Virus genome (UHGV): UHGV-1367859
Length of the DNA stretch: 64,000 nucleotides
DNA from: a virus
Reading direction: 5' to 3' (one strand)
In this document: positions 1 through 64,000 of the stretch, one piece after another
Layout: every line of letters starts with the position of its first letter
Position numbering within the stretch: the first letter of the stretch is position 1
Notes under the pieces: model-generated
Databases searched by the model: none
The model's input: the letters and a program-made list of their open reading frames with translations, nothing else
What the model was told of the DNA's origin: nothing
Translations under genes and position numbers: made by a program

Positions 1-168
1 TGCCAATCTTCTGATTGGCAGTCACAACCAGGAACTTCTCTTGCTCCAATCCAGGAAACAGCCTTCTAAACCTTGGGAAAGGAAATGGGATGCAATTATA
101 CTTCCCATCAAGAACTCTTTGTCTCCTGTTTCGGAGTCTTTGAATGTCATTTCTTAACTTTCCCATAG

Positions 169-765
169 TCAGATAGTTGTTGATGTCCAGTCATCTTTGA
201 GAACCTCTTCCTTTCCTGCATTCTCCAGATAGTTAAGCAAGTCTGAGGTATATTCTCTTTCACCTGCTATGTCTCTATCTTTGAAAATGAAGTACTTAAG
301 AGTTCTCATGAATTGATAGTTCCCATTGAAGCTCTCAACATACTTCTTTGCAGCATTTACAATTTGCTCATCAGTATAGCCTGTGCCATATTTCTTAAAG
401 AATGCTTTTAGCCTTTTCGCAATAAGAGCCTTACCCTCAGCCCAGTAGTTTGATGTACCATCCTTTCTCCCAGCAGGGAATACTTCTTTGAGTTTCTCTG
501 CCAAAGAGAGAATGTCAGCATCACTTTTTTCACTACTTTCAGAGTCAAGTACAACAGAATCAAGTAGCTCTTGCCCTTTCCTCGTCACTCTCCATCCATT
601 TTGTTGAAACAGGCTATCCCTTTCAGCAGTGATATAACCTTTCTGTATAAGGAGGTCTTGAGCTTTTTTAAGTTCAATTTTATTTTGATGCGCTAGCAGC
701 ATAAGCACTTCCCCTAGAGACACTTGGTTACTGAAACAACCTTCCTTACTTAAAACTATCCTCAT
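169..765 (-). CDS. hypothetical protein
   Basis: 198-aa intact ORF on the minus strand in the early block. No recognisable motif. Confidence 0.45.
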   Translation of the reverse strand: MRIVLSKEGCFSNQVSLGEVLMLLAHQNKIELKKAQDLLIQKGYITAERDSLFQQNGWRVTRKGQELLDSVVLDSESSEKSDADILSLAEKLKEVFPAGRKDGTSNYWAEGKALIAKRLKAFFKKYGTGYTDEQIVNAAKKYVESFNGNYQFMRTLKYFIFKDRDIAGEREYTSDLLNYLENAGKEEVLKDDWTSTTI

Positions 766-1937
766 AATTGTATTTCTTCAACAAAGTTAACAGTCTTGAC
801 AAGGTCTGGGTTATAGTCTTCAAGCATCTTCTCAACAAGTTCTTCTTCCCTCGTTCCTTTATAATAAGGAATGATAATGATAGGATGAGAGTGTCTTAAC
901 AATCTACCAGCTCTTTGTTTAATAATAGTTTCAGAGCTATTCAGGTTTGCATAGATACCAACTCTGCAATCAATAAGATTCATACCCTCATTAAGCATAT
1001 TACAGGCTGTGATATGATGAACTATTCCTTTGTTAAACAGTTCAAGAGCATCACTTGACTTTGAGTTCTGACTGTTGATGCAATATTCACCAAGTCTCTT
1101 TGTCTGTTCTATACTATTGCAGAATGTTAGTGTCCTTTGATAGCCACAATGCTGGAGTATTCTAAGTACAGTAGGTACTTTGCAGTCACTAAGGTACTTG
1201 AGCCTGTCTCCACAAAGTTTGAGCCACCTATTCTTACAGACAATATTTCCTCTCCTGTTCTTGAACCATTCTATCTGACCATTAAGGTCATCAAGGTACT
1301 GTACTTGAGTACAGAAAATGTGGACAGGATTGCTTTTCTGCCTTATATAAGACCATCTCTCAGCCCAAGAACTATAAATAACCCTACCTTTTGCTTTAGG
1401 GTTCTTTATAATTCTCTCATTGGGAAGTCTATTATCAAGAGAGAGAGGAAGTAGGTAGACTGTTGGGTCAGGAAGTACACCATTATCAATAGCTTCCCTT
1501 AGGGCAGTATTGTAATAGTAGAGGTCATCAAAGACCTCTTTAAGTTCTTCCCTCAAATCCTTCTTTACTGTAGCTGAAAGTAGCACAGTATAGTCTGTTG
1601 TAAAGTCACATAGTGCCTCTCTACACCTCTCTGAAAGGTGATGAGCTTCATCAAAGATGATAAAGTCCCAACTACCTTTGTGCTTGGGGAAAGATACATA
1701 TGTTGTGAAAGTAATATTGAGCTTACAATCAGCCCACCACTTTGCAAATTCTGCTGTCCAGCTTACCTTAAGAACATTCCTTGGTATTACTATAAGCAGG
1801 TTCTTATGCTTCCTCTTTGCAAAATGTTTTATCCTCTCTATAGCATTTCTGCTCTTTCCAAACCCAGTTGGTAAGGTCAGCAAGACATTCCTGTTGGGGA
1901 TAGTCTTTACCTCCTCCAAGACTTCTTCTCTTGTCAT
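762..1937 (-). CDS. superfamily-2 DEAD/DEAH-box helicase
   Basis: Walker A motif LPTGFGKS, a DEAH box (IIFDEAHH) and an SAT-like LLSAT motif in the translated ORF. Its start overlaps the end of the upstream ORF by about 130 nt, so the true start is uncertain. Confidence 0.65.
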   Translation of the reverse strand: MTREEVLEEVKTIPNRNVLLTLPTGFGKSRNAIERIKHFAKRKHKNLLIVIPRNVLKVSWTAEFAKWWADCKLNITFTTYVSFPKHKGSWDFIIFDEAHHLSERCREALCDFTTDYTVLLSATVKKDLREELKEVFDDLYYYNTALREAIDNGVLPDPTVYLLPLSLDNRLPNERIIKNPKAKGRVIYSSWAERWSYIRQKSNPVHIFCTQVQYLDDLNGQIEWFKNRRGNIVCKNRWLKLCGDRLKYLSDCKVPTVLRILQHCGYQRTLTFCNSIEQTKRLGEYCINSQNSKSSDALELFNKGIVHHITACNMLNEGMNLIDCRVGIYANLNSSETIIKQRAGRLLRHSHPIIIIPYYKGTREEELVEKMLEDYNPDLVKTVNFVEEIQL

Positions 1938-2418
1938 TACTGTTAACTATCTGTTTAAGTTTGTGAATGTACTTGGGGTCTTTTGCATACCCCATTTTCC
2001 GAAGGAAACTATAGTAGTCCTCCGGAGGTTTGTATCTCTTTTGTATCCACTCCTTGTATGCTATAACACTCTCTGTCCAGTGGTTGAATCTACAATATCT
2101 CTTAGCTTTGTTGTTATATAAGCCAAATAAATTATTATGTCTCAAGCATCCTACTGACTTAAAGTGACCTGTTTCAAGCAATGCTTGAGCATATACTATA
2201 TTAGGATGCTGAATATCATAATACTTGAGGGCATCTTTCAGTCCCTCTTTTGCAGATTTGTTCATGAACACTGGAACTGATGCTACAGTATCAGGAGGGG
2301 TAACATTATGATTAGGAGTAGTGGCTTTTCCTTCAAGTTGATATATGAAGAAAATACCAGCCAAGCATGTCCCTATCATCAATGCTACTTTGATGAAGTT
2401 TTTGATTCTATCTTTCAT
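1804..2418 (-). CDS. membrane-anchored peptidoglycan hydrolase (glucosaminidase-like)
   Basis: N-terminal hydrophobic helix. The segment AQALLETGHF...NLFGL...W resembles the mannosyl-glycoprotein endo-beta-N-acetylglucosaminidase / FlgJ-type motif. Confidence 0.4.
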   Translation of the reverse strand: MKDRIKNFIKVALMIGTCLAGIFFIYQLEGKATTPNHNVTPPDTVASVPVFMNKSAKEGLKDALKYYDIQHPNIVYAQALLETGHFKSVGCLRHNNLFGLYNNKAKRYCRFNHWTESVIAYKEWIQKRYKPPEDYYSFLRKMGYAKDPKYIHKLKQIVNSNDKRRSLGGGKDYPQQECLADLTNWVWKEQKCYREDKTFCKEEA

Positions 2419-2960
2419 CTTAGTTGTTTGATGTTTGATTCAACACTGTCATTGTAGTAGACATGGCCTGGTACATAGATGAGGTTCTCTGTAATCCTCT
2501 TACCTATTTCCTCAACAGCCCATTTTCTGTTCATAGGGCCACAGTGGTGTTCAACACTCTGTTTATCAAGGAAGTCAAAGTAGTAGCCTTCCTTGCTTTG
2601 ACATACATCCATATGTGTAACAACTAAGTTTGTAGAGATGTTGAACCTCTTCACATAGTTGTCTATATGGTGTCTGTCATAAGCTCTGTTAAGAAGGTCT
2701 ATCTCCAATATGCCTGTCTTGAAGTCTCCTTGGAACTCATTGGTCACATTGGATTCATACTTGTCTTCCATAGAATACCTTATAGGACTTCTTGGAATGT
2801 AACCATTACCATGCCTGGTAGTATAAGTTCTAGTGACTAGGTACAACTCTGCATCTTGAAGGATATTCTCTTGAATGCCATTAAGACCTACTTTTGAGGG
2901 AGTAACATTAGGATAGAATCCATTGTCCATTGTAGTCCATGAGATTGATATGATATACAT
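2415..2960 (-). CDS. hypothetical protein
   Basis: 181-aa ORF, translationally coupled to its neighbours by a 4-nt overlap. Confidence 0.4.
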   Translation of the reverse strand: MYIISISWTTMDNGFYPNVTPSKVGLNGIQENILQDAELYLVTRTYTTRHGNGYIPRSPIRYSMEDKYESNVTNEFQGDFKTGILEIDLLNRAYDRHHIDNYVKRFNISTNLVVTHMDVCQSKEGYYFDFLDKQSVEHHCGPMNRKWAVEEIGKRITENLIYVPGHVYYNDSVESNIKQLR

Positions 2961-3597
2961 CCCATGACTCCTGTACCCTATTGAGTAGCTGAGAAGCAGT
3001 CATAGAGTCCACCTCACTTGAGGTACCAAATAGAGTGTTGAACTCTGACTTGGTTATACTTCTGTGAACAGGCTCATCACCAATGGTGATAAGTACACCC
3101 TTCTTACCTCTCTTTTCAATGTGGTCTGCACTAACATGGTTAGCAGCAAACCACCAGGCAAGATTATAAGACTCTCCACCATTACCACCACCATGTCCTT
3201 CGAGCCATATGGTCTTGAGCCACCTGTCAAGAAGCTCATCTGAAGACTCAAACTGGCCTACTTGAATAGGTGCAAGGTCACTATATTGGTCTCCTATTCC
3301 TAAGAAACATACTTGTGGATGTGCAATCCCCTCATCCATGATTTTCTTCATGATTTCAGGGAAGTCACTTGTGATGAGTTTGTGAGGAATCATGCCCATA
3401 GAACCAGTGACATCAAGTGCAATGATAATGGGAAGAGTCTCAGGATGTTCCTCACTATCCTTACACTCTCTTACCTTGTTCTTTATGTCCATGTCAGGAC
3501 TCATGCTCCTCTGCTGGAACACCTCTTCTCTTGACATATGAGAGTTGCTTAGTTTCCTAGCATTATCTCTTATGTATGAATAACATCCACCTCCCAT
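2908..3597 (-). CDS. von Willebrand factor A (vWA) domain protein
   Basis: IIALDVTGSMG is a DxSGS MIDAS-like motif, followed by a Gly-rich region. Confidence 0.5.
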   Translation of the reverse strand: MGGGCYSYIRDNARKLSNSHMSREEVFQQRSMSPDMDIKNKVRECKDSEEHPETLPIIIALDVTGSMGMIPHKLITSDFPEIMKKIMDEGIAHPQVCFLGIGDQYSDLAPIQVGQFESSDELLDRWLKTIWLEGHGGGNGGESYNLAWWFAANHVSADHIEKRGKKGVLITIGDEPVHRSITKSEFNTLFGTSSEVDSMTASQLLNRVQESWDVYHINLMDYNGQWILS

Positions 3598-4001
3598 TAC
3601 TCTTCAACTTTGAATTGATAGTTAGGAAGGACTTTGAGGATGGCACTCTTATCAGTGATAGGACCAAAGAGATATTCATACCTCTCAATTACAATCTCAA
3701 GCTTGATAATAGCATCCCTCTTGTTGAGACCTATCTCTACATCCTTTGCAAGGAAGTCAGCAGGTTTGAAGTCAGAGGGTACTACATTGCCATTGAAGGC
3801 ACTTGAGGGACTGAGGTCAAGGATGAGGTTTTCCCTATCCCTGTCATAGTTCCTTATCTGATGACACAGGTCTTCAATCTGTCTCTTGTAGATAATCTCT
3901 ACATCTTCTGCTACACTCTCAGCTCTTGACTCTTTGAGCTGCTTGAATGTTCTCATGAGGTCTGTCTTGAAGACACCATGTTTGTTTTCCATTTCTGCCA
4001 T
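3597..4001 (-). CDS. hypothetical protein
   Basis: 134-aa ORF. Confidence 0.4.
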   Translation of the reverse strand: MAEMENKHGVFKTDLMRTFKQLKESRAESVAEDVEIIYKRQIEDLCHQIRNYDRDRENLILDLSPSSAFNGNVVPSDFKPADFLAKDVEIGLNKRDAIIKLEIVIERYEYLFGPITDKSAILKVLPNYQFKVEE

Positions 4002-4003
4002 AG

Positions 4004-4345
4004 TTATATTTCTTTGTTTAGAATGTTTATAAGTTTCTTCATTAGCTTACTATGTAACCTCCAGTAGGTGTTATCACCACAGTCATTGTCAGTATCTCTT
4101 CCTGCCTTAAGTCCCCATACTATCCAAAAGATGGGGAAAGTTATAAGACTGACCCATCCTATATTACCAAGAGCTAAGAGGATAACCCACCAAAGTCTTA
4201 CTTTGACAGGTTTCTCCTCTTTACTTCTTTCCCATCTCTTACAACCCCAACCATCTTCTACTTTTTCAAGCCAAAAATAAGTGGTGTTCTTGAGGATGGT
4301 AAGCTCTATGATAAATAGTATAATACCTATTACTATCCAGGTCAT
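4004..4345 (-). CDS. small membrane protein
   Basis: 113 aa with three predicted hydrophobic helices. Confidence 0.35.
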   Translation of the reverse strand: MTWIVIGIILFIIELTILKNTTYFWLEKVEDGWGCKRWERSKEEKPVKVRLWWVILLALGNIGWVSLITFPIFWIVWGLKAGRDTDNDCGDNTYWRLHSKLMKKLINILNKEI

Positions 4346-5133
4346 TTTGTAATATCCTTAAATAGTGTAGGTACCTGACCATACTGAGGGAGTTTTCCAT
4401 CCCACTTCTCAATCCACATCTTCTCAAGAATCTGAGGAGTGAGAGCCTGCTGTTTCAGCCTATTGGCTTCAGCTTCTGCCTGTGCAGCCACAAGTAAGCT
4501 CTTTGCATTTGCCTCAGCTACAGCTACTTCATTCTGAGCTTTCTGAGCCTCTTGAATTGCCTTATTCTTAGCATTTACAGCCTCTACAATAACAGCAGGG
4601 TACTTGAGACCTGAGGTAAGCTGTTCAAGCTGAAAATTCTCTCTGAGCAAGTCAGCAGCAAGATACCTTTCAATGGCTGATTCAATGGAATCCCTGTTAC
4701 TTACAATGTAGTCAGTAGTGAAGTTGTTGAGCTGGATTCTGAAGGCATTCTTTACATAGTTGTAGAGAGTTCCATTGATTACATCCTTCAGTTCTTTCCT
4801 GTACTTCTTAAATACAAGAGGGGACTTACCATCTACAATCTTAAGAGAGATAGTAGGGTCAACTGTGAACTCTGAACCATCCTTTGCATTGATAGTGAAA
4901 GGCTCATAGTCTACTGTCTGCACAAAGGTAGGATACTCATACACACTCTGTGTGAAAGGATTATACCATACCATGCCAGTACACATAGATACATCACCTA
5001 CACCCTTGTCACCACCATAGAGGTTTACAAGGATACCTTCATGTCCTGCATCTACTTTTTCACAGGAACTCATGCCAACCATAGCCATTACAGCTACAAG
5101 CAGCATCAGAATTTTACTTTTCATTGCTTTCAT
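4342..5133 (-). CDS. SPFH/band-7-like lipoprotein
   Basis: Signal peptide with a lipobox (VGMSSC). The C-terminal AEAEANRLKQQ coiled segment is typical of prohibitin/HflC-type proteins. Confidence 0.45.
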   Translation of the reverse strand: MKAMKSKILMLLVAVMAMVGMSSCEKVDAGHEGILVNLYGGDKGVGDVSMCTGMVWYNPFTQSVYEYPTFVQTVDYEPFTINAKDGSEFTVDPTISLKIVDGKSPLVFKKYRKELKDVINGTLYNYVKNAFRIQLNNFTTDYIVSNRDSIESAIERYLAADLLRENFQLEQLTSGLKYPAVIVEAVNAKNKAIQEAQKAQNEVAVAEANAKSLLVAAQAEAEANRLKQQALTPQILEKMWIEKWDGKLPQYGQVPTLFKDITK

Positions 5134-5320
5134 TTTGCTTTTTGTTTATTTTAATTGATGTGAAACACTTAGTCTGTATAGACAATACTATGAATAGTAC
5201 TCCTACAATAAAGCCAATTACATTGACTATATTGCTAGAGTATGTGAGCATATAGCCCACTTCTGTCAGTGCAATCATAAGCACTACTACCCAAATTGAT
5301 AATGCTATGAAATTCTTCAT
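5114..5320 (-). CDS. small membrane protein
   Basis: 68 aa with two hydrophobic helices. Confidence 0.3.
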   Translation of the reverse strand: MKNFIALSIWVVVLMIALTEVGYMLTYSSNIVNVIGFIVGVLFIVLSIQTKCFTSIKINKKQNESNEK

Positions 5321-5811
5321 TTTATTATTAAGTTATAGTATCCTTCAGTATGAGTATTATAGTTATATATGAAGTGCCAAGAACCAAAGTGAATTTTTTC
5401 TCTGTAGTGAAGTTTTTCATCTATGACTTTGCTCATACATATCATACTACCATACCCAACTATGTTCGCTTCTTTGGAAGCAAGGTAGAAAGGAAGAGGG
5501 GATATGAATACACTTTTAAGTTTTACTTGGGTGTAGCCTTCTCTAACATAGAATCTTCCAAGGAATACAGGTTGTCTCCAGTTAGATGCCTTCTTACACA
5601 GCTTGATTATCTCGCTCTGTGAGGGCATATTTTTCTCATTGGTAACTCTATAAAGTGGATTTAGAGTAGGCTGTATATACCTTCTTCTCTTCTTATAGTT
5701 AAGGATTCCATTTGTAATATAGAACCCACCCCCACCTTGAGATGTTTTCTTTCTTTTGTATACTCCTATAAAACTCTCTTTTAAGGTTATACCTACGCAC
5801 AGATTTACCAC
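5317..5811 (-). CDS. hypothetical protein
   Basis: 164-aa ORF. Overlaps the next ORF in a different frame. Confidence 0.3.
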   Translation of the reverse strand: MVNLCVGITLKESFIGVYKRKKTSQGGGGFYITNGILNYKKRRRYIQPTLNPLYRVTNEKNMPSQSEIIKLCKKASNWRQPVFLGRFYVREGYTQVKLKSVFISPLPFYLASKEANIVGYGSMICMSKVIDEKLHYREKIHFGSWHFIYNYNTHTEGYYNLIIK

Positions 5812-6040
5812 ACCTCTTTAAGAACTCAGAGTAAACCTTGTCTATTGGCTTGCCTACATTTGCTAGTAGGAATTTCTCTAAGTATTCAGCGACATGTACA
5901 ATTCCTATCCCTCCATATAACCCTCTCATACGCATGTGAGAACCCTCGAAATTCTTGAACTTCTTTGTTCCTCTTACGAACTTAGGAAATCCTCTACTTC
6001 TCTTGCCATTTCCACACCTTCTAACTTTGAATGTTATCAT
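5699..6040 (-). CDS. hypothetical basic protein
   Basis: 113-aa Lys/Arg-rich ORF. Confidence 0.3.
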   Translation of the reverse strand: MITFKVRRCGNGKRSRGFPKFVRGTKKFKNFEGSHMRMRGLYGGIGIVHVAEYLEKFLLANVGKPIDKVYSEFLKRCGKSVRRYNLKREFYRSIQKKENISRWGWVLYYKWNP

Positions 6041-6264
6041 ATCTCAAACAGGTATTTATATACTCTTCCTTTGTAACATGGACCATCCCAAGCATTGTAC
6101 CACAGATAGACCCTATAGTGGGAGATAAGCACTACCACTTCAATCTTTGGTTCATAATGTCTGAACATGGGCCATATAGTACAAAAGAGAAGTACTGTAA
6201 TTAGTATCATTATATCCATGTTGTTGAACTTTGCAAAAAAAAAGAGGTAAGGGAGTGAATACAC
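6037..6264 (-). CDS. small membrane protein
   Basis: 75-aa hydrophobic ORF. Confidence 0.25.
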   Translation of the reverse strand: MYSLPYLFFFAKFNNMDIMILITVLLFCTIWPMFRHYEPKIEVVVLISHYRVYLWYNAWDGPCYKGRVYKYLFEI

Positions 6265-6307
6265 TCTCTCACCTCTTCTTGTACTTAAAGTACTTTTTTT
6301 TTGCTAC

Positions 6308-6694
6308 TCAGTCATCCAAGACCTCATAGCTGAAGGAAGTTGCACCGAAGTTCTCTGCTATGAGACTGAGGTGATATTCAAGTCTTTGAGCAGTTGTCAT
6401 ATTCCCCCATACTTTGAGCATTCTTGCTGAGGGGATTTCCCTTCCATCAGTCATGTAGCTATATGCCTCCTTGCTGATGGAGATGCACTGCTTTGCGGGC
6501 TTTGACTTCCTTGTATTGATGTGAAGGGTTTCTTTTTCTGTTACCAGTTTCTTTCCCTTCTTTACCTGATGTTCCACTACTATTGTAGTGTGGTCAAAGG
6601 CATCTTTTTTTTTGGACATTTTTTCGCAGTCCTGCGAGCTTAGCATGGTAGCACCTGGTACTTCCATGCTAAGTCTTACTTTGATTTCACTCAT
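6308..6694 (-). CDS. hypothetical protein
   Basis: 128-aa ORF. Confidence 0.4.
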   Translation of the reverse strand: MSEIKVRLSMEVPGATMLSSQDCEKMSKKKDAFDHTTIVVEHQVKKGKKLVTEKETLHINTRKSKPAKQCISISKEAYSYMTDGREIPSARMLKVWGNMTTAQRLEYHLSLIAENFGATSFSYEVLDD

Positions 6695-6870
6695 TCTTCT
6701 GAGGTTGTATCTTCTTTGTCTTTCTCGGCTTCCAGCTTAGCTTTCAACTCTTTCAGAGCTGTCATTCTGAGCAAAGTGTTCTTGTGTAAAGTTTATTTTT
6801 GCCATTGTTTACTTTATTAGCCAGTTGAAGTATAATTTGTCAAGCCATACTCTAAGTAGGATTGAGAGAA

Positions 6871-7251
6871 TTATGACAATGACTGCAACAAATGCAGCTT
6901 GTTAGGAAGATAGAACCTTACCCAGCTATAGTAGATGTCTCCCTTGGTGAGTTTAGGCTCCCAACCTCCATTAAGAGCCTTGCGGATGATGTCCAGTTTG
7001 TAGATGGCTATAAGGTGCTTGCCAAGTCCACACTCTGCCTCTTCTATTCTCTCTATGTCATAGTTTACATTGCCTTCACTAAGACCAAGAGCCTTGCAAG
7101 CATCCTCAAAGGTCTTGATGTCAGTGTAGTGTACTTCCTTGAGTTCATTCTCTGTGAAGGCTTGCAATGCTACCTCTCTGAGAGCATCATTGCCACTGTT
7201 ATAGAACTCTTTAGCCTTGTCAAGAGTCAGTGTTACATTTCTTGTTTCCAT
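6871..7251 (-). CDS. hypothetical protein
   Basis: 126-aa ORF. Confidence 0.4.
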   Translation of the reverse strand: METRNVTLTLDKAKEFYNSGNDALREVALQAFTENELKEVHYTDIKTFEDACKALGLSEGNVNYDIERIEEAECGLGKHLIAIYKLDIIRKALNGGWEPKLTKGDIYYSWVRFYLPNKLHLLQSLS

Positions 7252-7260
7252 TGTTTCTAT

Positions 7261-7581
7261 TTAGAATCTGAGTAATCTTTTAATTCTGTTCCATAAACCA
7301 TTTGTGTTGTGATTAGGAGTGATATGCACTCCTTCTCTGTTGATGGTCCTGTTTCTCATGTTGCTCTCTGTACCTACCATGGTAAAGAGGCACCCTACAT
7401 ACTTGCTATGGTTGGGATTAGATAGTATATTATACCATCTCCATGAAATACTTGATACAGCTCTGTTGAGCTGCTGTGAAACTTCCCTGAAAGCTTGAGC
7501 TTTGTTGTGAGGATTTGCTTTTACAGCTTGGACTAAGACTTGGTCTTCCTCAGCAGTCCATCTTTTTTTTTGTTCTACCAT
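7261..7581 (-). CDS. Myb/SANT-like DNA-binding protein
   Basis: RWTAEEDQVL...W...W spacing resembles a Myb-like helix-turn-helix. Confidence 0.4.
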   Translation of the reverse strand: MVEQKKRWTAEEDQVLVQAVKANPHNKAQAFREVSQQLNRAVSSISWRWYNILSNPNHSKYVGCLFTMVGTESNMRNRTINREGVHITPNHNTNGLWNRIKRLLRF

Positions 7582-7608
7582 TTTGTTTACTTGTAATTTG
7601 TTCAGTTG

Positions 7609-7690
7609 TGGAGCATGAGGGAGTCGAACCCTCGTCTTACAAACTTCACATAAGAGAATTGTACATGCTTTTCAATTTGGAGTGTTTTCT
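7609..7690 (-). other. tRNA-like 3' fragment (T-arm plus acceptor 3' strand, no 5' partner found)
   Basis: The minus strand reads ...gaggg-ttcgact-ccctc-atgctcc-a, a canonical T-arm and acceptor 3' strand. No complementary 5' acceptor strand or canonical anticodon arm could be found nearby. Confidence 0.3.
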
Positions 7691-8196
7691 TCACAGGGTT
7701 GACTAGTTGTCTTTCCACCACTCTGTTTTATTGTCCATAAACAGAGAAAAAGTTGGCTTACCTTCTCCGTGCATATCAGAGCTAATTAAGCACTAGGACC
7801 TCGGACTGCCAGTCTTAGTTTCCTTTCAGACTTTTGCACCTTTCTGTTTCCAAGCAAGTGCTGCTCAGAGTCAAGCTTATGCAGCCATTCTCACAGGAGT
7901 TTCATCAACTTCTGCATCTAAGTTTACTTGCTATTTATAGAGTATGCCCTCTTGCATGTTCTCTTACCTAATAATTTGCAATCAAATACCAGATATGCCC
8001 CAAATGTTGCTTCTTCAAAAAGAAAATCTTAAACAAAACTCCGAAGCAAGTTTTGTATTTAGCCTTATTCTTTACTAACCTTTTGTTTCTCTCCCTTGTA
8101 GTCTTCAATAAAGCGAACTTATCTTTTAGGAGCCTACATTAGAGTATGCAGGATACTGCCTTTTAGAGTCGAGGTCATGACTGTCTAATAAATCAT

Positions 8197-8245
8197 TGGT
8201 GATTCCAGTGAGACTCGAACTCACAACCTACAGATTTATCTGTGA
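8197..8245 (-). tRNA. 3' half of a split Arg-like tRNA gene, with encoded CCA
   Basis: Minus strand: tctgt-aggtt-gtgag-ttcgagt-ctcac-tggaatc-a-cca. The acceptor 3' strand and the anticodon-stem 3' strand pair perfectly with the 5' half at 8800-8838. The stop codon of the HNH ORF lies inside the former anticodon loop. Confidence 0.45.
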
Positions 8246-8652
8246 TGATTATGATGATAAATTCTATCACTATTCTTATTCTTGCTTTTGTATGTGTCTA
8301 ACTGTGAGTCACAATTAGGGCAAACAAGTCTAAGATTAGTTCTAATATTGTTGTTAGCATGACCATCAATGTGGTCAAGTATAAATACTAATGGTTTATT
8401 ATTCCAAGTATCAACACATCCACAAATAGAACATTTATGTTCTTGTTCTTTTAGGATATGTTTCTTTACCCAAAACATATTACTCTGTCCTTCATACTCT
8501 TCGGGATGTTGTAAATATCTTTGGTATTTTTGCTTGGATTGGTATTCCATCTGGCATTTATTTGAACAATACTTTCCAGACATATTATATGCTGGATAAA
8601 ATTCATCACCACAATTTACGCAGATACAATTACTTCTTCTCTTTGGATTCAT
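8236..8652 (-). CDS. HNH homing endonuclease
   Basis: A Cys-rich zinc-binding pair (CICVNCG, CSNKC) and HNH-type motifs (LDHIDGHANNN ... LVCPNC). It is paralogous to the ORF at 15485-15961 and sits between the two halves of a tRNA gene. Confidence 0.75.
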   Translation of the reverse strand: MNPKRRSNCICVNCGDEFYPAYNMSGKYCSNKCQMEYQSKQKYQRYLQHPEEYEGQSNMFWVKKHILKEQEHKCSICGCVDTWNNKPLVFILDHIDGHANNNIRTNLRLVCPNCDSQLDTYKSKNKNSDRIYHHNHHR

Positions 8653-8672
8653 AATATATAAATTTATTTTAG

Positions 8673-8745
8673 TCTCCCCTCCCAGACTCGAACTGGGGTT
8701 TATGGTTTAGAAGACCATTGTTACTATCCGCTGAACTAAGGGGAG
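8673..8745 (-). tRNA. tRNA-Arg (anticodon UCU)
   Basis: Manual cloverleaf: acceptor ctcccct/aggggag, anticodon stem atggt/accat, loop cttctaa, T-arm cccag-ttcgagt-ctggg. It lies within the insertion that splits the neighbouring tRNA. Confidence 0.7.
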
Positions 8746-8750
8746 TTATG

Positions 8751-8790
8751 CAAAGTTAGTAATAAATTTCTATACTATGAAATCCTTAGA
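8751..8790 (-). promoter_or_regulatory. Bacteroidetes-type sigma-A promoter (-7 motif TAnnTTTG), minus strand
   Basis: The minus strand reads tactaactttgcataac immediately upstream of the tRNA-Arg(UCU) gene. Confidence 0.4.
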
Positions 8791-8799
8791 GTTAAAGTA

Positions 8800-8838
8800 T
8801 CTTAAGTCTGTTGCTCTATCCATTTGAGCTATGGAACC
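8800..8838 (-). tRNA. 5' half of a split Arg-like tRNA gene
   Basis: Minus strand: ggttcca-ta-gctc-aaatggata-gagc-a-acaga-ctt... The D-arm is nearly identical to that of tRNA-Arg(CCU) at 9009-9082. The structure stops in the anticodon loop. Confidence 0.45.
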
Positions 8839-9008
8839 ATTTGCATCACTTCTTTACGTATATTGCTAATGCTACTAGATATATGGCATCAAGTGTCATA
8901 CCTATCAAATAGAATAGGCTGGCTACAGTAATTGCTATGCACTGAAAAATCAGTATTGCTTTCTCCATTGTTTCTGTTTTCATTTTCCTTCTTACTTTAA
9001 TTGTTTAG

Positions 9009-9082
9009 TACCCCCAGAAGGACTCGAACCTTCCACCTACAGTTTAGGAAACTGTTGCTCTATCCTGATGAGCTATGAGGGC
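9009..9082 (-). tRNA. tRNA-Arg (anticodon CCU)
   Basis: Acceptor gccctca/tgggggt, D-stem gctc/gagc, anticodon stem acagt/actgt, loop ttcctaa, T-arm gaagg-ttcgagt-ccttc. Confidence 0.75.
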
Positions 9083-9172
9083 AAGTAAAAACTCCACATT
9101 ATCTTCACAGACTATGTGAAGTGTTGCGACGTCATCCTAAAATAATCATCTTTTTACCTTAAAAAACACAAA

Positions 9173-9403
9173 TCACAATTCATCATCAGGCATTCCTCCG
9201 AAGAGTTTATTTCCTGAGAGTATATCAAATTCTTCCTCTGTGATAGTCTTGTAGCATACATATATGAGTAATGCTACAATACCTGTTGCAGGAAAGAAAT
9301 AACCTTGGTCATAGATGCTGTCTACTCCACATATAGAGAACATAGCCATTACCATGGTAGTGTAGAGTAGGAGTCCTTTAAGGACAAGTTTCATTGTCTT
9401 CAT
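9173..9403 (-). CDS. small membrane protein
   Basis: 76 aa with two hydrophobic helices. Confidence 0.3.
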   Translation of the reverse strand: MKTMKLVLKGLLLYTTMVMAMFSICGVDSIYDQGYFFPATGIVALLIYVCYKTITEEEFDILSGNKLFGGMPDDEL

Positions 9404-9440
9404 ATGTCTCTTTCTGGTTTTTCTGTTGTGAGTGCGCCAC

Positions 9441-9767
9441 CTACCATATAGAAGGTAATGCCCTTAAATGATTTCCTTCTCTCTCTCTTGCCTGCTTTAT
9501 TGCTTTGGCTTTGTCATAAGTCTTTTTCACAGCAGTTCTATTAGCTGTGTTATACTCCTCAAGTATTATAGCATAACTGTGTATATCCATATCTACTAGA
9601 GTATATGTCTTTGAGTATTTGACAAGATTGTTCCTTTTGAGAGCAGCCCAGAAATGAGATGACTTTGGACAGCCACATTCTTTCAGGATTATATCCCATT
9701 GCTTCTTGGTGAAGCTTAAGTTATTGAACCAGGATAATCTTTCAACAACTTGTTCTTGCTGTGTCAT
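9441..9767 (-). CDS. hypothetical protein (terminates with TAG)
   Basis: 108-aa ORF. Its stop codon is TAG, so amber still terminates this early-block gene. Confidence 0.4.
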   Translation of the reverse strand: MTQQEQVVERLSWFNNLSFTKKQWDIILKECGCPKSSHFWAALKRNNLVKYSKTYTLVDMDIHSYAIILEEYNTANRTAVKKTYDKAKAIKQAREREGNHLRALPSIW

Positions 9768-9772
9768 TTGAT

Positions 9773-10156
9773 TTATTCATTGATACCTAACTCTTGTTTG
9801 ATTTGGGTCTGTACTTCTTTAGGTAGGTAATACTTATATTCCTTGCCTGTCTTCTTTGATACTCTCTTGACATAACAAGCACCTTTCTTAGTGATAAAGA
9901 TAGGATACTTGTTACCTTGTTTGTCTTCCCAAATATACTTGGTCTGAGTATCATTTGCAGTAGATTTGGTTTGTTCAACCTTGAAGGTGTCACCTTCTCT
10001 TTTGACCTCTGCATATCCTGTTACTGCAAATATTGATAGGAGAATGCAGATTATGAGCTTTTTCATCGTTTGTTTTTGTGTTCTGAGTATTTTATTAGAA
10101 GGAAAAAGATGAAGAATAGTATGATTGTTCCTATTATTAGGTCTAAGTTTTTCCAT
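9773..10156 (-). CDS. secreted hypothetical protein
   Basis: The internal Met MKKLIICILLSIFAVTGYA looks like a signal peptide, so the true start is probably that internal ATG. Confidence 0.4.
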   Translation of the reverse strand: MEKLRPNNRNNHTILHLFPSNKILRTQKQTMKKLIICILLSIFAVTGYAEVKREGDTFKVEQTKSTANDTQTKYIWEDKQGNKYPIFITKKGACYVKRVSKKTGKEYKYYLPKEVQTQIKQELGINE

Positions 10157-10201
10157 TGATTAGTCAGTAAAAACAGTTATACATTATAGATTAAGCCCAA
10201 T

Positions 10202-10468
10202 TTAGATGTCCCCGTCAGAGAGCCATTTACATAGGAGGATTGCCAATGCCCAACAAACGAGCATTGCAGTAAAGAATAGTAAAATATCCATATTATTAAT
10301 ATTCAAGGGATTACAGTAGAAAAGAGGGATAATAGAGAAGGAATGTTTTATCCTATCCCATACTATCCCTCTTGTATAGAGTGTCAAGTAACAGAACATT
10401 CTATATCCACTATCAACATTAATACCTTTCAAGTGTAAGACACATAATAGGATACTATTAATGTTCAA
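10202..10468 (-). CDS. small membrane protein
   Basis: 88-aa ORF with a C-terminal hydrophobic helix. Confidence 0.3.
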   Translation of the reverse strand: MNINSILLCVLHLKGINVDSGYRMFCYLTLYTRGIVWDRIKHSFSIIPLFYCNPLNINNMDILLFFTAMLVCWALAILLCKWLSDGDI

Positions 10469-10492
10469 ACATTATTAATGTTCAGAGGATAA

Positions 10493-10522
10493 AAAGGGGA
10501 GCAGGCTTTCGCCTGCCCTCCA
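10493..10522 (-). terminator. rho-independent terminator (minus strand)
   Basis: Minus strand: ggagggcaggc-gaaa-gcctgctcccc followed by ttttta. It overlaps the stop codon of the ORF at 10523-10837. Confidence 0.6.
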
Positions 10523-10837
10523 TCAGAACTCTGCTACTACAGGTGCACCGCCCTGACCTTCCTCATGGAGGAGGTAGAACTGCTCACCTTCATTGCCTTT
10601 GACAAGGCTAATCATTGGGTGTGCAGGTACACCTTTGGCTGCAACTGCGCCTGTCTTTGCGCCGAAGGTGAAGAAGAGCTTGCCTGTGTTGGGATTCTTC
10701 TTCACTTGGATTTTGTCTACGCGCTTTTCAGCTTTGAACTGTTCGACTGTGAGAGTGTCGAGGAACTCAAGGTTTTTGTTTGCTTCCATTTGATTGTGGA
10801 TTAAACGATTGAACATTTTGCCTACCAGGGGTAACAC
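10523..10837 (-). CDS. hypothetical protein
   Basis: 104-aa ORF followed directly by a strong terminator hairpin. Confidence 0.45.
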   Translation of the reverse strand: MLPLVGKMFNRLIHNQMEANKNLEFLDTLTVEQFKAEKRVDKIQVKKNPNTGKLFFTFGAKTGAVAAKGVPAHPMISLVKGNEGEQFYLLHEEGQGGAPVVAEF

Positions 10838-10889
10838 CCCATTGGGCTAAGTGATGGGGAGGGTGTGGTTGGTGTATCCCCCACTCACG

Positions 10890-10935
10890 ACAATATCCAA
10901 AAAATTTTTTTAAAAAAAAAATTAAAATTTTTCCT
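10890..10935. repeat. AT-only palindromic tract in the divergent intergenic region
   Basis: The sequence aaaaaattttttttaaaaaaaaaattaaaattttt lies between the leftward and rightward gene blocks. Confidence 0.5.
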
Positions 10936-10942
10936 TAGCCTC

Positions 10943-10975
10943 TTGCATATATCAGATATTTTTACTAACTTTGCA
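10943..10975 (+). promoter_or_regulatory. Bacteroidetes-type sigma-A promoter (-33 TTG / -7 TAnnTTTG)
   Basis: TTG at 10943-10945, then a 20-nt spacer, then TAACTTTG at 10966-10973. Confidence 0.5.
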
Positions 10976-11256
10976 CCCACTAGGACATAACAAGTACTAG
11001 GCTACATATCCAACCTACTAAGGTTGAAGAGGTTAAGATAGTTGAGAAGTCTCCAAGCCAACATGGGAAAGTAAAGGATACCATAAGTAGGGCAGAGGTA
11101 ATTGGAGCTTGAGATAAGAAGAGAAGAACTAATAGTATATAAACGCCTTCAATGCTATCTTAATACTATACCAGAGAGCTTAATTGGTGAATTGCTCTAG
11201 GTCTCTTTATATCTTTAAGTGAATAGGTTGATTATGGTAGCTAGGAATTAGAATAA

Positions 11257-12315
11257 TTGTACGAAGATATGTGGGATAATCTTTCAATGGCTGAAAAAGC
11301 TAATATTATAATGTTAGGTATAAAATCGGGTATTGTAGATTTGCCAACCATAAGAAGGGGTTATAATAGTTTTGCTAGAGGGGGATATACTAAGTGGAAA
11401 GAGAAGATTCAAAAGCATAAAGGAATTATTATAGATGGTGATGACACCTATGACTATAGAGGGTTTTATGATAGCAATCCTGATGCTGCTTGGGAGATGC
11501 TGAAAGAGTCTGGTACAAGTCACTTTCCTGATAGATTTAAGACTGCAAGTCACCCATCCTTCTCAGATGAATCTCAATACTCTGGCAGAGTAAGTAGACA
11601 CAATCCTAAAGGTATACAAGGTGGTCATTGGTATAATGACCACATATACCAAATGTCGGAAGACCAGTTCAGCACAGACTGGGATACAGATAGAACTTTA
11701 GATTATTTCAGTCAAGAAAATGAGTCTCCTGTATTATACGGACCAGATGGCTCTACAGTACTAAGAAGTATACAAGTTACGCCTCAGTCTTCTGCACTAA
11801 ATAGAAGTAGAGAGGCAACAAGCCCAAATACTGACTTTAGTAATGCACAGGACATGACAGGAACACAACAGTTTGGGGCTAATTGGTTAGCAGAAATACC
11901 TATTATAGGTACTAATCCTCACACTTGTCTTAATACAGTTACAGGGTTTTATGACCCTAAGAGTACTGTAGCATCTAATGCTAATATGGTAGCTAGACCT
12001 GAAGATTTTGGGTATAGAGAGATACCACAAACTGAGGCAGTCCCTGGAGATATTATTATACTTTCAAATAGTGATAATCATCCTACTCACGCTGTAATGT
12101 TTGACAGTGTATCTGAGGAAGAGGGGATACATAATGGGTATCATATTGAAGTAGGAGATACCTTAGTTAACTATTCTAATGGAGGGAGAAATAAAGGCGA
12201 CTATAGGTTGCAAGGACCATTGCCTAGATTTAATGACCCAGAGAGAGCAGGAGGAGATTTTTCAGGGGTACATAGGTACTATAGATACACTGGAAAAGGA
12301 AGAAAGAAAAAATAA
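11257..12315 (+). CDS. putative CHAP/NlpC-P60-like peptidase (cell-wall hydrolase)
   Basis: The C-terminal region has Cys...His spacing (GTNPHTCLNTVTGFY ... PGDIIIL ... HPTHAVMF) reminiscent of CHAP/NlpC-P60 domains. Confidence 0.35.
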   Translation: MYEDMWDNLSMAEKANIIMLGIKSGIVDLPTIRRGYNSFARGGYTKWKEKIQKHKGIIIDGDDTYDYRGFYDSNPDAAWEMLKESGTSHFPDRFKTASHPSFSDESQYSGRVSRHNPKGIQGGHWYNDHIYQMSEDQFSTDWDTDRTLDYFSQENESPVLYGPDGSTVLRSIQVTPQSSALNRSREATSPNTDFSNAQDMTGTQQFGANWLAEIPIIGTNPHTCLNTVTGFYDPKSTVASNANMVARPEDFGYREIPQTEAVPGDIIILSNSDNHPTHAVMFDSVSEEEGIHNGYHIEVGDTLVNYSNGGRNKGDYRLQGPLPRFNDPERAGGDFSGVHRYYRYTGKGRKKK

Positions 12316-12477
12316 TTCAGTAAAAAAAAAGTTGTATATAAAAAACATAATATGAAACTAGGCACACATAATTCAATGTCTTATCTTAAACCTAAAAGAT
12401 GGTGGATGAGACCTTTTCACTTCATAGCTAAATGTCAAAGTAGACATATAGACCATTAGTACAAGCTAGGTGCTAGA

Positions 12478-12924
12478 ATGTTTGATATAAGAGTCTCTTA
12501 TAATAAGTATGGAGAAGCTGAATTTAGACATGGCTCTATGGCATTTGAAGGAGATGTAGAAGGAGTATTTAAATATTTGAATAGTCGTAATAGAGCTATC
12601 TATGTAAGATTAATTCTAGAAGTGTCAAAGAATACTAAGAACAGGGAAGATAAAGAAAGACTGTTTATTAATGATTGTAAGAGATGGGCTGAGACATATA
12701 CCCATATTAAATTTTTCTGCGGAAGAAGAAAATTTGATTGGGTTCAGTTATATAAGTTTGAACTAGATGATATAGAGCTTGTTCAGAAAATCTCCTCCAT
12801 GACTGGTACAGTACTAGATGATTGGTGGCCTTGGCTATATGCAAGGTTCTTCAATAAGAAGAATCTAGAAAAGCATAGAGATAGTAAGGATTGGATGTTG
12901 ATTGATTTTATTGGAATGGTATAA
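12478..12924 (+). CDS. hypothetical protein
   Basis: 148-aa ORF. Confidence 0.4.
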   Translation: MFDIRVSYNKYGEAEFRHGSMAFEGDVEGVFKYLNSRNRAIYVRLILEVSKNTKNREDKERLFINDCKRWAETYTHIKFFCGRRKFDWVQLYKFELDDIELVQKISSMTGTVLDDWWPWLYARFFNKKNLEKHRDSKDWMLIDFIGMV

Positions 12925-13005
12925 AGTGTGATAATTTATCTATGGTAATATAAAAGCCATAGATAAATTATTTTATTATATAAGCTAAAAAAAACACTTA
13001 GCCTA

Positions 13006-13040
13006 TTGGATATATCATGGCTATTATATAACTTTGCATT
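13006..13040 (+). promoter_or_regulatory. Bacteroidetes-type sigma-A promoter
   Basis: TTG at 13006-13008, a 20-nt spacer, TAACTTTG at 13029-13036, and an ATG at 13055. Confidence 0.45.
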
Positions 13041-13054
13041 ATATATAAGAATAA

Positions 13055-14089
13055 ATGAAAACTAGAAAAGAGACTGTACTAGGTAAGAGATTAGTGTAGG
13101 GAGACCCTAATCTAGTTACCAAAGATGAAATACTTGTAAAAGAAGTTGGGAATGAAGTTAAGTTATATGAGAGAAGTGATAATGGTAAACTTGTGTTATT
13201 AACTCCTGAAAGTAATAAACCTGCACCTAAAGATTATTTAGAGGTTTATTGGGCTAATTTCTCATGTCATATGAACCCAGGAAACATGGTACCTACTGAC
13301 ACTGCGTATACCATAGCTATAGACGCTCTACCATTAAAAAGAAATGGAAAAAATATATAGTATTTTTTATTTTCATTTCCTTTTTAGGGAGACTACTCCC
13401 TCGATGAGGGAGAAGTGACTGTTCTTACGAGATTAAGAACAGTCGACAACTCCCATTTGTTGGAGTTGCAAGAATTAAATAAAATACATAATATACAAGA
13501 CGTCCTTAATATAATAACTAAGGATGCGTTTGTCGAGGACCTACATACAACCAATTATATTCCATCTATAATACGCCAAAAATCTAGAGGAATTCTTGGT
13601 TTAATTAAATTAACTGCTAATACAGACGATTATCATATTCTAGATGCAAACTTAGAATTTCTTCCTGCGTTTACACAGAAAGAGGAACTTGAGGAGTAGA
13701 AATCTTTATTAGATGGGTCATTCAGAGAATGGAGGTGGAAAGCTAACTTTAAAATAAAAAATATAGATAATTAGGTTAGAACCTTCCTAGCTGAAGAAAT
13801 GTGTTATGTAGATGGAACTGTGATAGCAGGTTCTATAGGACCTACTTATCTTCAAAGCATTCGCCAGGCAATTATTAAGAATAAAGAAGTCTATGTTGGA
13901 GAGGTCCCAGCTAATGGAGGCCGTCATAAAGTAGATAATGGGGTAATACAACATGCTAAGTATCTATTTACTAGAAATACCTATGTTGTTAACTAGGCCT
14001 ATAAAAGCAGATAGACTCCTGTCTCTCAGGAGGATCTTCGCAGGTATTTTATAAAAAACATAAGCCAACACAAAATTTTAACAAAATAA
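13055..14089 (+). CDS. hypothetical protein with in-frame TAG codons (amber-recoded)
   Basis: A single frame stays open from ATG 13055 to TAA 14087-14089 with about 7 in-frame TAG and no TAA/TGA. It joins the track ORFs at 13415-13699 and 13799-13996, which are in the same frame. Confidence 0.5.
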
Positions 14090-14168
14090 AAAAAAAAGAG
14101 AAGGAGAACATGCCACCTGTACCCGACGCGTCGAGTGTGGTGATTCTCCTTTTTTTTCTGTCTAAAAA

Positions 14169-14205
14169 TTTGCATATATCAAAAATTTTACCTAACTTTG
14201 CACTG
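14169..14205 (+). promoter_or_regulatory. Bacteroidetes-type sigma-A promoter upstream of the tRNA array
   Basis: TTTG at 14169-14172, a 20-nt spacer, and TAACTTTG at 14193-14200. The first tRNA starts at 14222. Confidence 0.5.
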
Positions 14206-14221
14206 TAATTCAAGAGAACAT

Positions 14222-14293
14222 TGCCACTTGGTGTAATGGTCAGCACATCAGATTTTGGTTCTGAGTGTAAGGGTTCAAGTCCTTTAGTGGCAA
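14222..14293 (+). tRNA. tRNA-Gln (anticodon UUG)
   Basis: Acceptor tgccact/agtggca, D-arm gtg-taatggtcag-cac, anticodon stem tcaga/tctga, loop ttttggt, T-arm aaggg-ttcaagt-ccttt. Confidence 0.75.
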
Positions 14294-14297
14294 CTAT

Positions 14298-14369
14298 GCT
14301 CCCTTAGTTCAATGGAAGAACAAGGGTCTTCTAAGCCCTAAGTTGTAAGTTCGAGTCTTACAGGGAGTA
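14298..14369 (+). tRNA. tRNA-Arg (anticodon UCU)
   Basis: Acceptor gctccct/agggagt, D-stem gttc/gaac, anticodon stem agggt/gccct, loop cttctaa, T-arm gtaag-ttcgagt-cttac. Confidence 0.75.
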
Positions 14370-14454
14370 CAAACTTGTTCGTGAAAAGAATGTAAATGGC
14401 AAAGAAGTGAGAATCATTACCTACCTAGCCTGTGAAGGTGCAAGTAGGGTGCAT

Positions 14455-14527
14455 GGTGCCATCTTCTAAATGGTCAGGAAACTGCCCTTTCAAGGCAGTA
14501 ATCTGGGTTCAAACCCCAGTGGCACTA
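14455..14527 (+). tRNA. tRNA-Glu (anticodon UUC)
   Basis: Acceptor ggtgcca/tggcact, anticodon stem ctgcc/ggcag, loop ctttcaa, T-arm ctggg-ttcaaac-cccag. Confidence 0.75.
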
Positions 14528-14536
14528 CAATATATA

Positions 14537-14609
14537 GCTCATGAAGTGTAATGGTTTTGCATATCACACTGTCAATGTGAGGGATGGGGTTCAATTCCCC
14601 CATGGGCTG
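14537..14609 (+). tRNA. tRNA-Asp (anticodon GUC)
   Basis: Acceptor agctcat/atgggct, anticodon stem tcaca/tgtga, loop ctgtcaa, T-loop ttcaatt. The D-stem is weak. Confidence 0.6.
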
Positions 14610-14643
14610 CTGGCTATGTAACAAAGGCTCAGAGGAGCCAAAT

Positions 14644-14730
14644 GGAAGTCTAATCTATCAGGGATAGAAGCAGTCTTGAAAACTGAATGCTCATGTGAAA
14701 GTGGGTGGGGTTCGAGTCCTCAGGCTTCCT
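14644..14730 (+). tRNA. tRNA-Ser (anticodon UGA), long variable arm
   Basis: Acceptor ggaagtc(t)/(a)ggcttcc, possibly an 8-bp stem. D-stem tcta/taga, anticodon stem cagt/actg with loop cttgaaa, a roughly 20-nt variable region, and T-arm tgggg-ttcgagt-cctca. Confidence 0.5.
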
Positions 14731-14921
14731 CTATGATAACAATATTGAGAAGAGAAGGGTGGGTACTCAACCCTAATGATAAAGTAGTCAACTCAATACT
14801 TAAGAGAGTTGAACAGAACAATGGACTATGTCCCTGTCAGAATGACTCTGAGGATAAGCATTGTCCTTGTTCGAACTATAGAGTACTAGACCACTGTTGC
14901 TGCGGTTTATATAAGAAACTT

Positions 14922-15006
14922 GGAGAGTAATTTATCAAGGTGATAAACCTATCTGCTAAATAGTGTGGTCATTAATTTGGCTTTGGTTCGAGTCCAATGC
15001 TCTCCT
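14922..15006 (+). tRNA. tRNA-Ser (anticodon GCU), long variable arm
   Basis: Acceptor ggagagt/gctctcc, D-stem ttta/taaa, anticodon stem ctat/atag with loop ctgctaa, T-arm tttgg-ttcgagt-ccaat with one mismatch. 85 nt long. Confidence 0.45.
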
Positions 15007-15012
15007 CAACAT

Positions 15013-15087
15013 AGAGTAGTAGGGTAATAGGTAACCCCCTTCATTTGGGATGAAGTGATACTGCAAGTTCGAGTCTTGTCTACTCTA
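15013..15087 (+). tRNA. tRNA-Pro (anticodon UGG)
   Basis: Acceptor agagtag/ctactct, D-stem gggt/accc, anticodon stem cttca/tgaag, loop tttggga, T-arm gcaag-ttcgagt-cttgt. Confidence 0.7.
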
Positions 15088-15093
15088 CTTAAT

Positions 15094-15167
15094 GGGCGTT
15101 GTGGTGTAATTGGCTAACACATCTCCTTTGCAAGGAGAAGTTCAGGGTTCAAGTCCCTCATTGTCCA
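15094..15167 (+). tRNA. tRNA-Ala (anticodon UGC)
   Basis: Acceptor gggcgtt/attgtcc with the G3-U70 wobble that is the Ala identity element. Anticodon stem tctcc/ggaga, loop tttgcaa, T-loop ttcaagt. Confidence 0.7.
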
Positions 15168-15252
15168 CTTTGTTTTTCATGTTTTCATAAAATTGTAGGA
15201 CTGTTGTTAGTCCCTCTTTTCGGCAGTTAGAGGATAAAGAAACTGCCCACTT

Positions 15253-15323
15253 TGGGATATAGCTCGAAGGTCGAGCGTGAGACTGTTAATCTCTTGGTGA
15301 GAGTTCGATTCTCTCTATCCCAG
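15253..15323 (+). tRNA. tRNA-Asn (anticodon GUU)
   Basis: Acceptor tgggata/tatccca, D-stem gctc/gagc, anticodon stem (t)gaga/tctc(t), loop ctgttaa, T-arm gagag-ttcgatt-ctctc. Confidence 0.7.
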
Positions 15324-15442
15324 CCTAATAAAGAGAATAGTACTAGTGTAAGACTCAACGTAACATGTTCAGATATTAGCTCTGTTCTGAGTGTCGTATA
15401 ACTCAACCTAGCTACAGGGGGTGGTTAAAGGTAGCAACTGGT

Positions 15443-15483
15443 AGGTATGGTACTAGTAAAAGTTCGATTCTTTTACCTACCAC
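15443..15483 (+). other. tRNA-like minihelix (acceptor plus T-arm only)
   Basis: ggtaggt ... aaaag-ttcgatt-ctttt-acctacc-a gives a perfect acceptor and T-arm, but there is no room for D or anticodon arms. It lies directly upstream of the HNH ORF start. Confidence 0.25.
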
Positions 15484-15484
15484 T

Positions 15485-15961
15485 ATGAGAAGAAAAGGTA
15501 CAAGTAAAGTATATAGTATCTCTGATAAGGAGTTTATAAATTTAATAAATAGAGTTAATAGTTACTCTGATGCCCTGAGAGCATTAGGACTAACTACTAA
15601 AGGGGGTTCTTCACAAGATGTCTTGAAAAGAAGAATCCAAGAACTAGGATGTTCAACATCTCACTTTGGAGATGTAAGCATAAAATCTCCAACGCAAGTA
15701 TATCCCATTGAGAACATACTAGTAAAGAATAGTAGCTATGCTAATATAGCTTCACTTAAAAGAAGGCTTATAGACAATAAGTTGCTAAAATATGAATGCA
15801 GTAAATGTGGTATATCCTCGTGGAATGGTCAGCCACTATCTCTACATCTAGACCACATAAATGGTATAAATAATGACCATAGATTAGAGAATTTAAGATT
15901 CTTATGCCCTAACTGTCATTCACAGACAAGTACATACGCAGGTAAAAACAAAAGAAAATAA
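15485..15961 (+). CDS. HNH homing endonuclease
   Basis: CSKCG ... LDHINGINNDHRLENLRFLCPNCH is an HNH/Zn-finger motif. It is paralogous to 8236-8652 and embedded in the tRNA array. Confidence 0.75.
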   Translation: MRRKGTSKVYSISDKEFINLINRVNSYSDALRALGLTTKGGSSQDVLKRRIQELGCSTSHFGDVSIKSPTQVYPIENILVKNSSYANIASLKRRLIDNKLLKYECSKCGISSWNGQPLSLHLDHINGINNDHRLENLRFLCPNCHSQTSTYAGKNKRK

Positions 15962-15970
15962 TCATTACTC

Positions 15971-16042
15971 ATTGGTGTAGTGTTAATGGTAGCACAGTGA
16001 ACTCCAAATTCACAAGTGAGGGTTCGATTCCTTCCACCTTTG
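15971..16042 (+). tRNA. tRNA-Trp (anticodon CCA)
   Basis: D-stem gtgt/gcac, anticodon stem gtgaa/ttcac, loop ctccaaa, T-arm gaggg-ttcgatt-ccttc. The acceptor stem has two mismatches. Confidence 0.55.
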
Positions 16043-16048
16043 CCACAT

Positions 16049-16122
16049 TGGGATATAGCTTAGATGGTTAAAGCATCTGACTGATATTCAGAAGACCGTA
16101 GGTTCAAGTCCCACTATCCCAA
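16049..16122 (+). tRNA. tRNA-Ile (anticodon GAU)
   Basis: Acceptor tgggata/tatccca, D-stem gctt/aagc, anticodon stem tctga/tcaga, loop ctgatat, T-loop ttcaagt. Confidence 0.7.
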
Positions 16123-16124
16123 CT

Positions 16125-16206
16125 GTACTAGTAGCTTAATGGTAAAGCACCACACTGTGAATGTGGAAGATGTGAGTTCAATTCTCACCTAGCACCCCAA
16201 CATATG
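16125..16206 (+). tRNA. tRNA-His (anticodon GUG)
   Basis: Acceptor gtactag/ctagcac with one mismatch, D-stem gctt/aagc, anticodon stem ccaca/tgtgg, loop ctgtgaa, T-arm gtgag-ttcaatt-ctcac. Confidence 0.6.
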
Positions 16207-16214
16207 GATGTATC

Positions 16215-16291
16215 CCCTGTGTCTTATACACACTAGAAAGGGTAGTTGGTCACACGCAGGTTCAAGCCCTGCCATCCATACAATACTCATG
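16215..16291 (+). tRNA. atypical tRNA or tRNA pseudogene (isotype undetermined)
   Basis: It has a perfect acceptor (atggatg/catccat) and T-arm (gcagg-ttcaagc-cctgc), but the internal 43 nt does not fold into canonical D and anticodon arms. The only good hairpin is tgtgt-cttat-acaca. Confidence 0.3.
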
Positions 16292-16338
16292 AGTGGCATA
16301 GTAGTCCCTGGGGTGGTTTCAAACTGCTATGTCTGTAT

Positions 16339-16410
16339 CTCTAGGATTCCGAATGGTTAGGAGCTGGTCTGCAAAACCAGTATTTGTGGGTTCAATTCCC
16401 ACCCTAGAGT
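16339..16410 (+). tRNA. tRNA-Cys (anticodon GCA)
   Basis: Acceptor ctctagg/cctagag, anticodon stem ctggt/accag, loop ctgcaaa, T-arm gtggg-ttcaatt-cccac. Confidence 0.7.
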
Positions 16411-16522
16411 CCTTGGAGGAGCAGGTAGTCTATCCATGGAAAAACCTCCGTAAAAACAGCTACAATTGACTACTAAGGAGAAGGAAGGGATAAATAACTC
16501 CTTAACAAATACCCTTCTACCA

Positions 16523-16594
16523 CTTCCTATAGCTCAATGGTAGAGCTACTGACTCTTAATCAGAAGGTTCAAGGTTCAAATCCTTGTAGGAAGA
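16523..16594 (+). tRNA. tRNA-Lys (anticodon CUU)
   Basis: Acceptor cttccta/taggaag, D-stem gctc/gagc, anticodon stem ctga/tcag, loop ctcttaa, T-arm caagg-ttcaaat-ccttg. Confidence 0.75.
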
Positions 16595-16776
16595 CATAAC
16601 ATTTTAATTAAATAACAGTGTTATGAGAGTACTTAGATTTATTAAGAAAGCAGTCAAAGCTTATTTTAGAATGACTGCTGAGAACTATTCTATAAGGTGT
16701 ACAGGTGATGTATTTATACCTGTCCCTTAAGGATAGTTCCTCCTTCCTCTCTGACAAGTTATTTGATAATAAATAT

Positions 16777-16857
16777 GGGAGTATCGCGTAGTGGCAATCG
16801 CAGTTGACTGTAAATCAACCCTCTAAGAGTTCATAGGTTCGAGTCCTTTTGCTCCCA
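16777..16857 (+). tRNA. tRNA-Tyr (anticodon GUA), long variable arm
   Basis: Acceptor gggagta/tgctccc, D-arm gcg-tagtggcaat-cgc, anticodon stem gttga/tcaac, loop ctgtaaa, a 13-nt variable arm, and T-loop ttcgagt. Confidence 0.75.
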
Positions 16858-16922
16858 CTTCAATAGAACTTTGGCTTTTATCTATAAGCCTGACAGGGGT
16901 AGAGACCTGAATAGATAATATT

Positions 16923-16996
16923 GGAACTTTGGTGTAGATGGTTTGTCACATCAGATTGAAGCTCTGAGGGCTGGGGTTCGACTCCCTGAGGTTCCA
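16923..16996 (+). tRNA. tRNA-Phe (anticodon GAA)
   Basis: Acceptor ggaactt/aggttcc, anticodon stem tcaga/tctga, loop ttgaagc, T-arm tgggg-ttcgact-ccctg. Confidence 0.75.
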
Positions 16997-17019
16997 CTAC
17001 ATAGTAAAAAGAGAAAGAT

Positions 17020-17619
17020 ATGGTAATAAAAAGAGGGGATAAAGGTCCTAATGTAAAGCTCCTTCAGAGGAAGCTTAATCTGAAAGATGATGGAATATTT
17101 GGACCTCTCACAGAAGAAGCAGTCAAAGAATTTCAGAAGGCTAATGGTCTTGTTGTAGATGGCATAGTGGGAAATAACACATGGTCTAAGCTGAATGTAA
17201 CTCAGAACAAGAGGAATATAAAGGAAATTATAGTTCATTGTTCTGCTACTCCTGAAGGTGAGGACTTTACTACTGCGCAGATTAAGCAATGGCACCTTCA
17301 AAGAGGTTTCTCTGATATAGGTTATCATTATGTAATCTATAGAGATGGGTCAATACATGCTGGTAGACCAGAGGCTATATCTGGAGCACACTGTACTGGG
17401 CACAATACAATGTCTATTGGAGTATGCTATATCGGAGGATGTGCCAAGGATGGAAAAACTCCAAAAGATACTAGAACTGAAGCTCAAAAAGCTGCTCTAG
17501 TACAGCTTCTTAAACAGCTTAAAGCAAAGTACCCTAATGCTACAATACATGGCCATAGGGAGTTTGCAAATAAAGCATGTCCAAGTTTTGATGCTAAAGC
17601 AGAATATACTTCTCTCTAA
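17020..17619 (+). CDS. endolysin: peptidoglycan-binding domain plus N-acetylmuramoyl-L-alanine amidase (amidase_2/PGRP type)
   Basis: An N-terminal PG_binding_1-like repeat (GDKGPNVKLLQRKLN...DGIFGPLTEEAVKEFQ) followed by an amidase_2 signature (GYHYVIYRDGSIHAGRPEAISGAHCTGHNTMSIGVCYIGG). It is embedded in the tRNA array. Confidence 0.8.
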   Translation: MVIKRGDKGPNVKLLQRKLNLKDDGIFGPLTEEAVKEFQKANGLVVDGIVGNNTWSKLNVTQNKRNIKEIIVHCSATPEGEDFTTAQIKQWHLQRGFSDIGYHYVIYRDGSIHAGRPEAISGAHCTGHNTMSIGVCYIGGCAKDGKTPKDTRTEAQKAALVQLLKQLKAKYPNATIHGHREFANKACPSFDAKAEYTSL

Positions 17620-17630
17620 AAAGAGAGACA
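17609..17630 (+). terminator. hairpin at the endolysin stop codon
   Basis: The hairpin tctctc-taaaaa-gagaga spans the TAA stop codon and is weakly terminator-like. Confidence 0.3.
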
Positions 17631-17634
17631 ATAA

Positions 17635-17716
17635 GCCTCTGTGGTGAAATGGTAAACACAAGGGACTTAAAATCCCTCGGATTTAATCCTTGAGGGTTCA
17701 AATCCCTCCAGAGGTA
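17635..17716 (+). tRNA. tRNA-Leu (anticodon UAA), long variable arm
   Basis: Acceptor gcctctg/cagaggt, anticodon stem aggga/tccct, loop cttaaaa, T-arm gaggg-ttcaaat-ccctc. Confidence 0.75.
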
Positions 17717-17720
17717 CAAT

Positions 17721-17807
17721 GCCCCCTTGGTGGAATGGTAGACACGCTGGTCTTAGGAACCAGTATGAAGTAATAGTAGTGTGAGGGTTCGAGTCTCTCA
17801 GGGGGTA
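17721..17807 (+). tRNA. tRNA-Leu (anticodon UAG), long variable arm
   Basis: Acceptor gccccct/agggggt, anticodon stem ctggt/accag, loop cttagga, T-arm gaggg-ttcgagt-ctctc. Confidence 0.75.
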
Positions 17808-18252
17808 CTGAAATAAGAAATTAAGTATTTATATAACATTGAGTTTTACTGTAAATATTCAGGTGGCGTAATTCATGTTATCATAACCCCTTTACTATTT
17901 GTAAAAGTATGAAATACACAGTTTAGTATAATAAACAGAAATATCAAGTAGACATATCTGATAATAATATAGCTATTTATGATTCCTATAAAATCACTTC
18001 ATTATCTGATATGAGTAGTTTCTCATTCATTTAAAAGCTAGATTTTACCCATACAGTTCTATTAATAACAGAACTATGTTTAGCTTACTTAATGAATGGA
18101 GAACTCACAATTTATTATATTCTCTTGGTGTTCAAAAAGAAAGAACTGCTAGTGTAGACCTGGAGTCTAATCAATCTTGGTATATGACCGTAGCTTATGC
18201 TATATTATCTCCATTTTATTTACACTTTTATTAAAAATTTATTATCAATTTA

Positions 18253-18292
18253 TTTGGTAATTTAAATTATTTTTCATACCTTTGCATTGTTA
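18253..18292 (+). promoter_or_regulatory. Bacteroidetes-type sigma-A promoter dedicated to the suppressor tRNA
   Basis: TTG at 18254-18256, a 20-nt spacer, TACCTTTG at 18277-18284. The tRNA starts about 18 nt downstream. Confidence 0.5.
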
Positions 18293-18301
18293 ATAAAATA
18301 T

Positions 18302-18373
18302 TGCCTCATGGTGTAATGGTTAGCACAGAGGACTCTAAATCCTTTGGTCTCTGTTCGAGCCAGAGTGGGGCGA
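18302..18373 (+). tRNA. amber-suppressor tRNA (anticodon CUA), Gln-like body
   Basis: Acceptor tgcctca/tggggcg, 7 of 7 paired counting GU pairs. D-arm gtg-taatggttag-cac is nearly identical to that of tRNA-Gln(UUG) at 14222. Anticodon stem gagga/tcctt, loop ctctaaa with U33, CTA at 18335-18337, and A37. T-arm ctctg-ttcgagc-cagag. Confidence 0.75.
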
Positions 18374-18706
18374 CTAACTTTAATCACAATGAATAAGGAA
18401 GCTTTAAAATGGTTTATGTCCAATGTAATGCTCTAGCTAGAGCAGATTGACAAAGAGGTAAGTAACTCACTGTTGCAGGATGAACAGTTTGTTCTTGATT
18501 TTTATGATAAATTAAATGAAATAAGTGTTAGAAAATAAAAAAAATATAATTATGGAACAGGTAAAGATACCACACCCTATTGCTAGGATGGTGCTAACAC
18601 AGACTAAAATTATTCTTAATAGCCCCAACAACCAAGACAAAGAGTGGCTCAAAACTTTTAAAGAAGAACTTAATAAACTTATTAATCCTGAGTAATCTTT
18701 AGGAAA

Positions 18707-18779
18707 GCTTCCTTAGTTCAGCTGGTAGAACTACTGTTTTGTACTCAGTATGTCAGGGGTTCGAGTCCTCTAGGAAGCT
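18707..18779 (+). tRNA. tRNA-Thr (anticodon UGU)
   Basis: Acceptor gcttcct/aggaagc, D-stem gttc/gaac, anticodon stem actg(t)/(t)cagt, loop tttgtac, T-loop ttcgagt. Confidence 0.65.
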
Positions 18780-18788
18780 CAAGTAAGT

Positions 18789-18859
18789 GCAGGATTAGTT
18801 TAATGGTAAAATGCCACTCTTCCAAAGTGGATTTGGGGGTTCGATTCTCCTATCCTGCT
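18789..18859 (+). tRNA. tRNA-Gly (anticodon UCC)
   Basis: Acceptor gcaggat/atcctgc, anticodon stem ccact/agtgg, loop cttccaa, T-loop ttcgatt. Confidence 0.7.
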
Positions 18860-18865
18860 CTATAT

Positions 18866-18938
18866 TGTGGGGTGTTAGCAGTGGTAGCTAGTCAGGCTCA
18901 TAACCTGAAGGTCGGAGGTTCGAGTCCTCCTCCCGCAA
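18866..18938 (+). tRNA. tRNA-Met (anticodon CAU); the initiator / elongator / Ile2 distinction is unresolved
   Basis: Acceptor tgtgggg/tcccgca, D-stem tagc/gcta, anticodon stem tcagg/cctga, loop ctcataa, T-arm ggagg-ttcgagt-cctcc. Confidence 0.6.
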
Positions 18939-19111
18939 CTAAATCGAAATATTATGGGAGAAGATATGTATAAGAACGGAAAGATAATGAATGCTGTTGA
19001 AGCTCAGACTATCAGGGAGCTAGCAGATTTTGCCAATGATTATAAGATACCTAGGGAGGATGTGGTTTCAATCCTTCCTTCAAGAGAAGGATATGTAATG
19101 GTTTACTACTA

Positions 19112-19354
19112 TTGAACAACATGGAAGAGAACAAAGAGAATGTAAAGGAACTCACACTACTTAGGTTTGAGGCAGTGTCAAAGTTCAAATCTGTAAAGAG
19201 GGCTTGGAGAAGAGGTCATGTTTCAATTTATGGGTTCATTTACCCAAAGAGACCTTTCAATAACAGGACATCAAGAAAGAACAGCAGGCCCTTTAATGAA
19301 CTTAGAAAGGAGATATATGGGCAACTCAGAGATAAAGGCAGACTTGCAGTCTAA
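19112..19354 (+). CDS. hypothetical protein
   Basis: 80-aa ORF that overlaps the next ORF in another frame. Confidence 0.3.
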   Translation: MNNMEENKENVKELTLLRFEAVSKFKSVKRAWRRGHVSIYGFIYPKRPFNNRTSRKNSRPFNELRKEIYGQLRDKGRLAV

Positions 19355-19541
19355 ATATAATAATGAACCAGTATTCTATTGCAAACATTGCCTATCTCTT
19401 AAAATAAGAGATGCTGGTCTTCCTGACCTACTTTACTGTGATGACTGTGGCTCAGCTGATGTCCTTTCAACAAGTATAGAAGAATGGGAGAAGATGTACA
19501 AAGAGAAATATGGATTTAAGTTTTTAGATAAGGGTTTATAA
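19218..19541 (+). CDS. hypothetical Zn-ribbon protein
   Basis: CKHC ... CDDCG cysteine pairs. Confidence 0.4.
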   Translation: MFQFMGSFTQRDLSITGHQERTAGPLMNLERRYMGNSEIKADLQSKYNNEPVFYCKHCLSLKIRDAGLPDLLYCDDCGSADVLSTSIEEWEKMYKEKYGFKFLDKGL

Positions 19542-19553
19542 TACAAAATAAAA

Positions 19554-19853
19554 ATGGAAGAGAAGAATGAAAAAATGGCTGAACAGCCTACGAGATTTAC
19601 TTATGAACAACTTGAGCAGATTGCAAGTAATCTAAGCACTCAGGTACAACAGCTCGGAGCAAGGCTCCAGGAAGCTAATATGTTCAATATGTTCAAGAGA
19701 CTGGACTACTGCTTCAAGGTACTTGAAGTTGCTCCTACTCTGTCTGCTGCTATGTTTAGCCCTGATTTTGTAGAAAGATGTGCCAAGGAAATTGAGGAAC
19801 TTATGACTCCTCCTACTCCCACACCTACAGAGGAAGAACTTGAAAAGGAGTAA
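19554..19853 (+). CDS. hypothetical protein
   Basis: 99-aa ORF. Confidence 0.4.
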   Translation: MEEKNEKMAEQPTRFTYEQLEQIASNLSTQVQQLGARLQEANMFNMFKRLDYCFKVLEVAPTLSAAMFSPDFVERCAKEIEELMTPPTPTPTEEELEKE

Positions 19854-19858
19854 AAGCT

Positions 19859-20242
19859 ATGATGGGGAAAATGAACAATGTTATTAGAATCCCCACTTCA
19901 TTAAGCACAGGTTTCTTTAGATTTTGGTTTGAGTTCCTTAGACCTTTTCACAATCTTACTGACAGAGAGATGCAGGTAGCTTCCTCCTTACTTAAGAGGA
20001 GATATGAGCTTAGTAAAGTCATCCATGATGAAGACATCCTTGATAAGGTTGTGATGAGTGAAGATACAAAGAAAGTAGTGAGAGAGGGGTGTAACATCTC
20101 TCTCCCCCACTTTCAAGTAATAATGGGGAAACTCAGAAAGAACAAGGTCATCCTTGAGGGCAGAATCAATCCAAAGTTCATTCCAAACCTCACAGAAGAA
20201 CAAGGTTCTTTCAGGTTACTTCTTAATTTTGAACTCAGCTGA
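19859..20242 (+). CDS. hypothetical protein
   Basis: 127-aa ORF. Confidence 0.4.
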   Translation: MMGKMNNVIRIPTSLSTGFFRFWFEFLRPFHNLTDREMQVASSLLKRRYELSKVIHDEDILDKVVMSEDTKKVVREGCNISLPHFQVIMGKLRKNKVILEGRINPKFIPNLTEEQGSFRLLLNFELS

Positions 20243-20514
20243 TGAACTACAATGACCTTGTAACTCAATTATCTAAAGAACTTAACTTACCACCTAGAGT
20301 AGTGGATAAAGTATACAAGTCTTATTGGAAGTTTATAAGGGATTCTATTCAAGGACTACCTCTTAAAGAGGATATTTCTGAAGAGGAGTTTCAGAAACTA
20401 AGGACAAACTTCAATATACCCTCTCTTGGTAAGTTATCATGTACTTATGATAGAGTTAAAAGGGTAAAAGAAAGATATAAATACATAAGAAATTTAAGGG
20501 AGAAGAATGATTAA
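20242..20514 (+). CDS. hypothetical protein
   Basis: 90-aa ORF. Confidence 0.4.
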   Translation: MNYNDLVTQLSKELNLPPRVVDKVYKSYWKFIRDSIQGLPLKEDISEEEFQKLRTNFNIPSLGKLSCTYDRVKRVKERYKYIRNLREKND

Positions 20515-20929
20515 AGTAAAGAAAATAAAGCCAATGTTCACTGCTCTCATTACAACAATGGACTTGTATGAGACAGACTCTCTCACTTCTGGAGGTATCA
20601 TTGACTCTACAAAGCAGAAAGGTACTGTAAAGGAGTATCAGAAGGTAGTTGCAGTTGGTGACTCAGTCAGAGGTATCAAGGCAGGTGACTTGGTTTGCAT
20701 AGATGCTACAAGATTTGCCGTAAAGAAGCATAAAGATAACTCAATAAAGACTGACATTGAAGGAGGCAATCCAATCCTTGAATACAGGTTTGATATTGTA
20801 GAGATGGATGGTAAGAGTTACATGCTTCTTCAAGATAGAGATATTCAATTCATTATTGAAGAGTATGATGAGATTGAGGAACCTAAGAAATCCAATCTGG
20901 TAACAGCTCCTCCTGACATCATAATCTAA
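20507..20929 (+). CDS. GroES-like co-chaperonin candidate
   Basis: The ETDSLTSGGIIDSTKQKGTVKEYQKVVAVGDSV...KAGDLV pattern matches the GroES/Hsp10 mobile-loop and core layout. A strong terminator follows. Confidence 0.4.
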   Translation: MIKVKKIKPMFTALITTMDLYETDSLTSGGIIDSTKQKGTVKEYQKVVAVGDSVRGIKAGDLVCIDATRFAVKKHKDNSIKTDIEGGNPILEYRFDIVEMDGKSYMLLQDRDIQFIIEEYDEIEEPKKSNLVTAPPDIII

Positions 20930-20936
20930 TAATCTA

Positions 20937-20975
20937 AGCCTGTATAGATTAAGTTCTGTACAGGCTATTTTTTTT
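20937..20975 (+). terminator. rho-independent terminator
   Basis: Hairpin gcctgtatagattaagttctgtacaggc followed by tattttttttt. Confidence 0.6.
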
Positions 20976-20979
20976 TGAT

Positions 20980-21645
20980 ATGTACACAGTATATAAACAC
21001 ACCAATAAAGTTAATGGCAAGGTCTACATAGGTCAGACCTCTTTTAATGTGGGAAAGAGATGGAAAGAGGGGAGAGGATACAAAACAGGTATCTTTAAGA
21101 GAGCCATAGAAAAGTATGGGTGGGATAACTTTAAGCATGATATAATAAAAGAAGGACTAACTAAAGAGGAAGCTAATCTGTTAGAGATAACCTTAATTAA
21201 AGAATATAAGGAGCTAGGCATATCTTATAATATAACTGATGGCGGGGAAGGGTCTCTTGGATATAGGCATTCTGAAGAGACTAGAAGAAAAATGAGTGTT
21301 AAAGGCAAAGGTAAAAAGATACCTGAGCATGTTAAGCTCTTAGTAAGTTCCAGATTCAAAGGTGTTCCTCTCACAATAGAGCATAAATTAAAGATAAGTT
21401 TATCCTTACAAGGAAAGCCTAAGTCTGAAGAGGCTAAGCTTAAGATGAGACTTAATCACAGTTATCATGACTTAATTGAAATAGTTAAATGTGATAAAGA
21501 AGGAAATATAATTTGTACATACCCATCAATAGCTGATGCAGCTAGAGATACTGGAGTTTTGGAGACTCACATATCAAGATGTGCTAGAGGTAAAAGACCA
21601 TCAGCTGGAGGTTATAAATGGAAATATAAAAATGAAACTACTTAA
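20980..21645 (+). CDS. GIY-YIG homing endonuclease
   Basis: N-terminal VYKHTNKVNGKVYIGQT (GIY-YIG), the NITDGGEG motif, and C-terminal NUMOD-like basic repeats. Confidence 0.8.
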   Translation: MYTVYKHTNKVNGKVYIGQTSFNVGKRWKEGRGYKTGIFKRAIEKYGWDNFKHDIIKEGLTKEEANLLEITLIKEYKELGISYNITDGGEGSLGYRHSEETRRKMSVKGKGKKIPEHVKLLVSSRFKGVPLTIEHKLKISLSLQGKPKSEEAKLKMRLNHSYHDLIEIVKCDKEGNIICTYPSIADAARDTGVLETHISRCARGKRPSAGGYKWKYKNETT

Positions 21646-22174
21646 ATTTGAAGGTTATAAGGTAATCATATCTCCTGAAGCTTTAGCATTAACTCCTTTT
21701 AAGAAGATATGGAACAGGGACAGGTCTGCAAACAAAAATAGAGCAATAGCCGAGATTTCCTACATATATTTTATGGCTGACCCAAGAAGTGACTATCAGT
21801 ACATTATAGATGAGGAAAGTAGGAAGGCTTCTATTAAGGAAGGTGAAGGCTTACCTAATGACTGGGAGCCTGATAACCTTGTACTTGAGGCAATGGAGTT
21901 CTATAAGACTTTCAAGCCAGCATCTGCATTACTTCTTGAAGATACCAGAGTGGCAGTTGATAAGCTGAGGACTCTATTGAGGGAAATAGACCTTGGTGCC
22001 CTTGATGATAAGGGTAAACCTATCTATACTCTCAATACTATCACTGCAACTATCAAGCAGATTCCTACTCTTGTGAAAGATTTGAATGAAGCTGAAGCAG
22101 CTATTGCCAAGGAAATTGCTCAGAGCAATAAGGTAAGAGGTGCTCAGGAAAAAGCAATGTATGAAGATTTGTAA
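21632..22174 (+). CDS. hypothetical protein (terminase small subunit by position only)
   Basis: The start was taken at the internal ATG 21632 to avoid overlap with the GIY-YIG gene. It lies immediately upstream of the large terminase. Confidence 0.35.
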   Translation: MKLLKFEGYKVIISPEALALTPFKKIWNRDRSANKNRAIAEISYIYFMADPRSDYQYIIDEESRKASIKEGEGLPNDWEPDNLVLEAMEFYKTFKPASALLLEDTRVAVDKLRTLLREIDLGALDDKGKPIYTLNTITATIKQIPTLVKDLNEAEAAIAKEIAQSNKVRGAQEKAMYEDL

Positions 22175-22583
22175 TATGACACTTGAAGATGTAATTGAAT
22201 CACTTAATGTGCATATACTGAATAAAAGAAGAGACTTGCACATCTTGTCAAACAGCCAGGAACACCTTGTTCTACAGAGAGTTATAGAACCTCATCCTAC
22301 ATTTAAGTCATATAAGAGGTATGAGTTTATATTATGGGTGGTTGGTAATGATTCAAAGTATAGATTACTTACTTTGACTAAGCAGGTTAATATGAGTGAT
22401 ATTCCTTCATATGCACAAGAGAGCTTTATTAAAGCTACAGAATCTGAATTTGTTACTGGGCTATTCGGCCTTATTCTAGATGGCAAGTCTTTTAATAAAA
22501 AAGACAGAACAATACTTGAAGATATTATCTATGGAGAATACCTCGGCTATGGAGATGAATGTGTACTAGACCCCCTTGACTGA
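22140..22583 (+). CDS. hypothetical protein
   Basis: 147-aa ORF. Confidence 0.4.
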   Translation: MLRKKQCMKICNMTLEDVIESLNVHILNKRRDLHILSNSQEHLVLQRVIEPHPTFKSYKRYEFILWVVGNDSKYRLLTLTKQVNMSDIPSYAQESFIKATESEFVTGLFGLILDGKSFNKKDRTILEDIIYGEYLGYGDECVLDPLD

Positions 22584-25500
22584 AGAACTCCTTGGGTCTT
22601 TACCTGAGGAAGTCAAGGAGGAGTTATTGGACACTATAAATAGTGTAGAACTTATAAAAAGACTTATCTCTCCTAATAGGGTATATGCTAAGGATAGACC
22701 AAGAGATGAGCAAGGAAGGATTATAGTAGACCTTGCCAATCCTCATATACTTGAGGATATGGATTATTTCAGACAACCAGCCTTACACTTTATGAAGCAT
22801 GGCTGCTATACTTTTCTAAGACCAAATTCTAATCCTAACAGTGAATACAGAAAGCACTGGGATGAGGAGATGAGGAGATGTAGAGAGGGTTATGTAAGGG
22901 AGAGTGATGGAGAATGGGTCACAGGATTCCTTTATTGGTTTCTTAATTACTGTCCCATGATGGTAAATAAGGTAATTTCTGGCACAAGGAAAGCTGTCAG
23001 AGTTGAGTCTTTCCCCTTCTTCTTTGAAGGAATCTATTGGAGATTTCACTATCTTCATCAAGCAAGAGAGGCTGGTAAACATGCCATAGAACTTGCAAAG
23101 AGAGGTTGTGCAAAGTCATATAGTCTTGCAAGTATAATGTCTCACAACCTTATACTTGGTGAATCTACTGAAGTAAAGAGGAGGGTTATTACTGTACTTA
23201 CTGCTTATCAGAAAGAGTATCTTAGTGACAGTAAGGATGGCACACTCTCTAAGTTCAAACCTGGAATTAACTTCTCCTTCAAAAATACTCCATTCCCTAG
23301 GCTCATGTTAAAGAACTCTCCTAATGAGATGGCATGGCAGATGGGCTACAAGGATGAGTTTGGTATTGAAAGTGGGTCATTGAATCAGGTGCTTGCTGTT
23401 TCTGCAAAGGATGACTCAGAGAAGTTAAGAGGTAAGAGAGGTTGGATTCTATTCGAGGAGATGGGTTCTTTTAAGGGACTTCTATCCCTGTATGACATCA
23501 CAAGAAAATCTGTAGAAGATGGTGACTATACATTTGCTACAATGTACCTTGTAGGTTGTGTATGTGCTGGTACTAAGGTATGGACATTAGATGGCAGGAA
23601 TATCAATATAGAGGATTTAAAGAGAGAGGATGGTATCATAGGATTTACAGACTCCTTTGAGTCAGGTACTGAACCTAATATTCGCCTCACAAGAGGGATT
23701 ACCAAAGAACCTATAATGAGTTCTATAAGTATTGCTAAAAAACCATGTGTACTTATTAAACTGAGTAATGGAAATGAACTTAGATGCTCTACAGACCATC
23801 CAATTCTTACTCAGAAACAAAGAATGAATCATAATGGGTCTATAAGGTATTATGAAGAAGTATTCAAAAATGCTGGAGCTTTAAGTGTAGGAGATAGAAT
23901 TATAGAGAGTAGGGAAGTTCCAATATTTGGGACAGATACCATGTTTGACCCTAGATTAGTAGGTATGCTTATTGGAGATGGTTCTTATGGATTAAGGCAA
24001 TCCCCCAAGTATAGTTCTGAGGATAAAGAGCTTTTAGACTATGTAAAGCATAGATATGAATGGTCATTATCTGCTACTCATATTACCAAGAAAGGAAAAA
24101 TATACGAGGATATAAGAATTAAAGGTATTTGTAATAAATTAAGAGAATTAGGTATTTAGGGGCAAGTAAAATCCAATAAAAGGCTTCCTATCAACTATTA
24201 GACTCTTACAAGAGATGATACCTCACTATTGCTATCTGGATTATATGATACTGATGGTAGTATAAGCTTTAATAGAGACGGATATATATCTTTAACTCAA
24301 AGCAATAGGAAAATATTAGAGCAAGTTAAAGTACTGTGGAGAAAATTTGGAGTAGTTGGCACTATTGTGGAGACCAAGCCAAAACTATGTTCTGATAGGA
24401 AAGATAGAAATTCTTGGTTTACTCTATCTATATCAGGGAGACATAATTGTACAAGAGTGTGTGGTGTGCTTCAACTTCTTGTTCCACACAAGAGAGATTG
24501 CCTTAAAAGGATAATGGACTATTATAATAGCAATCCGAGTATGAAGGCTCAAAAATATCCAGAGGATATAATAGTTCACAAAGTTACTTCTGTAGAAGAG
24601 ATAGGTGAACAAGAAGTATATAATTTAACTGCTGGATTAAGTCATACCTACTTGGCTAACAATATAGTAACTCATAATACTGCTGCTGAGGATGAGTCAG
24701 ACTTCAGTTCGGCAAAAACTCTTCTTTACAATCCAGATGGTTACAATATTCTGGCTATTGAGAATGTCTATGACAGACCTAAGCAAGGAAAGCCTACCTT
24801 TGGATTTTTCTTTCCTTCTTATGTAAATAGGGCAGGATGTTACAACAAGGATGGTGTTTCTGATGTAACAAAGGCTCTCATAGAAATTCTGTTGGCAAGA
24901 CACAAAGCTAAATATTCTGCTGACCCTAAGTCAGTATTAAGAGTTATTGCCGAGGACCCAATTACACCAGCTGAAGCTATCATTAAAGTGAAGGCTGCCT
25001 ACTTTCCTACAGTAGCTCTTACTGAGAGATTGGCTCAACTTGACTCAGACCCTCATGCTTTTGATGATGTTTACATAGGTAATCTTGCCCTAGCAAGTGG
25101 TAATAAGGTAGAGTTTAGAATAGGTAATGATGTGCCTATCAGAAAGTATGGAGTTGACAATTCAACAGTAGGTGCTATTGAGATATTTGAAATGCCTGAG
25201 AAACAAGCAAATGGGGATGATTTCAATATGAGATATATTATAGGCCATGACCCTGTGGATAATGATTAGGCAGAGTCTTCTTCTCTTTCTTCAACCTTTG
25301 TACTTGACCTGTTTACTGACAGAATTGTAGCAGAATACACTGGTAGGCAGGCATTTGCAGATGATAACTTTGAGATAGTAAGAATGCTGTGTCTATTCTA
25401 TAATGCCAAGTGCATGTACGAGGCTCATCCATATAGTCAGTCTGTACCAACACCAAATGGTATGAAACTGTGGAAGGATGTTAAAATAGGGGATAAACTG

Positions 25501-26904
25501 TTTTCCCCCACAAAGGGTGAAGTAACAGTAACTAATATACCAGTTGATGAGTACATGCCTATATATAAGGTTAAATTAGCTGATGGCAGAATTGTAGAAG
25601 CTAGTAATAATCATATATGGCTAGTATATAAAGGAACTTCTAGAACTCCTATCGAAATTACTACAGAAGAAATGCTTAGGTCAGGGTTAATAACTAAACA
25701 CAAGCAACATAAGTTTTTTATACCTGAGCATAATGGGGTTGATTATAGTTATAAAGAATTGCTCATAGACCCCTATACTATGGGTTTATTGCTTTCTGAA
25801 GGGAGTCTAACAGGAGGTCATTGTGGCAAAAATTATGTACAGATGTCCTCTTCTAGGGAAGATATGGATTTCTACAAAAAGAATATCCCATATAGAGTTA
25901 ACTATATTGGTAACAAGGGGTACTCTTGGCATATTTATATTCCAGGATGTAGAGATATAATGACTAAATATGGGTTATATGGAGCTACAAGTCACACTAA
26001 GTTCATTCCAAATGAATATCTTTTCAGTAACTATGTTCAGAGAATGGAACTACTGAGGGGAATAATGGATGGAGATGGGTGTGCCAGAACTAGGGGGGCT
26101 AGTGTATTTATTACATGCTCACAGTCACTTGCAAATAATGTATTATCCTTAGCTAGAAGTTTAGGGATGAAAGCATGGCTTCAGACTCCTAAAGAAGGGG
26201 TATATAGAGTGTTGATATCTTCCATATATAAGATATTCAAACTCCCTAGGAAAGTAGTGGAGCAACATACTTATAAGCCTTATAGTAAAGGAAGTAGAGC
26301 CTCAGCTATATTAGGAAAGACTGCGATAGATAGTATTAAATATTCTCACATGGAAATGGGCAAATGTGTCACTGTAGACTCAGATGATGGACTATATATG
26401 ATAGGAGATTATGTAGTAACTCATAATTGTAATAAGAAAGGACTATATGCCTATTTCAATAAAATGAATTGCACACACCTACTGGCAGATACTCCTGAAT
26501 ATTTAAGAGACAAACAGATGATTAAGTATTCTGCCTTTGGCTCAAATGCAAAAGGTATCAATGCGAATGCTACTATCAACAATTATGCTAATAACCTGAT
26601 AAGGGATTGGCTACTTCAGCCAGTTCCAACTATAATAAAGGAGGATGGAGAAGAGAAAGAGGTCAATATTCCAAGGCTCTATTCTCTAAGAAATAGAGCA
26701 TTACTTGAAGAGTTAATTTCCTACACTCCTGAACTTAATGTGGATAGAATCAGGGCATTAGGTATGGTTATGCTGTATAGACAAGAGAAGATTATACTGT
26801 ATAGAGATAATCTTAATGCTAAGGCACAGGAGGAAGTCAGTAGTTCATACTTAGGCAATGATTCTTTCTTCCAAAGGAATTACTCCCAAGGGTATATACA
26901 GTAA
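22576..26904 (+). CDS. terL: terminase large subunit interrupted by two LAGLIDADG inteins; contains 3 in-frame TAG codons
   Basis: The track ORFs at 22576-24159, 24229-25269 and 25384-26904 are all in frame 1, separated only by TAG codons at 24157, 24211 and 25267. Intein hallmarks are C-VCAGTKVWTLDG ... LIGDGSYG ... LYDTDGSI ... VTHN|T, and C... LLSEGSL ... IMDGDGC ... VVTHN|C. The exteins carry a terminase ATPase/nuclease-like sequence. Confidence 0.65.
23557..24678 (+). mobile_element. intein 1 (Hint splicing domain plus LAGLIDADG homing endonuclease)
   Basis: Begins at a Cys (block A CVCAGTKVWTLDG) and ends at ...NIVTHN with +1 Thr. It has two LAGLIDADG-type motifs and contains two in-frame TAG codons. 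Confidence 0.55.
25411..26427 (+). mobile_element. intein 2 (Hint plus LAGLIDADG), N-terminal boundary approximate
   Basis: LLSEGSLTGG and GIMDGDGCA are LAGLIDADG motifs. The C-terminus is DYVVTHN with +1 Cys. The N-terminal Cys could be 25390 or 25411. Confidence 0.45.
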
Positions 26905-26949
26905 ATTTAGCAAAAAAGAGTACTAAGACTTAATATTTTACTTATGGGC

Positions 26950-26990
26950 TTGCACAAGTTAAAGGTTTTGCTTACCTTTGCAGCACATTT
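26950..26990 (+). promoter_or_regulatory. Bacteroidetes-type sigma-A promoter
   Basis: TTG at 26950-26952, a 20-nt spacer, TACCTTTG at 26973-26980. The ATG is at 27005. Confidence 0.5.
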
Positions 26991-27004
26991 AAGTTGAAGA
27001 ATAT

Positions 27005-29400
27005 ATGAGTGATTTCACAAATTTACCCCCACAACAACTGCCATTCTCCAGAAAGAATAAGGCTTGGAGAAAGAAGCACCTTGACTGGGCTGGCTCTAAG
27101 ACATTTTTCAACTATTCTTTGGTAAGGAAGAGTGTGATACATAAGAAAATCAACTATGATTTACTTAATGGTAGGCTTCACATGAGTGACCTTGCAATGG
27201 TATTGAACCCTGATAACATAAAGGCAGGTTACATACCTGAAAGGATTCAACATTACCCTATAATGAATAGTAAGCTGAATGTTCTTAGGGGAGAAGAGTC
27301 CGATAGAGTATTTGACTATAGGGTAGTTGTAACTAATCCAAATGCTATTTCTGAAATAGAGAATAATAAAAAGCAGGAATTACTTGCAAGAGTTCAGCAA
27401 CTATTAGCTGAGGAGACTCAATCAGAGGAAGAGTTCAATGCAGAGCTTGAAAAACTCAATGACTTCTTTACTTTTGAGTGGCAAGACATGAGAGAGGTAA
27501 GAGCCAATGCTCTCCTTAATCACTACTCTAAAGAGCTTAATTTCCCCTTCCTCTTTAACCAAGGTTTTACTGATGCAATGGCAGTAGGTGAAGAGATTTA
27601 CCAATGTGATATTGTAGGTGGTGAACCTATCATAGAAAGACTAAATCCTCTTAAAGTCAGAGTATTCAAGTCAGGATATAGTAACAGGATTGAGGATGCT
27701 GATATGATTGTACTTGAGGACTATTGGAGTCCTGGTAAAATCATAGACACTTATTATGATGTCCTTACCAAAAAGGACATGGAGTACATAGAAAAGATGC
27801 CCAATAACACAGACCAAGTAACTGACTCTATGGATAACATAGATGATAGAATGGGGTTTGTAAATGGGCACATGATAGGGGAAGAATTTACTTCTCAGGA
27901 AGGTTTCTTCTGGGACCCCATAGGAATGACAGATGGTGTAGGCACTTCACTTCTTCCTTTTGATGTTGCAGGAAATATAAGGGTACTTAGAGTTTACTGG
28001 AAATCAAGAAGGAGAATTAAGAAAGTTAAGTCTTACGACCCTCAGACAGGTGAAGAGGTATTTAATCTCTACCCAGAAACTTACGTTATAGATAAGGACA
28101 AAGGTGAGGAGGAAAAGATATTATATATCAATGAAGCCTGGGAAGGGACAAAGATAGGTAATGACATCTATGTCAACATGAGACCTAGAGTAGTTCAGTA
28201 TAACAGACTATCCAATCCTTCAAGGTGCCATTTTGGTATTATAGGTTCTATCTATAACCTTAATGACAACAAGCCTTTCTCTCTTGTTGATATGATGAAG
28301 CCCTATAACTATCTCTATGATACAATTCATGATAGGCTCAACAAGCTAATCTCAAGAAACTGGGGTATGCTTATTAACCTTGACCTTGCTAAGGTTCCTA
28401 AAGGATGGGAGATAGAGAAATGGATGTACTTTGCTAAGACTAATGGTATTGTAGTTACAGATAGTTTTAAGGAAGGCAATATTGGTGCTGCTACAGGTAA
28501 GCTTGCAGGTGCTCTTAACAATGCAAGTTCTGGAGTTGTCAATGCTGAACTTGGTAATACTATACAGCAATATACCAATCTTCTTGAGTTTATCAAGATG
28601 GAAATGTCTGATGTGGCTGGTATTTCTAGGCAAAGAGAAGGTCAGATAAGTAATAGAGAGACTGTTGGTGGTGTCGAAAGAGCTACCTTACAATCTTCTC
28701 ATATAACTGAATGGCTCTTTATCATACATGATGATGTAAAGAAGAGGGTTCTTGAGGCATTCCTTGAAACAGCTAAGATAGCTTTAAGAGGCAGAAGTAA
28801 GAAGTTCCAGTATATTCTTTCTGATAATTCAAGTAAGGTTATGGACATAGATGGAGATGAGTTCTCTGAAAATGATTATGGCCTTGTTGTAGATAATAGT
28901 AATGGACTACAGGAGTTACAGCAGAAGATGGATATGCTTGCTCAGGCAGCTTTGCAGAATCAGACTCTTACCTTCTCCACTATCATGAAGCTCTATAATA
29001 GCTCTTCTCTTGCTGAAAAACAGAGAATGGTTGAGAAGAATGAACAGGAGCTTATGCAAAGACAGCAGGAAGCTCAACAGCAGCAATTACAGGCTCAGCA
29101 ACAATAGGCTCAGATGGAAGCTCAGATAAGGGAAGCTGAAATGCAGCTCAAAGATACAATGAATCAGAGAGATAATGAGACTAAGATACTTATAGCAGGT
29201 ATAGGTTCTCAAAGTCAGGAAGATGGCATCCAAGAGCAGGAGTTTTCTGAAGAGGCAAGAGCTAATCTGTTTGAAAAGATGAGAGAGTTTGATGAGAGGC
29301 TCAAACTTGACAGAGAAAGGTTAGCCTTTGATAAGAAGAAAGCTCAAACTGATGCTGAACTCAAAAGAAAATAGATTAATAAGAAACCAAATACTAGTAA
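27005..29400 (+). CDS. portal protein candidate (reads through 2 TAG codons)
   Basis: A large protein of more than 700 aa directly after the terminase. The frame stays open through TAG at 29105 and 29372 to TAA at 29398-29400, and has a Gln-rich C-terminus. Confidence 0.45.
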
Positions 29401-29403
29401 GTA

Positions 29404-30318
29404 ATGAGAAAATTTGATAATATAATACATTCAAATTCAGCCCCTCCTACCAATAGTCTGTGGCTCCATAATGACAAACTTCAATACCATAACAATGGCA
29501 AATGGACTGATATAATATTAACGATAGGAGAAGACAATCCAGAGGCTAAGTTAAAGTTTGAAGAGAGAGAACTGAGTCCCCTACATGACTATGTACCTGT
29601 TATACTTGTAAATAGAGACCGCGACGCGCCACTCAAAATTTTAGCAACGTTTTATAATGGTCAAGTAACAGCAATTGCCGATGGCAAGGCTATTATTTTC
29701 AATGTAGACTACAATGAGAATTGGCTTGTAAAGGAGACTAGAATTATTGACCTTACTCTACTTCCTACCTATGTTGACCTTGAACTAGGTGACTCTCCTG
29801 AGATTGAAGCATATAATAGAGAACAGCTGTCTAGGGTGGCAGGAACATAGTTCCTTGTTCATGCTGACTATGGCATTGGAGTAGGTTCTTGGTATTATAA
29901 TGCAGGTGGAGAAGCTACCATCACTACAGCATCAGGTAACAGAGTGCATTACATATTAACTGCGGATGGAGCTTGTAGAAGGGATGCTGACCACTTTGAC
30001 CATTCTGAATTATTTTATGATTTAGGGGTTATTAACTTAGCTGAAATAACTCCTACAACTATAATAAATAAAGAGATAACTGACTCTGTAGGGGTGGCTC
30101 AGTTCAAAAAAGCTTCGAATGTAGTTCTGACTGTTCACACTTCAAATGGAGATTTTGAAGTTAATTGCCCTCAGGTTTCAATGGGTCCTATTCAAAAGAC
30201 ATTTAATAGTCCTAGCATTGTAGCTGGTAATGAAGATAGTTGGAATTATCTTAAGATAATAGCTAACATCCAAACTGACCCAAGCAAAGTATTAATCACT
30301 ATTGAGGCAATGCAATGA
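29404..30318 (+). CDS. virion structural protein candidate (1 in-frame TAG)
   Basis: Track ORFs 29404-29850 and 29944-30318 are in the same frame and are joined only by TAG at 29848-29850. The gene ends with TGA. Confidence 0.5.
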
Positions 30319-31109
30319 GAAAGTTTAGAGCAATAGTACAAACTCCAAAAGAACCATAGGACCATGAAGTCTTATGGTATTGGAAGGGTAATCTACTATA
30401 CTGGAATAATGGAGGTTGGGAACCATTTCATACCAATATTAAAGCTTCAGATATAAAATTTGAGTCTATCTTTTTTGATAATAAAGATAATGTAGATGAG
30501 GTACTAAGGGCATTACTTGAGATAGTTATAAGTAACCAATGGAAAATAGAGAATGCTTTTACAGTAATTGAAGCTGACAATATCCTTACTAATTCATTCT
30601 TTATTGATAGTACTAAGTATTGGTTATCTGAGATTCTTCAACCTTTTACAGTAGGGGCTAAATTTATTAAGGTAGGGAAAGGGTTTCTCTCTAAACAGAG
30701 AGCTAAAGCTGCTGTAATCAGAGAAGATGGAGTTCCTGTATTAGCTGTAAAGGGTTCCACTATACCTTGTACCCTTACTTAGCCTTTCTTATTCTTAAAT
30801 CTGGAAGCAATAGACCCTGATTATAAATTCCCATTCTATGTTACTTTAACATTCAAATTTAAAGGAACTTCATTTGGTAATATAGAAATAGCTACCGTAG
30901 ATTAGGATGGTGAGTCTATTGAAATAAAAGATACTTTGAGAATAGAACCTGATAATAAATGGCACATATATAAAACTACTTTTTTACTTGATAGGTATAA
31001 AGGAATAAGGTTTAATTTAAATGCTGATGTAAGGATAAAGGGGTTAAATATGAGAATGAATGAGGCTAGGACCCTTCATCTCAAGCCAGAAAGTTTAATT
31101 AATAAATAA
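30315..31109 (+). CDS. amber-recoded structural protein
   Basis: Manual translation gives 264 codons with 3 in-frame TAG and a TAA stop. The ATG overlaps the previous TGA (ATGA). Confidence 0.5.
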
Positions 31110-31152
31110 TGTAGATATGACTAAATAGGAAAAGGATGAACTATTTAATGAG

Positions 31153-32214
31153 TTGCTAGCTTTTCTCTCTAGGTCTTCAGTAAGTGTTGAAGACCTTCCA
31201 GAGGCTGGCAGCTTAGATGATGTGAATAGTTTTCCTGCATATAAGAAAGACTCTAAGGAGCTGGTAACCATTCCTTCTAGTGCTCTTAAAGAAGCTTCAA
31301 ATAAAGCTGATGCAGCTGCTCAGTCTGCACTTAGTGCATCTTAGCAATGTATGATTGCTGGAGCTAATGCTAACAATGCTGTATAGAGAGTCAACTAGAC
31401 CTTGAATTCTTTGCCTGGTTAGGTAGAAACACTGGTTAATAATTCTACTAGTGCACAGTCTAATGTAAATTCTAGAATTATTAATTTCTATACAAGTAGA
31501 CCTTCTTCTAATGCACTTGAATTAGAAATAACTGTATCAGAAAATGATTATAGAACTTTTGAATAGCTTCTGGAAGAAGAGTATGACTATGCTGATAGTT
31601 ATGACCATAGACCAATAATATTTACAGTTCTACAGAATAATGGTGTACCTAAGTATAGGAAGATTGTTTATGACAATAACCTTAGGGATAGTTAGAACTA
31701 TATTGACTATGACTTAAGTGGACTTCATGAGAGAATAGATACTCTTGACAGTAGGGTTCCTTATGATGCAGGAATAATAGAACTAGATTTAGTAAGTCAA
31801 GGAGAAACAACTTCCAAACAGGAAACTTTATTGCCTTCTAATAAAAATTATTTCAAATTTATAGAGATACTAGAATAGAGGGATAATAGGACTGTGCTAT
31901 GTACTATTGTCCCATCTAAAACTTAGGTAGGAAGTCCTTATACTGGTTTCAGATTCTTATGTTCTCTTCATAAGGATGGCTATGACTGGTCTATTCTTAC
32001 AGGTAAATATATTGATGTTGGTGAGGATGCAATAAACATTTATTATCTTTGTATTAAATGTTATAAGCCAACTTTTGGAGTAGGTGATGGGATGAGTATA
32101 TTAAAGTATCCTATTAAACAAGTAACTATTAGGCTTACTGAAGGTGAAGGAGATGGTCATTGTACAGAATTGTAGGAGATTAAAGCAACTGAAATAGTTG
32201 AAAAAATGATATAA
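31153..32214 (+). CDS. amber-recoded structural (tail-fibre-like) protein
   Basis: 353 codons with about 10 in-frame TAG and no TAA/TGA until 32212-32214. Confidence 0.5.
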
Positions 32215-32237
32215 TAAATGATAAATGAATTTTAAGT

Positions 32238-33295
32238 ATGGAAATTGAATATTTAGGAAAAAGCTCTTTTAATAAAATATAGAACTAGCTTCAGCTTCTT
32301 AATTCCTATAGTGAATGGAAAGACATCACTGAAGAGTGTGTTCATATTGGATATAAAGTTAATCCACAGATAGTTCCTTAGGATTTGCAAGAAGGTAATG
32401 ACATTTTTGTGGAAGATGAAAATAGTATTGCAATAAATGCTGTAAGCCTCTTATCAGAGGATGCTACTTGGTGTGGTGACTTGAACGTTGCGTATAACTT
32501 TAAAATATTAATTTAGCCTAAAGCTTCTTCTAGCTCTGACATGGGTTTAATTGCTCAAACTATCTTAAGTAAGGATTTTGTTGGAAAAACCCTCGTAGTA
32601 AAAGCTGCTAATATTGGAGAGGAAGTGGAAGAGGATTACTCCATATAGGACATAACAGTTAGTGAAGTTTTAGAAAATGGACTTACATATAAATAGAGGG
32701 AGAGCAGGTTTTTCAATGAGAAGGAGCAATTTGTGGCAAGCCTAATGGTAAGTTAGGCAGTAGTATCTTTCCATTATAACCAGGAATATAAATACAAGGT
32801 AGTTTACAAAGACTCTGTCTTTACAACGCCAGCCGACTTTGTAAATAAAATGGTATATGGAGACGCTCCTTTTAGTATGATTGGTTAGAAGCTCTCCTCC
32901 GCAACTTTCAGTGATGATACCGATTAGATAAGGACCCTCTGGCCATAGGGTTGGGCCTCTTTTATAGTTGTTCCAGTATATGAAGGCGAGCCGAATGGTA
33001 ATGTTAAGTCAGGTCTAAGAGTTGAATATTATAGTGGTGATAACACTAAACATGAAACTATAGTGGACAATACATCATACCAGTCTATATATGGTTAGAC
33101 TGATTATCTTATTATACCAAAAGTAAAAGGAGCTACCTAGTCAGACTACCTAGTTATAGGTAGGATTGACTCAGCTTTTAAACCAGTGGGAGTTGAAATC
33201 TATGAGATGACTGCTCCTTATAGATAGATTGTCGATAGGGTAAGTGATGTAGACTATAGAATCAGAGAATTAGAAAAGTAGCTGAATGCTACATA
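32238..33295 (+). CDS. amber-recoded structural (tail-fibre-like) protein
   Basis: About 352 codons with about 15 in-frame TAG, terminating at TAA. Confidence 0.45.
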
Positions 33296-33317
33296 AATAT
33301 AATATTTTTTTTTCTAA

Positions 33318-33360
33318 TCACAATAAATCTACTTATTCTATCGTGTAAGTAGATTTATTG
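33318..33360 (+). repeat. long perfect inverted repeat (hairpin)
   Basis: acaataaatctact ... agtagatttattgt, a 14-bp stem, directly upstream of a -7-like TAACTTTG at 33364-33371 and the ATG at 33374. Confidence 0.5.
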
Positions 33361-33373
33361 TTTTAACTTTGTG

Positions 33374-33801
33374 CGATGAAAAAATATATAATTTGTTGGA
33401 TAATAGTAATAGCAAGTATACTTTCATCAAGCTTAATATCCTGCACAACTACAAGAGAGGTTGAAGTTCCTGTTTACATCGAGACTACAAAGACTGAATA
33501 TATCAACTAGCTTTATAAAGATAGCATATTTATACATGATAGTATTGATAGATATATTTCAGGAGATACTGTGTATCAGTATAAATACAAGTACATATAT
33601 AAGTATCTGAACAGAACAGACACTATAGTTAAGACTGATAGTATAGAAGTCCCTGTTGAAGTAAAGACAACTGAAATAAAGGAAGTCAATAAGTTAAAGG
33701 GCTATCAATCATTTCTTATGTGCTTTGGATTTGGCTTTATCCTTATCCTGCTTTATAAGGCTATTAACTTTGGGAGAACCATTTTTAATAAGAGCAACTA
33801 A
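33374..33801 (+). CDS. lipoprotein with C-terminal TM helix (unimolecular-spanin-like); 1 in-frame TAG
   Basis: MKKYIICWIIVIASILSSSLISC is a signal peptide with a lipobox Cys. The C-terminal segment FLMCFGFGFILILLY is a TM helix. There is a TAG at codon 45. Confidence 0.4.
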
Positions 33802-33980
33802 CTAGTTGTTAGCCTAAATAAACCTTCTAGTTAGCAGTTATGATAACTACAGGTACTACGATAGTCTCAGTAACTTCAACTCTAGGTATGAGTACAGTAA
33901 CTCGAATGCTAATTTAGGCTTGCTCAAATCTTTCAAGTGATAATGCTTAAAAGAGCAAAACTCAACTTGAAAATCAATAT

Positions 33981-34340
33981 ATGGAAATGATTGGGATGGA
34001 AACACTCATTACTGGAGGTATAGGGTTACTTACTACTATTGTTAGTGCTTGGGCTTCCTGGGTATTTGCCAGGAAGAAATATAACAGTGAGGTAGATAAT
34101 AACTTAATACAAAACATGCAAGAATCTTTGGACTTTTACAAGAAGTTGTCCGATGATAATAGGGCAAGGCTGGAAGAGGTTCTGAAGAGAAATGAAGACT
34201 TGGAAGATGAGGTTAGAGAACTAAGGGCACAGCTATTCAGCCTTATGAGTTCTATCTGTACTGACCTCTCTTGTCAAATAAGAAGAAGGGAACTTACAAA
34301 CTTAGATACATTCAAACATGAAGAAAGTAAATCTGAATAA
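33981..34340 (+). CDS. TM plus coiled-coil protein (lysis-associated candidate)
   Basis: An N-terminal TM helix followed by charged heptad-like repeats (EEVLKRNEDLEDEVRELRAQL). Confidence 0.4.
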   Translation: MEMIGMETLITGGIGLLTTIVSAWASWVFARKKYNSEVDNNLIQNMQESLDFYKKLSDDNRARLEEVLKRNEDLEDEVRELRAQLFSLMSSICTDLSCQIRRRELTNLDTFKHEESKSE

Positions 34341-34572
34341 CCTATATGAGTCCCCTTATTCCCCTACAGACATCAAGATTTTATGGGTAGATAGGGATGA
34401 ATCAACTGGGGACATTAGGGCAATCCACAGGTACAATGTTAAGACCAAGACTTGGGAACCTTATCTAGTATCAGTGGATTATATGCAACCTACTCCTCCT
34501 GAATCTGAGACCACTCAAGTAATCAGTGAGGAACCCAAGAAAGAAGAAGTAACTAACTCTAAAGAAGAATAA
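34318..34572 (+). CDS. hypothetical protein
   Basis: 84-aa ORF. Confidence 0.3.
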   Translation: MKKVNLNNLYESPYSPTDIKILWVDRDESTGDIRAIHRYNVKTKTWEPYLVSVDYMQPTPPESETTQVISEEPKKEEVTNSKEE

Positions 34573-34629
34573 CTATGGCTAGAAGAGCAAAACCTATGTC
34601 CCCTAAAGCTGGACTTAAAAAGAAAAGAT

Positions 34630-35037
34630 ATGGCAAAGGAGGATGTCTTAAGAAGTGAAGTCCTGTATAAGGTACTTTTAGGCTCCTTAAAGATTATACC
34701 AATGCTGATAGCAATGTGCTATATGTTAAACACAGCACTTGCATATATAGATATTGACATTCCAGTGTTGAGTAACCTCGCTGGGATGTCTTTGTTTACA
34801 TGGGTATTCATTTACTTAGCCTCTATAGTATTCAGATTTTGTGCATATCATAGAATGTTTCTGTACTATATACTTGTCATAGACATACTGAATATAGTTG
34901 ATTATTATGTAGGAATACCTATATCAGACTTTAATTTAATGATGATTCACAGTGTCATAACAGGACTGACATTATTCACAATATTATATCTATATGTTAA
35001 ACATAATAAGCAATCTATTAAGACGTATAGCCGATAG
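34630..35037 (+). CDS. multi-pass membrane protein (holin candidate)
   Basis: Three to four hydrophobic helices in 135 aa. It is adjacent to the spanin-like genes. Confidence 0.35.
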   Translation: MAKEDVLRSEVLYKVLLGSLKIIPMLIAMCYMLNTALAYIDIDIPVLSNLAGMSLFTWVFIYLASIVFRFCAYHRMFLYYILVIDILNIVDYYVGIPISDFNLMMIHSVITGLTLFTILYLYVKHNKQSIKTYSR

Positions 35038-35290
35038 AATTGATGAAGGTTCCATTAGTTCTAACCATGAAGAGACTATGCAGGTTGTGGAGGCTATTCA
35101 AGGATTTGTTGATAAGGAACAGAGACTCAGTAAGTATGAAGCCTGTAGATACCTTAATATAAGTAGAGCTACATTTGATAATTATGTCAGAGCAGGCAGA
35201 TTGCCTAGAGGTAAACATCAGGCAGGTTTCAAAGAATTATCATGGTCTAAGAAAGAACTTGATTCTATTATAAGGGAGAATAGAAAATAA
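34994..35290 (+). CDS. HTH DNA-binding protein (AlpA/excisionase-like)
   Basis: ACRYLNISRATFDNYVRAGRLP is a helix-turn-helix signature. Confidence 0.35.
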   Translation: MLNIISNLLRRIADRIDEGSISSNHEETMQVVEAIQGFVDKEQRLSKYEACRYLNISRATFDNYVRAGRLPRGKHQAGFKELSWSKKELDSIIRENRK

Positions 35291-35519
35291 TTGGGTATTG
35301 TAGGGGAAGACTAGATAAAAGTGGTAAATTCTCCTACTAGTAGAATATATGATGGATTTATTTGGATATACTTAGCATAATAATGCTAAAGATGTTGGCT
35401 GGTTTTCAGTAAATTATGTGAGTGGTAGCACTGTTAGGTGTACCACTTTTTATTTATAATTTTATCCTCTGTAAGCTTACAATAACAACAAAGTTAACCA
35501 ATCAAATAATCTAACAATT

Positions 35520-36419
35520 ATGGAAAAAACTTATGTTTTTGACACTGCCGACAGAGGTGGATTTGATTCTACTGCACTCTTAGCAAGTCTAATGGGTAAC
35601 AGAGGTGTAGACCCTAATCTAATGGCTATGCTCACTAATGGCTCCAAGAACCAAGATGCTTGGGGAGGTGGAGGAATGTGGTGGATTTGGGTAATCATTA
35701 TGTTCTGGCTATGGGGTGGAAATGGTAGAAATGGTATGTTTGGTAATGGTGCTGCTGATGGTATTCCTAATCAGCTTAATAATGATTGGGGTAGAGAAGT
35801 ACTTCTTCAAGCTATCAATGGTAATGGTCAGGCAGTTTCACAACTTGCCACAACTCTTAATTGTGATGTTAATGCCCTACAAGGTGCTATAGGCAATGTA
35901 CAGAACTCTGTACAATCTGTAGCTAGTCAGCTTGGTATGACAGGTCAGCAAGTTATCAACTCTATTCAGCAAGGTAACTGTCAGTTAGGTAATCAAATGG
36001 CCCAGTGCTGCTGCAATATTCAAGATGCCATCACTAGGACTAACTATGAGAGCCAACTTTCTAATGTAAATCAAACCAACACTCTACAGAATGCTATTAA
36101 CTTTGTTAATAGTTCAGTGGAGAGAGGGTTCTCATCTACAGCCTATGCTACTGCACAGCAGACTTGTGACCTAAAGAATGCTATTGCACAACAGACCACA
36201 CTTATTAATGATAAGTTCTGTCAGCTAGAAATGAGAGAAATGCAGAATAAGATTGATGCTCTAAGACAGGAGAACAGCCAATTAGCTCTAGCTGCTTCTC
36301 AGCAAGCACAAACTGCTAATATCATTAGTCAAGTAAGACCTACCCCAACTCCTGCTTATGTAGTTGCAAATCCTTATTGTAACTGTGGTAGCCCTTATAC
36401 TAATGGATGCAATTGTTAA
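35520..36419 (+). CDS. Gly/Asn/Gln-rich, Cys-containing structural protein
   Basis: Low-complexity GGGMWWIW...GGNGRNG and CCCN / CNCGSPYTNGCNC cysteine clusters. Confidence 0.45.
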   Translation: MEKTYVFDTADRGGFDSTALLASLMGNRGVDPNLMAMLTNGSKNQDAWGGGGMWWIWVIIMFWLWGGNGRNGMFGNGAADGIPNQLNNDWGREVLLQAINGNGQAVSQLATTLNCDVNALQGAIGNVQNSVQSVASQLGMTGQQVINSIQQGNCQLGNQMAQCCCNIQDAITRTNYESQLSNVNQTNTLQNAINFVNSSVERGFSSTAYATAQQTCDLKNAIAQQTTLINDKFCQLEMREMQNKIDALRQENSQLALAASQQAQTANIISQVRPTPTPAYVVANPYCNCGSPYTNGCNC

Positions 36420-36437
36420 TTTCTAAAGTATACAATT

Positions 36438-36869
36438 ATGGCAGTAACAGTTTCACCAGTAGGATTAGCCACTGCTCCAGTGGCTAATGAGTTAGCCTTC
36501 ATGGCTACTTACAAGGAAAAGCTATGCCGTCCGTTCTGTGTAGATTCAACTATACAACCTCAGGTATCTGTAGTTTATACTACAGGTACCCCAAGGTTGG
36601 TTGAGACAACTGTCTTTATCCCTGTCAAGGCAGTGATAACAGTTGTAACTCAGAATAGTCAGTGTGGTTGCAATGCACATACTCAGCTATTTACTGAAAA
36701 CTTTGTAGTTGCATTCCAGGGTCAGACTGCTCTACCTACAACAGTAACACTTACCAATGTGGGAAGAGACCAGTTTGGGTCTAATATAAATTGTGGATGT
36801 GCTTTCTCATACACAATAAATGACTCTCTGACTCTTGCTATAACACCACCTGCTGCACCAGCGGCATAA
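36438..36869 (+). CDS. hypothetical structural protein
   Basis: 143-aa ORF. Confidence 0.4.
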   Translation: MAVTVSPVGLATAPVANELAFMATYKEKLCRPFCVDSTIQPQVSVVYTTGTPRLVETTVFIPVKAVITVVTQNSQCGCNAHTQLFTENFVVAFQGQTALPTTVTLTNVGRDQFGSNINCGCAFSYTINDSLTLAITPPAAPAA

Positions 36870-36895
36870 ATTTAACCAACTAAATTATCAACAAT

Positions 36896-37408
36896 ATGTT
36901 TTCCAACTTAAGAACTAACAGTCAGATATACATACTGCACAAAGAATCTACCCCCTATGTTGAAGTGGGTCAGGTACTGAGTGTTTCACAACCTCAGCCT
37001 AGATTCCCAGTGGCTAACTTCATGAACCCTCAGGAACTCGTAGTAGATGTTGTAGTGAGGATAAATGGTAATGATGTTACATTGCAGAAGCTTCCTGCAA
37101 ACCTTGATGTTGCAGACCAAGGAACTTCTAACGGAGCTTTGGTTATAACTACATCAAGAGAAGCTATGAATGCAGAGGTAGATTCACTCAGACAGAAGAG
37201 TCTTGGCATCCTTAATAGTGTAGATTATCATAAGAAAATAGTTCAAGATTGTGAAGTATTACTTCAAAGATTAAATCCAGAGTTTGCAGAACAGAAACAA
37301 CAAAAGCAAGAGATAGATATGCTGAAGTCTCAGATGTCTGAAATGATGACAGATATGAAAGAATTAATGGCTCAGCTTAAGTCAAAGGAAAGCACAACTA
37401 AATCATAA
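36896..37408 (+). CDS. hypothetical protein (coiled-coil C-terminus)
   Basis: 170-aa ORF. Confidence 0.45.
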   Translation: MFSNLRTNSQIYILHKESTPYVEVGQVLSVSQPQPRFPVANFMNPQELVVDVVVRINGNDVTLQKLPANLDVADQGTSNGALVITTSREAMNAEVDSLRQKSLGILNSVDYHKKIVQDCEVLLQRLNPEFAEQKQQKQEIDMLKSQMSEMMTDMKELMAQLKSKESTTKS

Positions 37409-37413
37409 AAACT

Positions 37414-37644
37414 ATGGGAAGAATTTATCAAATAATGGATGAAGATGAAAGAGGTGGCAGAGGCTCTAGGAGAGAGGATGAAGACTATATGCTTGAAAAG
37501 GCTTTCAAGGAAGGTTGTGAACATGGCTATAAGAAAGCTATGAGAGAAGCAGGCTTTGATGAAAGGAGAGGTGGTCTTTATAGAGGAAGCTATAGAGAAG
37601 GCTTTGAGGAAAAGATTGAAAAACTCAAAGAAAAATATAGATGA
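37414..37644 (+). CDS. small charged protein
   Basis: 76 aa, rich in Arg/Glu/Gly. Confidence 0.35.
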   Translation: MGRIYQIMDEDERGGRGSRREDEDYMLEKAFKEGCEHGYKKAMREAGFDERRGGLYRGSYREGFEEKIEKLKEKYR

Positions 37645-37795
37645 TATGGGTCTCAGGCAGCAGTTCAAGATAAGGAAGTATGACTGGGATGTAGTAATAT
37701 ATTACACTGTAGATGAGAAATAGAAGACTGAGATAGTCACTGAACTTAAAGAGCTTCAGCCTGACAAAGAAACCTTTGAGAAACTGGAAAGGAAC

Positions 37796-38047
37796 TTGAT
37801 GAACTCGGAACTTGATACAGGTTTCATATACTCAAGCTTCTATAAGAAGTTCTCACTTATAGTCATACATAAGGCTTCAAGTATAGGAGAATTTGTTAAC
37901 ACCTTTGAGCATGAAAAGAATCATCTTGAAATGCACATATGTGAGGCTCTTGACATCAATCCTTACTCTGAGGAAGCTGCAATACTTAGTGGTGAAACAG
38001 CTATGCAGATACTCAATGAAGCACTCTATAATATAGCTGAGCTATAA
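37796..38047 (+). CDS. hypothetical protein
   Basis: 83-aa ORF followed by a terminator. Confidence 0.35.
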   Translation: MMNSELDTGFIYSSFYKKFSLIVIHKASSIGEFVNTFEHEKNHLEMHICEALDINPYSEEAAILSGETAMQILNEALYNIAEL

Positions 38048-38090
38048 TACGAAGGGAGACAGTAGTGTCTCCCTTTATTTTTACATTTTT
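38048..38090 (+). terminator. rho-independent terminator
   Basis: Hairpin gggagacagtagtgtctccc followed by tttattttt. Confidence 0.6.
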
Positions 38091-38123
38091 ATTTACACTT
38101 CCTATAATATTTCATTTAGGCTA

Positions 38124-38160
38124 TTGTACAGTACAGAAACTTTTTCTACCTTTGCAGCGA
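38124..38160 (+). promoter_or_regulatory. Bacteroidetes-type sigma-A promoter
   Basis: TTG at 38124-38126, a 20-nt spacer, TACCTTTG at 38147-38154. The ATG is at 38183. Confidence 0.5.
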
Positions 38161-38182
38161 AGTTTAATAATGAGAAGTTAAT

Positions 38183-39331
38183 ATGGAAGAACTATCACTA
38201 GATAACATTCTGACAGGCTCTGAGGTAGAGAACCTGTTCATAGATGATGACACATCACAGGAGCCTGCACCTGATGATACAGGCAAAGAAAAGAAGGATG
38301 ATAAACCCGATGAGGGTAAAGAAAAAGAAACTACTGAGGTTAATGTAGACTCCTTGTTTACAGACAAACCAGAGAGCGTAGGTAGTGGAGATACAGAGGA
38401 AAAGGAAGATACTGACCCCGACAAAGGCAGTACTTCTCCCAAAATTTACTCTTCCATTGCCAAAGCCTTTGCAGAGGAAGGTATCTTCCCAGACCTTGAT
38501 GAAGAAGCTATTTCTAAAGTAGAAACTCCTGAAGACTTAAGAGAGCTTGTAGAGCAACAGATTAAAGCTGGTCTTGATGAAAGACAGAAGAGGATTGATG
38601 AGGCTCTCAATGTTGGAGTGGAACCTGATACTATCAGGCAGTATGAAGGTGCCATCAACTATCTTGACAGTATCAAGGATGACTCTATTGCAGCTGAGAC
38701 TGATGAAGGAGAAAAGCTTAGGAAACAGCTAATATATCAGGACTTCATCAACAGAGGTTACAGTAAGGAAAGGGCTTCAAGAGAAGTTCAGAAATCCCTT
38801 AATGGAGGTACTGATGTAGATGATGCAAGAGAGGCTTTGAAAAGCAACAAGGAATACTTCAAGTCCAAATATGAGGAAGTAATTGAAGATGCCAAGAAAG
38901 AGGAAGAGGCAGAAGTAGCAAAGAGGAAGGAACAGGCTGAGAAGCTGAGAACATCTATCCTCACTGAGAAGAAAGTCTTTGGTGATATAGAAGTTGACAA
39001 GACAACAAGGCAAAGAATATATGACAATATTGCCAAGCCTATATATAAAGACCCTGAGACAGGGGAAATGCTCACTGCCATTCAAAGATATGAAATGGAA
39101 CATAGGACAGAGTTCTTAAAGAATCTTGGTCTTATATTCACACTTACAGATGGCTTCAAGAACCTTGATGGGCTTGTAAAAGGTAAGGTAAGAAAAGAAG
39201 TAAAGAGAGGGTTCAGAGAACTGGAAAATACTCTAAACAATACTGCTAGAACCTCAGATGGTAATCTTAACTATGCAAGTGGAGTTGATTCAGAATCCTT
39301 CATAGGTAAGGGCTGGACCATTGATGCTTAA
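38183..39331 (+). CDS. acidic scaffold-like protein
   Basis: 382 aa, very Glu/Asp/Lys-rich. It lies immediately upstream of the capsid-candidate gene and behind its own promoter. Confidence 0.4.
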   Translation: MEELSLDNILTGSEVENLFIDDDTSQEPAPDDTGKEKKDDKPDEGKEKETTEVNVDSLFTDKPESVGSGDTEEKEDTDPDKGSTSPKIYSSIAKAFAEEGIFPDLDEEAISKVETPEDLRELVEQQIKAGLDERQKRIDEALNVGVEPDTIRQYEGAINYLDSIKDDSIAAETDEGEKLRKQLIYQDFINRGYSKERASREVQKSLNGGTDVDDAREALKSNKEYFKSKYEEVIEDAKKEEEAEVAKRKEQAEKLRTSILTEKKVFGDIEVDKTTRQRIYDNIAKPIYKDPETGEMLTAIQRYEMEHRTEFLKNLGLIFTLTDGFKNLDGLVKGKVRKEVKRGFRELENTLNNTARTSDGNLNYASGVDSESFIGKGWTIDA

Positions 39332-39359
39332 TAAAATATAACCAATAATCAATTTATTT

Positions 39360-40874
39360 ATGGCTGGAAAACTGAATAAGTTCCAAATGATTGGCTTTTC
39401 TCACTGGAAAGGTCTGACAAAGGACAACCACCTTGGTCAAATCTTCCAGCTTGCTCCACAGAAGGCAACTAACCTAATGGTACAGCTATTAGCTTGGTAT
39501 AGAGGTAAGACTCTTGATACCTTCCTAAGCCAGTTCCCTACAAAAGAGTTTGAAGATGACTCAGAATATTACTGGGATGTAATTGGCTCTACCAGAAGGA
39601 ACATTCCTCTGCTTGAAGCAAGAGATGAGAATGGCAATGTAGTAACCGCAACAACTGTTGCCAATGTGGGTGTTGGTACAGCTGTATTTGAGCTTGTCTT
39701 CCCTGAAGACTGGTTTGCTGATGGTGAAGTAATTGTAGGTAATCTGAATGAAGTATATCCCATGAGGATTCTTGGTAATCCGAGAATGGAAGGTACTAAT
39801 GCAGTTTACAAGGTAGAGCTAATGGGTGGAATAACCCAAGGTATTCCTGCTGAGAGACTCCTTCCAGGAGAAAGATTCAGCTATGAATATGCTCCTGTAG
39901 AAAGAGCACTTTCAAGGAAAGTTGGTGATGTTAGATTCACTTCTCCCGTATCTATGAGAAATGAATGGTCTACCATCAGAATCCAACATAAGGTACCTGG
40001 CAATATGCTCAACAAGAAACTTGCATGTGGTATTCCTGTAACAAAGGAAACTCCTACAGGTTACACTAAGTCTGTGGTTAACATGTGGATGCACTATGTT
40101 GACTGGGAAGTTGAACAGACATTCTCTGAATACAAGAATAACATTCTTGCTTTTGGTAGAAGCAATAGAAACAACAATGGAGAGTATCTGAACTTTGGTA
40201 AGTCAGGTGAAGTTATCAAGATGGGTGCTGGTCTGTTTGAACAAATGGAAGTAGCAAATACCCAATACTACAACAAGTTCAGTCTGAAACTTCTTGAAGA
40301 TGCTCTGTATGAACTGTCTGCATCCAAGCTTGACTTTGGTGACAGGTACTTCGTCATTAAGACAGGTGAAAGAGGTGCTATACAATTCCATAAGGCTGTA
40401 CTTCAGACTGTAAGTGGATGGACTCAGTTCACACTTAATGGTGATGCTCTGAATGTTGTTGAGAAGACACAAAGTACTCTTCATACTAATGCTCTTGCAG
40501 CTGGCTTCCAGTTTGTAGAGTACAGGGCACCTAATGGTGTAAGAGTGAAGCTTGATGTTGACCCATACTATGATGACCCAATAAGAAACAAGGTACAACA
40601 CCCTGATGGTGGACCTGCCTTCTCTTACAGGTATGACATCATGTACATTGGTACTATGGACCAGCCCAATATCTTCAAGTGTAAGATTAAGGGACAAGAT
40701 GAGTTCAGAGGTTATCAATGGGGATTGAGAAATCCTTTCACAGGTCAGCTTGGTAATCAATTCATGTCATATGATGAAGATTCAGCTACCTTCCATAGGA
40801 TGGCTACTCTTGGTATTTGTGTTCTTGACCCAACTAGAACAATGTCACTTATCCCTGCTATACTACAGGGCTAA
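39360..40874 (+). CDS. major capsid protein candidate
   Basis: 504 aa with no TAG. It follows the scaffold-like gene and is followed by a very strong terminator. The assignment is by context only. Confidence 0.45.
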   Translation: MAGKLNKFQMIGFSHWKGLTKDNHLGQIFQLAPQKATNLMVQLLAWYRGKTLDTFLSQFPTKEFEDDSEYYWDVIGSTRRNIPLLEARDENGNVVTATTVANVGVGTAVFELVFPEDWFADGEVIVGNLNEVYPMRILGNPRMEGTNAVYKVELMGGITQGIPAERLLPGERFSYEYAPVERALSRKVGDVRFTSPVSMRNEWSTIRIQHKVPGNMLNKKLACGIPVTKETPTGYTKSVVNMWMHYVDWEVEQTFSEYKNNILAFGRSNRNNNGEYLNFGKSGEVIKMGAGLFEQMEVANTQYYNKFSLKLLEDALYELSASKLDFGDRYFVIKTGERGAIQFHKAVLQTVSGWTQFTLNGDALNVVEKTQSTLHTNALAAGFQFVEYRAPNGVRVKLDVDPYYDDPIRNKVQHPDGGPAFSYRYDIMYIGTMDQPNIFKCKIKGQDEFRGYQWGLRNPFTGQLGNQFMSYDEDSATFHRMATLGICVLDPTRTMSLIPAILQG

Positions 40875-40875
40875 A

Positions 40876-40920
40876 CAAAATAAGGGGGAGAGAGCAATTC
40901 TCTCTTCCCCTTTCTTTAAC
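40876..40920 (+). terminator. rho-independent terminator
   Basis: Hairpin gggggagagag-caat-tctctcttcccc followed by tttcttt. Confidence 0.65.
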
Positions 40921-40936
40921 TTCATAAGGAGAAGAT

Positions 40937-41464
40937 ATGGCAAAGAAAAATATGGAAGAAATAGATGTAGCTCAGATTGACCTATCTGATGAGTTGCCTC
41001 TACAAGAGGTGCCAAAAGTTGTTCCTATAGTTGAGGAACAGCCCGCAAGAAGAGCACCAAAGCAGCTAATAAACTGCTTAAGAAATGAAAGAATCATTGT
41101 GAGACATATACCCAAGCTTGGTGGTATGATTACTAATCCCAAACATATACTCTATGGAGGTATGGCCGAGAATGCTACCAAGACATTTACAGTACCTAGG
41201 TTAAGCTCAGGTATGTACGTGAATGTACTGACAGATGATGAAAAGGCTTTCCTTGAACATATCATGAGACTTGAGGTAAATGCTCTATCTATCTATAGAA
41301 AAACAGATAACTTCTGGGATGACACAAATGATAAGGGTATCTCAAGGGTAAGACTTACCAAGCAAGATAATTATTTTAATCTGGCAGACCCAGAAGATTA
41401 TATCAGATATAAGATTCTTCTAGCTAATAAGAACTATATTGCTCCCTCACTTGAGGCACTATAG
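40937..41464 (+). CDS. hypothetical structural protein
   Basis: 175-aa ORF. Confidence 0.45.
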   Translation: MAKKNMEEIDVAQIDLSDELPLQEVPKVVPIVEEQPARRAPKQLINCLRNERIIVRHIPKLGGMITNPKHILYGGMAENATKTFTVPRLSSGMYVNVLTDDEKAFLEHIMRLEVNALSIYRKTDNFWDDTNDKGISRVRLTKQDNYFNLADPEDYIRYKILLANKNYIAPSLEAL

Positions 41465-41536
41465 GATGCTCCCAAGGCAAGCTATCAGTTTGTAATCATT
41501 TCTGAAGGTGATGAAACTAAGAATGCTAAGGTTAAC

Positions 41537-41932
41537 ATGAGTACTACAATGAAGTGCTATAAGGAGTTTGGTAAGATAGAGGAAGATGCAGATACACTGA
41601 GAGTCATCATTGAAACTATTGATGGTAGACCCCTTGCTTCTACATCTAAGCTTGAGTTCTTACAGACCAAGGCTAATGACCTTATCCAAGCAGATAGTAA
41701 AATCTTCCTTAGAGCTATTACAGACCCAATGCTTCCTACCAAAGTCCTTATTAGGAAAGCTATTGAAGCAGGTCTTATCTCTAATAGAGGAAATTATCTA
41801 TATCTAAGGAGTGATAATGCCCCATTATGTGAAGCTAATGAAGAACCTACACTCAACATAGCAGCTAAGTATCTTAATAATCCCAAGCATCAAGAAATTA
41901 AATTTTCTCTTGAGGCTAAGTTAAGGCAGTAA
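41537..41932 (+). CDS. hypothetical structural protein
   Basis: 131-aa ORF. Confidence 0.45.
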   Translation: MSTTMKCYKEFGKIEEDADTLRVIIETIDGRPLASTSKLEFLQTKANDLIQADSKIFLRAITDPMLPTKVLIRKAIEAGLISNRGNYLYLRSDNAPLCEANEEPTLNIAAKYLNNPKHQEIKFSLEAKLRQ

Positions 41933-41950
41933 CTTTAATCTTTAAGTTAC

Positions 41951-42745
41951 ATGTCGCAAATTGAAAACCTTATGACTGCGGAAGAAAGAAGAATAAGAAA
42001 TTAGGAATTTAGTAATGAGTTTGATATAATTTACAACAGCATTACAAGTAATCAGGCTCCTGGTTTGGATGAATATGAGAAGTCTGTATTTCTAACTAAG
42101 GCTCAAGATGAAGTAGTAAAAGCTTATTTTAGTCCAAAAACTAATAAGTCTCAAGAAGGTTTTGACGGAAGTGAGATAAGGTAGATTGATTTCTCTATGC
42201 TCGTGGGAGACCGTACAATAGCAGATGCAGACTCTTTTTTAGATGCACACTTTGGCAATAGAAAAAGCAGTAAAAGTATCATCCTTCAAGATGATATATT
42301 CATGTTTATCAACGAGTATGTTACAGTTTAGAGAGGTAATAACGAAACTAGATTAACTGTTATCCCTATTAGTTACTTGGAGTATAATAGACTCACTAGC
42401 AAACCTTACAAATATCCTCTAAAAAACCAAGCTTGGAGATTGCTTATTTCTGACAGTAATAGAAAGAAAGTTGAATTAATTTTAGGATATTAGGATTCCT
42501 TAATTAGTTATACCTATAGATTTGTTAGACGTCCTAAAGCTATTAGACTAAGTACATTTGACGGTCTTACTATAGGAGGTGAGAGTAGTGAGGAATGTTG
42601 TGAGCTTGACCCAATACTATTTCCAGAGATTATTCAAAGAGCTTGTGAGCTAGCTAAGGCTGCTTATATTGGAGACCTTACTTCACAGGTTGCTCTTGGT
42701 CAGACATCACAGACTAATATGGGTATTGTAACTCAAAGTAGATAA
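41951..42745 (+). CDS. amber-recoded paralogue of the downstream gene (4 in-frame TAG)
   Basis: 264 codons. The N-terminal EFSNEFD...DEYEKSVFLTKAQDEVV aligns with EEFSNEFD...DEYEKSMFLTKAQESIV of the ORF at 42748-43443. It ends with TAA. Confidence 0.5.
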
Positions 42746-42747
42746 TT

Positions 42748-43443
42748 ATGACAAATGAAGAGTTCTCAAATGAATTTGACAGCTTAGTCAACAGCAACTC
42801 TATCATCAAGCCATTTGGTGTAGACTCTATGCCATTGGAATTTGATGAATATGAAAAGTCAATGTTCCTTACAAAGGCACAGGAGAGTATAGTGATAGCA
42901 CTCTACAATGGAAACCTTATAGGAGATTCATTTGAGAAAACAGAGGAACTTAGAAGGTACTTAAGTGGCCTAGTAAAGGATTACCCTGCTACTGAATATG
43001 TAAGAGGTAATAGCCTGACAGGTGACTCTTATATCTTTAACCTTCCTGAGGATGTTTGGTTTATAACCTATGAAGCTGTAACATCAGATGATGAGAAACT
43101 AGGTTGTGCTAAAGGTTCCATTATGGAAGTAGTTCCTGTATCTCAAGATGAACTTCATAAAACAAGAAGCAATCCATTTAGAATGCCTAACAAGAGGAGG
43201 GTATTAAGGCTTGATGTGGAAGACAATAAGGTAGAACTTATCTCTGCATTTACTATAAGTAAATATCAAATTAGATACTTATCAAAGCCAGACCCCATAA
43301 TCCTTGTAGACCTGCCTGATGGACTGACAATAAATAAATTATCAAAAGCAACTAAATGCAAATTAAACCCTGCAATACACAGAGTAATACTAGAAATGGC
43401 AGTTAGCCTTGCCTTGAAGAGTAGAACCAGTGCAGGTAAGTAA
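42748..43443 (+). CDS. structural protein; standard-code paralogue of 41951-42745
   Basis: 231-aa intact ORF without TAG. Confidence 0.5.
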   Translation: MTNEEFSNEFDSLVNSNSIIKPFGVDSMPLEFDEYEKSMFLTKAQESIVIALYNGNLIGDSFEKTEELRRYLSGLVKDYPATEYVRGNSLTGDSYIFNLPEDVWFITYEAVTSDDEKLGCAKGSIMEVVPVSQDELHKTRSNPFRMPNKRRVLRLDVEDNKVELISAFTISKYQIRYLSKPDPIILVDLPDGLTINKLSKATKCKLNPAIHRVILEMAVSLALKSRTSAGK

Positions 43444-43461
43444 AACTTAATAAAATAAATT

Positions 43462-44505
43462 ATGGTATTTTCAACTAACCAAGTAAGACAACTTTATGTA
43501 GTCACAGCAGTACAGGGTGCTGCAAAGGGGACAGATGGTAAGGTGAGTGAATCAGATGCTGCTGGTACCATTGCTCTCAAGGCTGATGCTGAAGGTAAGA
43601 ACCTGTTCTTCCAGTATAAGGGGGCTGATAACCTTATGAGGAGTGACCTCATCAACATAGACAATATTCTCTATGCCAAGGCTGTAAGTGCAGAGGCTGC
43701 TACTCAGAAGTATGCACTCAAGCAGGCTGTAGTTAAACTTGATGCTACTGTAAATGGTGGTGCTCCTATTGGAGGTCAGGATTACATCCTTAGAATCTGC
43801 ATCAATCCTTATATAGGCATGTCTGATGAGGGACCCTATTATAAGTATGGTGCTGTACATGCTACAAGAAACATGACTGCTGCTCAGTTCTATACTAAGC
43901 TTGCAGCTTCTCTCTACAAGAACTTCAGCAGAGAACTTAGCAAGATGCTTGAGTTCACTATAGCTGGAAAGGTTGTAGGAAGGGTAAAGACAGATGTCAA
44001 TGGGGAAGAAACTCTGATTGATACTACTGGAGCAGCTATTACTGTAGCTGAGGACTATGAGGATGGTGTTACTATCACAGAGGTAGAACAGGAATGGACT
44101 CGTGGTATCAAGGAGCAGTCTGAGGTTAATTTCACAGTTACTCCTACTACAGTAACCTTTGATGGTGAAGAAGTTAAGTGGGGTACAGTGACAGTAAGTG
44201 ACTCTGCTAAGGTAAGAAACAATGGCAGAATGATTGCAGACCTTGAGTACTTCTGCATGGGTGAAAGAGGTGACCAATACAGAGATATTGGATGGCCTAA
44301 TAGCATTCCAACCAAGTATCTTATTGACAACCCTGATACTGCATACAATGTCCTTGAAATCCACTATGCTTATGTAGGTTCTAATGAAGGACCACAAAGG
44401 TCAGAGAAGGATATCACTATTGTATGTGCTGACAAGGCACAGCTAAACAAGCTCATTGGTCAGTTTGCTGAAGCCTCTAAGGTACAGGTTGCAGAACTAG
44501 CCTAA
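43462..44505 (+). CDS. abundant virion structural protein candidate
   Basis: 347 aa, followed by a strong terminator. No TAG. Confidence 0.45.
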   Translation: MVFSTNQVRQLYVVTAVQGAAKGTDGKVSESDAAGTIALKADAEGKNLFFQYKGADNLMRSDLINIDNILYAKAVSAEAATQKYALKQAVVKLDATVNGGAPIGGQDYILRICINPYIGMSDEGPYYKYGAVHATRNMTAAQFYTKLAASLYKNFSRELSKMLEFTIAGKVVGRVKTDVNGEETLIDTTGAAITVAEDYEDGVTITEVEQEWTRGIKEQSEVNFTVTPTTVTFDGEEVKWGTVTVSDSAKVRNNGRMIADLEYFCMGERGDQYRDIGWPNSIPTKYLIDNPDTAYNVLEIHYAYVGSNEGPQRSEKDITIVCADKAQLNKLIGQFAEASKVQVAELA

Positions 44506-44507
44506 TC

Positions 44508-44546
44508 ATAAGGGAGGTCAAAAGCCTCCCTTTTTTATTTTATACA
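44508..44546 (+). terminator. rho-independent terminator
   Basis: Hairpin gggaggtcaaaagcctccc followed by ttttttatttt. Confidence 0.65.
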
Positions 44547-44548
44547 CT

Positions 44549-45064
44549 ATGATAAAGTATAATAAGCTACAGATAGATGGTAACAAGCTCATAATAGACT
44601 TTGAGATAGAAGACAAGCCCTATTATGACAGTTTAAGTATAGAGGGTGTAAGAGTTGATACCCCTCTTACTTATGGAACTGACACTCCATACTTTCTTTA
44701 CGATGAAGATGATGTAACCCAATATACTACAGAAATCTTCATTCCAGATGCCAAGAAAGAACTTCTTATCATCACTCCTATAGTCTATATCTCTCTCCCC
44801 CCTGATACTCCTTGTGGAGCTGATGTTATTGATATGGCTGCCATTTATGATAGAAATATCTTGATAGATAAGGGGCTTGGATACCTTAAAGAGCTTGGGG
44901 ATACCTGTGAAATATCAAGGGGCTTTGTTGATTTCATACTTAACAGATATGCTCTTGATATGGCTATAGCTACTTGCAACTATAGTACTGCTATTAAGTA
45001 CTGGAAGATGCTCACAATGGTAAAAGGAACAACTCTAAAAGGATGTGGATGCAATGGAAGATAA
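44549..45064 (+). CDS. hypothetical protein
   Basis: 171-aa ORF. Confidence 0.4.
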   Translation: MIKYNKLQIDGNKLIIDFEIEDKPYYDSLSIEGVRVDTPLTYGTDTPYFLYDEDDVTQYTTEIFIPDAKKELLIITPIVYISLPPDTPCGADVIDMAAIYDRNILIDKGLGYLKELGDTCEISRGFVDFILNRYALDMAIATCNYSTAIKYWKMLTMVKGTTLKGCGCNGR

Positions 45065-45290
45065 TAAGCTATATGAAACACTCAACAGATACTTCAAGAG
45101 GTTATCTCAGGTGGGTTATATTGCTGATAGTGACACATTCTCTGTTCTAGTACTGACTTACATTACAGAGTTGAAGAAAGAACCCTCACTAACTACTGAA
45201 CAGAAGTATATTATAGAGAGAGCACTTTCTTGTCTACAAGGAAGCTGCCTCATTCCTTATGATTCATGTAAAGGAACTTGTATACAGTAA
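45045..45290 (+). CDS. hypothetical protein
   Basis: 81-aa ORF. Confidence 0.3.
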   Translation: MDAMEDNKLYETLNRYFKRLSQVGYIADSDTFSVLVLTYITELKKEPSLTTEQKYIIERALSCLQGSCLIPYDSCKGTCIQ

Positions 45291-45311
45291 AAAATAAAAA
45301 TTATTATGCTC

Positions 45312-45345
45312 TTGCAGGATAAGTAAATTTTGCTTACCTTTGTAC
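45312..45345 (+). promoter_or_regulatory. Bacteroidetes-type sigma-A promoter
   Basis: TTG at 45312-45314, a 20-nt spacer, TACCTTTG at 45335-45342. Confidence 0.5.
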
Positions 45346-46035
45346 CTAAATATAATCTTAGTGCAAAGGTAAGCATTTTTAGTATGGTTAGAGGAATTAT
45401 ATACAGATATTTATCTCCTAGTGGGAAGTCTTATATTGGACAAACTACTAATGAGAAACTAAGACGAAGAAGTTGGATGTCTGATAAATACCACTATGCT
45501 GGAGCTAAAATAGATAGAGCCAGAGCCAAGTATGGTAGTAGCTCATTCTTATATGAAGTATTATATATCTAAGAAGCTCGCAATAGAGGACCTAAATAGA
45601 TTAGAAATATACTACATAGGGCTTTATGATTCATATAGGAATGGTTATAATTGTACTATAGGTGGGGATGGAGTCCAAGGATTCAATATGAGTGTTTCTC
45701 AAAAAGAGCATCTCAGGGAATGTAATCTAGGAAAGAAATTATCTGCATCTACGAAGAGAAAGATAGGAATTGCTTCTAGAAGATGGCAAAATACTCCAAT
45801 TAATAGAGGAAGGATGTCCTCTATAAGAAAAGGCAGAAAAAATCCGAATGCAATAGCAGCAATGACCTTAGCTAAAGAGAGACCTATATTGCAGTTCACA
45901 ATGTCTGGTGAGTTTATTAGAGAGTTCCCCAGTATTAAGGCAGCTTATGAGTTTCTTGGTAAAGAAGGTAACATAACAAGTGTGTGTAAAGGTAGAAGAG
46001 CCTCTGCCTTTGGCTATGTATGGAAGTATAAATAA
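45330..46035 (+). pseudogene. GIY-YIG homing endonuclease split by a frameshift
   Basis: ORF 45330-45572 carries IYRYLSPSGKSYIGQT (GIY-YIG). ORF 45532-46035, in another frame, carries YNCTIGGDG plus NUMOD-like repeats. Together they make one GIY-YIG protein interrupted by a +1/-1 shift. Confidence 0.5.
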
Positions 46036-46786
46036 ATCAAAAAAAAGAAAAATAAATATGACATATAGAGAAATTGCTTACATGTGTCTAGATTCTTTGA
46101 AAGTAGTATCTGATGACTCATACATAACATTGGAGCATGTCCTATTTCTAATATCAAAGTTAAGAGCTTTAATACTGAAGCAAAGATATTCTGATATAAA
46201 GAAAGAGATACCCCAAAGTAACTACCAAACTATCTGTTTAGACCTTATACAAGTACCTGCTATTGCAGGAGAACCTTGTGAGGGTGGTACATATCTTAGG
46301 AGTGAAAAGAAAGTGCCTTCAACTATGTCTATAGGTACAAACACAGTGTATCCTGTAGACTTCTATCAAGGTACCCATATTACTTATGTAAGTAGGGAAA
46401 GAATGAGATATGTGGGTGAAAATAAATGGCTTAAGAATATTATCTATGTATCGAAAGGCCCAGATGATTACCTATATTTCAAGTCAAGTAACCCCCAGTT
46501 CCTATACCTTGAAAAGGTAAGAATGACAGGCATCTTTGAAGACCCTGACAAAGCAGCAGAACTTGAGTGTGACTCAGGTGATAAGAAATGTGATGTACTA
46601 GACAGGGAGTTCCCTCTTGAAGAAGGACTTGCATCTACACTGATTGAACTTGTAGTCAAGTATCTCTCTGGTGCAGTGTATAGGGGAAAAGATACTGCCA
46701 ACAATGCTTCAGATGATTTGTCGGATATAGCAACATTTATTAGAAGAAATATGAAGGGTAATTTTCAAAAGCAATTAGAGGAGTAA
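45980..46786 (+). CDS. hypothetical protein
   Basis: 268-aa ORF. Confidence 0.4.
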   Translation: MCVKVEEPLPLAMYGSINKSKKRKINMTYREIAYMCLDSLKVVSDDSYITLEHVLFLISKLRALILKQRYSDIKKEIPQSNYQTICLDLIQVPAIAGEPCEGGTYLRSEKKVPSTMSIGTNTVYPVDFYQGTHITYVSRERMRYVGENKWLKNIIYVSKGPDDYLYFKSSNPQFLYLEKVRMTGIFEDPDKAAELECDSGDKKCDVLDREFPLEEGLASTLIELVVKYLSGAVYRGKDTANNASDDLSDIATFIRRNMKGNFQKQLEE

Positions 46787-46787
46787 G

Positions 46788-47495
46788 ATGAAAGAATATT
46801 GTTTATATAAACATACCACCCCATCAGGCAAAGTATACATAGGTATAACCAGCCAAGACCCACTTCACAGATGGAACAATGGTAAGGGTTACTTTAACTG
46901 CAAGAACTCTCCCTTCAAAAATAGTATAATAAAGTATGGATGGGACAATATAACGCATGAAATACTTTATACTGGAATGACAGAACAAGAAGCTATAAGT
47001 AAGGAGAAACAATATATAGCCTATTATAAAAACTTAGGGGTCAGTCTTAATATAACAGATGGGGGAGAAGGATGCACAGGGGTTACTCCTTGGAACAAGG
47101 GTATTAAAGTTCCTTATGAAAAATCCAATAAGAGAAGGGGATGTACTCTTACAGAATCTCATAAGAAGAAGTTGAGTATAGCCCATAGAGGAAAATCATC
47201 TAGAGGTTCTGGATGGAAAATGAGTGAGAAACAAAAGGAATGTCTTAGACAAGTAAATCTTGGTAGGAAAAGACCTATGTGTGAAAGGTTGAAAATATCT
47301 GAGAACTCACCAATGTCTAAGATTGTACAAATGCTTGATAGGGAGGGAGAAGTACTAGCTGTGTACAAATCAGCTACAGAAGCAGCCTTAGCTCTAGGAG
47401 TAGATAAATCATGGTTAAGTAAGTGTTGCAGGACTGGTAAGCTTTGCAGAGGATACAAGTTCAAATATGGAGGAGTTCAGAAAGAAGGTACTTAA
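46788..47495 (+). CDS. GIY-YIG homing endonuclease
   Basis: LYKHTTPSGKVYIGIT ... NITDGGEG with C-terminal NUMOD-like repeats. Confidence 0.75.
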   Translation: MKEYCLYKHTTPSGKVYIGITSQDPLHRWNNGKGYFNCKNSPFKNSIIKYGWDNITHEILYTGMTEQEAISKEKQYIAYYKNLGVSLNITDGGEGCTGVTPWNKGIKVPYEKSNKRRGCTLTESHKKKLSIAHRGKSSRGSGWKMSEKQKECLRQVNLGRKRPMCERLKISENSPMSKIVQMLDREGEVLAVYKSATEAALALGVDKSWLSKCCRTGKLCRGYKFKYGGVQKEGT

Positions 47496-47991
47496 AGTAA
47501 GTGAGTCAAGAGTCTATAGAGTGAATAACTCATATGGAGTATATGATGCCTACAAGTATATCAGAAAGAACAAGTGGTTTGATATAGGACAACCTGTCAC
47601 AGAGCATCAGTTCTACTCCATTATAAGAAGAATGAATAACCTCCTTGCTGATACACTCATACATGGACATGACATAGAACTGCCATGCAGGATGGGTACC
47701 ATAGAGGTAAGGAAGTATGATGCAAGAGTCTCAATTGAAGATGGCAAGGTTAAGACAAACCTTCCTATAGATTGGGACAGAACACTTAAACTATGGTCAG
47801 AAGATGAGGAAGCCTATAAGGAAAGAACACTCATTAAAATGGAGGAAAAAGAAATCTTCAAGGTCTACTATAACAGGATTGATGCAGACTACAACAATAA
47901 ATCCCTCTATGAATTTGTAGTGAACAGAGACCTTAAAAGGAGATTGAAGCAAAGAATTAAAAGTGGTAACTTTGATGCTTTTAAGATATGA
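47467..47991 (+). CDS. hypothetical protein
   Basis: 174-aa ORF. Confidence 0.4.
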   Translation: MEEFRKKVLKVSESRVYRVNNSYGVYDAYKYIRKNKWFDIGQPVTEHQFYSIIRRMNNLLADTLIHGHDIELPCRMGTIEVRKYDARVSIEDGKVKTNLPIDWDRTLKLWSEDEEAYKERTLIKMEEKEIFKVYYNRIDADYNNKSLYEFVVNRDLKRRLKQRIKSGNFDAFKI

Positions 47992-48686
47992 CAAAATATA
48001 TAAGCATAAGACAAGTTCTTGATAACCTGATGGATAATCCCTTGCTACAAGATTTATCTTTAGAAAGGGCAGTCAATTATGCTGTCAGGTTCATACAGAA
48101 GGTAGGTATGCCCTCAATATTCCTTGAGAAAACAGAGAAGGTTGAGATAGAGAATTATAGAGGTAAGCTACCTTGCGACTTCTATGAAATGATACAGGTA
48201 AGAGCAGTTGGTCATAACTGTAATGGAGTACTTCATGAAGTATTCAGATACTCTACTGATTCATTTCATATGAGTCCTGATAAGACAAGAGATAATGACC
48301 TTACCTATAAACTACAGGGAAGTTGTATTTTTACTTCTATGAAGGAAGGAACTATAGAAGTAGCTTATAGAGCTTTCTCGACAGATGAAGAAGGATTCCC
48401 TCTCATACCAGAGAATGGTTCTTTTGAGGAAGCACTTGAGCTATTTATAAAGGTAAAACATTTTACAGTTCAGTTTGAGCTTGGTAGGATAACTCAACAG
48501 GTTCTGCAACACGCAGAACAACAATATGCTTGGGCAGTGGGTCAAGCTCAGTCTGACCTTGTTAGGCCCTCTATTGACCAACTCCAATCTTTCACTAATT
48601 CTTGGAATACTTTAATCTCCAGGACTAATGAGCATAGCAAAGGGTTTAAAACTCTTGGTTCTAAGGAGTATATCAAACTTCATTAA
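47988..48686 (+). CDS. hypothetical structural protein
   Basis: 232-aa ORF. Confidence 0.45.
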   Translation: MTKYISIRQVLDNLMDNPLLQDLSLERAVNYAVRFIQKVGMPSIFLEKTEKVEIENYRGKLPCDFYEMIQVRAVGHNCNGVLHEVFRYSTDSFHMSPDKTRDNDLTYKLQGSCIFTSMKEGTIEVAYRAFSTDEEGFPLIPENGSFEEALELFIKVKHFTVQFELGRITQQVLQHAEQQYAWAVGQAQSDLVRPSIDQLQSFTNSWNTLISRTNEHSKGFKTLGSKEYIKLH

Positions 48687-48696
48687 TTATATTAAC

Positions 48697-51600
48697 ATGA
48701 TGTATTCAGATAATCATATATTTAAAGGCCTAAGGAGAGATGTTCACCCATCAAGACAAGATGAGTCTTTTTTATGGGATGCTTTAAATGTGAGACTTAC
48801 TAATAGGGATAGTGATACTGGGTTTTCTATCACTAATGAGAAGGGAAATACGGACACTGGTGTTGTTTTTGATGGGTAGTACGTAGGACATTGTGTGCTT
48901 AATAGATACTTAGTAGTATTTACTGTAAGTTAGAATGACACTCAGGAAGTATCTAGAATATATAGACTCCATGAAGATAAAGGGGAGTGGATTAAAGTTA
49001 CTCTATTTGAAGGAGTGCTAGGTCTTGATGCTAATCACCCTCTAGAAATATTAGGGGATAGTGAGTCAGTTCTTGTGAATAAGTTGTATTGGACAGATGG
49101 AATTAACCAGCCTAGAGTTATTAATATAACTGCCCCAGAGTTGAAACTTCCTGAAGATATAGCTAGTAAAGTTATAGTAGACGGAGTTAATTTCTCAAAT
49201 CCATAGAAAAGTGAGGGAGTTTCCTAGGAAGTTATAGAAAATCTAGAAAAGTGGTATGAAAAAGGAAATTGGATATACAGAGCTGAGTCTCCATTTGATT
49301 TTGTATAGAACCTATAGTTAAAAGAAAGAGTACTGGTAGGTAGAAGTTCCAGTCATGGAGAATTTTCTCCTGGAGTAATTCAATATGCTCTTACATACTT
49401 TAATAAGTATGGGCAAGAAAGTAACATATTCTATGTATCTCCCATATAGTATATAAGGAATTATGATAGAGCTGGTAATCCAGAAGAGAAGGTTATAACT
49501 TCTTTCACAATTAAAGTAGAAAATGTTGATAACTTTGATTATATAAGGGTTTATTCTATACATAGAACTTCACTAGACGCATAGCCTACAGTTAAGATTG
49601 TAGCTGACTTAGACTTAAAAGATTGCTAGGAGGAAAGTGCTGAAGGAGAATACTGGTATGATGTGTTTGGTTCTGAGGATTAGCTGGTAAAAACAATTGA
49701 ATATACAGATACTGGTCTTACTGGTTCAATAGAAGACCCTGCTAAACTATTATATACTGGGGGACAAACAATATTAGCTGGAACTATCACTAGCAAAGAA
49801 GGAGTGATGTTTTATGGAAACATTACTGTTCAGAAAAATACTAAAGAACTAACTACATTACTTCAATAGGAAGAGGCTGAAAATGGGGACTCTTTAGGGT
49901 TAACAGATTGTTTTTTAGCCGAAGATACTTATGATAATTAGGGTATAAATAAATACTATCCTTATCTACCATAGTTTAAGCCTGGTCATTTTAAGGCAGG
50001 AGAAACATATAGATTAGGAGTTCAATTTTAGTTTAAGACTGGAGAATGGTCAGAACCTATTCCATTAAACAAAGTCATAAGGAATAGTGATGGTGATGGT
50101 GATGGTTTTCTTGATGTAGAGTTAAATAATTCATATTCTTGGGGCACTATTGACGGGGTGGATACTAAGGAACTTTAGTTATTCCCTAATGCAACTGCCT
50201 CATTATTAAAAGCTGGAGTAAGAAGGGCTAGAACTTGTGTTGTTTTCCCTAAGCCAGCGGAGAGAAATATTATATGTTAGGGAGTTTTAAATCCTACTGT
50301 CTACAGTGTGAGAGGAAGGCACATGAATAACCCATATGCAATGTCATCTTGGTTCTTTAGGCCATCTCCTGTATATGTAGATGGAAAGCCAAAAGAAACC
50401 TCTACCTCGATAGATTAGGGGTCGACTATTTAGTATAAACATAATTATACACTTTTCAGTGGAGGTAATAGAAGTGCTGAAATATAGTCATCTCTGCCAG
50501 GAGATTCCAATAAGTCAATATAGGAAATTATTTCTCCCTCTGATGGTATAAAGTCTCATTATTCAACTTTTGCTGTTGATAGTAACTTAGTTACTTTACA
50601 TTCCCCAGAAATTGAGTATGGGTCCTATATAAATACTACTCAATTAGAAGGAGCAAGGCTAAATATTGTTGGAGCCGCTAGCCTACATGGATTGTATGGA
50701 GATATAGATTTAGCAGTGACCTCTAAAGCTAGTTCTCAGGCTGGAGGATTTATACATCATCCTGTAGGATTTCCAGTGAACTGTACTACTCCTAATACTA
50801 CTGTTAATGGAGGATTTGTATCATCATGTTGTTTTGAAGATAAAATACTAAGAGGGGATTTTTTAGATGAGGATAGGACAGGTATTGTTAAATATTTAGT
50901 TTATCCTTGGCATAGAACAGGCTCACTAAATAATGATATTGTCAGGTCTCCTGAGATTATAGAGAAATCCGGAAGTGATAGAACAGCTATACTAAAATGG
51001 AAGATTATTTCCAATTTAAAGTATTTTGAAAGTAAGTCAACTTTTTTTAACTCTAATAACCACAATATTAAAATTACAACTCCTAAGTTATTCTCTTCTA
51101 AAGAGGTTACAGGCTTAACTGTTCGTGTTCCACATTTAGACTAGGATGTACTATACTTTGGAAATGTAGATGATATTGTATCAGCCACATCAGATTATCC
51201 TATTTATGCTGGTACTGATGATAGTATTTCACAAGTATCCCCTACTAATGTATCTACTTCTGGGGAGTCAGTAAGAATGAAGTATAAATCATCTCCTCAC
51301 TTAGTATTCTCTTTATATGATGAGGATAACCCTAAGGTTATTCCAGTACTACCATACACTTCTGTTACTGGTGAGACTATAACTTCATAGTATACCCCCT
51401 CTGGATGGGAGAATAATACTTCTACCAGTACTTCATATCCTATCCTTTCATTTATAGGCTCAAAAACCTTTTATGGGACTTATAACAAAGAGGGGAACTT
51501 AGTACTAGATGTTGACGATACAAGTGTGACTGCTCTAGGAACCTATCAGATTGTAATGGCTTACATTGGATCCATAGCTAAGCGTGTATTGGTTAAAAGG

Positions 51601-53466
51601 GTAAAGATAGGAGAAGCAGGGTATTGGCAGGTACAAAACTCAGGAACTAAAGTGACTGTTTTAGTGAAGAAAGGATGTATAATCTATCATCACTATGTAA
51701 ATGGTGAGTGGGTAGGAGTTCTTCAGAATGCGGGGCCAATAAAATGGGGTCCTTTTGAAAACTTACAGGATGGTCATGATAACTTTTAGTATCTTGGGGA
51801 TTAGGTATTATTAAACTTAAAGGTATCTCTCGGAAATATAGTTGGTATTACATCTTATAAAATGTATTCAGAGCCATCTACAGATAATACAGATAATACA
51901 GATAATACAGATAATACGTTTACCATCCAGAATAGCACTCTGTAGTTACTTGAAGAGGATAAAGATTATTCCCCCACATTACCTATAGCTGAATTAACAT
52001 AGTGGGTTGACCCAGACACTAGGTTTGGAGGTAAATCGGATGAAGCTATCAAAAATAACTTATGGGTTCCAAGTAGTGAGTCAGTTCCTCTTGTATCAAC
52101 TCCACATAAGATAATTACGATTCCTTATGCCTATGGGGATACATGGTGTACAAGATATGATTGTGTAAAGACTTATCCTTTTGCAGATGATGATACTAAT
52201 TAGATAGTAGAAATAGGTTCATTTATGCTTGAGTCACATATTAATCTTGATGGAAGATACGATACTAAAAGAGGGCAGCTATCCAACTTCGACATTACTC
52301 CTGACTCTTATAAGATAAATGAAGTATACTCTTAGTTAGATAACTTCTTTAACTACAGAACACTAGACAAGGACTATTATAAAATAGATACATTTCCTTA
52401 CTAGGTAGCATGGTCCTTAAAGAAAAATCCCTAGTCTATAATTGACCCATGGACTAATGTCACTTTAGCTAGTACCTTAGACCTTCCTGCTGATAAAGGG
52501 TCTGTAACATGTCTAACCTCCATCAATGATACTCTTATTGGCTTCTAGGAAAAATCTATTAGCTAGATTATGTTTAATTCTAGAGTATAGCTCAATCCTA
52601 CAGACGGAGTACCTATTGAGATAGGAAATTCAAACAGAGTAGATGGGTTCAGGATTCTATCCTCTACTATTGGATGTGCTAATAAATGGTCTATTATTCC
52701 TACCTCAACAGGTCTATTCTTCATAGATAACGAGTCCAAAAGTATTTATAGATATGGTTAGGAATTAGTAAATGTAAGTGAGCTTTCAGGAATGAGTTAG
52801 TGGGTTAAGAATGATGTTGACTTATCAGAGTGGACTCCTACAGGAATGGGAGTAAGAAGCTTTGTTGATAATATGAATGGGGATGTATATTTCTCTCCAG
52901 CTCATGGCGAAGAAGCTTTATGTTTCTCAACTAAGCTTAACTAGTTCACTTCCTTTTTAAGTTATGGTGAAACTGAAGGTATGTTTGACTTTGAAGGTGG
53001 TTTTTACTCTATAAAATAGGAATAGGATAAAGTTAGGCTATGGGAGAACTTCACTGGGGTATATAATGAGTTCTATGGTAACTTTAAACCATTTAGTTTC
53101 ACTTATATATCTAATGGTAATTCTCCTTACACAAAAATTTTTGACACAGTGGAAGTTAATGCTGAAGTACGGAACTTTGGCCAAAAGGATAATTCTGATA
53201 AGCCATTTGATTTTATCCAAGCAGAGAATGACTATTAGAAAGCTTATACTGACCTCACTAATAGTAGAGATATAAGGAAGAAGTTTAATATATGGAGGAT
53301 TAATATTCCTAGGTCTCCTTATGTAGCACAAGATGGTAAAGATGTTATAAGGCACTATGGTAGGGCAAGGATTAGAAATCCATGGAGTGAAATAACTCTA
53401 GGGAGTGCCTCACATAAAAACTAGAGAGTGACAATATATAATGTATCTACTAAGTACTCTATGTAA
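48697..53466 (+). CDS. giant tail-fibre/tailspike-like protein, about 1,590 codons with about 50 in-frame TAG codons
   Basis: Frame 1 stays open from ATGATG at 48697 to TAA at 53464-53466 with no TAA/TGA. It absorbs the track ORFs 48628-48879, 49015-49206, 50692-51144 and 51526-51789, which are all in this frame. It carries DNT and DG repeats and is followed by a terminator. Confidence 0.6.
51888..51923 (+). repeat. 4 tandem copies of a 9-bp repeat (gataataca) inside the tail-fibre gene
   Basis: gataatacagataatacagataatacagataatacg encodes (DNT)4. Confidence 0.6.
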
Positions 53467-53467
53467 T

Positions 53468-53512
53468 TAAAAAGGTGTAAGAAAAACCTTACACCTTTTT
53501 AATTAATTGTAT
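53468..53512 (+). terminator. rho-independent terminator
   Basis: Hairpin aaaaggtgtaag-aaaaac-cttacaccttttt. Confidence 0.55.
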
Positions 53513-53516
53513 TATA

Positions 53517-53555
53517 CTATTGTATTAGTGGGATATTTTTGCTACATTTGCATAC
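53517..53555 (+). promoter_or_regulatory. Bacteroidetes-type promoter (-7 TACATTTG; spacing to -33 about 23)
   Basis: TACATTTG at 53543-53550 upstream of the ATG at 53569. Confidence 0.35.
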
Positions 53556-53568
53556 AAAATTCATTTAG

Positions 53569-56043
53569 ATGGCAAAGAAACTTATTAAAAAAAGAACAAA
53601 TAAACTCCTTTTTGGGAGGAATAATTATTTTGCATGGGGAGGTACTCCTGATTATCTAGCTGGAATACCAGGTATGGATGATGCTTTTTCTATGCCTGGT
53701 ATTAGAGAAACTATGCCTGGAGAAGCTATATCAACAGGGCTGCAAGCTCTTACTAAAACTACTCAACCAACTGCTGCTTCAGCAACCCTTCCTCTTCCAC
53801 CATCTGGAACTACTAATCCATCCTTAGGACTTACTCAATTGGGCAAACAGGGTATAGGACTAGGAAGTGCCTTAACTGGTTCAATTGTAGGTAATGTAAT
53901 TGGAGGAAAAAGGTCTAGTGCAGTAGGAAATGGAATTAGTAGTATAGGCTCAACTGTAGGTGGAGCCTTAATGTCTGTAAACCCAATGGTTGGGGGTATA
54001 GTAATGGGAGCAAGTTAGCTACTTGGAGGAGTTACTAATAACTTATTTGGTTCTGAAAGAAATGAAAAACTTATAAGTTCTTTAAATAATCAAATATCCC
54101 AGGCTGGACAGTTTAAATCAAGTGCTACTGATTATGATGCTTTAGCTTAGGAGATGGCTACTGCTCCAACAGTTGGATACTTTAATCATGATGATTTAGG
54201 CAGTTAGGGTGCATTTAGTCATGATATAGATGATTTATATTAGGATATGAGCAAAAGAGCTGATACTGCTAGGCAATATGTTAGTTCTTCTTTAGAAAAT
54301 GCACAGTATAATATAGGATAGACTAGGAAGAGGGATATACTTAGAAACATAGCCTCATATGGAGGTCCATTGTACTTTGCAGAAGGTGGAGGAATACATA
54401 TTAACCCAGAGAATAGAGGTAAGTTCAATGCTACTAAGAAGAGAACAGGAAAGACTACAGAGGAATTAACCCATAGTAAAAATCCTTTAACTAGAAAGAG
54501 AGCTATATTTGCTTAGAACGCTGCTAAGTGGCATCATGCCTTTGGAGGAGACCTTATGACACATGGAGCTGACTTTGATACAGGACTTGTTCTTGTGGGT
54601 AATGGAGGTACACATGAAGAAAACCCTAATGAAGGAGTTCCTATGGGAATGGATGCTGAAGGCATTCCTAACCTTGTAGAAGAGGGAGAAGTTATCTTCA
54701 ATGATTATGTATTTAGTAACAGACTAAGAGTTCCAAAAGCAGTAAGAAAGAAATATAAACTAAGAGGAACAAAACCTCTCACCTTTGCAGATGCTGCTAT
54801 TCAAATGAGCAAAGAATCTGAAGAGAGGCCTAATGACCCTATAAGTCAAGCAGGTCTTGTAGATAGTATGGCTAAGTTGATGTCAGTACAAGAGCAAGTA
54901 AGAACCAAAGGTGATAAGAACAAGTTTGCAAAAGGTGGTAAGATGGGAAGAGTCTATGCTGGTGAGCAAGGAGACCCTTATTCTAACCTACTAGCTTTAG
55001 GTTTAGGTCCCATAAATCCTTCCTTTACTACATTCGGTTTTGATAGTCCTACCCCACAAGATACCCCAGCACCAAGAAATAAAATGGGCATTGTACTTGG
55101 AGGATACACTTCAAATCCTACTGTAATAAAGCCAGGTGAATCTACTATACCAGGAATAATTAGAACTAACAATACTAAATATCCATCTCCTCCTCTTATA
55201 AATAAAAAAGATTCTATTGGAGATAGCACATCAACTGAACTGGCTCCTACTTGGATGAGATATGTACCTGCATTTGCTTCTGGTGTAATGTCTATCACAG
55301 ATGCACTAGGTTTGACCAATAAACCTGACTATGGAGAAGCAGAAGCTGCACTTGAAGCATCAAGAGGAGCAGGCAACTATACTCCTGTAAAATTTAGTCC
55401 TGTTAGTAACTATTTAACCTACAGACCTTTTGATAGGGATTTCTATATTAACAAACTCAATGCTCAAGCTGGAGCTACTAGGAGGAGTATCCTTGATACT
55501 TCAGGAGGTAACAGAGCAACTGCAATGGCAGGGCTTCTTGCAGCTGATTATAATGCACAAGGAAGGATGGGAGACCTTTTCAGGCAAGCTGAAGAGTATA
55601 ACCTTGCACAGAGACAAAAAGTTGAAGAATTTAATAGAGCAACTAATATGTTCAACTCTGAAGGAATATTCAAAGCTGACCAAGCTAACCAAGCAGCACA
55701 GCTTCAGGCAAGGTCTGCATCTCTTAAGGGAGCACTTACTGCTGCTGAACTCAGACAAAGAGAGAGACAGCAAGCTGCTGCTGCTAGGAGTGCTAATCTA
55801 TCAAACTTTATCAACTCTATTGGTGATATTGGCAGGGAGAACTTTTCAAGAAATATGATTATAAGCGACCCATCTAAGTACTATAGCATCGGGGATAATG
55901 GAGAAATTTCCTATAAAGACCCCTTCTATGATTTATCCGAAGCAGAGCAGGATTATGTAACTGGCCATGCTAGTAGAAAGAGTAAAAGCAAAGGTAGTAC
56001 TAAGAAAGCAAAAGGTGGTTATTTAACTATAAATAGAAAATAA
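53569..56043 (+). CDS. large virion protein with a Gly-rich N-terminus (tail-associated candidate); about 6 in-frame TAG in the first third
   Basis: Track ORFs 53569-54018 and 54556-56043 are in the same frame. The intervening 540 nt is open apart from TAG codons. It ends with TAA. Confidence 0.5.
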
Positions 56044-56044
56044 T

Positions 56045-57823
56045 ATGGCAAGCTACGGTTTAATACTTAATACTAAATTCAAGCCATTCTCCTATGCAGA
56101 GATGCTTGCACCTGTAGCTGCTGCTACTCAAGCACATCAAGCTCTAGAAGAGGAATATGGCAAACTATCTGCTAAGGCTAATGTATGGGAAGAAATGGCT
56201 AATGAACAAACAGACCCTTACGCATATAAGATGTATAAGACCTATTCTGATGACCTTGAGACTAGAGCTGAACAGTTAATGAGGTATGGTCTTAATCCAG
56301 CAAGTAGGAAGAGTATGCTTGATATGAGAGCAAGATATAGCAAGGAAATAGTCCCTATTGAAACTGCTTATAAGAGAAGAGAGGCACTGGCACAGGAACA
56401 GAGACAAGCTATGGCTAAAGACCCTACTCTAAGGTATCAAAGATATGCTAGAGATATGAGCTTAGACGATTTTATAAAATCTCCTTCATTAGATTATGGC
56501 AGTAGTTATTCAGGAGAGCTGCTTAGAAAGCAGGTAAGTCAAATAGTAGCTAATTATCAGAGAGAATTGACTGACCCAGGCAAGCTGGAGAAACTAGGAC
56601 TACCTTATCAGTATAAGATTAAGAAACAGCAAGGAGCTACTTCTGCTGATATATGGGCTACCATAAACAGAGATGCTAGTATGGGAAATCCTGAAGCAGT
56701 GGCCTTTCTTACAAGAATGAGGGATTCAGCTTTACAAGCATCTGGAGTATATGACTGGGCCAGTAAAGAGGACTTGGTGCACTTCCAGAACTTTGCTAAT
56801 CTTGGATTGGCTGATGCTATTGGTAAATCTGACATAAGTACAGTTAAAGATGACTATAGTATAGCTATGGCTAAAGCTGCTTATAGTGGTCTTGGAAGGT
56901 CTAGAAGGACTAGAAGGGGAGGTGATTCAAATGATAATGACAGATTGCCCTACAGAAGAATATCTACTATTTCTGACACTGATAAGAAATCAATGAGTAA
57001 AGGGAAATCAGTACTAGAATTTGTAAATGGGATGATGGGTCATTACGGAGAATTAGCTAATGCCAACAAGGCAGTAACCCTTTCTAGAAAAGACTCTAAG
57101 AAGTTGCTAGAGACTCCCGCAGATGCCACAAGAACGCAGGTTAATATCGGGGCAAGGACTAATGGGCAAGAAATAGATACAAGCCTTACTTCTGCAAATG
57201 CTGGTAGACGGAGGAAATCTCTTGATGAATATGCTTCCAAATATGGTACTTCTATAGACTACTCTAGTGAAGCAGCATATGAAGCTAGTATAAAAAAACT
57301 GCAAGGAGCTGTACAACAAGATATACAGAAGTCAATGTCACTTAGCTCTGTATGGTATCCTAATTCTACAAATCTTGAATATGTAACGGAGCCAATTGTC
57401 CAAGCAGTTCAGACTTTAAGTACTACAGCTGCATTAAGAGGTGAAAGAACAGGCATAGTTGATAAAAAGGGCAAAGCAGTTTCTTCAAAAGACTTAGACA
57501 AAATAGTCTCAAGTAGAGCCAAAATTCAGTTTAATTTTAATAGAGGAGGTGACATAGAGGCATGGTTGAGCTATAAAGAAAAGGAGAATGGGGAAAATAA
57601 ATATATTAAAATACCTGTTGATGCTCTTGATATGGGGGATGGAACACTTATAGGCCTATATAGTAAAGCCTCCTCAGCTCAAAAATCTGGGGACTTTATA
57701 AGAGCAGCAGAGTATATGGATGATATACAATCATATCTAGATGCAGCTGCAAATTCTAGAGCAGAGGTACAATCAAAATCAAGTTCAAATTTAGAATTTT
57801 CATTCCCATGGCTAGAGGATTAA
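56045..57823 (+). CDS. large virion protein
   Basis: 592-aa intact ORF with a TAA stop. Confidence 0.5.
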   Translation: MASYGLILNTKFKPFSYAEMLAPVAAATQAHQALEEEYGKLSAKANVWEEMANEQTDPYAYKMYKTYSDDLETRAEQLMRYGLNPASRKSMLDMRARYSKEIVPIETAYKRREALAQEQRQAMAKDPTLRYQRYARDMSLDDFIKSPSLDYGSSYSGELLRKQVSQIVANYQRELTDPGKLEKLGLPYQYKIKKQQGATSADIWATINRDASMGNPEAVAFLTRMRDSALQASGVYDWASKEDLVHFQNFANLGLADAIGKSDISTVKDDYSIAMAKAAYSGLGRSRRTRRGGDSNDNDRLPYRRISTISDTDKKSMSKGKSVLEFVNGMMGHYGELANANKAVTLSRKDSKKLLETPADATRTQVNIGARTNGQEIDTSLTSANAGRRRKSLDEYASKYGTSIDYSSEAAYEASIKKLQGAVQQDIQKSMSLSSVWYPNSTNLEYVTEPIVQAVQTLSTTAALRGERTGIVDKKGKAVSSKDLDKIVSSRAKIQFNFNRGGDIEAWLSYKEKENGENKYIKIPVDALDMGDGTLIGLYSKASSAQKSGDFIRAAEYMDDIQSYLDAAANSRAEVQSKSSSNLEFSFPWLED

Positions 57824-60800
57824 CAGGTATAAATACAAAAGAAGGGGCGGCTAGAGAAGCAGACAGGATGGGTCAAGCTCCCACAAGTTTTAAATCAGCA
57901 GTAAGGCAGAGACTAAGAGAAACTCCCTCAACTCAGTATATAGGAGATACTGTACCAGAAACATTTGGTGACTCATCATATGATTATAATGCTGTGCTTC
58001 CTAGTGAACTTGAAGACCTTCAGGAGCTGAGAGCTTCTGAACAATCAGGTGTGAACCAACTAGCAGCAGGTATAGCCAAGGGGGCTATACTTGCTGGCGC
58101 TACATTTTTAGATGGTACTGTCGGACTGCTCCTAGGAGCTGGAGCTGCTATAAATGAGGGGAGATGGTCAGCTATTTGGGATAATGACTTCTCAAAAGCT
58201 ATGCAAGCTGTAAATGAGTGGTCAGAAGAAGCTCTTCCTAATTACTATTCCAAAGAAGAGCAAGAAGGGCCATGGTATGACAACATATTTACAGCTAACT
58301 TTATTGGTGATAAGTTCATTAAGAACTTAGGGTTCTCAGTAGGAGCCTTATATTCAGGAGGTGTAACCTCAGCTGGGCTTAAAGCTACAAAGCTGCCTCA
58401 ATTGATAGGAGCTATAACTAACAGTGCTAAAGCTCCTGCAATGGTATCTACAGCTGTTGGGGCTGTTACTTCGGCAGTAAATGAGGGAAGAATTGAGGCT
58501 TTGAACAATTCTAAGGACTGGCAAAACCTTAAAGTACAGGAGCTGGATGATATATGGAAGCAGAAATTAAACGAAAAGTATCAGCCTGAGCTAGATGCCT
58601 TAAAAGCAGAATATGATGCTGCTCTCGCAGAATATGAATCAACCAAAGGAACTCTTCAAAGAGCAGGTTCAGGGGATAGTACAGCTTTGGCAGACCCAGC
58701 TTATTAGAAGTACAGAGCCAAACTTGATAGTCTTGACAAAAAGATGGAGGCCCTACAAAACACTATGAGTGCTATGTGGGACAACAGGTCAGCTGATAAG
58801 ACATATAGGGAAGCCTTAGGTAGAATCTCAGAGGATAGACTTAAGATGGGAAATACAGACTTGCTTCTCAATCTTCCTATACTCATGGCCTCTAATATTG
58901 TTCAATTTACTAAGTTTTATTCTAGGGGATTTAACACTGGCAGGAGAGCCAGTGTGGGATTGGCTGAAGGGGCAACTAGAAATGCACCAAGATACATTGG
59001 AAAGGAATTTTCGCCTATAAAGGCAGCTGGAAAAGTTATAAAGGGCGCAGCAGCAGAAGGTACAGAAGAAATATCTCAGAGTGGCGCCAGTGCAATATCA
59101 GGGGATTATTATTCTACCGATGTTAACAACTTCATCAAATCAAAGATAGACCCAGATGCAGAGCAAGAGACCTTAAGTTGGACTAAATCTTTTGCTAAGG
59201 GTATCAATGAGACTATTAATGATAGTTCAGCTTGGGAGGAGTTTTTCATTGGTGCACTTACTGGTGCTTTGGGGATTCCCACATTTAGAAGTATGAAGAA
59301 CTCAGAGGGGGGATTTAGACTTCCTATAGAAATACAAGGTGGTGCTTGGAATGAAATAAAAGAGTATCAAAGAGAGGTTGCAAGGTCCCAAGAAGTTGCG
59401 AATTATCTTAACCAAAGGGTGCAATCTCCTGAGTTTCTCAATTATTATCAGGGTCTCATCAGACATAATAAGTACCAAAGAGACATGAATCAGGCTGTTG
59501 AGGATGATGATGAGTTTAACTTCAAAAATGCAGAACATGCTCAGTTTGTATCTGATATTATAATGTTTGATAATGCAGGAAGATTGGAAGACCTTAGAAC
59601 TCTTATAGATTCTTCCTTTGATATGTCAGATGAAAACTTGCAGTCTATAGTAGAGAATACTACTTCTACTGATGAAAATGGTAAAAGGATTGGCCCGTTT
59701 GTAGATAATAATGGGAATCCTATGTATGCTACTGAAGAGGGCAAGAAGTAGATGACTGCTAAGCTTACTGCTTCCAGGGATAATATGATTGCTACTTTAG
59801 ACAATTATGTAAAAACTAAAGAGAACATTGATATAAGAACAGGTGGAAATCTCACAGATGAGCAACTGTCAGAACTCACTTGGATGAAAACTCAGGTAGA
59901 TGACTGGACTAAGAGAGCCAATGAAATGACTCCCCTAGTCAAAAAGACTCTTGCTGATTTAAGCAACAATTTGGAACTCAGACTTGCATCTACTCTTAAT
60001 AATGTAAGTAGTGAAGGAAATGCCAGTGATATAGAAGCAGTAGGAGAACTTGCTAATAAACTTGGCATAGGGAGTAAAAGAATTAAGCAACTTATGGAAC
60101 TATCTCACATGGAAGATAGTAGGTTGGCTGCAATTTTGACATCCCCTAAAAATGAGAAATTTGTAGAGGGTCTCATAGAAGATATTAACAGCTTTGGTAG
60201 TGATATTATAGCATCGTTAGATAAACAAAATGTGGTGAGGCTCCTACAAGACTTACCAAAAATAGGTAAGGGGGTACAGACCTATAATAAGAAGTTAGAA
60301 GAGTACCTTACAGACCCTGCTAAAATTCAGGGGGATATTGAAGCTGCTACCCAACAGGTAGCTACTCAACAAGCTGAGAAGAAAGCTGCTGATTTAAAAA
60401 GCAGACTATCAGCTGCAAATAGTGTATCTGAACTAAGGTCTATCATTACTGAAGAGAACATGGATTCTGCTGTAGAGGGTGTTTTAGGGGAACTTGAAGC
60501 AGAAGGCAACCAAGTTGCAAAGAATTATAGAGAAACTGCCCAATACAATAGAGAACTGAATAAGGCTCTTTCAGAAACTGGGGAGGATGAATAGGTACTT
60601 CAAGATGCCATGTCCTTGTGGTAGGAACACTCTAATGCTGCTGAGAATCTTGAACAACTTGCTAATCCTAACTCCATCTTTATCAATAATGAAGAAGCCT
60701 TTATGGAAGACTCAGGTGGTGATGTAGATGTTGCTGGTAATAGGTTCCAAAATGCAAGATATGCTCTTCAGAGAGCCATGTCAAAGGTTAATAATGACAT

Positions 60801-63800
60801 AAAGTTTAAGAACAGGTTCTCTGAGGAATATAAGAGACCTATAAATGAGCCTGTAAATGACAAAGGTATTGATAAGGATGAAACTGGAGACAGTGGCACT
60901 TCTACTGTACCTCATGTGAACCCAAATGCAACTCCTATTGAAACAACCCCTGCTCCTGTTGGCAATGTAACTGCTGAGATGGTTGCATCTGAGAATAGTG
61001 ATTCTAATAGGAGAGTGGAGACTCAGAGAGACCTTGACAGGGGTCAACAAGGTCAAAGGAAGTACTATAGACCTGCTATTCCTGAACTTCATATAGAAGC
61101 AAGTAAGGAAGGGGACTTTAGACCTTTCGACACTGTAGTATCTGAAAGAGAGTCAGGTGTAGACTTCTCAGGTATCTATAGTTACCTCAGAGACAATGGA
61201 GCATTCAACTATGTTAATGCAGCTAAGTTGAAACCTGGAGATACTCTTGGTTTCATGATTGACCCTGAGTTTAATGACCATACTATCTTCTTAGTAGATA
61301 CTAGAAACAATCAGATTGTCGGTAGTATTGATGAATCAGATGCTTCAGTTGCTAGATATGAAGGTCTTGAAAACATCATAAGAAAAGTAAGAGATGAGTT
61401 CCAAAAAAGAGGGGAGGAGGCTACTGGCAAGTTTTTTGCTACCCCTCAAACAAGAGTGTCAAAAATGATGGTAGGTAGAATCCCTTATAGTACAGAAGAG
61501 AGAAGCCTTGCTGATATTCCTGGTGTACTTGATGGAGAAACTAAGCCTATCTTTGGTATTATCAAAAATGGTGTGCTCACTACTAACGAGAAGATTGATG
61601 ACAGGCTTATAATCAAGCCTGTTGATATGTCTCAGAAAGAAGGTAGACTCTACTTACTTGTACCTAATGGAGCTGGTACTTATAGTCTTGCTGCTGTGAG
61701 AGTTAGGCACTTTAATACACAAGAGTTCAACCTTGCTGATGCTACAGTTGCAAATACTCCTATAGGTAAAGGTATCAATGAATCTCTTGATAGGCTTGCA
61801 GATGCAACATCACAGGATGACGTATCTATAGCAATGAAGGAACTTGCCCAGGACATCTATATGCAGGATGTTATGGTAACTTGGTTTGATGCTAAAGCTG
61901 GTAGTGGTATTGTAGTAAGTAAGAAGGTGAGGAAGCCTGATGGCACTTATGAAATGGTTACTATCAATGGGCAGGAGCAAATTAAGGAAGAGAAAACTAC
62001 TATCTATTATCAGAGTAGCAAGAAGGCTATTGAAGTAAATGGTCTTGAGTATACCTTTGAGGCAGCTAAAGATGCTGGTATAGATATGTCTCTCTTTGGT
62101 CAACCAAGAGACCCCTCTGAAATAAGAAGAGACATACTTGATACTATACTTAGGTATAATCTTCCTCTTCAAGTAAGTGCTTCAAAGATAAATGAGTCAA
62201 GTTACAATAATAGGGTAATTAAGTCTAACATACTTACTTCAAACCTTAGAGAAGCTAAGGTTATAGGGAGCTGGTTTACTACTGACTACTTTGACAATCA
62301 AGGCAATCTTCAAAGAGCTATAAGTCCTTCCTCAGTTAAGCCTACACCAAGTAGAAGAACATCTTCTCCTGTAGGAGGAACTGAAGGAGTAGTACAAGGC
62401 ACAAGAGTAGTAATTGGTAATACTCCTTATGTAGTTGACCTTAAGCATAGTATAGCTGTCAATGAGAAGACTGGTGAAAGAAGAGCCTTCTCTACTTTCA
62501 ATTCTCAGGGACTTATTGACATGGCTTGGGCACAGGAAACCTTTGGGGACTCTACTGAATCCTCAAGGATGACTGAGAATAAAATTATTACACCTAGGGG
62601 AGAAGTTCTTAATAGAAATACTGGTAAATATATAACTGGTACAGAGGCACAAAGAATAAAGGACAAGATAGCTGGAAGGAATCAGGTTGATGAAGTGAGA
62701 ATTGCTCAATCCAAGAGAGTTATTGCTGACATCTATGAGAACCAAAAGAGAGTAGATAAGACAAGAACTGATAGTGACTACTATTATATTCTTGAGGATG
62801 ATGGTCAGTACCATCAATATTCTAGAGTTCATAGTAGACTAGGAGATAACTGGCTTGGGGAGAGAACTGCTAACAATAATTCAGAAAGAGCACTTAAGGC
62901 AGGCACTGCTGTTGATAAGGTAATTAGAGATTTCTTCACATCTAAAGAAACCCCTGTAAAGCCTGATACTCTCTCAGAGTCTGCATTTATAGACTTGATT
63001 TCAAAACTTACGGAAATCAAATCTAGGATGGAACAAATGGGAGAAACCTTCATGGCAGATAATATTGTTCTATTCCAGAAATATGCTGATGGTTCAAGAG
63101 TGGCAGGAGAGGTTGATATTCTATCAGTTGATAAGAATGGCAACTTCAAAATCTACGATGTGAAGACTAGCAGGTATAGTTTCAGTGATAGATATTTTAC
63201 TGAGAAGTCTTCTAAGCAAAGGATGAGCACTAAAGACTACTATACCCTACAACTCTCCGCCTATCAGAACCTCTTTGAATCTCAGTATGGTGTAAGACCC
63301 ACAAGGTTAGCTATTCTTCCTTTTGTACTTACATATGAGAATATATCCTCATCCAAGACAACTTTACCTAATGGTAAAAGAATAAGTTTAGCAGTACCAT
63401 CTCAAACTTCTACTGGAGGCTATTTTAGAACTGATAAGACTGTATCTGAGGATGAAGCTAGATTTGAAATGGTGGAGACTTCTAATGAAGAAGTTGAATT
63501 TGCTCCTATTTTAAGTTCTCAAGCTCATAAGACTTCTATGAAAGCTACTGATGCAAATAAGGCAGCTATAGAATTTGTAGGTGGAGACCCTAAAGAAGCT
63601 GTAGACCTTATATTAGTTGAAACAGGTAAAGGAACTAAAGGAGATAAAGGAAGGGTGACTATTACTAAGAAAGCAAAGATATTTGCTGTTACTCCAGGTA
63701 CTCCTTACGTGCCTCAAACTGAATCTAGAGTAGCTTCAATAGAAGGACAAAAAGGTATACCTATTACCTATAATCCTGCTGTTAATGTACCTCTTGCTAG

Positions 63801-64000
63801 CTCAGTGAGAGCACCTCAGCAACAGAACTCTCTACCTATCTTTGACTCTACAATGGAAACACTGATTACTGACAAAGAGCAGAATAGGGTTCTTCCTGAG
63901 AATGCTTTTGAAGAGGGAGGTGAGATAGGCTACTATGAGAAAGATGGTAAAGTCTACACTGGTTATCTTAAGAAGATAGGTGAGATAGAAATTACACATC
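57808..64000 (+). CDS. giant ORF (over 2,060 codons, 3' end beyond the window) with 4 in-frame TAG
   Basis: Frame 1 is open from 57808 to the window end. TAG at 58705, 59749, 60592 and about 60619 are the only interruptions. Track ORFs 57808-58707, 58744-59751 and 59752-60594 are consecutive pieces of this frame. Confidence 0.45.

What the first reader, a model, noticed from the sequence alone, without database searches (positions are those of the whole stretch)
18253..18373. Phage-encoded amber-suppressor tRNA (anticodon CUA) with a Gln-like body and its own promoter
A canonical 72-nt cloverleaf has an anticodon loop ctCTAaa (U33, A37) that would decode UAG. Its D-arm, gtg-taatggttag-cac, is almost identical to the phage tRNA-Gln(UUG) at 14222-14293 (gtg-taatggtcag-cac). 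This suggests it arose by duplication of tRNA-Gln and would be charged with Gln. It sits apart from the main array, after an ORF-poor AT-rich spacer. A perfect TTG-N20-TACCTTTG promoter lies about 18 nt upstream, consistent with separately timed (late) expression.
Basis: partly seen in the sequence, partly recalled or inferred. Interest (0 to 1): 0.9.

Follow-up and report, generated by a model that had tools for sequence, protein, structure and literature searches.

The report
Amber-suppressor tRNA of recoded crAss-like phage
This is a real phage tRNA that reads the stop codon UAG as glutamine so that a gut crAss-like phage can translate its own stop-interrupted late genes, which is a known trick in these phages; its constant pairing with a tiny unknown protein gene may be new.

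Summary
Window 18302-18373 (+) is a canonical 72-nt tRNA with anticodon CUA (ARAGORN; Rfam 55 bits). A Bacteroidota-type promoter (TTTG-N20-TACCTTTG) ends 17 nt upstream.

The window comes from a crAss001/cr85_1-like phage (Crassvirales, Steigviridae-like). About 108 in-frame TAG codons sit almost only in plus-strand, mostly late, genes. These TAGs align with glutamine in homologues, so this is TAG-to-Gln recoding ("code 15"). That phenomenon has been described by Yutin 2021 and Borges 2021, and validated by proteomics by Peters 2022.

The tRNA body is glutamine-type, but it is not a recent copy of the resident tRNA-Gln(UUG): identity is only 60%. Its nearest relatives are CUA tRNAs of other phages (79-89%).

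The promoter is not specific to this tRNA. In a standard-code relative (L002) the orthologous promoter drives tRNA-Thr-Gly-Met. The same motif also heads the tRNA array and precedes the portal and capsid operons. Separate late timing is therefore not supported.

Verdict: a new member of a known kind, of low to moderate interest.

One possibly new lead emerged. The 49-aa ORF just downstream (18389-18538) belongs to a family found behind a CUA tRNA in 13 of 14 lineages examined, and it often contains in-frame TAG itself.

The parts
18302..18373 (+). Amber-suppressor tRNA with anticodon CUA (CTA at 18335-18337). The body is glutamine-type: U1.G72, G2-C71, C3-G70, A73. No CCA is encoded.
   Evidence: ARAGORN; Rfam 55 bits; covariation across relatives; D-arm signature is Gln-specific in bacterial genomes.
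18253..18286 (+). Bacteroidota-type promoter-like element: -33 TTTG at 18253-18256 and -7 TACCTTTG at 18277-18284, within the extended motif TTTTCATACCTTTGCA at 18271-18286. It ends 17 nt before the tRNA.
   Evidence: 5 exact copies of the motif against 0.03 expected. The orthologous element precedes tRNA-Thr in L002. It is conserved before the suppressor in 8 relatives. The transcription start site has not been mapped.
18389..18538 (+). Small ORF of 49 aa with one in-frame TAG at 18434-18436 and the C-terminal motif NEQFVLDFYDKLNEISVRK. It belongs to a small-protein family that sits downstream of CUA tRNAs.
   Evidence: AlphaFold2 predicts a helical hairpin at pLDDT 95. No Pfam, PHROG or Foldseek PDB match.
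18553..18696 (+). Second small ORF of 47 aa, between the suppressor cassette and tRNA-Thr.
   Evidence: Called as a gene in strain contigs. The C-terminal half is conserved in L197. It is absent from L211, L218 and others.
18707..18939 (+). tRNA-Thr(UGU), tRNA-Gly(UCC) and tRNA-Met(CAU). In the standard-code relative L002 these are the genes directly served by the promoter that now precedes the suppressor.
14169..14293 (+). Promoter at the head of the array (TTTG-N-TAACTTTG, 14169-14200) followed by the resident tRNA-Gln(UUG) at 14222-14293.
17855..18234 (+). Frameshifted remnant of a small ORF. It is intact in L002 (8221-8550) and is also present upstream of the suppressor in L211.
48628..53466 (+). 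Virion structural ('stabilization') protein gene with 40 in-frame TAG codons, which is 65% of its Gln codons. It is the main client of the suppressor in this window.
31117..33296 (+). Two orphan late genes, with 10 and 14 in-frame TAG codons (59% and 67% of their Gln codons).
13055..14089 (+). Orphan gene with 7 in-frame TAG codons (44% of its Gln codons). It has its own promoter-like motif at 13023-13038 and lies just upstream of the tRNA array.
22411..29404 (+). Intein-containing large terminase (5 TAG) and portal (2 TAG) genes. These are conserved genes that are interrupted under the standard code.

Best explanation
The gene at 18302-18373 is a functional, phage-encoded amber-suppressor tRNA of the glutamine type. 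It belongs to a crAss001-like (Steigviridae-like) gut phage that has reassigned TAG to glutamine in part of its genome.

Proposed mechanism, step by step:
1. Host RNA polymerase transcribes the tRNA from a Bacteroidota sigma-A-type promoter at 18253-18284, probably together with the two small ORFs and tRNA-Thr-Gly-Met downstream. (Inferred.)
2. Host enzymes process the transcript and add CCA. (Inferred.)
3. The host glutamine-charging system aminoacylates it, because it carries U35 and the acceptor features of Bacteroidales tRNA-Gln. (Inferred.)
4. It then competes with release factor 1 at UAG, so that about 108 in-frame TAG codons in plus-strand, mostly virion, lysis-region and orphan late genes are read as Gln.

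What is shown: the cloverleaf and the CUA anticodon; conservation and compensatory changes across strains; the in-frame TAGs and their alignment with Gln; the absence of TAG as a terminator; and a promoter motif that is conserved and shared with late genes.

What is not shown: transcription, charging and decoding.

The tRNA was most likely acquired as a cassette (tRNA plus a small ORF). The cassette was inserted between an existing promoter and tRNA-Thr in an ancestor that used the standard code.
For: The tRNA is real.

Strain conservation: 10 of 10 strain contigs carry it at the same site. The diverged L197 copy keeps CUA and has two compensatory stem changes.

TAG read-through restores genes. 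ORF coverage rises from 73% to 91%, and the longest ORFs grow from 1125 to 2092 aa. In-frame TAG counts are 40, 14, 10, 7 and so on in plus-strand genes, against 3 in 2783 codons of the minus-strand block. All 60 complete modelled genes end in TAA or TGA.

TAG means Gln:
- In 119 homologues of the 40-TAG protein, residues facing TAG are Q 35.5% of the time against a 2.5% background. Five columns are Q in 119 of 119.
- Against the standard-code genome cr85_1, Q is the commonest partner: 16 of 49 aligned positions. Ordinary Q codons score 103 of 218.
- In the linked small-ORF family, TAG replaces the invariant Q of the NEQ motif in two lineages.

Gln-type body. An anticodon-blind D-arm pattern finds 46 tRNAs in 185,579 bacterial genomes. 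By my tally of the listed rows, 40 are Gln (TTG or CTG), 4 are suppressors and 2 are His. Prevotella and Prevotellaceae tRNA-Gln share U1 with a weak 1-72 pair, G2-C71, C3-G70 and A73. In the 16-tRNA family, U1 is invariant and the 1-72 pair is always weak or mismatched.

The genome is crAss-like: capsid protein 78-81% identical to cr85_1 and crAss001; portal matches phrog_6547; Pfam crAss_AuxCP and crAss_CARGO2 hits.

Cassette insertion. The standard-code relatives L002 and cr85_1 have the same array order but no suppressor. L002 has the orthologous promoter in front of tRNA-Thr, 0 TAG in TerL, and an amidase gene that ends in TAG TAG.

Literature: TAG-to-Gln with CUA suppressor tRNAs in crAss-like phages (PMC7886860; bioRxiv 10.1101/2021.08.26.457843); validated by metaproteomics (PMC9523058); crAss001 middle and late genes probably transcribed by host RNAP (PMC8375218).
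Against: - There are no expression, aminoacylation or proteomic data for this phage.
- Some homologues used may themselves have been translated with TAG=Q. The control against cr85_1 reduces this worry.
- Only about a third of TAG positions face Q in distant homologues, much as ordinary Q codons do, so the inserted amino acid is inferred and not proven.
- The acceptor stem has U1.G72, not the U1-A72 of host-type tRNA-Gln. Position 37 is A, not the G seen in Bacteroidales tRNA-Gln.
- How the tRNA outcompetes RF1 is unknown. No release factor or aminoacyl-tRNA synthetase turned up in the ORFs I scanned, but the scan was not exhaustive and covers only 64 of about 101 kb.
Confidence: 0.88

Rival explanations
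1. The suppressor arose in place, by duplication of the phage's own tRNA-Gln(UUG) followed by anticodon mutation.
For: tRNA-Gln(UUG) is the closest tRNA to the suppressor in the window. The two share the D-arm (one mismatch), the 5' acceptor sequence UGCC and A73. A 63-nt stretch spanning the promoter and the 5' half of the tRNA is 76% identical between the two units. Yutin 2021 documents one such Gln-to-Sup point-mutation event in an alpha-group phage (PMC7886860).
Against: Overall identity is only 60%, and five pairs of other in-window tRNAs score higher. CUA tRNAs in unrelated contigs are 79-89% identical. The downstream small ORF is shared with those contigs. The standard-code relatives L002 and cr85_1 have the Gln(UUG) gene but nothing at the suppressor site. 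The D-arm is common to bacterial tRNA-Gln in general.
Confidence: 0.1
2. The tRNA mainly serves as a weapon or a timer and not as a plain decoder. It would force read-through of host TAG stops to damage host and defence proteins (Yutin 2021). Or it would hold back lysis and late proteins until enough suppressor has accumulated (Borges 2021).
For: TAG use is very uneven. It makes up 59-67% of Gln codons in a few late orphan genes and the stabilization protein, yet is absent from the capsid, scaffold and cargo genes and nearly absent from the minus-strand replication block. A spanin-like lipoprotein (33376-33801) and a membrane protein (34630-35043) each carry a TAG. Both ideas are raised in PMC7886860 and in 10.1101/2021.08.26.457843.
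Against: The amidase endolysin at 17020-17619 has no TAG. The suppressor's promoter is of the same class as those of the capsid and portal genes, so the sequence gives no sign of a delay. Nothing here measures read-through in the host. These roles would add to decoding, not replace it.
Confidence: 0.3
3. It is a pyrrolysine tRNA (ARAGORN's label), or a non-functional tRNA-like relic.
For: ARAGORN prints 'tRNA-Pyl' for any CTA anticodon.
Against: The tRNA has G18G19, a TTCGA T-loop, a 5-bp anticodon stem and a 4-nt variable loop. These are ordinary elongator features, not those of tRNA-Pyl. TAG columns align with Gln. The gene is conserved with compensatory changes and has about 108 client codons, which argues against a relic.
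Confidence: 0.01

Closest known systems
CUA suppressor tRNAs of TAG-to-Gln recoded ('code 15') crAss-like phages (Yutin et al. 2021, PMC7886860; Borges et al. 2021, bioRxiv 10.1101/2021.08.26.457843; proteomic validation by Peters et al. 2022, PMC9523058)
   Same: A phage-encoded tRNA with anticodon CUA. In-frame TAGs are concentrated in late, structural and lysis-region genes, while the replication block uses the standard code. TAG aligns with Gln. The host is Bacteroidota and uses the standard code. No phage release factor or aminoacyl-tRNA synthetase was seen.
   Different: This genome belongs to the beta / Steigviridae-like group and is close to crAss001 and cr85_1. Yutin 2021 found only 1 suppressor among 57 genomes of that group (OFRY01000050; 96.5 kb; 8 tRNAs), and that is a different phage. 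Here the suppressor sits inside a 21-tRNA array, behind a promoter that serves Thr-Gly-Met in relatives. It is also paired with a conserved small ORF.
E. coli supE (glnV44), an amber suppressor derived from tRNA-Gln(CUG) (textbook knowledge)
   Same: A glutamine-type tRNA body carrying CUA. It is expected to be charged through recognition of U35 and a weak 1-72 pair, and it inserts Gln at UAG.
   Different: It is not a one-base mutant of a resident gene. It is only 60-74% identical to the Gln tRNAs examined. It has A37 where Bacteroidales tRNA-Gln has G37. It is a selected, conserved gene that serves about 100 sense TAG codons, not a laboratory nonsense suppressor.
[quoted passage not shown] 2021)
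   Same: The suppressor tRNA is grouped with other genes in a small conserved unit that lies on the late-gene strand.
   Different: The partner here is a helical protein of 49-59 aa with no detectable similarity to synthetases or release factors. In about half of the lineages that partner itself needs TAG read-through.
tRNA arrays of crAss001 and cr85_1 (Steigviridae, standard code)
   Same: The order is the same (Gln-Arg-Glu-Asp-...-Leu ... Thr-Gly-Met), and so is the position upstream of the terminase and late genes.
   Different: Those arrays have no CUA tRNA, and their genes contain no in-frame TAG.

Membership tests
Phage amber-suppressor tRNA of a TAG-to-Gln recoded crAss-like phage | Canonical tRNA cloverleaf with anticodon CUA | tested here: met
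   ARAGORN; Rfam at 55 bits; hand-read fold; covariation on 16 related tRNAs.
Phage amber-suppressor tRNA of a TAG-to-Gln recoded crAss-like phage | The genome has in-frame TAG codons in conserved genes, and read-through restores full-length ORFs | tested here: met
   TerL has 5, the portal 2 and the stabilization protein 40. ORF coverage rises from 73% to 91%.
Phage amber-suppressor tRNA of a TAG-to-Gln recoded crAss-like phage | TAG positions correspond to glutamine in homologues | tested here: met
   Q is 35.5% against a 2.5% background, and five columns are Q in 119 of 119. Q faces 16 of 49 aligned positions in the standard-code genome cr85_1. TAG occupies an invariant Q in the small-ORF family.
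Phage amber-suppressor tRNA of a TAG-to-Gln recoded crAss-like phage | Recoding is biased to late, structural and lysis-region genes, with the standard code in the replication block | tested here: met
   94 TAG in the late block, 11 in the block around the array, and 3 (of doubtful reality) in the minus-strand block.
Phage amber-suppressor tRNA of a TAG-to-Gln recoded crAss-like phage | Crassvirales signature genes are present | tested here: met
   Capsid protein 78-81% identical to cr85_1 and crAss001; portal matches phrog_6547; Pfam crAss_AuxCP and crAss_CARGO2 hits.
Phage amber-suppressor tRNA of a TAG-to-Gln recoded crAss-like phage | The tRNA is expressed, charged with Gln and decodes UAG during infection | not testable with these tools
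   This needs tRNA-seq, aminoacylation assays or proteomics. Related phages have been validated by metaproteomics (PMC9523058).
tRNA-Gln type body (substrate of the host Gln-charging system) | Shares the structural signature of bacterial and Bacteroidales tRNA-Gln: the D-arm, U1 with a weak 1-72 pair, G2-C71, C3-G70 and A73 | tested here: met
   by my tally, 40 of the 46 tRNAs matching the D-arm pattern are Gln. Prevotella and Prevotellaceae tRNA-Gln carry U1-A72, G2-C71, C3-G70 and A73. The suppressor has U1.G72, not U1-A72. U1 is invariant in the family.
tRNA-Gln type body (substrate of the host Gln-charging system) | Gln anticodon elements U35 and G36 | tested here: inconclusive
   U35 is present. 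Position 36 is A by definition in a suppressor. From textbook knowledge of E. coli, CUA tRNAs are accepted by GlnRS; this has not been tested for Bacteroidales enzymes.
   Identity to it is 60%, against 79-89% to CUA tRNAs in other contigs.
tRNA-Pyl (ARAGORN label) | Atypical tRNA-Pyl architecture (short D loop without G18G19, 3-nt variable loop, 6-bp anticodon stem) together with pyl genes | tested here: not met
   G18G19, a TTCGA T-loop, a 5-bp anticodon stem and a 4-nt variable loop are present. TAG aligns with Gln. I did not search for pyl genes.
Bacteroidota sigma-A-type promoter (-33 TTTG / -7 TAnnTTTG) | Both motifs are present with about 19-21 nt between them, upstream of a gene | tested here: met
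   TTTG-N20-TACCTTTG lies 17 nt before the tRNA. There are 5 exact copies of the extended motif against 0.03 expected, all intergenic and upstream of plus-strand genes or tRNAs.
Bacteroidota sigma-A-type promoter (-33 TTTG / -7 TAnnTTTG) | Conserved at orthologous sites while the flanking sequence diverges | tested here: met
   8 beta-type relatives, plus L002, where the element precedes tRNA-Thr.
Bacteroidota sigma-A-type promoter (-33 TTTG / -7 TAnnTTTG) | A mapped transcription start and dependence on host RNAP | not testable with these tools
   This needs 5'-RACE or dRNA-seq, with and without rifampicin.

The most novel reading that the evidence does not exclude
The suppressor is half of a portable two-gene 'code-switch' cassette. 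A glutamine-type CUA tRNA is followed by a helical-hairpin protein of 49-59 aa (C-terminal motif NEQ[FW][VF]LD[FY][YL]D[KR][LI]NE[IL]SV). That protein would help suppression, for example by antagonising RF1 or by favouring charging or delivery of the suppressor tRNA. Alternatively it reports that suppression has begun, since in about half of the lineages its own ORF contains 1-2 in-frame TAG codons.

The genetic linkage is shown. 13 of 14 distinct family members examined lie downstream of a CUA tRNA on the same strand, within 1 kb. They occur in beta-type genomes of about 100 kb and in unrelated contigs of 111-192 kb.

Any functional link is pure inference. I found no description of this pairing in the papers I consulted.
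Probability: 0.25. Interest if true: 0.75.

Novelty: new member of a known kind. Interest (0 to 1): 0.3.

Why it matters
The tRNA itself adds one more well-documented case of stop-codon reassignment in an abundant human-gut phage lineage. Its amidase is found, identical in sequence, in 135 blocks of the public assembly collection.

It also gives a clean before-and-after pair for studying how a genetic-code change starts. L002 and cr85_1 use the standard code. The window phage differs by a suppressor cassette inserted behind an existing promoter, and TAG has since spread unevenly through its late genes.

In practice, this genome must be annotated with TAG=Gln, or its terminase, portal and tail genes appear fragmented.

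The linked small protein is the one element that could bear on an open question raised by Borges et al.: how recoded phages beat release factor 1 without encoding release factors or synthetases.

Tried and rejected
- Megablast of 14000-19000 against GenBank phages found only short tRNA matches, so there is no close DNA relative there.
- The single-sequence fold of the tRNA is not significant on its own (z = -1.6). I relied on covariance models and covariation instead.
- One IMG/VR pattern scan returned nothing because I miscounted the spacer by one base. The corrected pattern worked.
- The exact 25-mer of the suppressor occurs only in the window's own IMG/VR contig, IMGVR_UViG_3300045988_037736.
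- I checked whether the phage is Yutin's OFRY01000050, the only beta-group suppressor carrier in that study. It is not: that genome is 96.5 kb with 8 tRNAs.
- PHROG scans of the heavily recoded genes gave no family for any of them. Only two neighbouring genes with no in-frame TAG (33981-34340 and 35520-36419) matched PHROGs, both of unknown function.
- For the small ORF family, Pfam and PHROGs gave only sub-threshold noise, and Foldseek against the PDB gave no match.
- A literature search for phage factors acting on RF1 found nothing relevant.
- I rejected the tRNA-Pyl label and the pseudogene idea (see the rival explanations).
- I considered whether the 'spacer' upstream of the tRNA hides an RNA element. 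It is a frameshifted homologue of a small ORF that is intact in L002.
- I did not use the metagenome-contig scan or the representative-protein search, because the Logan/ENA look-ups already supplied the contexts I needed.
Full report

Yes. ARAGORN reports 23 tRNA genes in the window, one of them at 18302-18374 (+) with anticodon cta at position 34. Its 'Pyl' label only reflects the CTA anticodon. Rfam's tRNA model matches 18302-18373 over its full length at 55 bits, against a gathering score of 29.

The sequence folds by hand into a standard cloverleaf:
- acceptor stem UGCCUCA/UGGGGCG, with U1.G72
- D stem GUGU/GCAC, with G18G19 in the loop
- anticodon stem GAGGA/UCCUU
- anticodon loop C-U-CUA-A-A, with CTA at 18335-18337
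- a 4-nt variable loop
- T arm CUCUG-UUCGAGC-CAGAG
- discriminator A73, and no encoded CCA

The thermodynamic fold of the single sequence is unremarkable (z = -1.6), so I looked for comparative support. On 16 U1-type CUA tRNAs from phage and MAG contigs, 95.8% of cells pair against 75.6% in shuffles, 16 of 21 pairs change on both sides, and slid registers fall to 40-47%.

Within the same phage species, 10 of 10 independent assemblies carry the tRNA at the same place. One diverged copy (L197, about 75% identity across the region) keeps CUA while changing G10-C25 to U-A and A28-U42 to U-A. This gene is under selection as a tRNA.

**2. What genome is this, and does it need a suppressor?**

The major capsid protein (39360-40874) is 78-81% identical to those of uncultured phage cr85_1 and Bacteroides phage crAss001. 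The portal matches phrog_6547. Pfam finds crAss_AuxCP and crAss_CARGO2. The window is therefore a Crassvirales genome of the beta / Steigviridae type. It is the same genome as IMGVR_UViG_3300045988_037736, 101,471 bp.

Reading TAG as sense raises the fraction covered by ORFs of at least 100 aa from 73% to 91%. It also lengthens the largest ORFs from 1125 to 2092 aa. Reading TGA as sense does almost nothing.

In-frame TAGs are unevenly spread:

| Gene | In-frame TAG | Share of Gln codons |
|---|---|---|
| Virion 'stabilization' protein, 48628-53466 | 40 | 65% |
| Orphan gene, 32238-33296 | 14 | 67% |
| Orphan gene, 31117-32214 | 10 | 59% |
| Orphan gene, 13055-14089 | 7 | 44% |
| Intein-bearing terminase | 5 | 12% |
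| Portal | 2 | 4% |
| Capsid, scaffold-like and cargo genes | 0 | 0% |

The minus-strand replication block has only 3 doubtful TAGs in 2783 codons. All 60 complete modelled genes end in TAA or TGA.

**3. What does TAG mean?**

I masked TAG as X in the 40-TAG protein and aligned 119 homologues of 36-52% identity. Residues facing TAG are Q in 35.5% of cases, against 2.5% at other positions. Five columns are Q in all 119 sequences.

Some database homologues may themselves have been translated with TAG=Q. So I repeated the test against the DNA of cr85_1, which GenBank annotates with the standard code. Q is again by far the commonest partner, at 16 of 49 aligned positions. Ordinary CAA/CAG codons face Q at 103 of 218 positions.

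There is independent support in the small-ORF family described in section 7. TAG replaces the family's invariant Q in two lineages.

This is the TAG-to-Gln reassignment reported for crAss-like phages (PMC7886860; bioRxiv 10.1101/2021.08.26.457843). It has been confirmed by metaproteomics in two other crAss-like phages (PMC9523058).

**4. Is the body 'Gln-like', and where did the tRNA come from?**

The inference of a local duplication is weak, though. The suppressor and the resident tRNA-Gln(UUG) are only 60% identical. That is the top value against the suppressor, but five pairs of other in-window tRNAs score higher.

A better test of type was an anticodon-blind search for the D-arm plus the closing base pairs of the anticodon stem, run in one genome of each of 185,579 bacterial species. 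By my tally of the rows listed, it returned 46 tRNAs: 40 Gln (TTG or CTG), 3 CTA, 1 TTA and 2 His. The D-arm therefore marks tRNA-Gln in general.

Prevotella and Prevotellaceae tRNA-Gln in that set have U1-A72, G2-C71, C3-G70 and A73. The suppressor has U1.G72, G2-C71, C3-G70 and A73. U1 with a weak or mismatched 1-72 pair is invariant across the 16-member CUA family. From textbook knowledge of E. coli GlnRS, U35 and an openable 1-72 pair are identity elements, and CUA tRNAs are readily glutaminylated. Whether Bacteroidales enzymes behave the same way cannot be tested here.

The nearest relatives of the suppressor are other CUA tRNAs:
- 89% identity in L197
- 79-82% in contigs binned as Acholeplasmataceae, Clostridium and 'Bacteroides' MAGs, which look like phage contigs
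- 73-78% in several IMG/VR phages

Together with the shared downstream ORF (section 7), this favours acquisition of a ready-made suppressor over in-place duplication. Yutin et al. reached the same kind of conclusion, acquisition from outside the phage lineage, for the one beta-group suppressor they found. That genome (OFRY01000050; 96.5 kb; 8 tRNAs) is a different phage.

**5. The promoter and the timing claim**

TTTG (18253-18256), a 20-nt spacer, and TACCTTTG (18277-18284) match the Bacteroidota -33/-7 consensus. The full pattern TTTG-N17-22-TAnnTTTG occurs only twice on the plus strand of the window. The other copy (14169-14200) lies 21 nt before the first tRNA of the array, tRNA-Gln(UUG).

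The extended motif TTTNNNTANCTTTGCA occurs 5 times exactly against 0.03 expected. The sites are 10960, 14187, 18271, 26967 (before the portal) and 38141 (before the scaffold/capsid genes). One-mismatch copies lie before the minus-strand tRNA-Arg, before gene 13055, and at 45329 and 53537. So this is the phage's general promoter class on the late-gene strand, not a special one.

The decisive comparison is with L002 (IMGVR_UViG_2124908002_000012; amidase 79% identical). L002 has the same tRNA array but no CUA tRNA, no TAG in TerL, and an amidase gene that ends in TAG TAG. Its orthologous promoter sits directly in front of tRNA-Thr-Gly-Met. cr85_1 likewise has the array without a suppressor.

In the window, about 405 bp has been inserted between that promoter and tRNA-Thr: the suppressor plus two small ORFs. 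No further plus-strand TAnnTTTG or terminator-like site lies in between.

The promoter is conserved upstream of the suppressor in eight beta-type relatives, while flanking bases diverge.

In crAss001, middle and late genes are thought to be transcribed by host RNAP (PMC8375218). Expression in the middle or late period is therefore plausible for the whole array. Nothing singles out the suppressor.

**6. Mechanism**

Shown:
- a conserved tRNA with anticodon CUA
- about 108 client TAG codons that behave as Gln codons
- no use of TAG as a terminator
- a conserved host-type promoter

Inferred:
- transcription by host RNAP from about 18290
- processing by RNase P and 3' maturation, with CCA addition by host enzymes
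- charging by the host glutamine system
- competition with RF1 at UAG

Highly expressed genes such as the capsid gene avoid TAG. That fits suppression that is incomplete or costly.

Whether recoding also times lysis (Borges) or harms the host (Yutin) is open. The endolysin amidase inside the array has no TAG. A spanin-like lipoprotein and a membrane protein in the lysis region have one each.

**7. A lead beyond the original finding**

The ORF that starts 15 nt after the tRNA (18389-18538) encodes 49 aa and has one in-frame TAG at 18434-18436. It is conserved at the protein level in L197, at 61% aa identity, with its TAG at a different codon.

A profile search of IMG/VR found two further homologues, each immediately downstream of a CUA tRNA (L210, L211). 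A search of the 5.8-billion-protein collection found 244 clusters of 37-86 aa.

I fetched contexts for ten of these. Adding the window, L197, L210 and L211 gives 14 distinct members. In 13 of the 14, a CUA tRNA lies upstream on the same strand. The spacing takes three forms:
- adjacent, in the beta-type genomes of about 100 kb and in a 176-kb phage
- about 500 nt away, behind two small ORFs, in contigs of 111-192 kb
- about 940 nt away, behind an inserted GIY-YIG gene

The exception (L225/L226) has no detectable tRNA.

With a family profile, further homologues appear 150-300 nt downstream of U1-type CUA tRNAs that I had retrieved independently by a tRNA pattern: L094, L128, L133, L137 and L141. 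L111 gave only a weak hit. None appears beside G1-type CUA tRNAs.

Eight of about 17 distinct family sequences contain 1-2 in-frame TAGs at varying positions.

AlphaFold2 predicts a confident two-helix hairpin (pLDDT 95). There is no Foldseek PDB match, no Pfam family and no PHROG family.

The linkage is solid. The function is unknown. An accessory role in suppression is an attractive guess and no more than that. I found no mention of this pairing in the papers I consulted.

**8. Verdict**

It belongs to a well-described phenomenon, so it is a new member of a known kind, in a phage group where suppressors were rare in the 2021 survey (1 of 57).

The origin-by-duplication claim and the separate-timing claim are not supported.

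Interest for the finding as stated is low to moderate. The suppressor-linked small protein is the part worth a follow-up.

Noticed in passing
window 18389-18538; also L197 11275-11421, L210 367-537, L211 ~1226-1384, L183 6617-6796, L212-L224, L227-L232: A family of helical-hairpin proteins of 49-59 aa (244 clusters) lies downstream of a CUA suppressor tRNA, on the same strand, in 13 of 14 distinct members examined. About half of the members contain in-frame TAG themselves. Twice the TAG sits at the family's invariant Gln. There is no match in Pfam, PHROGs or the PDB.
   Followed up: yes
window 17855-18234: The 'AT-rich spacer' before the suppressor is a frameshifted copy of a small ORF. The ORF is intact in L002 (8221-8550, 109 aa) and is also present in L211. 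In the window it is split between two frames, with a TAA near 18032. It could be a pseudogene, a sequencing error or a programmed frameshift; this is undecided.
   Followed up: partly
window 18553-18696: A second small ORF (47 aa) lies between the suppressor cassette and tRNA-Thr. It is conserved in strains, its C-terminal half is conserved in L197, and it is absent from several relatives that have the cassette.
   Followed up: partly
window 22411-26904: The large terminase gene is about 1497 codons, against 760 in L002. It appears to carry two inteins with LAGLIDADG-type endonuclease domains (Pfam Intein_splicing and LAGLIDADG_3 on the homologous genes of strain contigs). Gene calls differ between strains.
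   Followed up: no
window 15365-15961 and 20980-21645: Homing-endonuclease-like genes lie in and near the tRNA array. An HNH-like ORF sits between tRNA-Asn and tRNA-Trp; this is judged from sequence motifs only. A GIY-YIG/NUMOD3 ORF has Pfam hits on the identical gene in L197-L206. In L227/L228 a GIY-YIG gene separates a CUA tRNA from its small-ORF partner.
   Followed up: partly
window 13055-14089, 31117-32214, 32238-33296: Three orphan genes use TAG for 44-67% of their Gln codons, while the capsid, scaffold and cargo genes use none. They have no PHROG match. One of them (13055-14089) lies outside the structural block and has its own promoter-like motif.
   Followed up: partly
window 8672-9082 (-), with motif at 8764-8749 (-): Two tRNA-Arg genes (UCU and CCU) sit on the minus strand, apart from the main array. 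The promoter motif, with one mismatch, lies only about 5 nt upstream of tRNA-Arg(UCU). A third tRNA-Arg(UCU) is in the plus-strand array.
   Followed up: no
L002 252-650 (-): ARAGORN predicts a tmRNA-like gene (tag peptide GNTYRMAA*) next to the two tRNA-Arg genes of the standard-code relative L002. No such call is made in the window.
   Followed up: no
L177 and L180 (MAG contigs of 186 kb and 153 kb): These contigs carry both a CUA and a UUA suppressor tRNA within about 3 kb, which suggests phages that can read through two stop codons. They are binned as Bacteroides and Clostridium MAGs but look like phage contigs.
   Followed up: no
L229 30-176 and L231 644-718: ARAGORN calls tRNA-Ile(AAU) and tRNA-His(AUG) in the arrays of related phages. 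These anticodons are unusual for bacteria.
   Followed up: no
window 33376-35043: A probable lysis region. It contains a lipoprotein with a lipobox and a C-terminal transmembrane segment (spanin-like, 1 TAG), a coiled-coil protein, and a multi-pass membrane protein (1 TAG near the C-terminus). The amidase endolysin, in contrast, lies inside the tRNA array (17020-17619) and has no TAG.
   Followed up: no

Follow-up and report, generated by a model that had tools for sequence, protein, structure and literature searches.

The large terminase subunit gene (terL) of a crAss001-related phage most probably (roughly 0.88 by our estimate) encodes a 1,457-residue precursor from which two LAGLIDADG homing inteins are spliced, with TAG read as Gln by the phage's own tRNA(CUA). 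The phage is represented by a 64,000-nucleotide stretch of UHGV virus genome UHGV-1367859 (herein the window) and is crAss-like (Kehishuvirus-like), a Beta-group relative of crAss001 in which TAG probably stands for Gln. The two-intein, TAG-recoded terL is real, but the pattern has been published and is common among these phages; intein-sized insertions at shared hot spots occur in about 39% of crAss-like TerL cluster representatives. The features are collected in Table 1.

Table 1. Features of the terL locus and associated elements (window coordinates; slashes mark junctions)
Feature	Position	Strand	Basis
Amber suppressor tRNA, anticodon CUA	18302..18374	+	ARAGORN; Rfam tRNA, 55 bits
terL precursor gene, complete	22531..26904	+	1,457 sense codons plus TAA; 4 in-frame TAG (Gln)
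N-extein, TerL residues 1-342	22531..23556	+	crAss001 gp19 alignment; invariant columns in 48 diverse TerLs
In-frame TAG, terL codon 13	22567..22569	+	Gln in crAss001 and 82/82 orthologues; CAG in L006
Empty intein homing site in Walker A ('KRG/CAKS'), between about 23106 and 23107	23104..23109	+	Occupied in L006
Intein 1, 374 aa, class 1	23557..24678	+	Clean insertion relative to crAss001 and 82 orthologues; Pfam; homologues at site
In-frame TAG, intein 1 residue 201, endonuclease domain	24157..24159	+	Aligns to conserved Tyr ('GIYGQ')
In-frame TAG, intein 1 residue 215	24199..24201	+	Gln ('NYQTL') in P0024, P0026, P0029, P0033, L007/L008
Middle extein, TerL residues 343-590	24679..25422	+	crAss001 gp19, 81% identity; invariant columns
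In-frame TAG, nuclease-domain extein ('HDPVDND*AESS')	25267..25269	+	Gln in crAss001 and 82/82 orthologues
Intein 2, 335 aa, class 3 type	25423..26427	+	Exact 1,005-nt stretch missing from L006; PDB match; AlphaFold/Foldseek
C-extein, TerL residues 591-748, plus TAA	26428..26904	+	Alignments to crAss001, 82 orthologues and 48 diverse TerLs
Co-conversion-like patch, directly 3' of intein 2	26428..26470	+	Nucleotide alignment, window vs L006

A Single Frame Encodes an Interrupted TerL

Between 22576 and 26904 the reading frame contains no stop codons other than TAGs at 24157, 24199, and 25267 and the terminating TAA at 26902; chance alone would put about 76 TAA or TGA codons in a frame so long (P about 7e-34). 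A preliminary description of this DNA had already joined three open reading frames into one, and rightly so, but had placed the start at 22576 and counted 1,442 codons. Translation from the ATG at 22531 instead yields a spliced product of 748 aa, which aligns without gaps, and with 94 to 96% identity, to 82 intein-free orthologues, each exactly 748 aa long; the other sense codons of the gene belong to intein 1 (374) and intein 2 (335). Relative to crAss001 TerL (gp19), the gene contains two big in-frame insertions, in agreement with the earlier proposal of a large terminase carrying two LAGLIDADG inteins. Contiguity of the exteins had been set beforehand as the point on which that proposal could fail; the spliced model matches gp19 as a single tblastn piece (80% identity), and the orthologue alignment is likewise unbroken.

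The gene matches a PHROG terminase large subunit profile (E 6e-79), and the portal gene starts next to it, at 27005; no Pfam or PDB sequence match to TerL itself was found. An AlphaFold model of one orthologue (P0069; pLDDT 88.5) has its best structural match in T4 gp17 (E 9e-12), followed by Sf6 gp2 and HK97 TerL, with the G20c nuclease domain also matched, in keeping with the N-terminal ASCE ATPase and C-terminal RNase H-like nuclease that define a phage large terminase. Across 48 diverse TerLs the residues R191, E309/E310, G342/T343, D533, E590, and D696 are invariant. The N-extein holds Walker A ('KRGCAKS', about 190 through 196), Walker B ('WILFEE', 305 through 310), and the first half of the C-motif up to G342; the middle extein starts at T343 of the same motif, includes Asp533 of the nuclease domain, and ends at Glu590. 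The C-extein contains Asp696 and opens with Cys591, a position occupied by Ser or Ala in intein-free alleles. These ATPase and nuclease assignments are predictions that draw on residue invariance, on the strand-loop-helix geometry of the P0069 model at the ATPase motifs, and on a weak HHalign alignment to T4 gp17 (probability 3%), rather than on residue-level structural superposition.

TAG Codons Are Probably Read as Gln Throughout the Phage

The three TAGs of the preliminary description, two of them within intein 1, are all present, and a fourth, at 22567, lies upstream of the start that had been assumed. The gene for tRNA(CUA) sits in an array of 23 tRNAs upstream of the late operon; its D-arm and first 26 nt are close to those of the phage's tRNA-Gln(UUG), and the long variable arm is absent. 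In late genes for portal, tail, and virion proteins the number of in-frame TAGs reaches 40, and, window-wide, 15 of 52 TAG positions aligned to crAss001 fall on Gln, against a 4% background (p = 1.4e-9). The alignment of TAGs in conserved genes to Gln, together with tRNA(CUA), corresponds to genetic code 15, and TAG = Gln has been proven by metaproteomics in other crAss-like phages (PMC9523058); by these alignments, Gln is probably the residue inserted at TAG in the window phage as well.

It had been suggested that the TAGs of intein 1 make protein splicing dependent on amber suppression or confine translation of intein 1 to late infection. A special role of this kind does not hold up: TAGs are also present in the N-extein, in the nuclease-domain extein, and, by the dozen, in other late genes. 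With TAG = Gln phage-wide and a dedicated tRNA(CUA), those of intein 1 are ordinary sense codons, and it is all of TerL from codon 13 on, not protein splicing alone, that needs suppression. Late translation is a general hypothesis for recoded phages (Yutin 2021, PMC7886860; Borges 2021 preprint) and is not specific to this intein; any timing effect in the window phage is putative.

Intein 1 Splits the Predicted C-Motif

Intein 1 separates the invariant G342 and T343, at the point where 'MYLVG' runs into 'TAAE' in crAss001 and the 82 orthologues. Its block residues are Cys1, block B Ser78-x-x-His81, block F Asn356, and Thr372-His373-Asn374, with Thr as the +1 residue (ACT 24679-24681); blocks A, B, F, and G were thus all found when the Hint residues were checked. 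Judged by its complete catalytic set, it belongs to the canonical class 1 inteins (Cys1...His-Asn, Thr+1); block F position 4, usually Asp, is Asn here as in its homologues ('YNL'). Pfam Intein_splicing scores 46 to 51 bits (cut-off 35.8) and LAGLIDADG_3 is also matched, the PDB sequence matches are gp41-1 and DnaB inteins, and other crAss-like TerLs carry homologues in the identical site. The LAGLIDADG motifs are 'LIGDG' (Asp141) and 'YDTDG' (Asp233). At the TAG at 24157, 10 of 11 aligned homologues and L007/L008 have Tyr, so that reading it as Gln amounts to a Tyr-to-Gln change, which may weaken the intein 1 endonuclease.

Intein 2 Resembles Class 3 Inteins

Intein 2 is placed right after the invariant Glu590, a putative catalytic residue of the nuclease; in the TerL orthologue model both inteins insert at β-strand ends. 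His-Asn closes both insertions, with Thr next in intein 1 and Cys next in intein 2, as described previously, and the LAGLIDADG-like motifs quoted at that time were found; the Pfam matches comprise LAGLIDADG_3, Intein_splicing, and Hom_end. The accompanying statement that both insertions start with Cys applies to intein 1 only: intein 2 starts with Ala, and the 'CMYE' preceding it is extein sequence that crAss001, L006, and the 82 orthologues also have. The residues of intein 2 are Ala1 ('AHPYSQ...'), block B Ser61/His64/Trp66, block F Cys315, and Thr333-His334-Asn335, with Cys at +1 (TGT 26428-26430); its LAGLIDADG motifs are 'LLSEG' (Glu126) and 'MDGDG' (Asp218).

Class 3 inteins are defined by a non-nucleophilic residue 1 and by a triplet made up of Trp (block B position 12), Cys (block F position 4), and Thr (block G position 5); their +1 residue is usually, but not obligatorily, Ser or Thr (PMC2807308). 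Intein 2 departs from that usage with its uncommon Cys+1. The best PDB sequence match is the class 3 Mycobacterium smegmatis DnaB1 intein (6BS8), in which Trp67, Cys118, and Thr137 (of Thr137-His138-Asn139) align with Trp66, Cys315, and Thr333. Full-length homologues among those listed share an A..P start, the Trp, 'C.[TKM]V', and THN; in an alignment of 14 family sequences His-Asn is invariant, and at least 90% of them have the block F Cys. Members inserted at other sites have Ser+1 or Thr+1 and keep the internal Cys. From these signatures a class 3 route is the most likely one for intein 2. Class 2 (KlbA) inteins likewise combine Ala1 with Cys+1.

In Foldseek the AlphaFold model of intein 2 (pLDDT 92) matches best to inteins with a homing endonuclease, namely TliVMA, PI-SceI, and PI-PfuI (E as low as 5e-17); beside PI-SceI, I-DmoI is also a structural match, in accord with the alpha-beta-beta-alpha-beta-beta-alpha double domain of LAGLIDADG endonucleases. 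The Pfam endonuclease matches across both inteins are LAGLIDADG_3 (E 5e-16 and 1.5e-6) and Hom_end (E 2e-5); Intein_splicing on intein 2 stays below the cut-off at 12.4 bits.

Near-Identical Strains Differ in Intein Content

A near-identical strain, L006 (99%), lacks intein 2, the missing segment being exactly 25423-26427, and holds in Walker A a different class 3 intein of 341 aa ('AHPYFQ...TTHN/C'). The corresponding site, empty in the window, is the most frequent insertion position among crAss-like TerLs. Directly 3' of intein 2 the window and L006 differ by 14 substitutions in 43 nt, followed by ~430 nt at 100% identity; two more substitutions lie 5' of it, at 25419 and 25422. Such a mismatch patch at the junction, coupled with presence or absence among 99%-identical strains, is seen for intein 2 and not for intein 1. 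The comparison points to recombination by which intein 2, and likewise the intein in Walker A, was recently gained or lost.

Predicted Splicing and Homing

The two inteins interrupt invariant residues of TerL, and the precursor should therefore stay inactive until both are excised. In intein 1, Cys1 would begin an N-S acyl shift and the acyl group would move to Thr+1; cyclization of Asn374 would then lead to the rejoined G342-T343 bond of the C-motif. In intein 2, the block F Cys315 would attack the Glu590-Ala1 bond to give a branched thioester, the N-extein would be transferred to Cys+1, and cyclization of Asn335 with an S-N shift would produce Glu590-Cys591. During co-infection, the putative intein endonuclease would cut an intein-free terL allele and recombination would copy the intein in. 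Homing of this kind would account for the presence/absence pattern among strains and for the co-conversion patch.

Alternative Readings

If the TAGs were true stops, the three ORFs would be separate products or broken remnants of terL, with a free-standing intein-encoded endonuclease fragment. Under the standard code the frame does split into ORFs of 527, 346, and 506 aa, and the exact 527-aa fragment is on record from public gene callers (P0023). Against this, the phage has tRNA(CUA), both extein TAGs are Gln in all 82 orthologues (one being CAG in the 99%-identical strain), and essential late genes have as many as 40 TAGs in frame, with the Gln enrichment given above; a stop at codon 13 would abolish TerL, yet near-complete genomes of 99 to 101 kb arranged in this way recur in metagenomes. 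We regard true stops as highly improbable. Decay of one or both inteins, leaving either splicing but no homing or, with no splicing, a defective genome, is unlikely but deserves more weight. In the endonuclease domain of intein 1 the TAG at 24157 takes the place of a conserved Tyr, L006 has this TAG too, and intein 1 is the same in the window and L006, both TAGs included, with no direct sign of recent movement. In each intein, nevertheless, all residues of the splicing blocks and the acidic residues of both LAGLIDADG motifs are intact, the presence of intein 2 and of the Walker A intein varies between 99%-identical strains with mismatches limited to the junction, and a splicing-dead intein between invariant TerL residues would kill the phage.

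Two further readings concern intein 2. The preliminary description had it as a class 1 intein starting at Cys945 ('CMYEAHP...'), and there is a Cys four residues upstream of the insertion in an element that ends His-Asn-Cys. This start has next to no chance of being correct: 'AKC[ML]YE' occurs in intein-free crAss001, in L006, and in all 82 orthologues and is therefore extein, what L006 lacks is precisely 25423-26427, all five site-592 alleles in other TerLs start 'YE/AHPY', and excision from Cys945 would remove the invariant Glu590. Direct attack of Cys+1 on Glu590-Ala1 by a class 2 (KlbA-like) route, bypassing the block F branched intermediate, would suit Ala1 with Cys+1; in class 3 the +1 residue is usually Ser or Thr (PMC2807308). 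It is nonetheless improbable, since the full Trp/Cys/Thr triplet is present, block F position 4 is Cys rather than Asp, intein 2 is homologous to DnaB1 and not to KlbA, and the internal Cys is kept by family members at other sites, where the +1 residue is Ser or Thr; these observations favor the class 3 route.

Relation to Known Systems

A two-intein, TAG-recoded TerL has already been described, that of the cMAG OBYQ01000140, by Yutin et al. (2021, Nat Commun, PMC7886860, Fig. 7b). As in the window, that TerL consists of three in-frame pieces with two Hint-plus-endonuclease inteins and has several in-frame TAGs in extein and intein parts under an alternative code; OBYQ01000140 belongs to the Delta group (Suoliviridae), whereas the window phage is a Beta-group crAss001 relative. 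In the passages of that paper on this genome, neither intein class nor exact junctions nor population polymorphism comes up. The same source describes OFRY01000050, a Beta-group cMAG of the crAss001 group, as having gained a TAG suppressor tRNA and accumulating TAGs in conserved genes including TerL, and in that description does not mention inteins. Compared by description, the low TAG load of the window terL (4; none in the closest orthologues) fits OFRY01000050.

In mycobacteriophages TerL is the favored intein host (Kelley et al. 2016, mBio, PMC5050341): inteins of both class 1 and class 3 are found there in the P-loop, in Walker B, and in the C-motif, and the C-motif site TerL6-f is analogous to that of intein 1. 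All of these lie in the ATPase domain, unlike intein 2 in the nuclease domain, and the phages have Actinobacteria hosts and the standard code, unlike the TAG-recoded window. The class 3 inteins compared here (mycobacteriophage Bethlehem DnaB, M. smegmatis DnaB1, and Bvi IcmO; PMC2807308, PMC6195587, PMC5222942) share with intein 2 Ala1, the block B Trp, the block F Cys, and C-terminal Thr-His-Asn; Cys+1 is common to intein 2 and Bvi IcmO, and sequence homology is detectable with DnaB1. They reside in helicase P-loops, however, and have Asp-x-x-His in block B where intein 2 has Ser-x-x-His; DnaB1 and IcmO are mini-inteins, whereas intein 2 has a full LAGLIDADG endonuclease domain. In that architecture, a HINT domain with an inserted double-motif LAGLIDADG endonuclease, intein 2 is like PI-SceI, PI-PfuI, and TliVMA (1VDE, 1DQ3, and 7QSU), which match its model with TM 0.65 to 0.69 at a sequence identity of just 12 to 15%; those inteins are class 1 and reside in V-ATPase or ribonucleotide reductase, whereas intein 2 is of class 3 type.

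A single recoded frame encodes the large terminase

Under the standard code the terL region splits into open reading frames (ORFs) of 527, 346, and 506 aa, which the preliminary description took to be one frame of 1,442 codons. Translation bears this out: from 22576 through 26904 (+) the frame is interrupted only by TAG codons at 24157, 24199, and 25267 and is closed by TAA at 26902; about 76 TAA or TGA codons would be expected from base composition over that length (P about 7e-34). The start had been placed at 22576. Upstream of that position the frame remains open, passing through a fourth TAG (22567) where three had been counted, and the window's 'MNVY*TPLTEEL' aligns to crAss001 'MNKYQTELTEEL'. 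Starting at ATG 22531 gives 1,457 codons (748 + 374 + 335), and we take this as the true start because the spliced length of 748 aa matches that of the orthologues; dozens of database TerLs have exactly 748 aa, with identities of 94 to 96%. A further ORF, of 147 aa and unmatched in PHROGs, runs in a different frame about 50 nt into the start of terL and lies where crAss-like phages should have a candidate for the small terminase subunit.

By tblastn, the spliced model aligns to crAss001 in one unbroken stretch (residues 1 through 727, 80% identity), and PHROGs assigns it to the terminase large subunit (E 6e-79). As the preliminary description had suggested checking, the exteins rebuild a contiguous TerL; the comparison with 82 intein-free orthologues is ungapped, and the junction residues (Gly/Thr and Glu) are conserved. 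Searches of spliced TerL found no family in Pfam and no match among PDB sequences (phmmer and profile search), so its identity was established via PHROGs, crAss001 homology, and a fold search. Both in its DNA and in the protein model without inteins, the phage matches crAss001 and the PhiCrAssBcn phages (Steigviridae, Kehishuvirus), and the portal gene lies downstream. Together with the intein signatures described below, PHROGs and crAss001 homology uphold the original main reading of a large terminase carrying two LAGLIDADG inteins. An intron as the source of the terL insertions was considered and rejected, because an Rfam scan of window positions 14000 through 30000 returned tRNAs only and found no group I or II intron.

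Standard gene callers divide terL into three fragments, and a public database lists one of these (P0023) as a hypothetical protein of 527 aa, for which an exact-sequence look-up gave no contig. To annotate the gene correctly, code 15 must be used and both inteins excised, which is important given that Crassvirales phylogeny relies mainly on TerL as its marker.

Coordinates of features in the window
Feature	Position	Strand	Remarks
Amidase/endolysin gene	17008-17619	+	PHROG amidase, E 4e-62
tRNA, anticodon CUA	18302-18374		within 23-tRNA array
Free-standing homing endonuclease	20980-21645	+	about 1 kb 5' of terL
147-aa ORF	22140-22583	+	
terL	22531-26904	+	
Empty Walker A site	about 23106/23107	+	occupied in near-identical strain
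Intein 1	23557-24678	+	374 aa
Intein 2	25423-26427	+	335 aa
Portal gene	27005-29404		in-frame TAGs at 29105 and 29372
Major capsid gene	39342-40874	+	zero TAGs
Free-standing homing endonucleases	45390-46035; 46755-47495	+	structural module
crAss001 gp44-like virion protein	48616-53466	+	40 in-frame TAGs in 1,616 codons

TAG is predicted to encode glutamine

On the sequence evidence, TAG is a sense codon for Gln throughout the genome of this phage. The tRNA array (ARAGORN, Rfam) includes a tRNA with anticodon CUA whose 5' half and D-arm are a near copy of the phage's tRNA-Gln(UUG). When TAG is read as sense, the late + strand genes become long ORFs rich in in-frame TAGs; usage is very uneven between late genes, and TAG is nearly absent from the minus-strand ORFs at the left end. 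Across the window, 15 of 52 TAG positions align to Gln in crAss001 (background 4%, p = 1.4e-9; only the best alignment per region was retained), no other residue coming near it, and the extein TAGs at 22567 and 25267 correspond to Gln in 82 of 82 orthologues. The same reassignment has been demonstrated by metaproteomics in other crAss-like phages (PMC9523058). A special role had been proposed for the TAGs in intein 1, in which splicing would depend on amber suppression, or intein 1 would be translated only late; with tRNA(CUA) and the late-gene TAGs in view, they instead reflect the genome-wide recoding to Gln. TAG 24157, which falls at a conserved Tyr, raised Tyr as the amino acid carried by the suppressor. 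We rejected it because tRNA(CUA) lacks the long variable arm that the phage's tRNA-Tyr has, because its 5' half is Gln-like, and because Gln is enriched at the aligned positions, where Tyr occurs 2 times in 52. A predicted peptide of the recoded product with Gln at TAG is 'HDPVDNDQAESSSL'. The amidase/endolysin gene also lies inside the tRNA array, about 700 nt 5' of the suppressor tRNA.

The two inteins differ in class

Intein 1 interrupts 'MYLVG' / 'TAAE', its flanking residues being Gly and Thr in 82 of 82 orthologues. As first described, it starts with Cys and ends in His-Asn followed by Thr; its residues comprise Cys1, block B Ser78-x-x-His81, LAGLIDADG Asp141 and Asp233, block F 'VYNL', C-terminal Thr-His-Asn, and Thr at +1 (the first extein residue after the intein). 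Pfam Intein_splicing and LAGLIDADG_3 both exceed their cut-offs, and homologues starting with 'CVCAGTKVWT' share the Gly|Thr site in other crAss-like TerLs. TAG 24199 is Gln in four homologues (P0024, P0026, P0029, and P0033) and in the related loci L007 and L008. The position of TAG 24157-24159 is Tyr in 10 of the 11 homologues aligned there ('GIYGQ'), so that reading Gln there alters the endonuclease domain non-conservatively. As judged from these alignments, the endonuclease could be weakening, with TAG 24157 perhaps the first sign of decay.

Intein 2 had likewise been described as beginning with Cys. Its first residue is instead Ala ('AHPYSQSVPTPNG...'), 'AKCMYE' being extein sequence upstream that is present in the orthologues; it ends in 'VVTHN' and is followed by Cys. 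The preceding residue is Glu in 82 of 82 orthologues, and the following one is Ser in 66 and Ala in 16. Among inteins of solved structure, the closest to it in sequence is the class 3 DnaB1 intein of M. smegmatis (6BS8, E 9e-6), with Trp66, Cys315, and Thr333-His334-Asn335 aligned to DnaB1 Trp67, Cys118, and Thr137-His138-Asn139. Class 3 inteins are defined by a Trp/Cys/Thr triplet (PMC2807308), and the signature of intein 2 (Trp66/Cys315/Thr333) is thus that of class 3. The A-x-P start, Trp, and internal Cys recur in the full-length homologues listed; all 14 aligned family sequences have His-Asn, and at least 90% of them have the block F Cys. IMG/VR, scanned with peptide patterns from intein 2, yielded no relative, and these homologues were taken from the protein database. 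The AlphaFold model (pLDDT 92, pTM 0.90) matches the whole homing-endonuclease inteins TliVMA, PI-SceI, and PI-PfuI (E down to 5e-17, TM about 0.67).

Class 3 inteins seldom have Cys at +1; in 2016 Bvi IcmO was the only one known with it, and its internal Cys is still obligatory (PMC5222942). Since Bvi IcmO needs its internal Cys despite Cys+1, we favor a class 3 over a class 2 mechanism for intein 2, as its residues would predict. The predicted spliced-junction peptides for the intein 1 and intein 2 sites are '...ATMYLVGTAAEDESDF...' and '...NAKCMYECNKKGLY...', respectively. Distant relatives of intein 2 ('AQPL...', internal Cys, 'THN|T/S'; P0019 and P0020) reside in a phage tail-tube-like protein (PF06841) and a RecA/DnaB-like ATPase (PF13481); the family thus extends beyond terminases.

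Insertion sites lie at invariant residues of the enzyme

An alignment of 48 diverse intein-free TerLs has R191, E309, E310, G342, T343, D533, E590, and D696 among its invariant residues. The AlphaFold model of an orthologue (P0069, pLDDT 88.5) has its best fold matches in the T4 gp17, Sf6 gp2, and HK97 terminases. In it, residues 190 through 196 ('KRGCAKS') form a strand-loop-helix that fits Walker A, E309/E310 at a strand end fit Walker B, G342/T343 at the end of the next strand fit the C-motif, and D533 and E590 close strands of the nuclease domain; the motif names are our interpretation, and residue invariance was measured. When the 48-sequence profile was compared with T4 gp17 by HHalign, the alignment was limited to the Walker B region, with E309/E310 opposite 'MIYIDE', at 3% probability; this match is suggestive and of no use for residue mapping. 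From the model, we infer that intein 1 would split the putative C-motif and that intein 2 would come after the presumed catalytic Glu of the nuclease.

A near-identical strain lacks intein 2

IMGVR_UViG_3300045988_037736 (L006), about 99% identical to the window over terL (1817-6343 in that genome), has intein 1 with both TAGs identical but is missing exactly 25423-26427, leaving the empty site 'CMYESNKKG'. Its Walker A motif, 'KRG|CAKS', holds a different class 3 intein of 341 aa ('AHPYFQ...TTHN|C'), 36% identical to intein 2. Differences between the strains concentrate at the intein 2 junction, with 2 just 5' and 14 in the first 43 nt 3', beyond which identity is 100% for about 430 nt. Co-conversion during homing would be expected to leave such a pattern, as would a precise loss via recombination with an empty allele. 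The occupied/empty pair and the 43-nt co-conversion-like patch are ready test material for intein homing in an abundant human-gut phage.

An intein 2 allele of 73% identity is carried by terL of a related 99-kb phage (ENA ERZ27271068 k141_273162). This terL is also interrupted within the motif of the first nuclease Asp ('GHDP|VDND'; about 9292-10063) by about 770 nt, out of frame, with a 165-aa HNH_3 endonuclease ORF. The insertion looks like an intron, but nothing matched among Rfam intron families at E <= 0.01.

Inteins recur at about nine terL sites

Searching 1.84 billion cluster representatives in full with HMMER gave 1,919 TerL relatives, the best 148 of which (P0189-P0336) were surveyed for in-frame insertions of at least 100 aa. 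At least one was present in 58 of the 148 (39%), 69 in total; some TerLs have two or three, and those with three inteins reach 1,765 aa. Insertions cluster at recurrent sites, and the two occupied in the window are therefore established hot spots. At least five of the sites carry inteins of the one 'AHPY' class 3 family.

Recurrent insertion sites among the 148 best TerL relatives
Site	Motif	Class	Signature
about 193-203	Walker A	mostly class 3	'AHPY'
about 300		3	
about 313-330	Walker B	1	'CH[LI]KGTE'
343	C-motif	1	'CVCAGTKV' or 'CLTAGNKV'
444		1	
499		3	
531	first nuclease Asp	1	'CLTPGEKV'
592	nuclease Glu	3	'AHPY', Cys+1 in 5/5
about 631		3	Ser+1

A two-intein, recoded terL is a standard case for this phage order, and the finding leaves the understanding of inteins, terminases, and recoding unchanged. 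In mycobacteriophages, terminases are preferred intein hosts; inteins of both classes 1 and 3 are found there at P-loop, Walker B, and C-motif sites, all of them in the ATPase domain (PMC5050341), whereas intein 2 lies in the nuclease domain. Yutin et al. describe a Beta-group genome, OFRY01000050, that had gained a TAG suppressor and whose TerL had started to accumulate TAG. The intein passages of four crAss-related papers make no mention of a class 3 assignment for the dominant crAss TerL intein family, which is possibly new here; its frequent Cys+1, the nuclease-domain site, and the occupied/empty strain pair are additions.

Taken jointly, the data could be read as follows, although we give this reading only about one chance in eight. 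Endonuclease-bearing class 3 inteins of the form 'AHPY...KCVTVD...THN' would be one family that has spread to at least five Crassvirales terL sites (Walker A, about 300, about 499, 592, and 631), often with the rare Cys+1, and continues to pass between gut strains that circulate together. In this phage, three mutually independent steps would be required to activate the terminase: amber suppression and two splicing reactions of different chemistry, one of them on an internal, potentially redox-sensitive Cys as in M. smegmatis DnaB1, together forming a timer or environmental gate on DNA packaging rather than neutral parasitism.

Three free-standing homing-endonuclease genes also occur in the window. 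The one 5' of terL is a PHROG homing endonuclease with GIY-YIG-type matches, like crAss001 gp18/gp37, and two more lie within the structural module; mobile endonucleases have therefore colonized the late region heavily.

Follow-up and report, generated by a model that had tools for sequence, protein, structure and literature searches.

Predicted decoding of amber codons as glutamine in the late gene module of a Steigviridae crAss-like phage

Long reading frames broken only by TAG occupy positions 29404-33801 of UHGV virus genome UHGV-1367859. They raise the questions of whether TAG is a stop or a sense codon there, which amino acid it would specify, and how such a code would have arisen. We analysed the 64,000-nt stretch of DNA that contains this locus (hereafter, the window). 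Our reading, held with high confidence, is that a Steigviridae crAss-like phage reads UAG as glutamine in the plus-strand genes of its late module by means of its own suppressor tRNA. The sequence has the features of a code 15-type genome, namely TAG codons in conserved genes, a match between TAG positions and Gln, a tRNA with the anticodon CUA, genes ending in TAA or TGA, and early genes in the standard code.

Judging from gene content and order, the source of the window is a Steigviridae (beta-group) crAss-like gut phage. In a synteny comparison its virion genes follow the gp19-gp47 order of crAss001, and MCP, portal, TerL, ring proteins, muzzle, cargo proteins and the giant RNAP subunit, which characterize Crassvirales/Steigviridae, are all present. 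The Pfam crAss families match the recoded translations, and nucleotide identity to cr116_1 and DAC15 is 74-76%. Gene order, Pfam families and nucleotide matches thus uphold a crAss-like identity, in keeping with the comparison made in a preliminary description of this DNA. The minus-strand block at the start of the window has its syntenic counterpart at the right end of crAss001, and the window carries 23 tRNAs. An independently assembled sister contig is 101.5 kb long, so about 37 kb of the genome would lie beyond the window. The comparison with Lak phages drawn in the preliminary description holds for the type of recoding, as an analogy only, and fails for genome size and gene content. Membership in the Lak megaphages, which is defined by genomes of >540 kb and Lak-specific genes, was rejected given the length of the sister contig and the crAss-like gene content.

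About 100 in-frame TAG codons are found across about 18 plus-strand genes, whose frames are otherwise open and end in TAA or TGA. With only TAA and TGA as stops, ORFs of 200 codons or more on the plus strand span 41.7 kb, versus 27.2 kb under the standard code, and little coverage is gained when TGA or TAA is treated as sense instead. The frame at 48697-53466 contains 40 TAG and no TGA codons, with TAA only as its terminator; the remaining five frames of this stretch contain 59-183 TAA and TGA codons. In 200 shuffles of the window, the longest run free of TAA and TGA had a mean of 163 codons and a maximum of 258. The window's TAG-free genes served to train a codon-usage model in which stop codons were neutralised; every TAG-containing ORF obtained a positive coding score in the claimed frame only. 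ORF coverage, frame counts and shuffles therefore bear out the frames broken by TAG alone that had been noticed earlier, as does the scoring of coding potential by codon usage, and the apparent "ORF deserts" are indeed artefacts of standard-code gene calling.

Homology points the same way as the earlier view of TAG as a sense codon: alignments with homologues continue through the TAGs, instead of being confined to TAG-delimited pieces, in the portal, muzzle, ring protein 3/4, cargo protein 1 and TerL, and Pfam crAss families and crAss001 homologues match the recoded virion proteins end to end. The tblastn alignments of the muzzle protein to crAss001, IAS virus and others span residues 1-1589. 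The sister genome keeps all 51 TAGs in 38.7-55 kb, and a third assembly keeps a further 31. In the portal gene, 30 of 35 substitutions relative to the sister are third-position changes, and a similar bias in the gene at 30315 (Table 1) indicates purifying selection across its TAGs. The view that the TAGs are real stops in pseudogenes, in assembly or sequencing errors or between short independent ORFs, perhaps with leaky readthrough, would suit a host that presumably uses the standard code and a window without an RF-related gene, but its chance is minimal and it is effectively refuted: the TAGs recur in independent assemblies, the essential TerL, portal and muzzle would all be broken, the frames are interrupted by TAG and never by TAA or TGA, homology and third-position substitution patterns run on past the TAGs, and the cognate suppressor tRNA is confined to the TAG-bearing lineage.

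Table 1. Coordinates of genes, tRNAs and other elements in the window, with the evidence for each
Feature	Coordinates	Strand	Evidence
Early/middle block, 21 ORFs including helicase, glucosaminidase and SPFH protein	169..10837	-	Pfam; no in-frame TAG; standard-code compatible
Gene upstream of tRNA array, 7 TAG (44% of Gln codons)	13055..14089	+	Coding score
Phage tRNA-Gln(UUG), first tRNA of array	14222..14294	+	tRNA prediction and alignment
Bacteroidetes-type promoter motif (TTTG-N20-TAccTTTG), 18 nt upstream of suppressor	18253..18284	+	Motif search
Insertion of ~410 nt in tRNA array, between tRNA-Leu(UAG) and tRNA-Thr, holding suppressor	18290..18706	+	Comparison with L009
Amber suppressor tRNA, anticodon CUA, Gln-type body	18302..18374	+	ARAGORN; Rfam tRNA, 55 bits
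TerL, two inteins, 4 sense TAGs (22567, 24157, 24199, 25267)	22531..26904	+	N-terminus aligns to crAss001 TerL
Portal protein, 2 sense TAGs (29105, 29372)	27005..29404	+	PHROG 6547 over residues 5-794, E = 6e-143
Virion-module gene, 1 TAG, TGA end	29404..30318	+	Coding score; gene and TAG kept in sister
Virion-module gene, 3 TAG	30315..31109	+	24/30 differences from sister at third codon positions
Putative fibre-region gene, 10 TAG (59% of Gln codons)	31117..32214	+	Coding score in claimed frame only
Putative fibre-region gene, 14 TAG (67% of Gln codons)	32238..33296	+	Coding score; central part replaced in sister
Small gene, lipoprotein-like signal, C-terminal transmembrane segment, 1 TAG, adjoins lysis region	33376..33801	+	TAG is CAA in L010 and L011
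Lysis-region membrane protein, TAG 35035 then TGA one codon on	34630..35043	+	Relatives end "...SR*Y*" at aligned position
Tail ring protein 3/4, 4 TAG (27% of Gln codons)	41951..42745	+	Pfam PF25710, E = 2e-51, residues 16-239
Muzzle protein (crAss001 gp44 homologue), 1,590 codons, 40 TAG (65% of Gln codons)	48697..53466	+	Pfam crAss_MUZ, 788 bits; crAss_MUZ_C match
Cargo protein 1 (gp45 homologue), 6 TAG	53569..56043	+	Pfam PF25725; TAGs common to sister
Virion RNA polymerase subunit (gp47 homologue), 4 TAG, runs past window end	57808..64000	+	crAss001 synteny

The recoded loci listed in the preliminary description hold as reading frames, with changes to their limits. What had been given as a single frame, 29404-33295, is four genes in different frames (Table 1). 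The recoded TerL frame stands with a start near 22531 instead of 22576, the portal gene ends at 29404 rather than 29400, and the gene placed at 33374 starts at 33376. The TerL TAG at 22567, which lies upstream of the start first proposed, corresponds to Gln in all four references (crAss001, IAS virus, DAC15 and cr116_1); that at 25267 (codon 898) is CAG in the relatives L009-L012, and those at 24157 and 24199 are inside intein 1. Both portal TAGs (codons 701 and 790) are CAG in L009, with a protein identity of 95%, and across relatives the portal TAG sites carry CAA or CAG in 77 of about 150 aligned cells. In the gene at 30315, codon 15 is TAG here and CAG in L009, and codon 128 is polymorphic (CAG/TAG). 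A public pipeline calls the product of the gene at 31117 as a full 365-aa protein with TAG as Q, 97% identical, and the sister has CAG in place of its TAG at codon 353. Searches of PHROG, Pfam and public sequences found no homologues of the fibre-region genes within 29404-33296 beyond the immediate lineage; the support for these genes consists of frame statistics, codon usage and within-lineage comparison. The gene at 13055 had no match in Pfam or PHROG. All four TAGs of ring protein 3/4 are common to the sister.

At TAG positions, six reference Steigviridae have Q in 78 of 264 aligned cells (29.5%), cells that are not independent because the references are mutually related. As calibration, Q stands opposite true Gln codons in 45% of cells and opposite other amino acids in 0.3-5%. 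In a likelihood test on the same six related references, Gln was 135 nats above the next amino acid. The TAG-rich genes are poor in CAA and CAG, and their Gln content is back to 3.9-6% once TAG is counted as Gln. The TAG sites of two further genes (g37559 and g40937) are CAG or CAA in the closest non-recoded relatives, and CAG/TAG and CAA/TAG polymorphisms occur within the lineage. The likelihood test, the CAG and CAA codons at the same sites in the nearest relatives and the Gln-type tRNA(CUA) thus agree with the earlier assignment of TAG to Gln. Decoding as some other residue, such as pyrrolysine, Ser, Tyr, Leu or Trp, is very unlikely. The name "tRNA-Pyl" that ARAGORN gives to the CUA tRNA would favour it but derives from the anticodon alone. 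N, S, T or E stands opposite some TAGs in distant homologues, and TAG/TAC and TAG/GAG differences exist inside the lineage, but Ser, Thr and Lys trail Gln by 135-161 nats, matching sites of the nearest relatives are CAG or CAA, normal Gln content requires TAG to be counted as Gln, and the D-arm and acceptor stem of the tRNA are of tRNA-Gln type. Pyrrolysine decoding was rejected on the Gln-type tRNA body, the absence of pyl genes from the scanned ORFs, and the position of Lys 161 nats below Gln.

The suppressor with a Gln-type body noted in the preliminary description was confirmed as a tRNA(CUA) by ARAGORN and Rfam. Its best match among the 22 other tRNAs of the window is tRNA-Gln(UUG), to which it is identical at 23 of the first 26 nt. 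Overall identity to the phage's own tRNA-Gln is just 67%, so the Gln identity of the suppressor draws mainly on the codon-alignment evidence. The suppressor is up to 85% identical to CUA tRNAs of 77 other IMG/VR contigs. Among relatives it is found in the sister contig only; the next-closest ones, with 19-22 tRNAs, do not have it. In L009, the homologue of window positions 18092-18287 continues directly into tRNA-Thr, and within the ~410-nt insert the tRNA portion alone matches other phages. The TTTG/TAnnTTTG motif upstream occurs in two copies on the plus strand of the 64 kb, the second of which (14169-14200) precedes tRNA-Gln(UUG), a probable paralogue of the suppressor. The motif columns stay conserved when this flank is aligned with those that precede the tRNA-Gln genes of four further Steigviridae, and we infer that the motif acts as the suppressor promoter. 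No release-factor or aminoacyl-tRNA-synthetase gene was found among the 50 ORFs scanned in the 64-kb window with Pfam or PHROGs. Host glutaminyl-tRNA synthetase would charge the CUA tRNA, as with classical supE-type suppressors, and the charged tRNA would compete with host release factor 1 at UAG.

Termination at TGA 30316-30318 and TAA 53464-53466 was confirmed. Indeed, among 40 plus-strand genes, 35 end in TAA, five in TGA and none in TAG, compared with TAG ends in 5 of 44 genes of crAss001 and 2 of 36 of IAS virus. TAG is incompletely purged as a stop. The minus-strand ORF 9441-9767 closes with TAG, as described earlier; its C-terminus is not kept in frame among relatives, so the reading of this TAG as a stop cannot come from homology. 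TAG 35035 is exactly at the stop-codon position of the relatives (an ancestral stop) and is backed by the TGA that follows. TAG 45511 is TAA in the sister and therefore probably lies outside any gene.

The minus-strand early/middle block has no TAG and 107 CAA/CAG codons, whereas the block from TerL to the window end has 91 TAG and 451 CAR codons (Fisher p = 2.6e-8 against the minus-strand block); the genes at 19.2-22.6 kb have no TAG and 31 CAR codons. All the TAGs fall in a module syntenic with the late module of crAss001, a phage whose temporal gene modules are known from RNA-seq (PMC8375218). The early genes inside the window are translatable under the standard code. Timing-dependent recoding, as proposed earlier, is plausible: full-length products of about 18 late genes would depend on suppression, and the early/middle genes, having no TAG, could be translated before any suppressor is made. 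Recoding may then delay the expression of virion and lysis genes, following the model of Borges et al.

It is possible, if rather doubtful, that TAG is a sense codon with no timing or regulatory role, as a near-neutral by-product of cassette acquisition. Once the cassette was present, the phage could tolerate CAG>TAG changes and take in TAG-rich modules from recoded relatives; TAG avoidance in highly expressed genes would come only from inefficient suppression. TAG density indeed follows divergence from the nearest non-recoded relative and not gene function, with 40 TAGs in the muzzle (41% identity) and none in MCP (99%). The recognisable lysis genes are TAG-poor (none in the amidase at 17020-17619 or the holin-like gene at 33981-34340, one in 33376-33801), unlike in Borges et al. 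(10.1101/2021.08.26.457843), where a bias towards lysis genes is reported. The host-type promoter of the suppressor is also that before the tRNA array and need not be late-specific. However, the early/middle block and the regulator genes at 19-22.6 kb are strictly TAG-free, as a translational gate predicts.

Recoding had been attributed to the late/structural genes in general. It applies to about 18 genes and not to the whole class: the highly expressed major capsid protein (MCP) and 10 other late genes are TAG-free, and the TAG-free set includes the auxiliary capsid protein, ring proteins 1 and 2 and cargo protein 2. Identity to the non-recoded L228 is 99% for MCP, 92% for ring protein 1 and 41% for the muzzle; the respective values for the recoded contigs L236/L237 are 79%, 63% and 53-55%. 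Against relatives whose MCP is 98-99% identical, the muzzle likewise reaches only about 40% identity. Since it is far more diverged than its neighbours and closest to other recoded crAss-like phages, the muzzle gene is probably a divergent module imported by recombination. The few TAGs in backbone genes (TerL, portal and a gp33-like gene) look like in-situ C>T (CAG>TAG) changes, because the nearest non-recoded relatives have CAG at these sites. No donor is known for the TAG-rich fibre-region genes (59-67%), ring protein 3/4 (27%) or the gene at 13055 (44%). A lack of TAG in early/middle and regulator genes is also expected if these were simply never replaced.

We tentatively suggest, giving the idea appreciable but less than even weight, that amber recoding in this lineage spreads horizontally rather than through gradual drift, with the cassette as a licence for module import. 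A self-contained cassette of promoter and tRNA-Gln(CUA), a paralogue of the promoter cassette of crAss-phage tRNA-Gln, would have been inserted in the tRNA array of a standard-code Steigviridae backbone. It would then have served as a compatibility key for importing the TAG-rich muzzle, ring protein 3/4 and fibre genes from more fully recoded crAss-like phages. If this is true, the genetic code would act as a barrier to the exchange of modules among phage lineages, the suppressor tRNA would license such exchange, and the present genome would have captured the first step.

The E. coli suppressor supE is glnV with its anticodon changed from CUG to CUA, and its tRNA-Gln body inserts Gln at UAG against RF1. 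The present suppressor differs in being phage-encoded, with its own promoter cassette, and in being paired with about 100 obligatory sense TAGs. Amber-to-Gln recoding is well documented for crAss-like phages (Yutin 2021, Borges 2021/22, Peters 2022); this genome adds one more real instance rather than a new phenomenon. Peters et al. 2022 (PMC9523058) report that metaproteomics supports code 15 (TAG = glutamine) in crAss-like phages; the same decoding is predicted here, for a lineage other than the genomes tested there. Stop-codon recoding has been proposed to regulate late and lysis genes, including in TAG-recoded crAss-like phages of about 105 kb (10.1101/2021.08.26.457843). The present phage resembles these in its low GC content, suppressor tRNA, recoded structural module, standard-code early/replication genes, and the preference of certain genes for TAG over CAA/CAG. 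It differs in that the RF2/tRNA-synthetase "code-change module" was not found in the window, neither RF2 nor GlnRS lying beside the suppressor among the 50 ORFs scanned in the 64 kb, and in that the strongest TAG preference is in the muzzle and two fibre-region genes, not in amidase or spanin. Beta, delta and zeta crAss-like phages recode TAG (Yutin 2021, PMC7886860), and one beta-group genome acquired a CUA suppressor and "started to accumulate TAG" (PMC7886860). The latter type of case, OFRY01000050 (PMC7886860), is the closest to ours: it likewise belongs to the beta group (now Steigviridae), with a phage-encoded CUA suppressor absent from its closest relatives, TAGs in conserved late genes such as TerL and a genome otherwise compatible with the standard code. 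OFRY01000050 has 96.5 kb, 8 tRNAs and 15 TAGs in TerL, compared with 101.5 kb in the sister contig, 23 tRNAs in the window and 4 TAGs in TerL here. Yutin et al. (PMC7886860) suggested a bacterial source for the suppressor, whereas here the sequence upstream of it and its promoter motif are similar to those found at crAss-phage tRNA-Gln genes. Unlike in their case, the TAGs of the present phage are mostly in divergent rather than backbone genes, and the muzzle was probably imported.

With TAA and TGA as the only stops, plus-strand ORFs of ≥200 codons spanned 41.7 kb of the window (G+C = 37.4%), compared with 27.2 kb under the standard code. Setting TGA or TAA as sense instead gave almost no gain, and on the minus strand there was no gain. 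The longest frame, encoding the muzzle protein (homologue of crAss001 gp44), has 1,590 codons with 40 TAG, no TGA and a single TAA at its terminus, while its five alternative frames contain 59-183 TAA and TGA codons. Shuffling the whole window 200 times gave longest TAA/TGA-free runs of 163 codons on average (maximum 258). A codon-usage model trained on the TAG-free genes of the window only, with the three stop codons at zero weight, gave each TAG-bearing ORF a clearly positive score in its proposed frame only, with scores near zero or negative in the five alternatives. ORF coverage, shuffles and coding scores therefore agree with the preliminary description that the TAG-interrupted frames are real, and re-calling with TAG as sense recovers them. 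Several of its coordinates needed revision. The stretch 29404-33295, described as one frame, comprises four consecutive genes in different frames. TerL starts near 22531 rather than at 22576, which adds a fourth TerL TAG at 22567. At 45511, the sister contig (IMGVR_UViG_3300045988_037736, about 101 kb, a close TAG-bearing relative from an independent assembly) has TAA in place of TAG, and this codon is probably situated 5′ of the actual start of a homing-endonuclease gene.

By its sequence, the phage belongs to the crAss-like family Steigviridae (subfamily Asinivirinae, formerly the "beta" group). In Megablast, cr116_1 and the major head gene of the Bacteroides phages DAC15 and DAC17 were matched at 74-76% nucleotide identity. 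The gene order is that of crAss001 gp3-gp47: tRNA array, small regulators and a GroES-like protein, TerL, portal, fibre region and lysis genes, followed by the major capsid protein (MCP), ring proteins, auxiliary capsid protein, tail hub, muzzle, cargo proteins 1 and 2 and a giant RNAP subunit. The minus-strand block corresponds to the right end of crAss001, with middle and early genes. When aligned, the recoded translations were matched by Pfam crAss-specific families. PHROG and Pfam scans gave no family match for the genes in 29404-33801 and 13055-14089; from its position between the portal and lysis genes, 29404-33801 is assigned to the fibre/tail region.

Features of the window discussed in the text
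Feature	Position	Strand	Remarks
Minus-strand block	169-10837	-	Helicase, glucosaminidase, SPFH protein, HNH endonuclease, two tRNA-Arg
tmRNA gene, complete	7606-8001	-	Rfam RF00023, 69.5 bits (gathering threshold 47)
Free-standing homing endonuclease	8236-8652	-	HNH or GIY-YIG
Free-standing homing endonucleases	15365-15961, 20980-21645, 45532-46035, 46788-47495		HNH or GIY-YIG
TTTG-N17-21-TAnnTTTG motif	14169-14200, 18253-18284	+	Sole two plus-strand copies
tRNA array	14222-18939	+	21 tRNAs
Suppressor tRNA	18302-18374	+	Anticodon CUA
TerL inteins 1 and 2	23557-24678, ~25421-26427		Cys...THN boundaries
Portal			PHROG 6547 match, residues 5-794
Four consecutive genes, fibre/tail region by position	29404-30318, 30315-31109, 31117-32214, 32238-33296	+	
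Ring protein 3/4	41951-42745, 42748-43443	+	Pfam crAss family
Muzzle protein	48697-53466	+	Pfam, 788 bits plus C-terminal domain
Cargo protein 1	53569-56043	+	Pfam crAss family
Auxiliary capsid protein, tail hub A, ring protein 2, cargo protein 2		+	Pfam crAss families

The muzzle translation (1,589 residues) aligned at 1-1589 with IAS virus and at about 2-1587 with crAss001 gp44 and 47 other records. Homology thus continues uninterrupted across the TAG positions, indicating a sense codon. Its identity was examined with a Codetta-style test, based on tblastn searches of all plus-strand proteins against six reference Steigviridae and on an empirical substitution table. Q stood opposite TAG in 78 of 264 aligned cells (29.5%), against 45% of cells for true CAA/CAG codons and 0.3-5% for other amino acids. 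The log-likelihood placed Gln ahead of the next candidates (Ser, Thr and Lys) by 135-161 nats, a margin that is still very large given that the reference genomes are mutually related and the cells not independent. The TAG-rich genes are poor in CAA/CAG (22 in the 1,589 codons of the muzzle gene) and reach a normal Gln content (3.9-6%) only when TAG is counted as Gln. The next relatives in IMG/VR (amino acid identities of 89-95% for portal and 98-99% for MCP) have CAG/CAA at portal codons 701 and 790, TerL codon 898, codon 15 of g30315 (the gene starting at 30315) and the TAG sites of g37559 and g40937. CAG/TAG and CAA/TAG polymorphisms were found inside the lineage, and the TAG at 22567 lies opposite a Gln conserved in all four reference phages compared. 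For the fibre-region gene g31117, a homologue search returned only near-identical members of its own lineage and therefore provided no independent residue evidence. The likelihood test, composition and codons of relatives all agree with the earlier assignment, and we consider it very probable that TAG is read as Gln through the phage suppressor. Since standard-code calling fragments the muzzle, fibre, ring, cargo, portal and terminase genes and produces false "ORF deserts", as had been suspected, annotation of this genome must read TAG as Gln.

Other explanations of the in-frame TAGs fared poorly. Decoding as Pyl would accord with the label "tRNA-Pyl" given by ARAGORN, but this label was assigned because of the anticodon only, and Lys was 161 nats behind Gln. 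Pseudogenes or assembly error are rejected by the continuous homology and by the sister contig (94-99% nucleotide identity), which keeps 51 of 51 TAGs of 38.7-55 kb; substitutions between the two fall largely at third codon positions (24/30 in g30315 and 30/35 in portal). Excision with inteins or introns would concern only two TAGs, both sense codons inside TerL intein 1.

The two TerL inteins have Logan precomputed Pfam matches to Intein_splicing and LAGLIDADG_3. Intein content varies among near-identical genomes: window positions 25421-26431 are missing from the sister contig, in which about 1,023 bp of additional sequence is inserted at the point corresponding to window position 23106. Some of the free-standing homing-endonuclease genes lie inside the tRNA array and the virion module, and some are absent or replaced in the sister contig, in which window positions 45668-46019 are unaligned.

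ARAGORN and Rfam detected 23 tRNAs, most of them in the array. As described previously, the suppressor has a Gln-type body: its acceptor stem and D-arm follow the pattern of phage tRNA-Gln, and 23 of its first 26 nucleotides equal those of tRNA-Gln(UUG), its best match among the window tRNAs. Among 80 related loci it was found only in the sister contig, and relatives with 19-22 tRNAs in the corresponding array do not have it. About 410 nt inserted between tRNA-Leu(UAG) and tRNA-Thr contain it, and only the tRNA part of this insert resembles other sequence. Directly upstream is a TTTG-N20-TAccTTTG motif, which we take to be the Bacteroidetes -33/-7 promoter pattern. Each of the two motif copies lies about 20 nt upstream of a Gln-type tRNA, the other copy preceding tRNA-Gln(UUG) at the array head. 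Because the motif and its flank align with upstream regions of tRNA-Gln genes in other Steigviridae, the suppressor seems to be a "promoter + tRNA-Gln" cassette that descends from crAss-like phages. The same D-arm with a CUA anticodon occurs in 77 IMG/VR contigs, mostly of 100-190 kb (best identity 85%), so this suppressor type is widespread in gut phages; the exact sequence was found in IMG/VR only in the sister contig. No bacterial donor emerged when 185,579 species genomes were scanned for this D-arm and anticodon stem combined with a YTG anticodon. The matches were 16 short contigs (L238-L253) in GTDB MAGs of very different phyla, with near-identical tRNA-Gln genes (GGTCCCATGGTGTAATGGTTAGCACTCTGGACTCTGAATCC...) of eukaryotic-type appearance and ≤68% identity to the suppressor, which are probably host or eukaryotic contamination in the bins. 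By analogy with supE-type suppressors, the host GlnRS would charge the suppressor, which would then compete with RF1. None of the scanned window ORFs was recognised as a release factor or a tRNA synthetase.

The window also contains a tmRNA gene that ARAGORN missed. Its tRNA-like domain is intact, and its tag is predicted to be AEVDETPVRMAA, with UAA as the stop. The 28-nt 3′ end was matched exactly in 59 IMG/VR contigs, most of them 95-104 kb long, including the non-recoded relative IMGVR_UViG_3300045988_042591. Therefore, the tmRNA is a trait of a crAss subgroup and is not tied to recoding. At least two papers on crAss-like phages mention tmRNA solely where they cite ARAGORN. The syntenic site in crAss001 (positions 10454-10597 of our extract L254; record 96453-96596, minus strand) falls between gp95 and gp96, in a gap of 906 bp that has no annotation, with a 144-nt tRNA-clan match (Rfam, 46.6 bits) and no tmRNA. 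This match may represent an interrupted or degenerate tRNA/tmRNA-like gene.

Recoding had been attributed to the late/structural genes as a whole. This holds for the TAG-rich muzzle, fibre and ring protein 3/4 genes but not for eleven late genes, MCP among them, which have no TAG. The TAG share of Gln codons is 59-67% in the muzzle and two fibre-region genes, 43-44% in g30315 and g13055, 27% in ring protein 3/4, 4-11% in TerL, portal and the gene at 29404-30318, and 0% in MCP and many others. G+C is 0.32-0.36 in the TAG-rich genes versus 0.37-0.43 in the others. Identity to the non-recoded relative L228 is 99% for MCP, 92% for ring protein 1 and 90% for ring protein 2, compared with 66% for ring protein 3/4 (41951), 63% for cargo protein 1 and 41% for the muzzle. 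In a database search, the nearest muzzle homologues outside the lineage showed 50-53% identity. The contigs of two of these that we examined have genes untranslatable with table 11 and TAG in many late genes (25-30 in the muzzle, none in MCP), and their MCP and ring protein 1 are only 79% and 63% identical to those of the window. This disagreement between muzzle and MCP/ring identities indicates probable import of the muzzle gene from a more fully recoded crAss-like lineage. The isolated TAGs of backbone genes look to have arisen in situ from CAG. The fibre-region genes (31117-33296) are a rearrangement hotspot. A 363-aa protein from another sample (P0002) joins the N-terminal 58% of g31117 to a C-terminal part of g32238, and in the sister contig the centre of g32238 is replaced (32% identity) by sequence with its own TAGs.

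TAG is absent from the minus-strand block (0 TAG vs 107 CAA/CAG codons) and from the regulator/chaperone genes at 19.2-22.6 kb (0 vs 31), whereas 91 TAG and 451 CAA/CAG occur from TerL to the window end (Fisher's exact test against the minus block: p = 2.6e-8); three genes upstream of the tRNA array have eight TAGs. Plus-strand genes end in TAA (35) or TGA (5) and never in TAG, which terminates 5 of 44 genes of the homologous module in crAss001 and 2 of 36 in IAS virus. RNA-seq of crAss001 defined early genes (right end), middle genes (replication) and late genes, the last occupying the left half and including terminase, structural and lysis genes and gp47 (PMC8375218). By synteny, all window TAGs fall in the late module. 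In phage phi14:2, host RNA polymerase is needed for middle and late genes (bioRxiv 10.1101/2020.03.07.982082). Borges et al. proposed that in-frame stops hold back late proteins until the suppressor is available (10.1101/2021.08.26.457843). The late-module placement fits this model incompletely: besides the TAG-free late genes, the recognisable lysis genes have 0-1 TAG, the suppressor promoter motif is of the same type as that of the tRNA array, and one late membrane-protein gene has TAG at the ancestral stop position with TGA one codon on. The minus-strand ORF 9441-9767 does end at TAG, as first described. However, its tail is not conserved in frame in relatives, and tblastn of its product and read-through extension against 50,697 phage records gave no match. 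In two related loci (L165 and L173), its 3′ end and 60 nt past the TAG (9378-9500, minus strand) are kept in nucleotides with shifted frames, so this sequence may be non-coding, perhaps a small RNA or regulatory element close to the tRNA-Arg genes. Given the incomplete fit, we hold a timing gate to be a tentative reading with slightly less than even chances. The observation is confirmed and its interpretation supported; the timing role alone is inferential.

The lineage offers a clean and recent view of a code change within a well-studied family, its nearest relatives (portal 95%, MCP 98-99% identity) having no suppressor and CAG at the window's TAG sites. Owing to its synteny with the cultivable crAss001, the phage is suited as a model for how a standard-code Bacteroidales host tolerates a suppressor and for possible late-expression gating and possible movement of recoded modules between phages. 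Its relatives crAss001, DAC15 and DAC17 have B. intestinalis and B. thetaiotaomicron as hosts. The phenomenon itself is already known, and public gene calls for this lineage read TAG as Q in at least one pipeline. Reassignment in crAss-like phages was found mainly in late genes, often with suppressor tRNAs (Yutin et al., PMC7886860), and Peters et al. report metaproteomic evidence for code 15 (TAG = glutamine) in two such phages (PMC9523058). In the beta-group genome OFRY01000050, a CUA suppressor was acquired and TAGs are accumulating in conserved genes, unlike in its closest relatives (PMC7886860). That genome (96.5 kb, 8 tRNAs and 15 TAGs in TerL according to the supplement of Yutin et al.) differs from that of the window, whose lineage is therefore a second, similar case. 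The cassette-like suppressor and the mosaic of TAG-rich genes are modest additions that leave the current picture of phage recoding unaltered.
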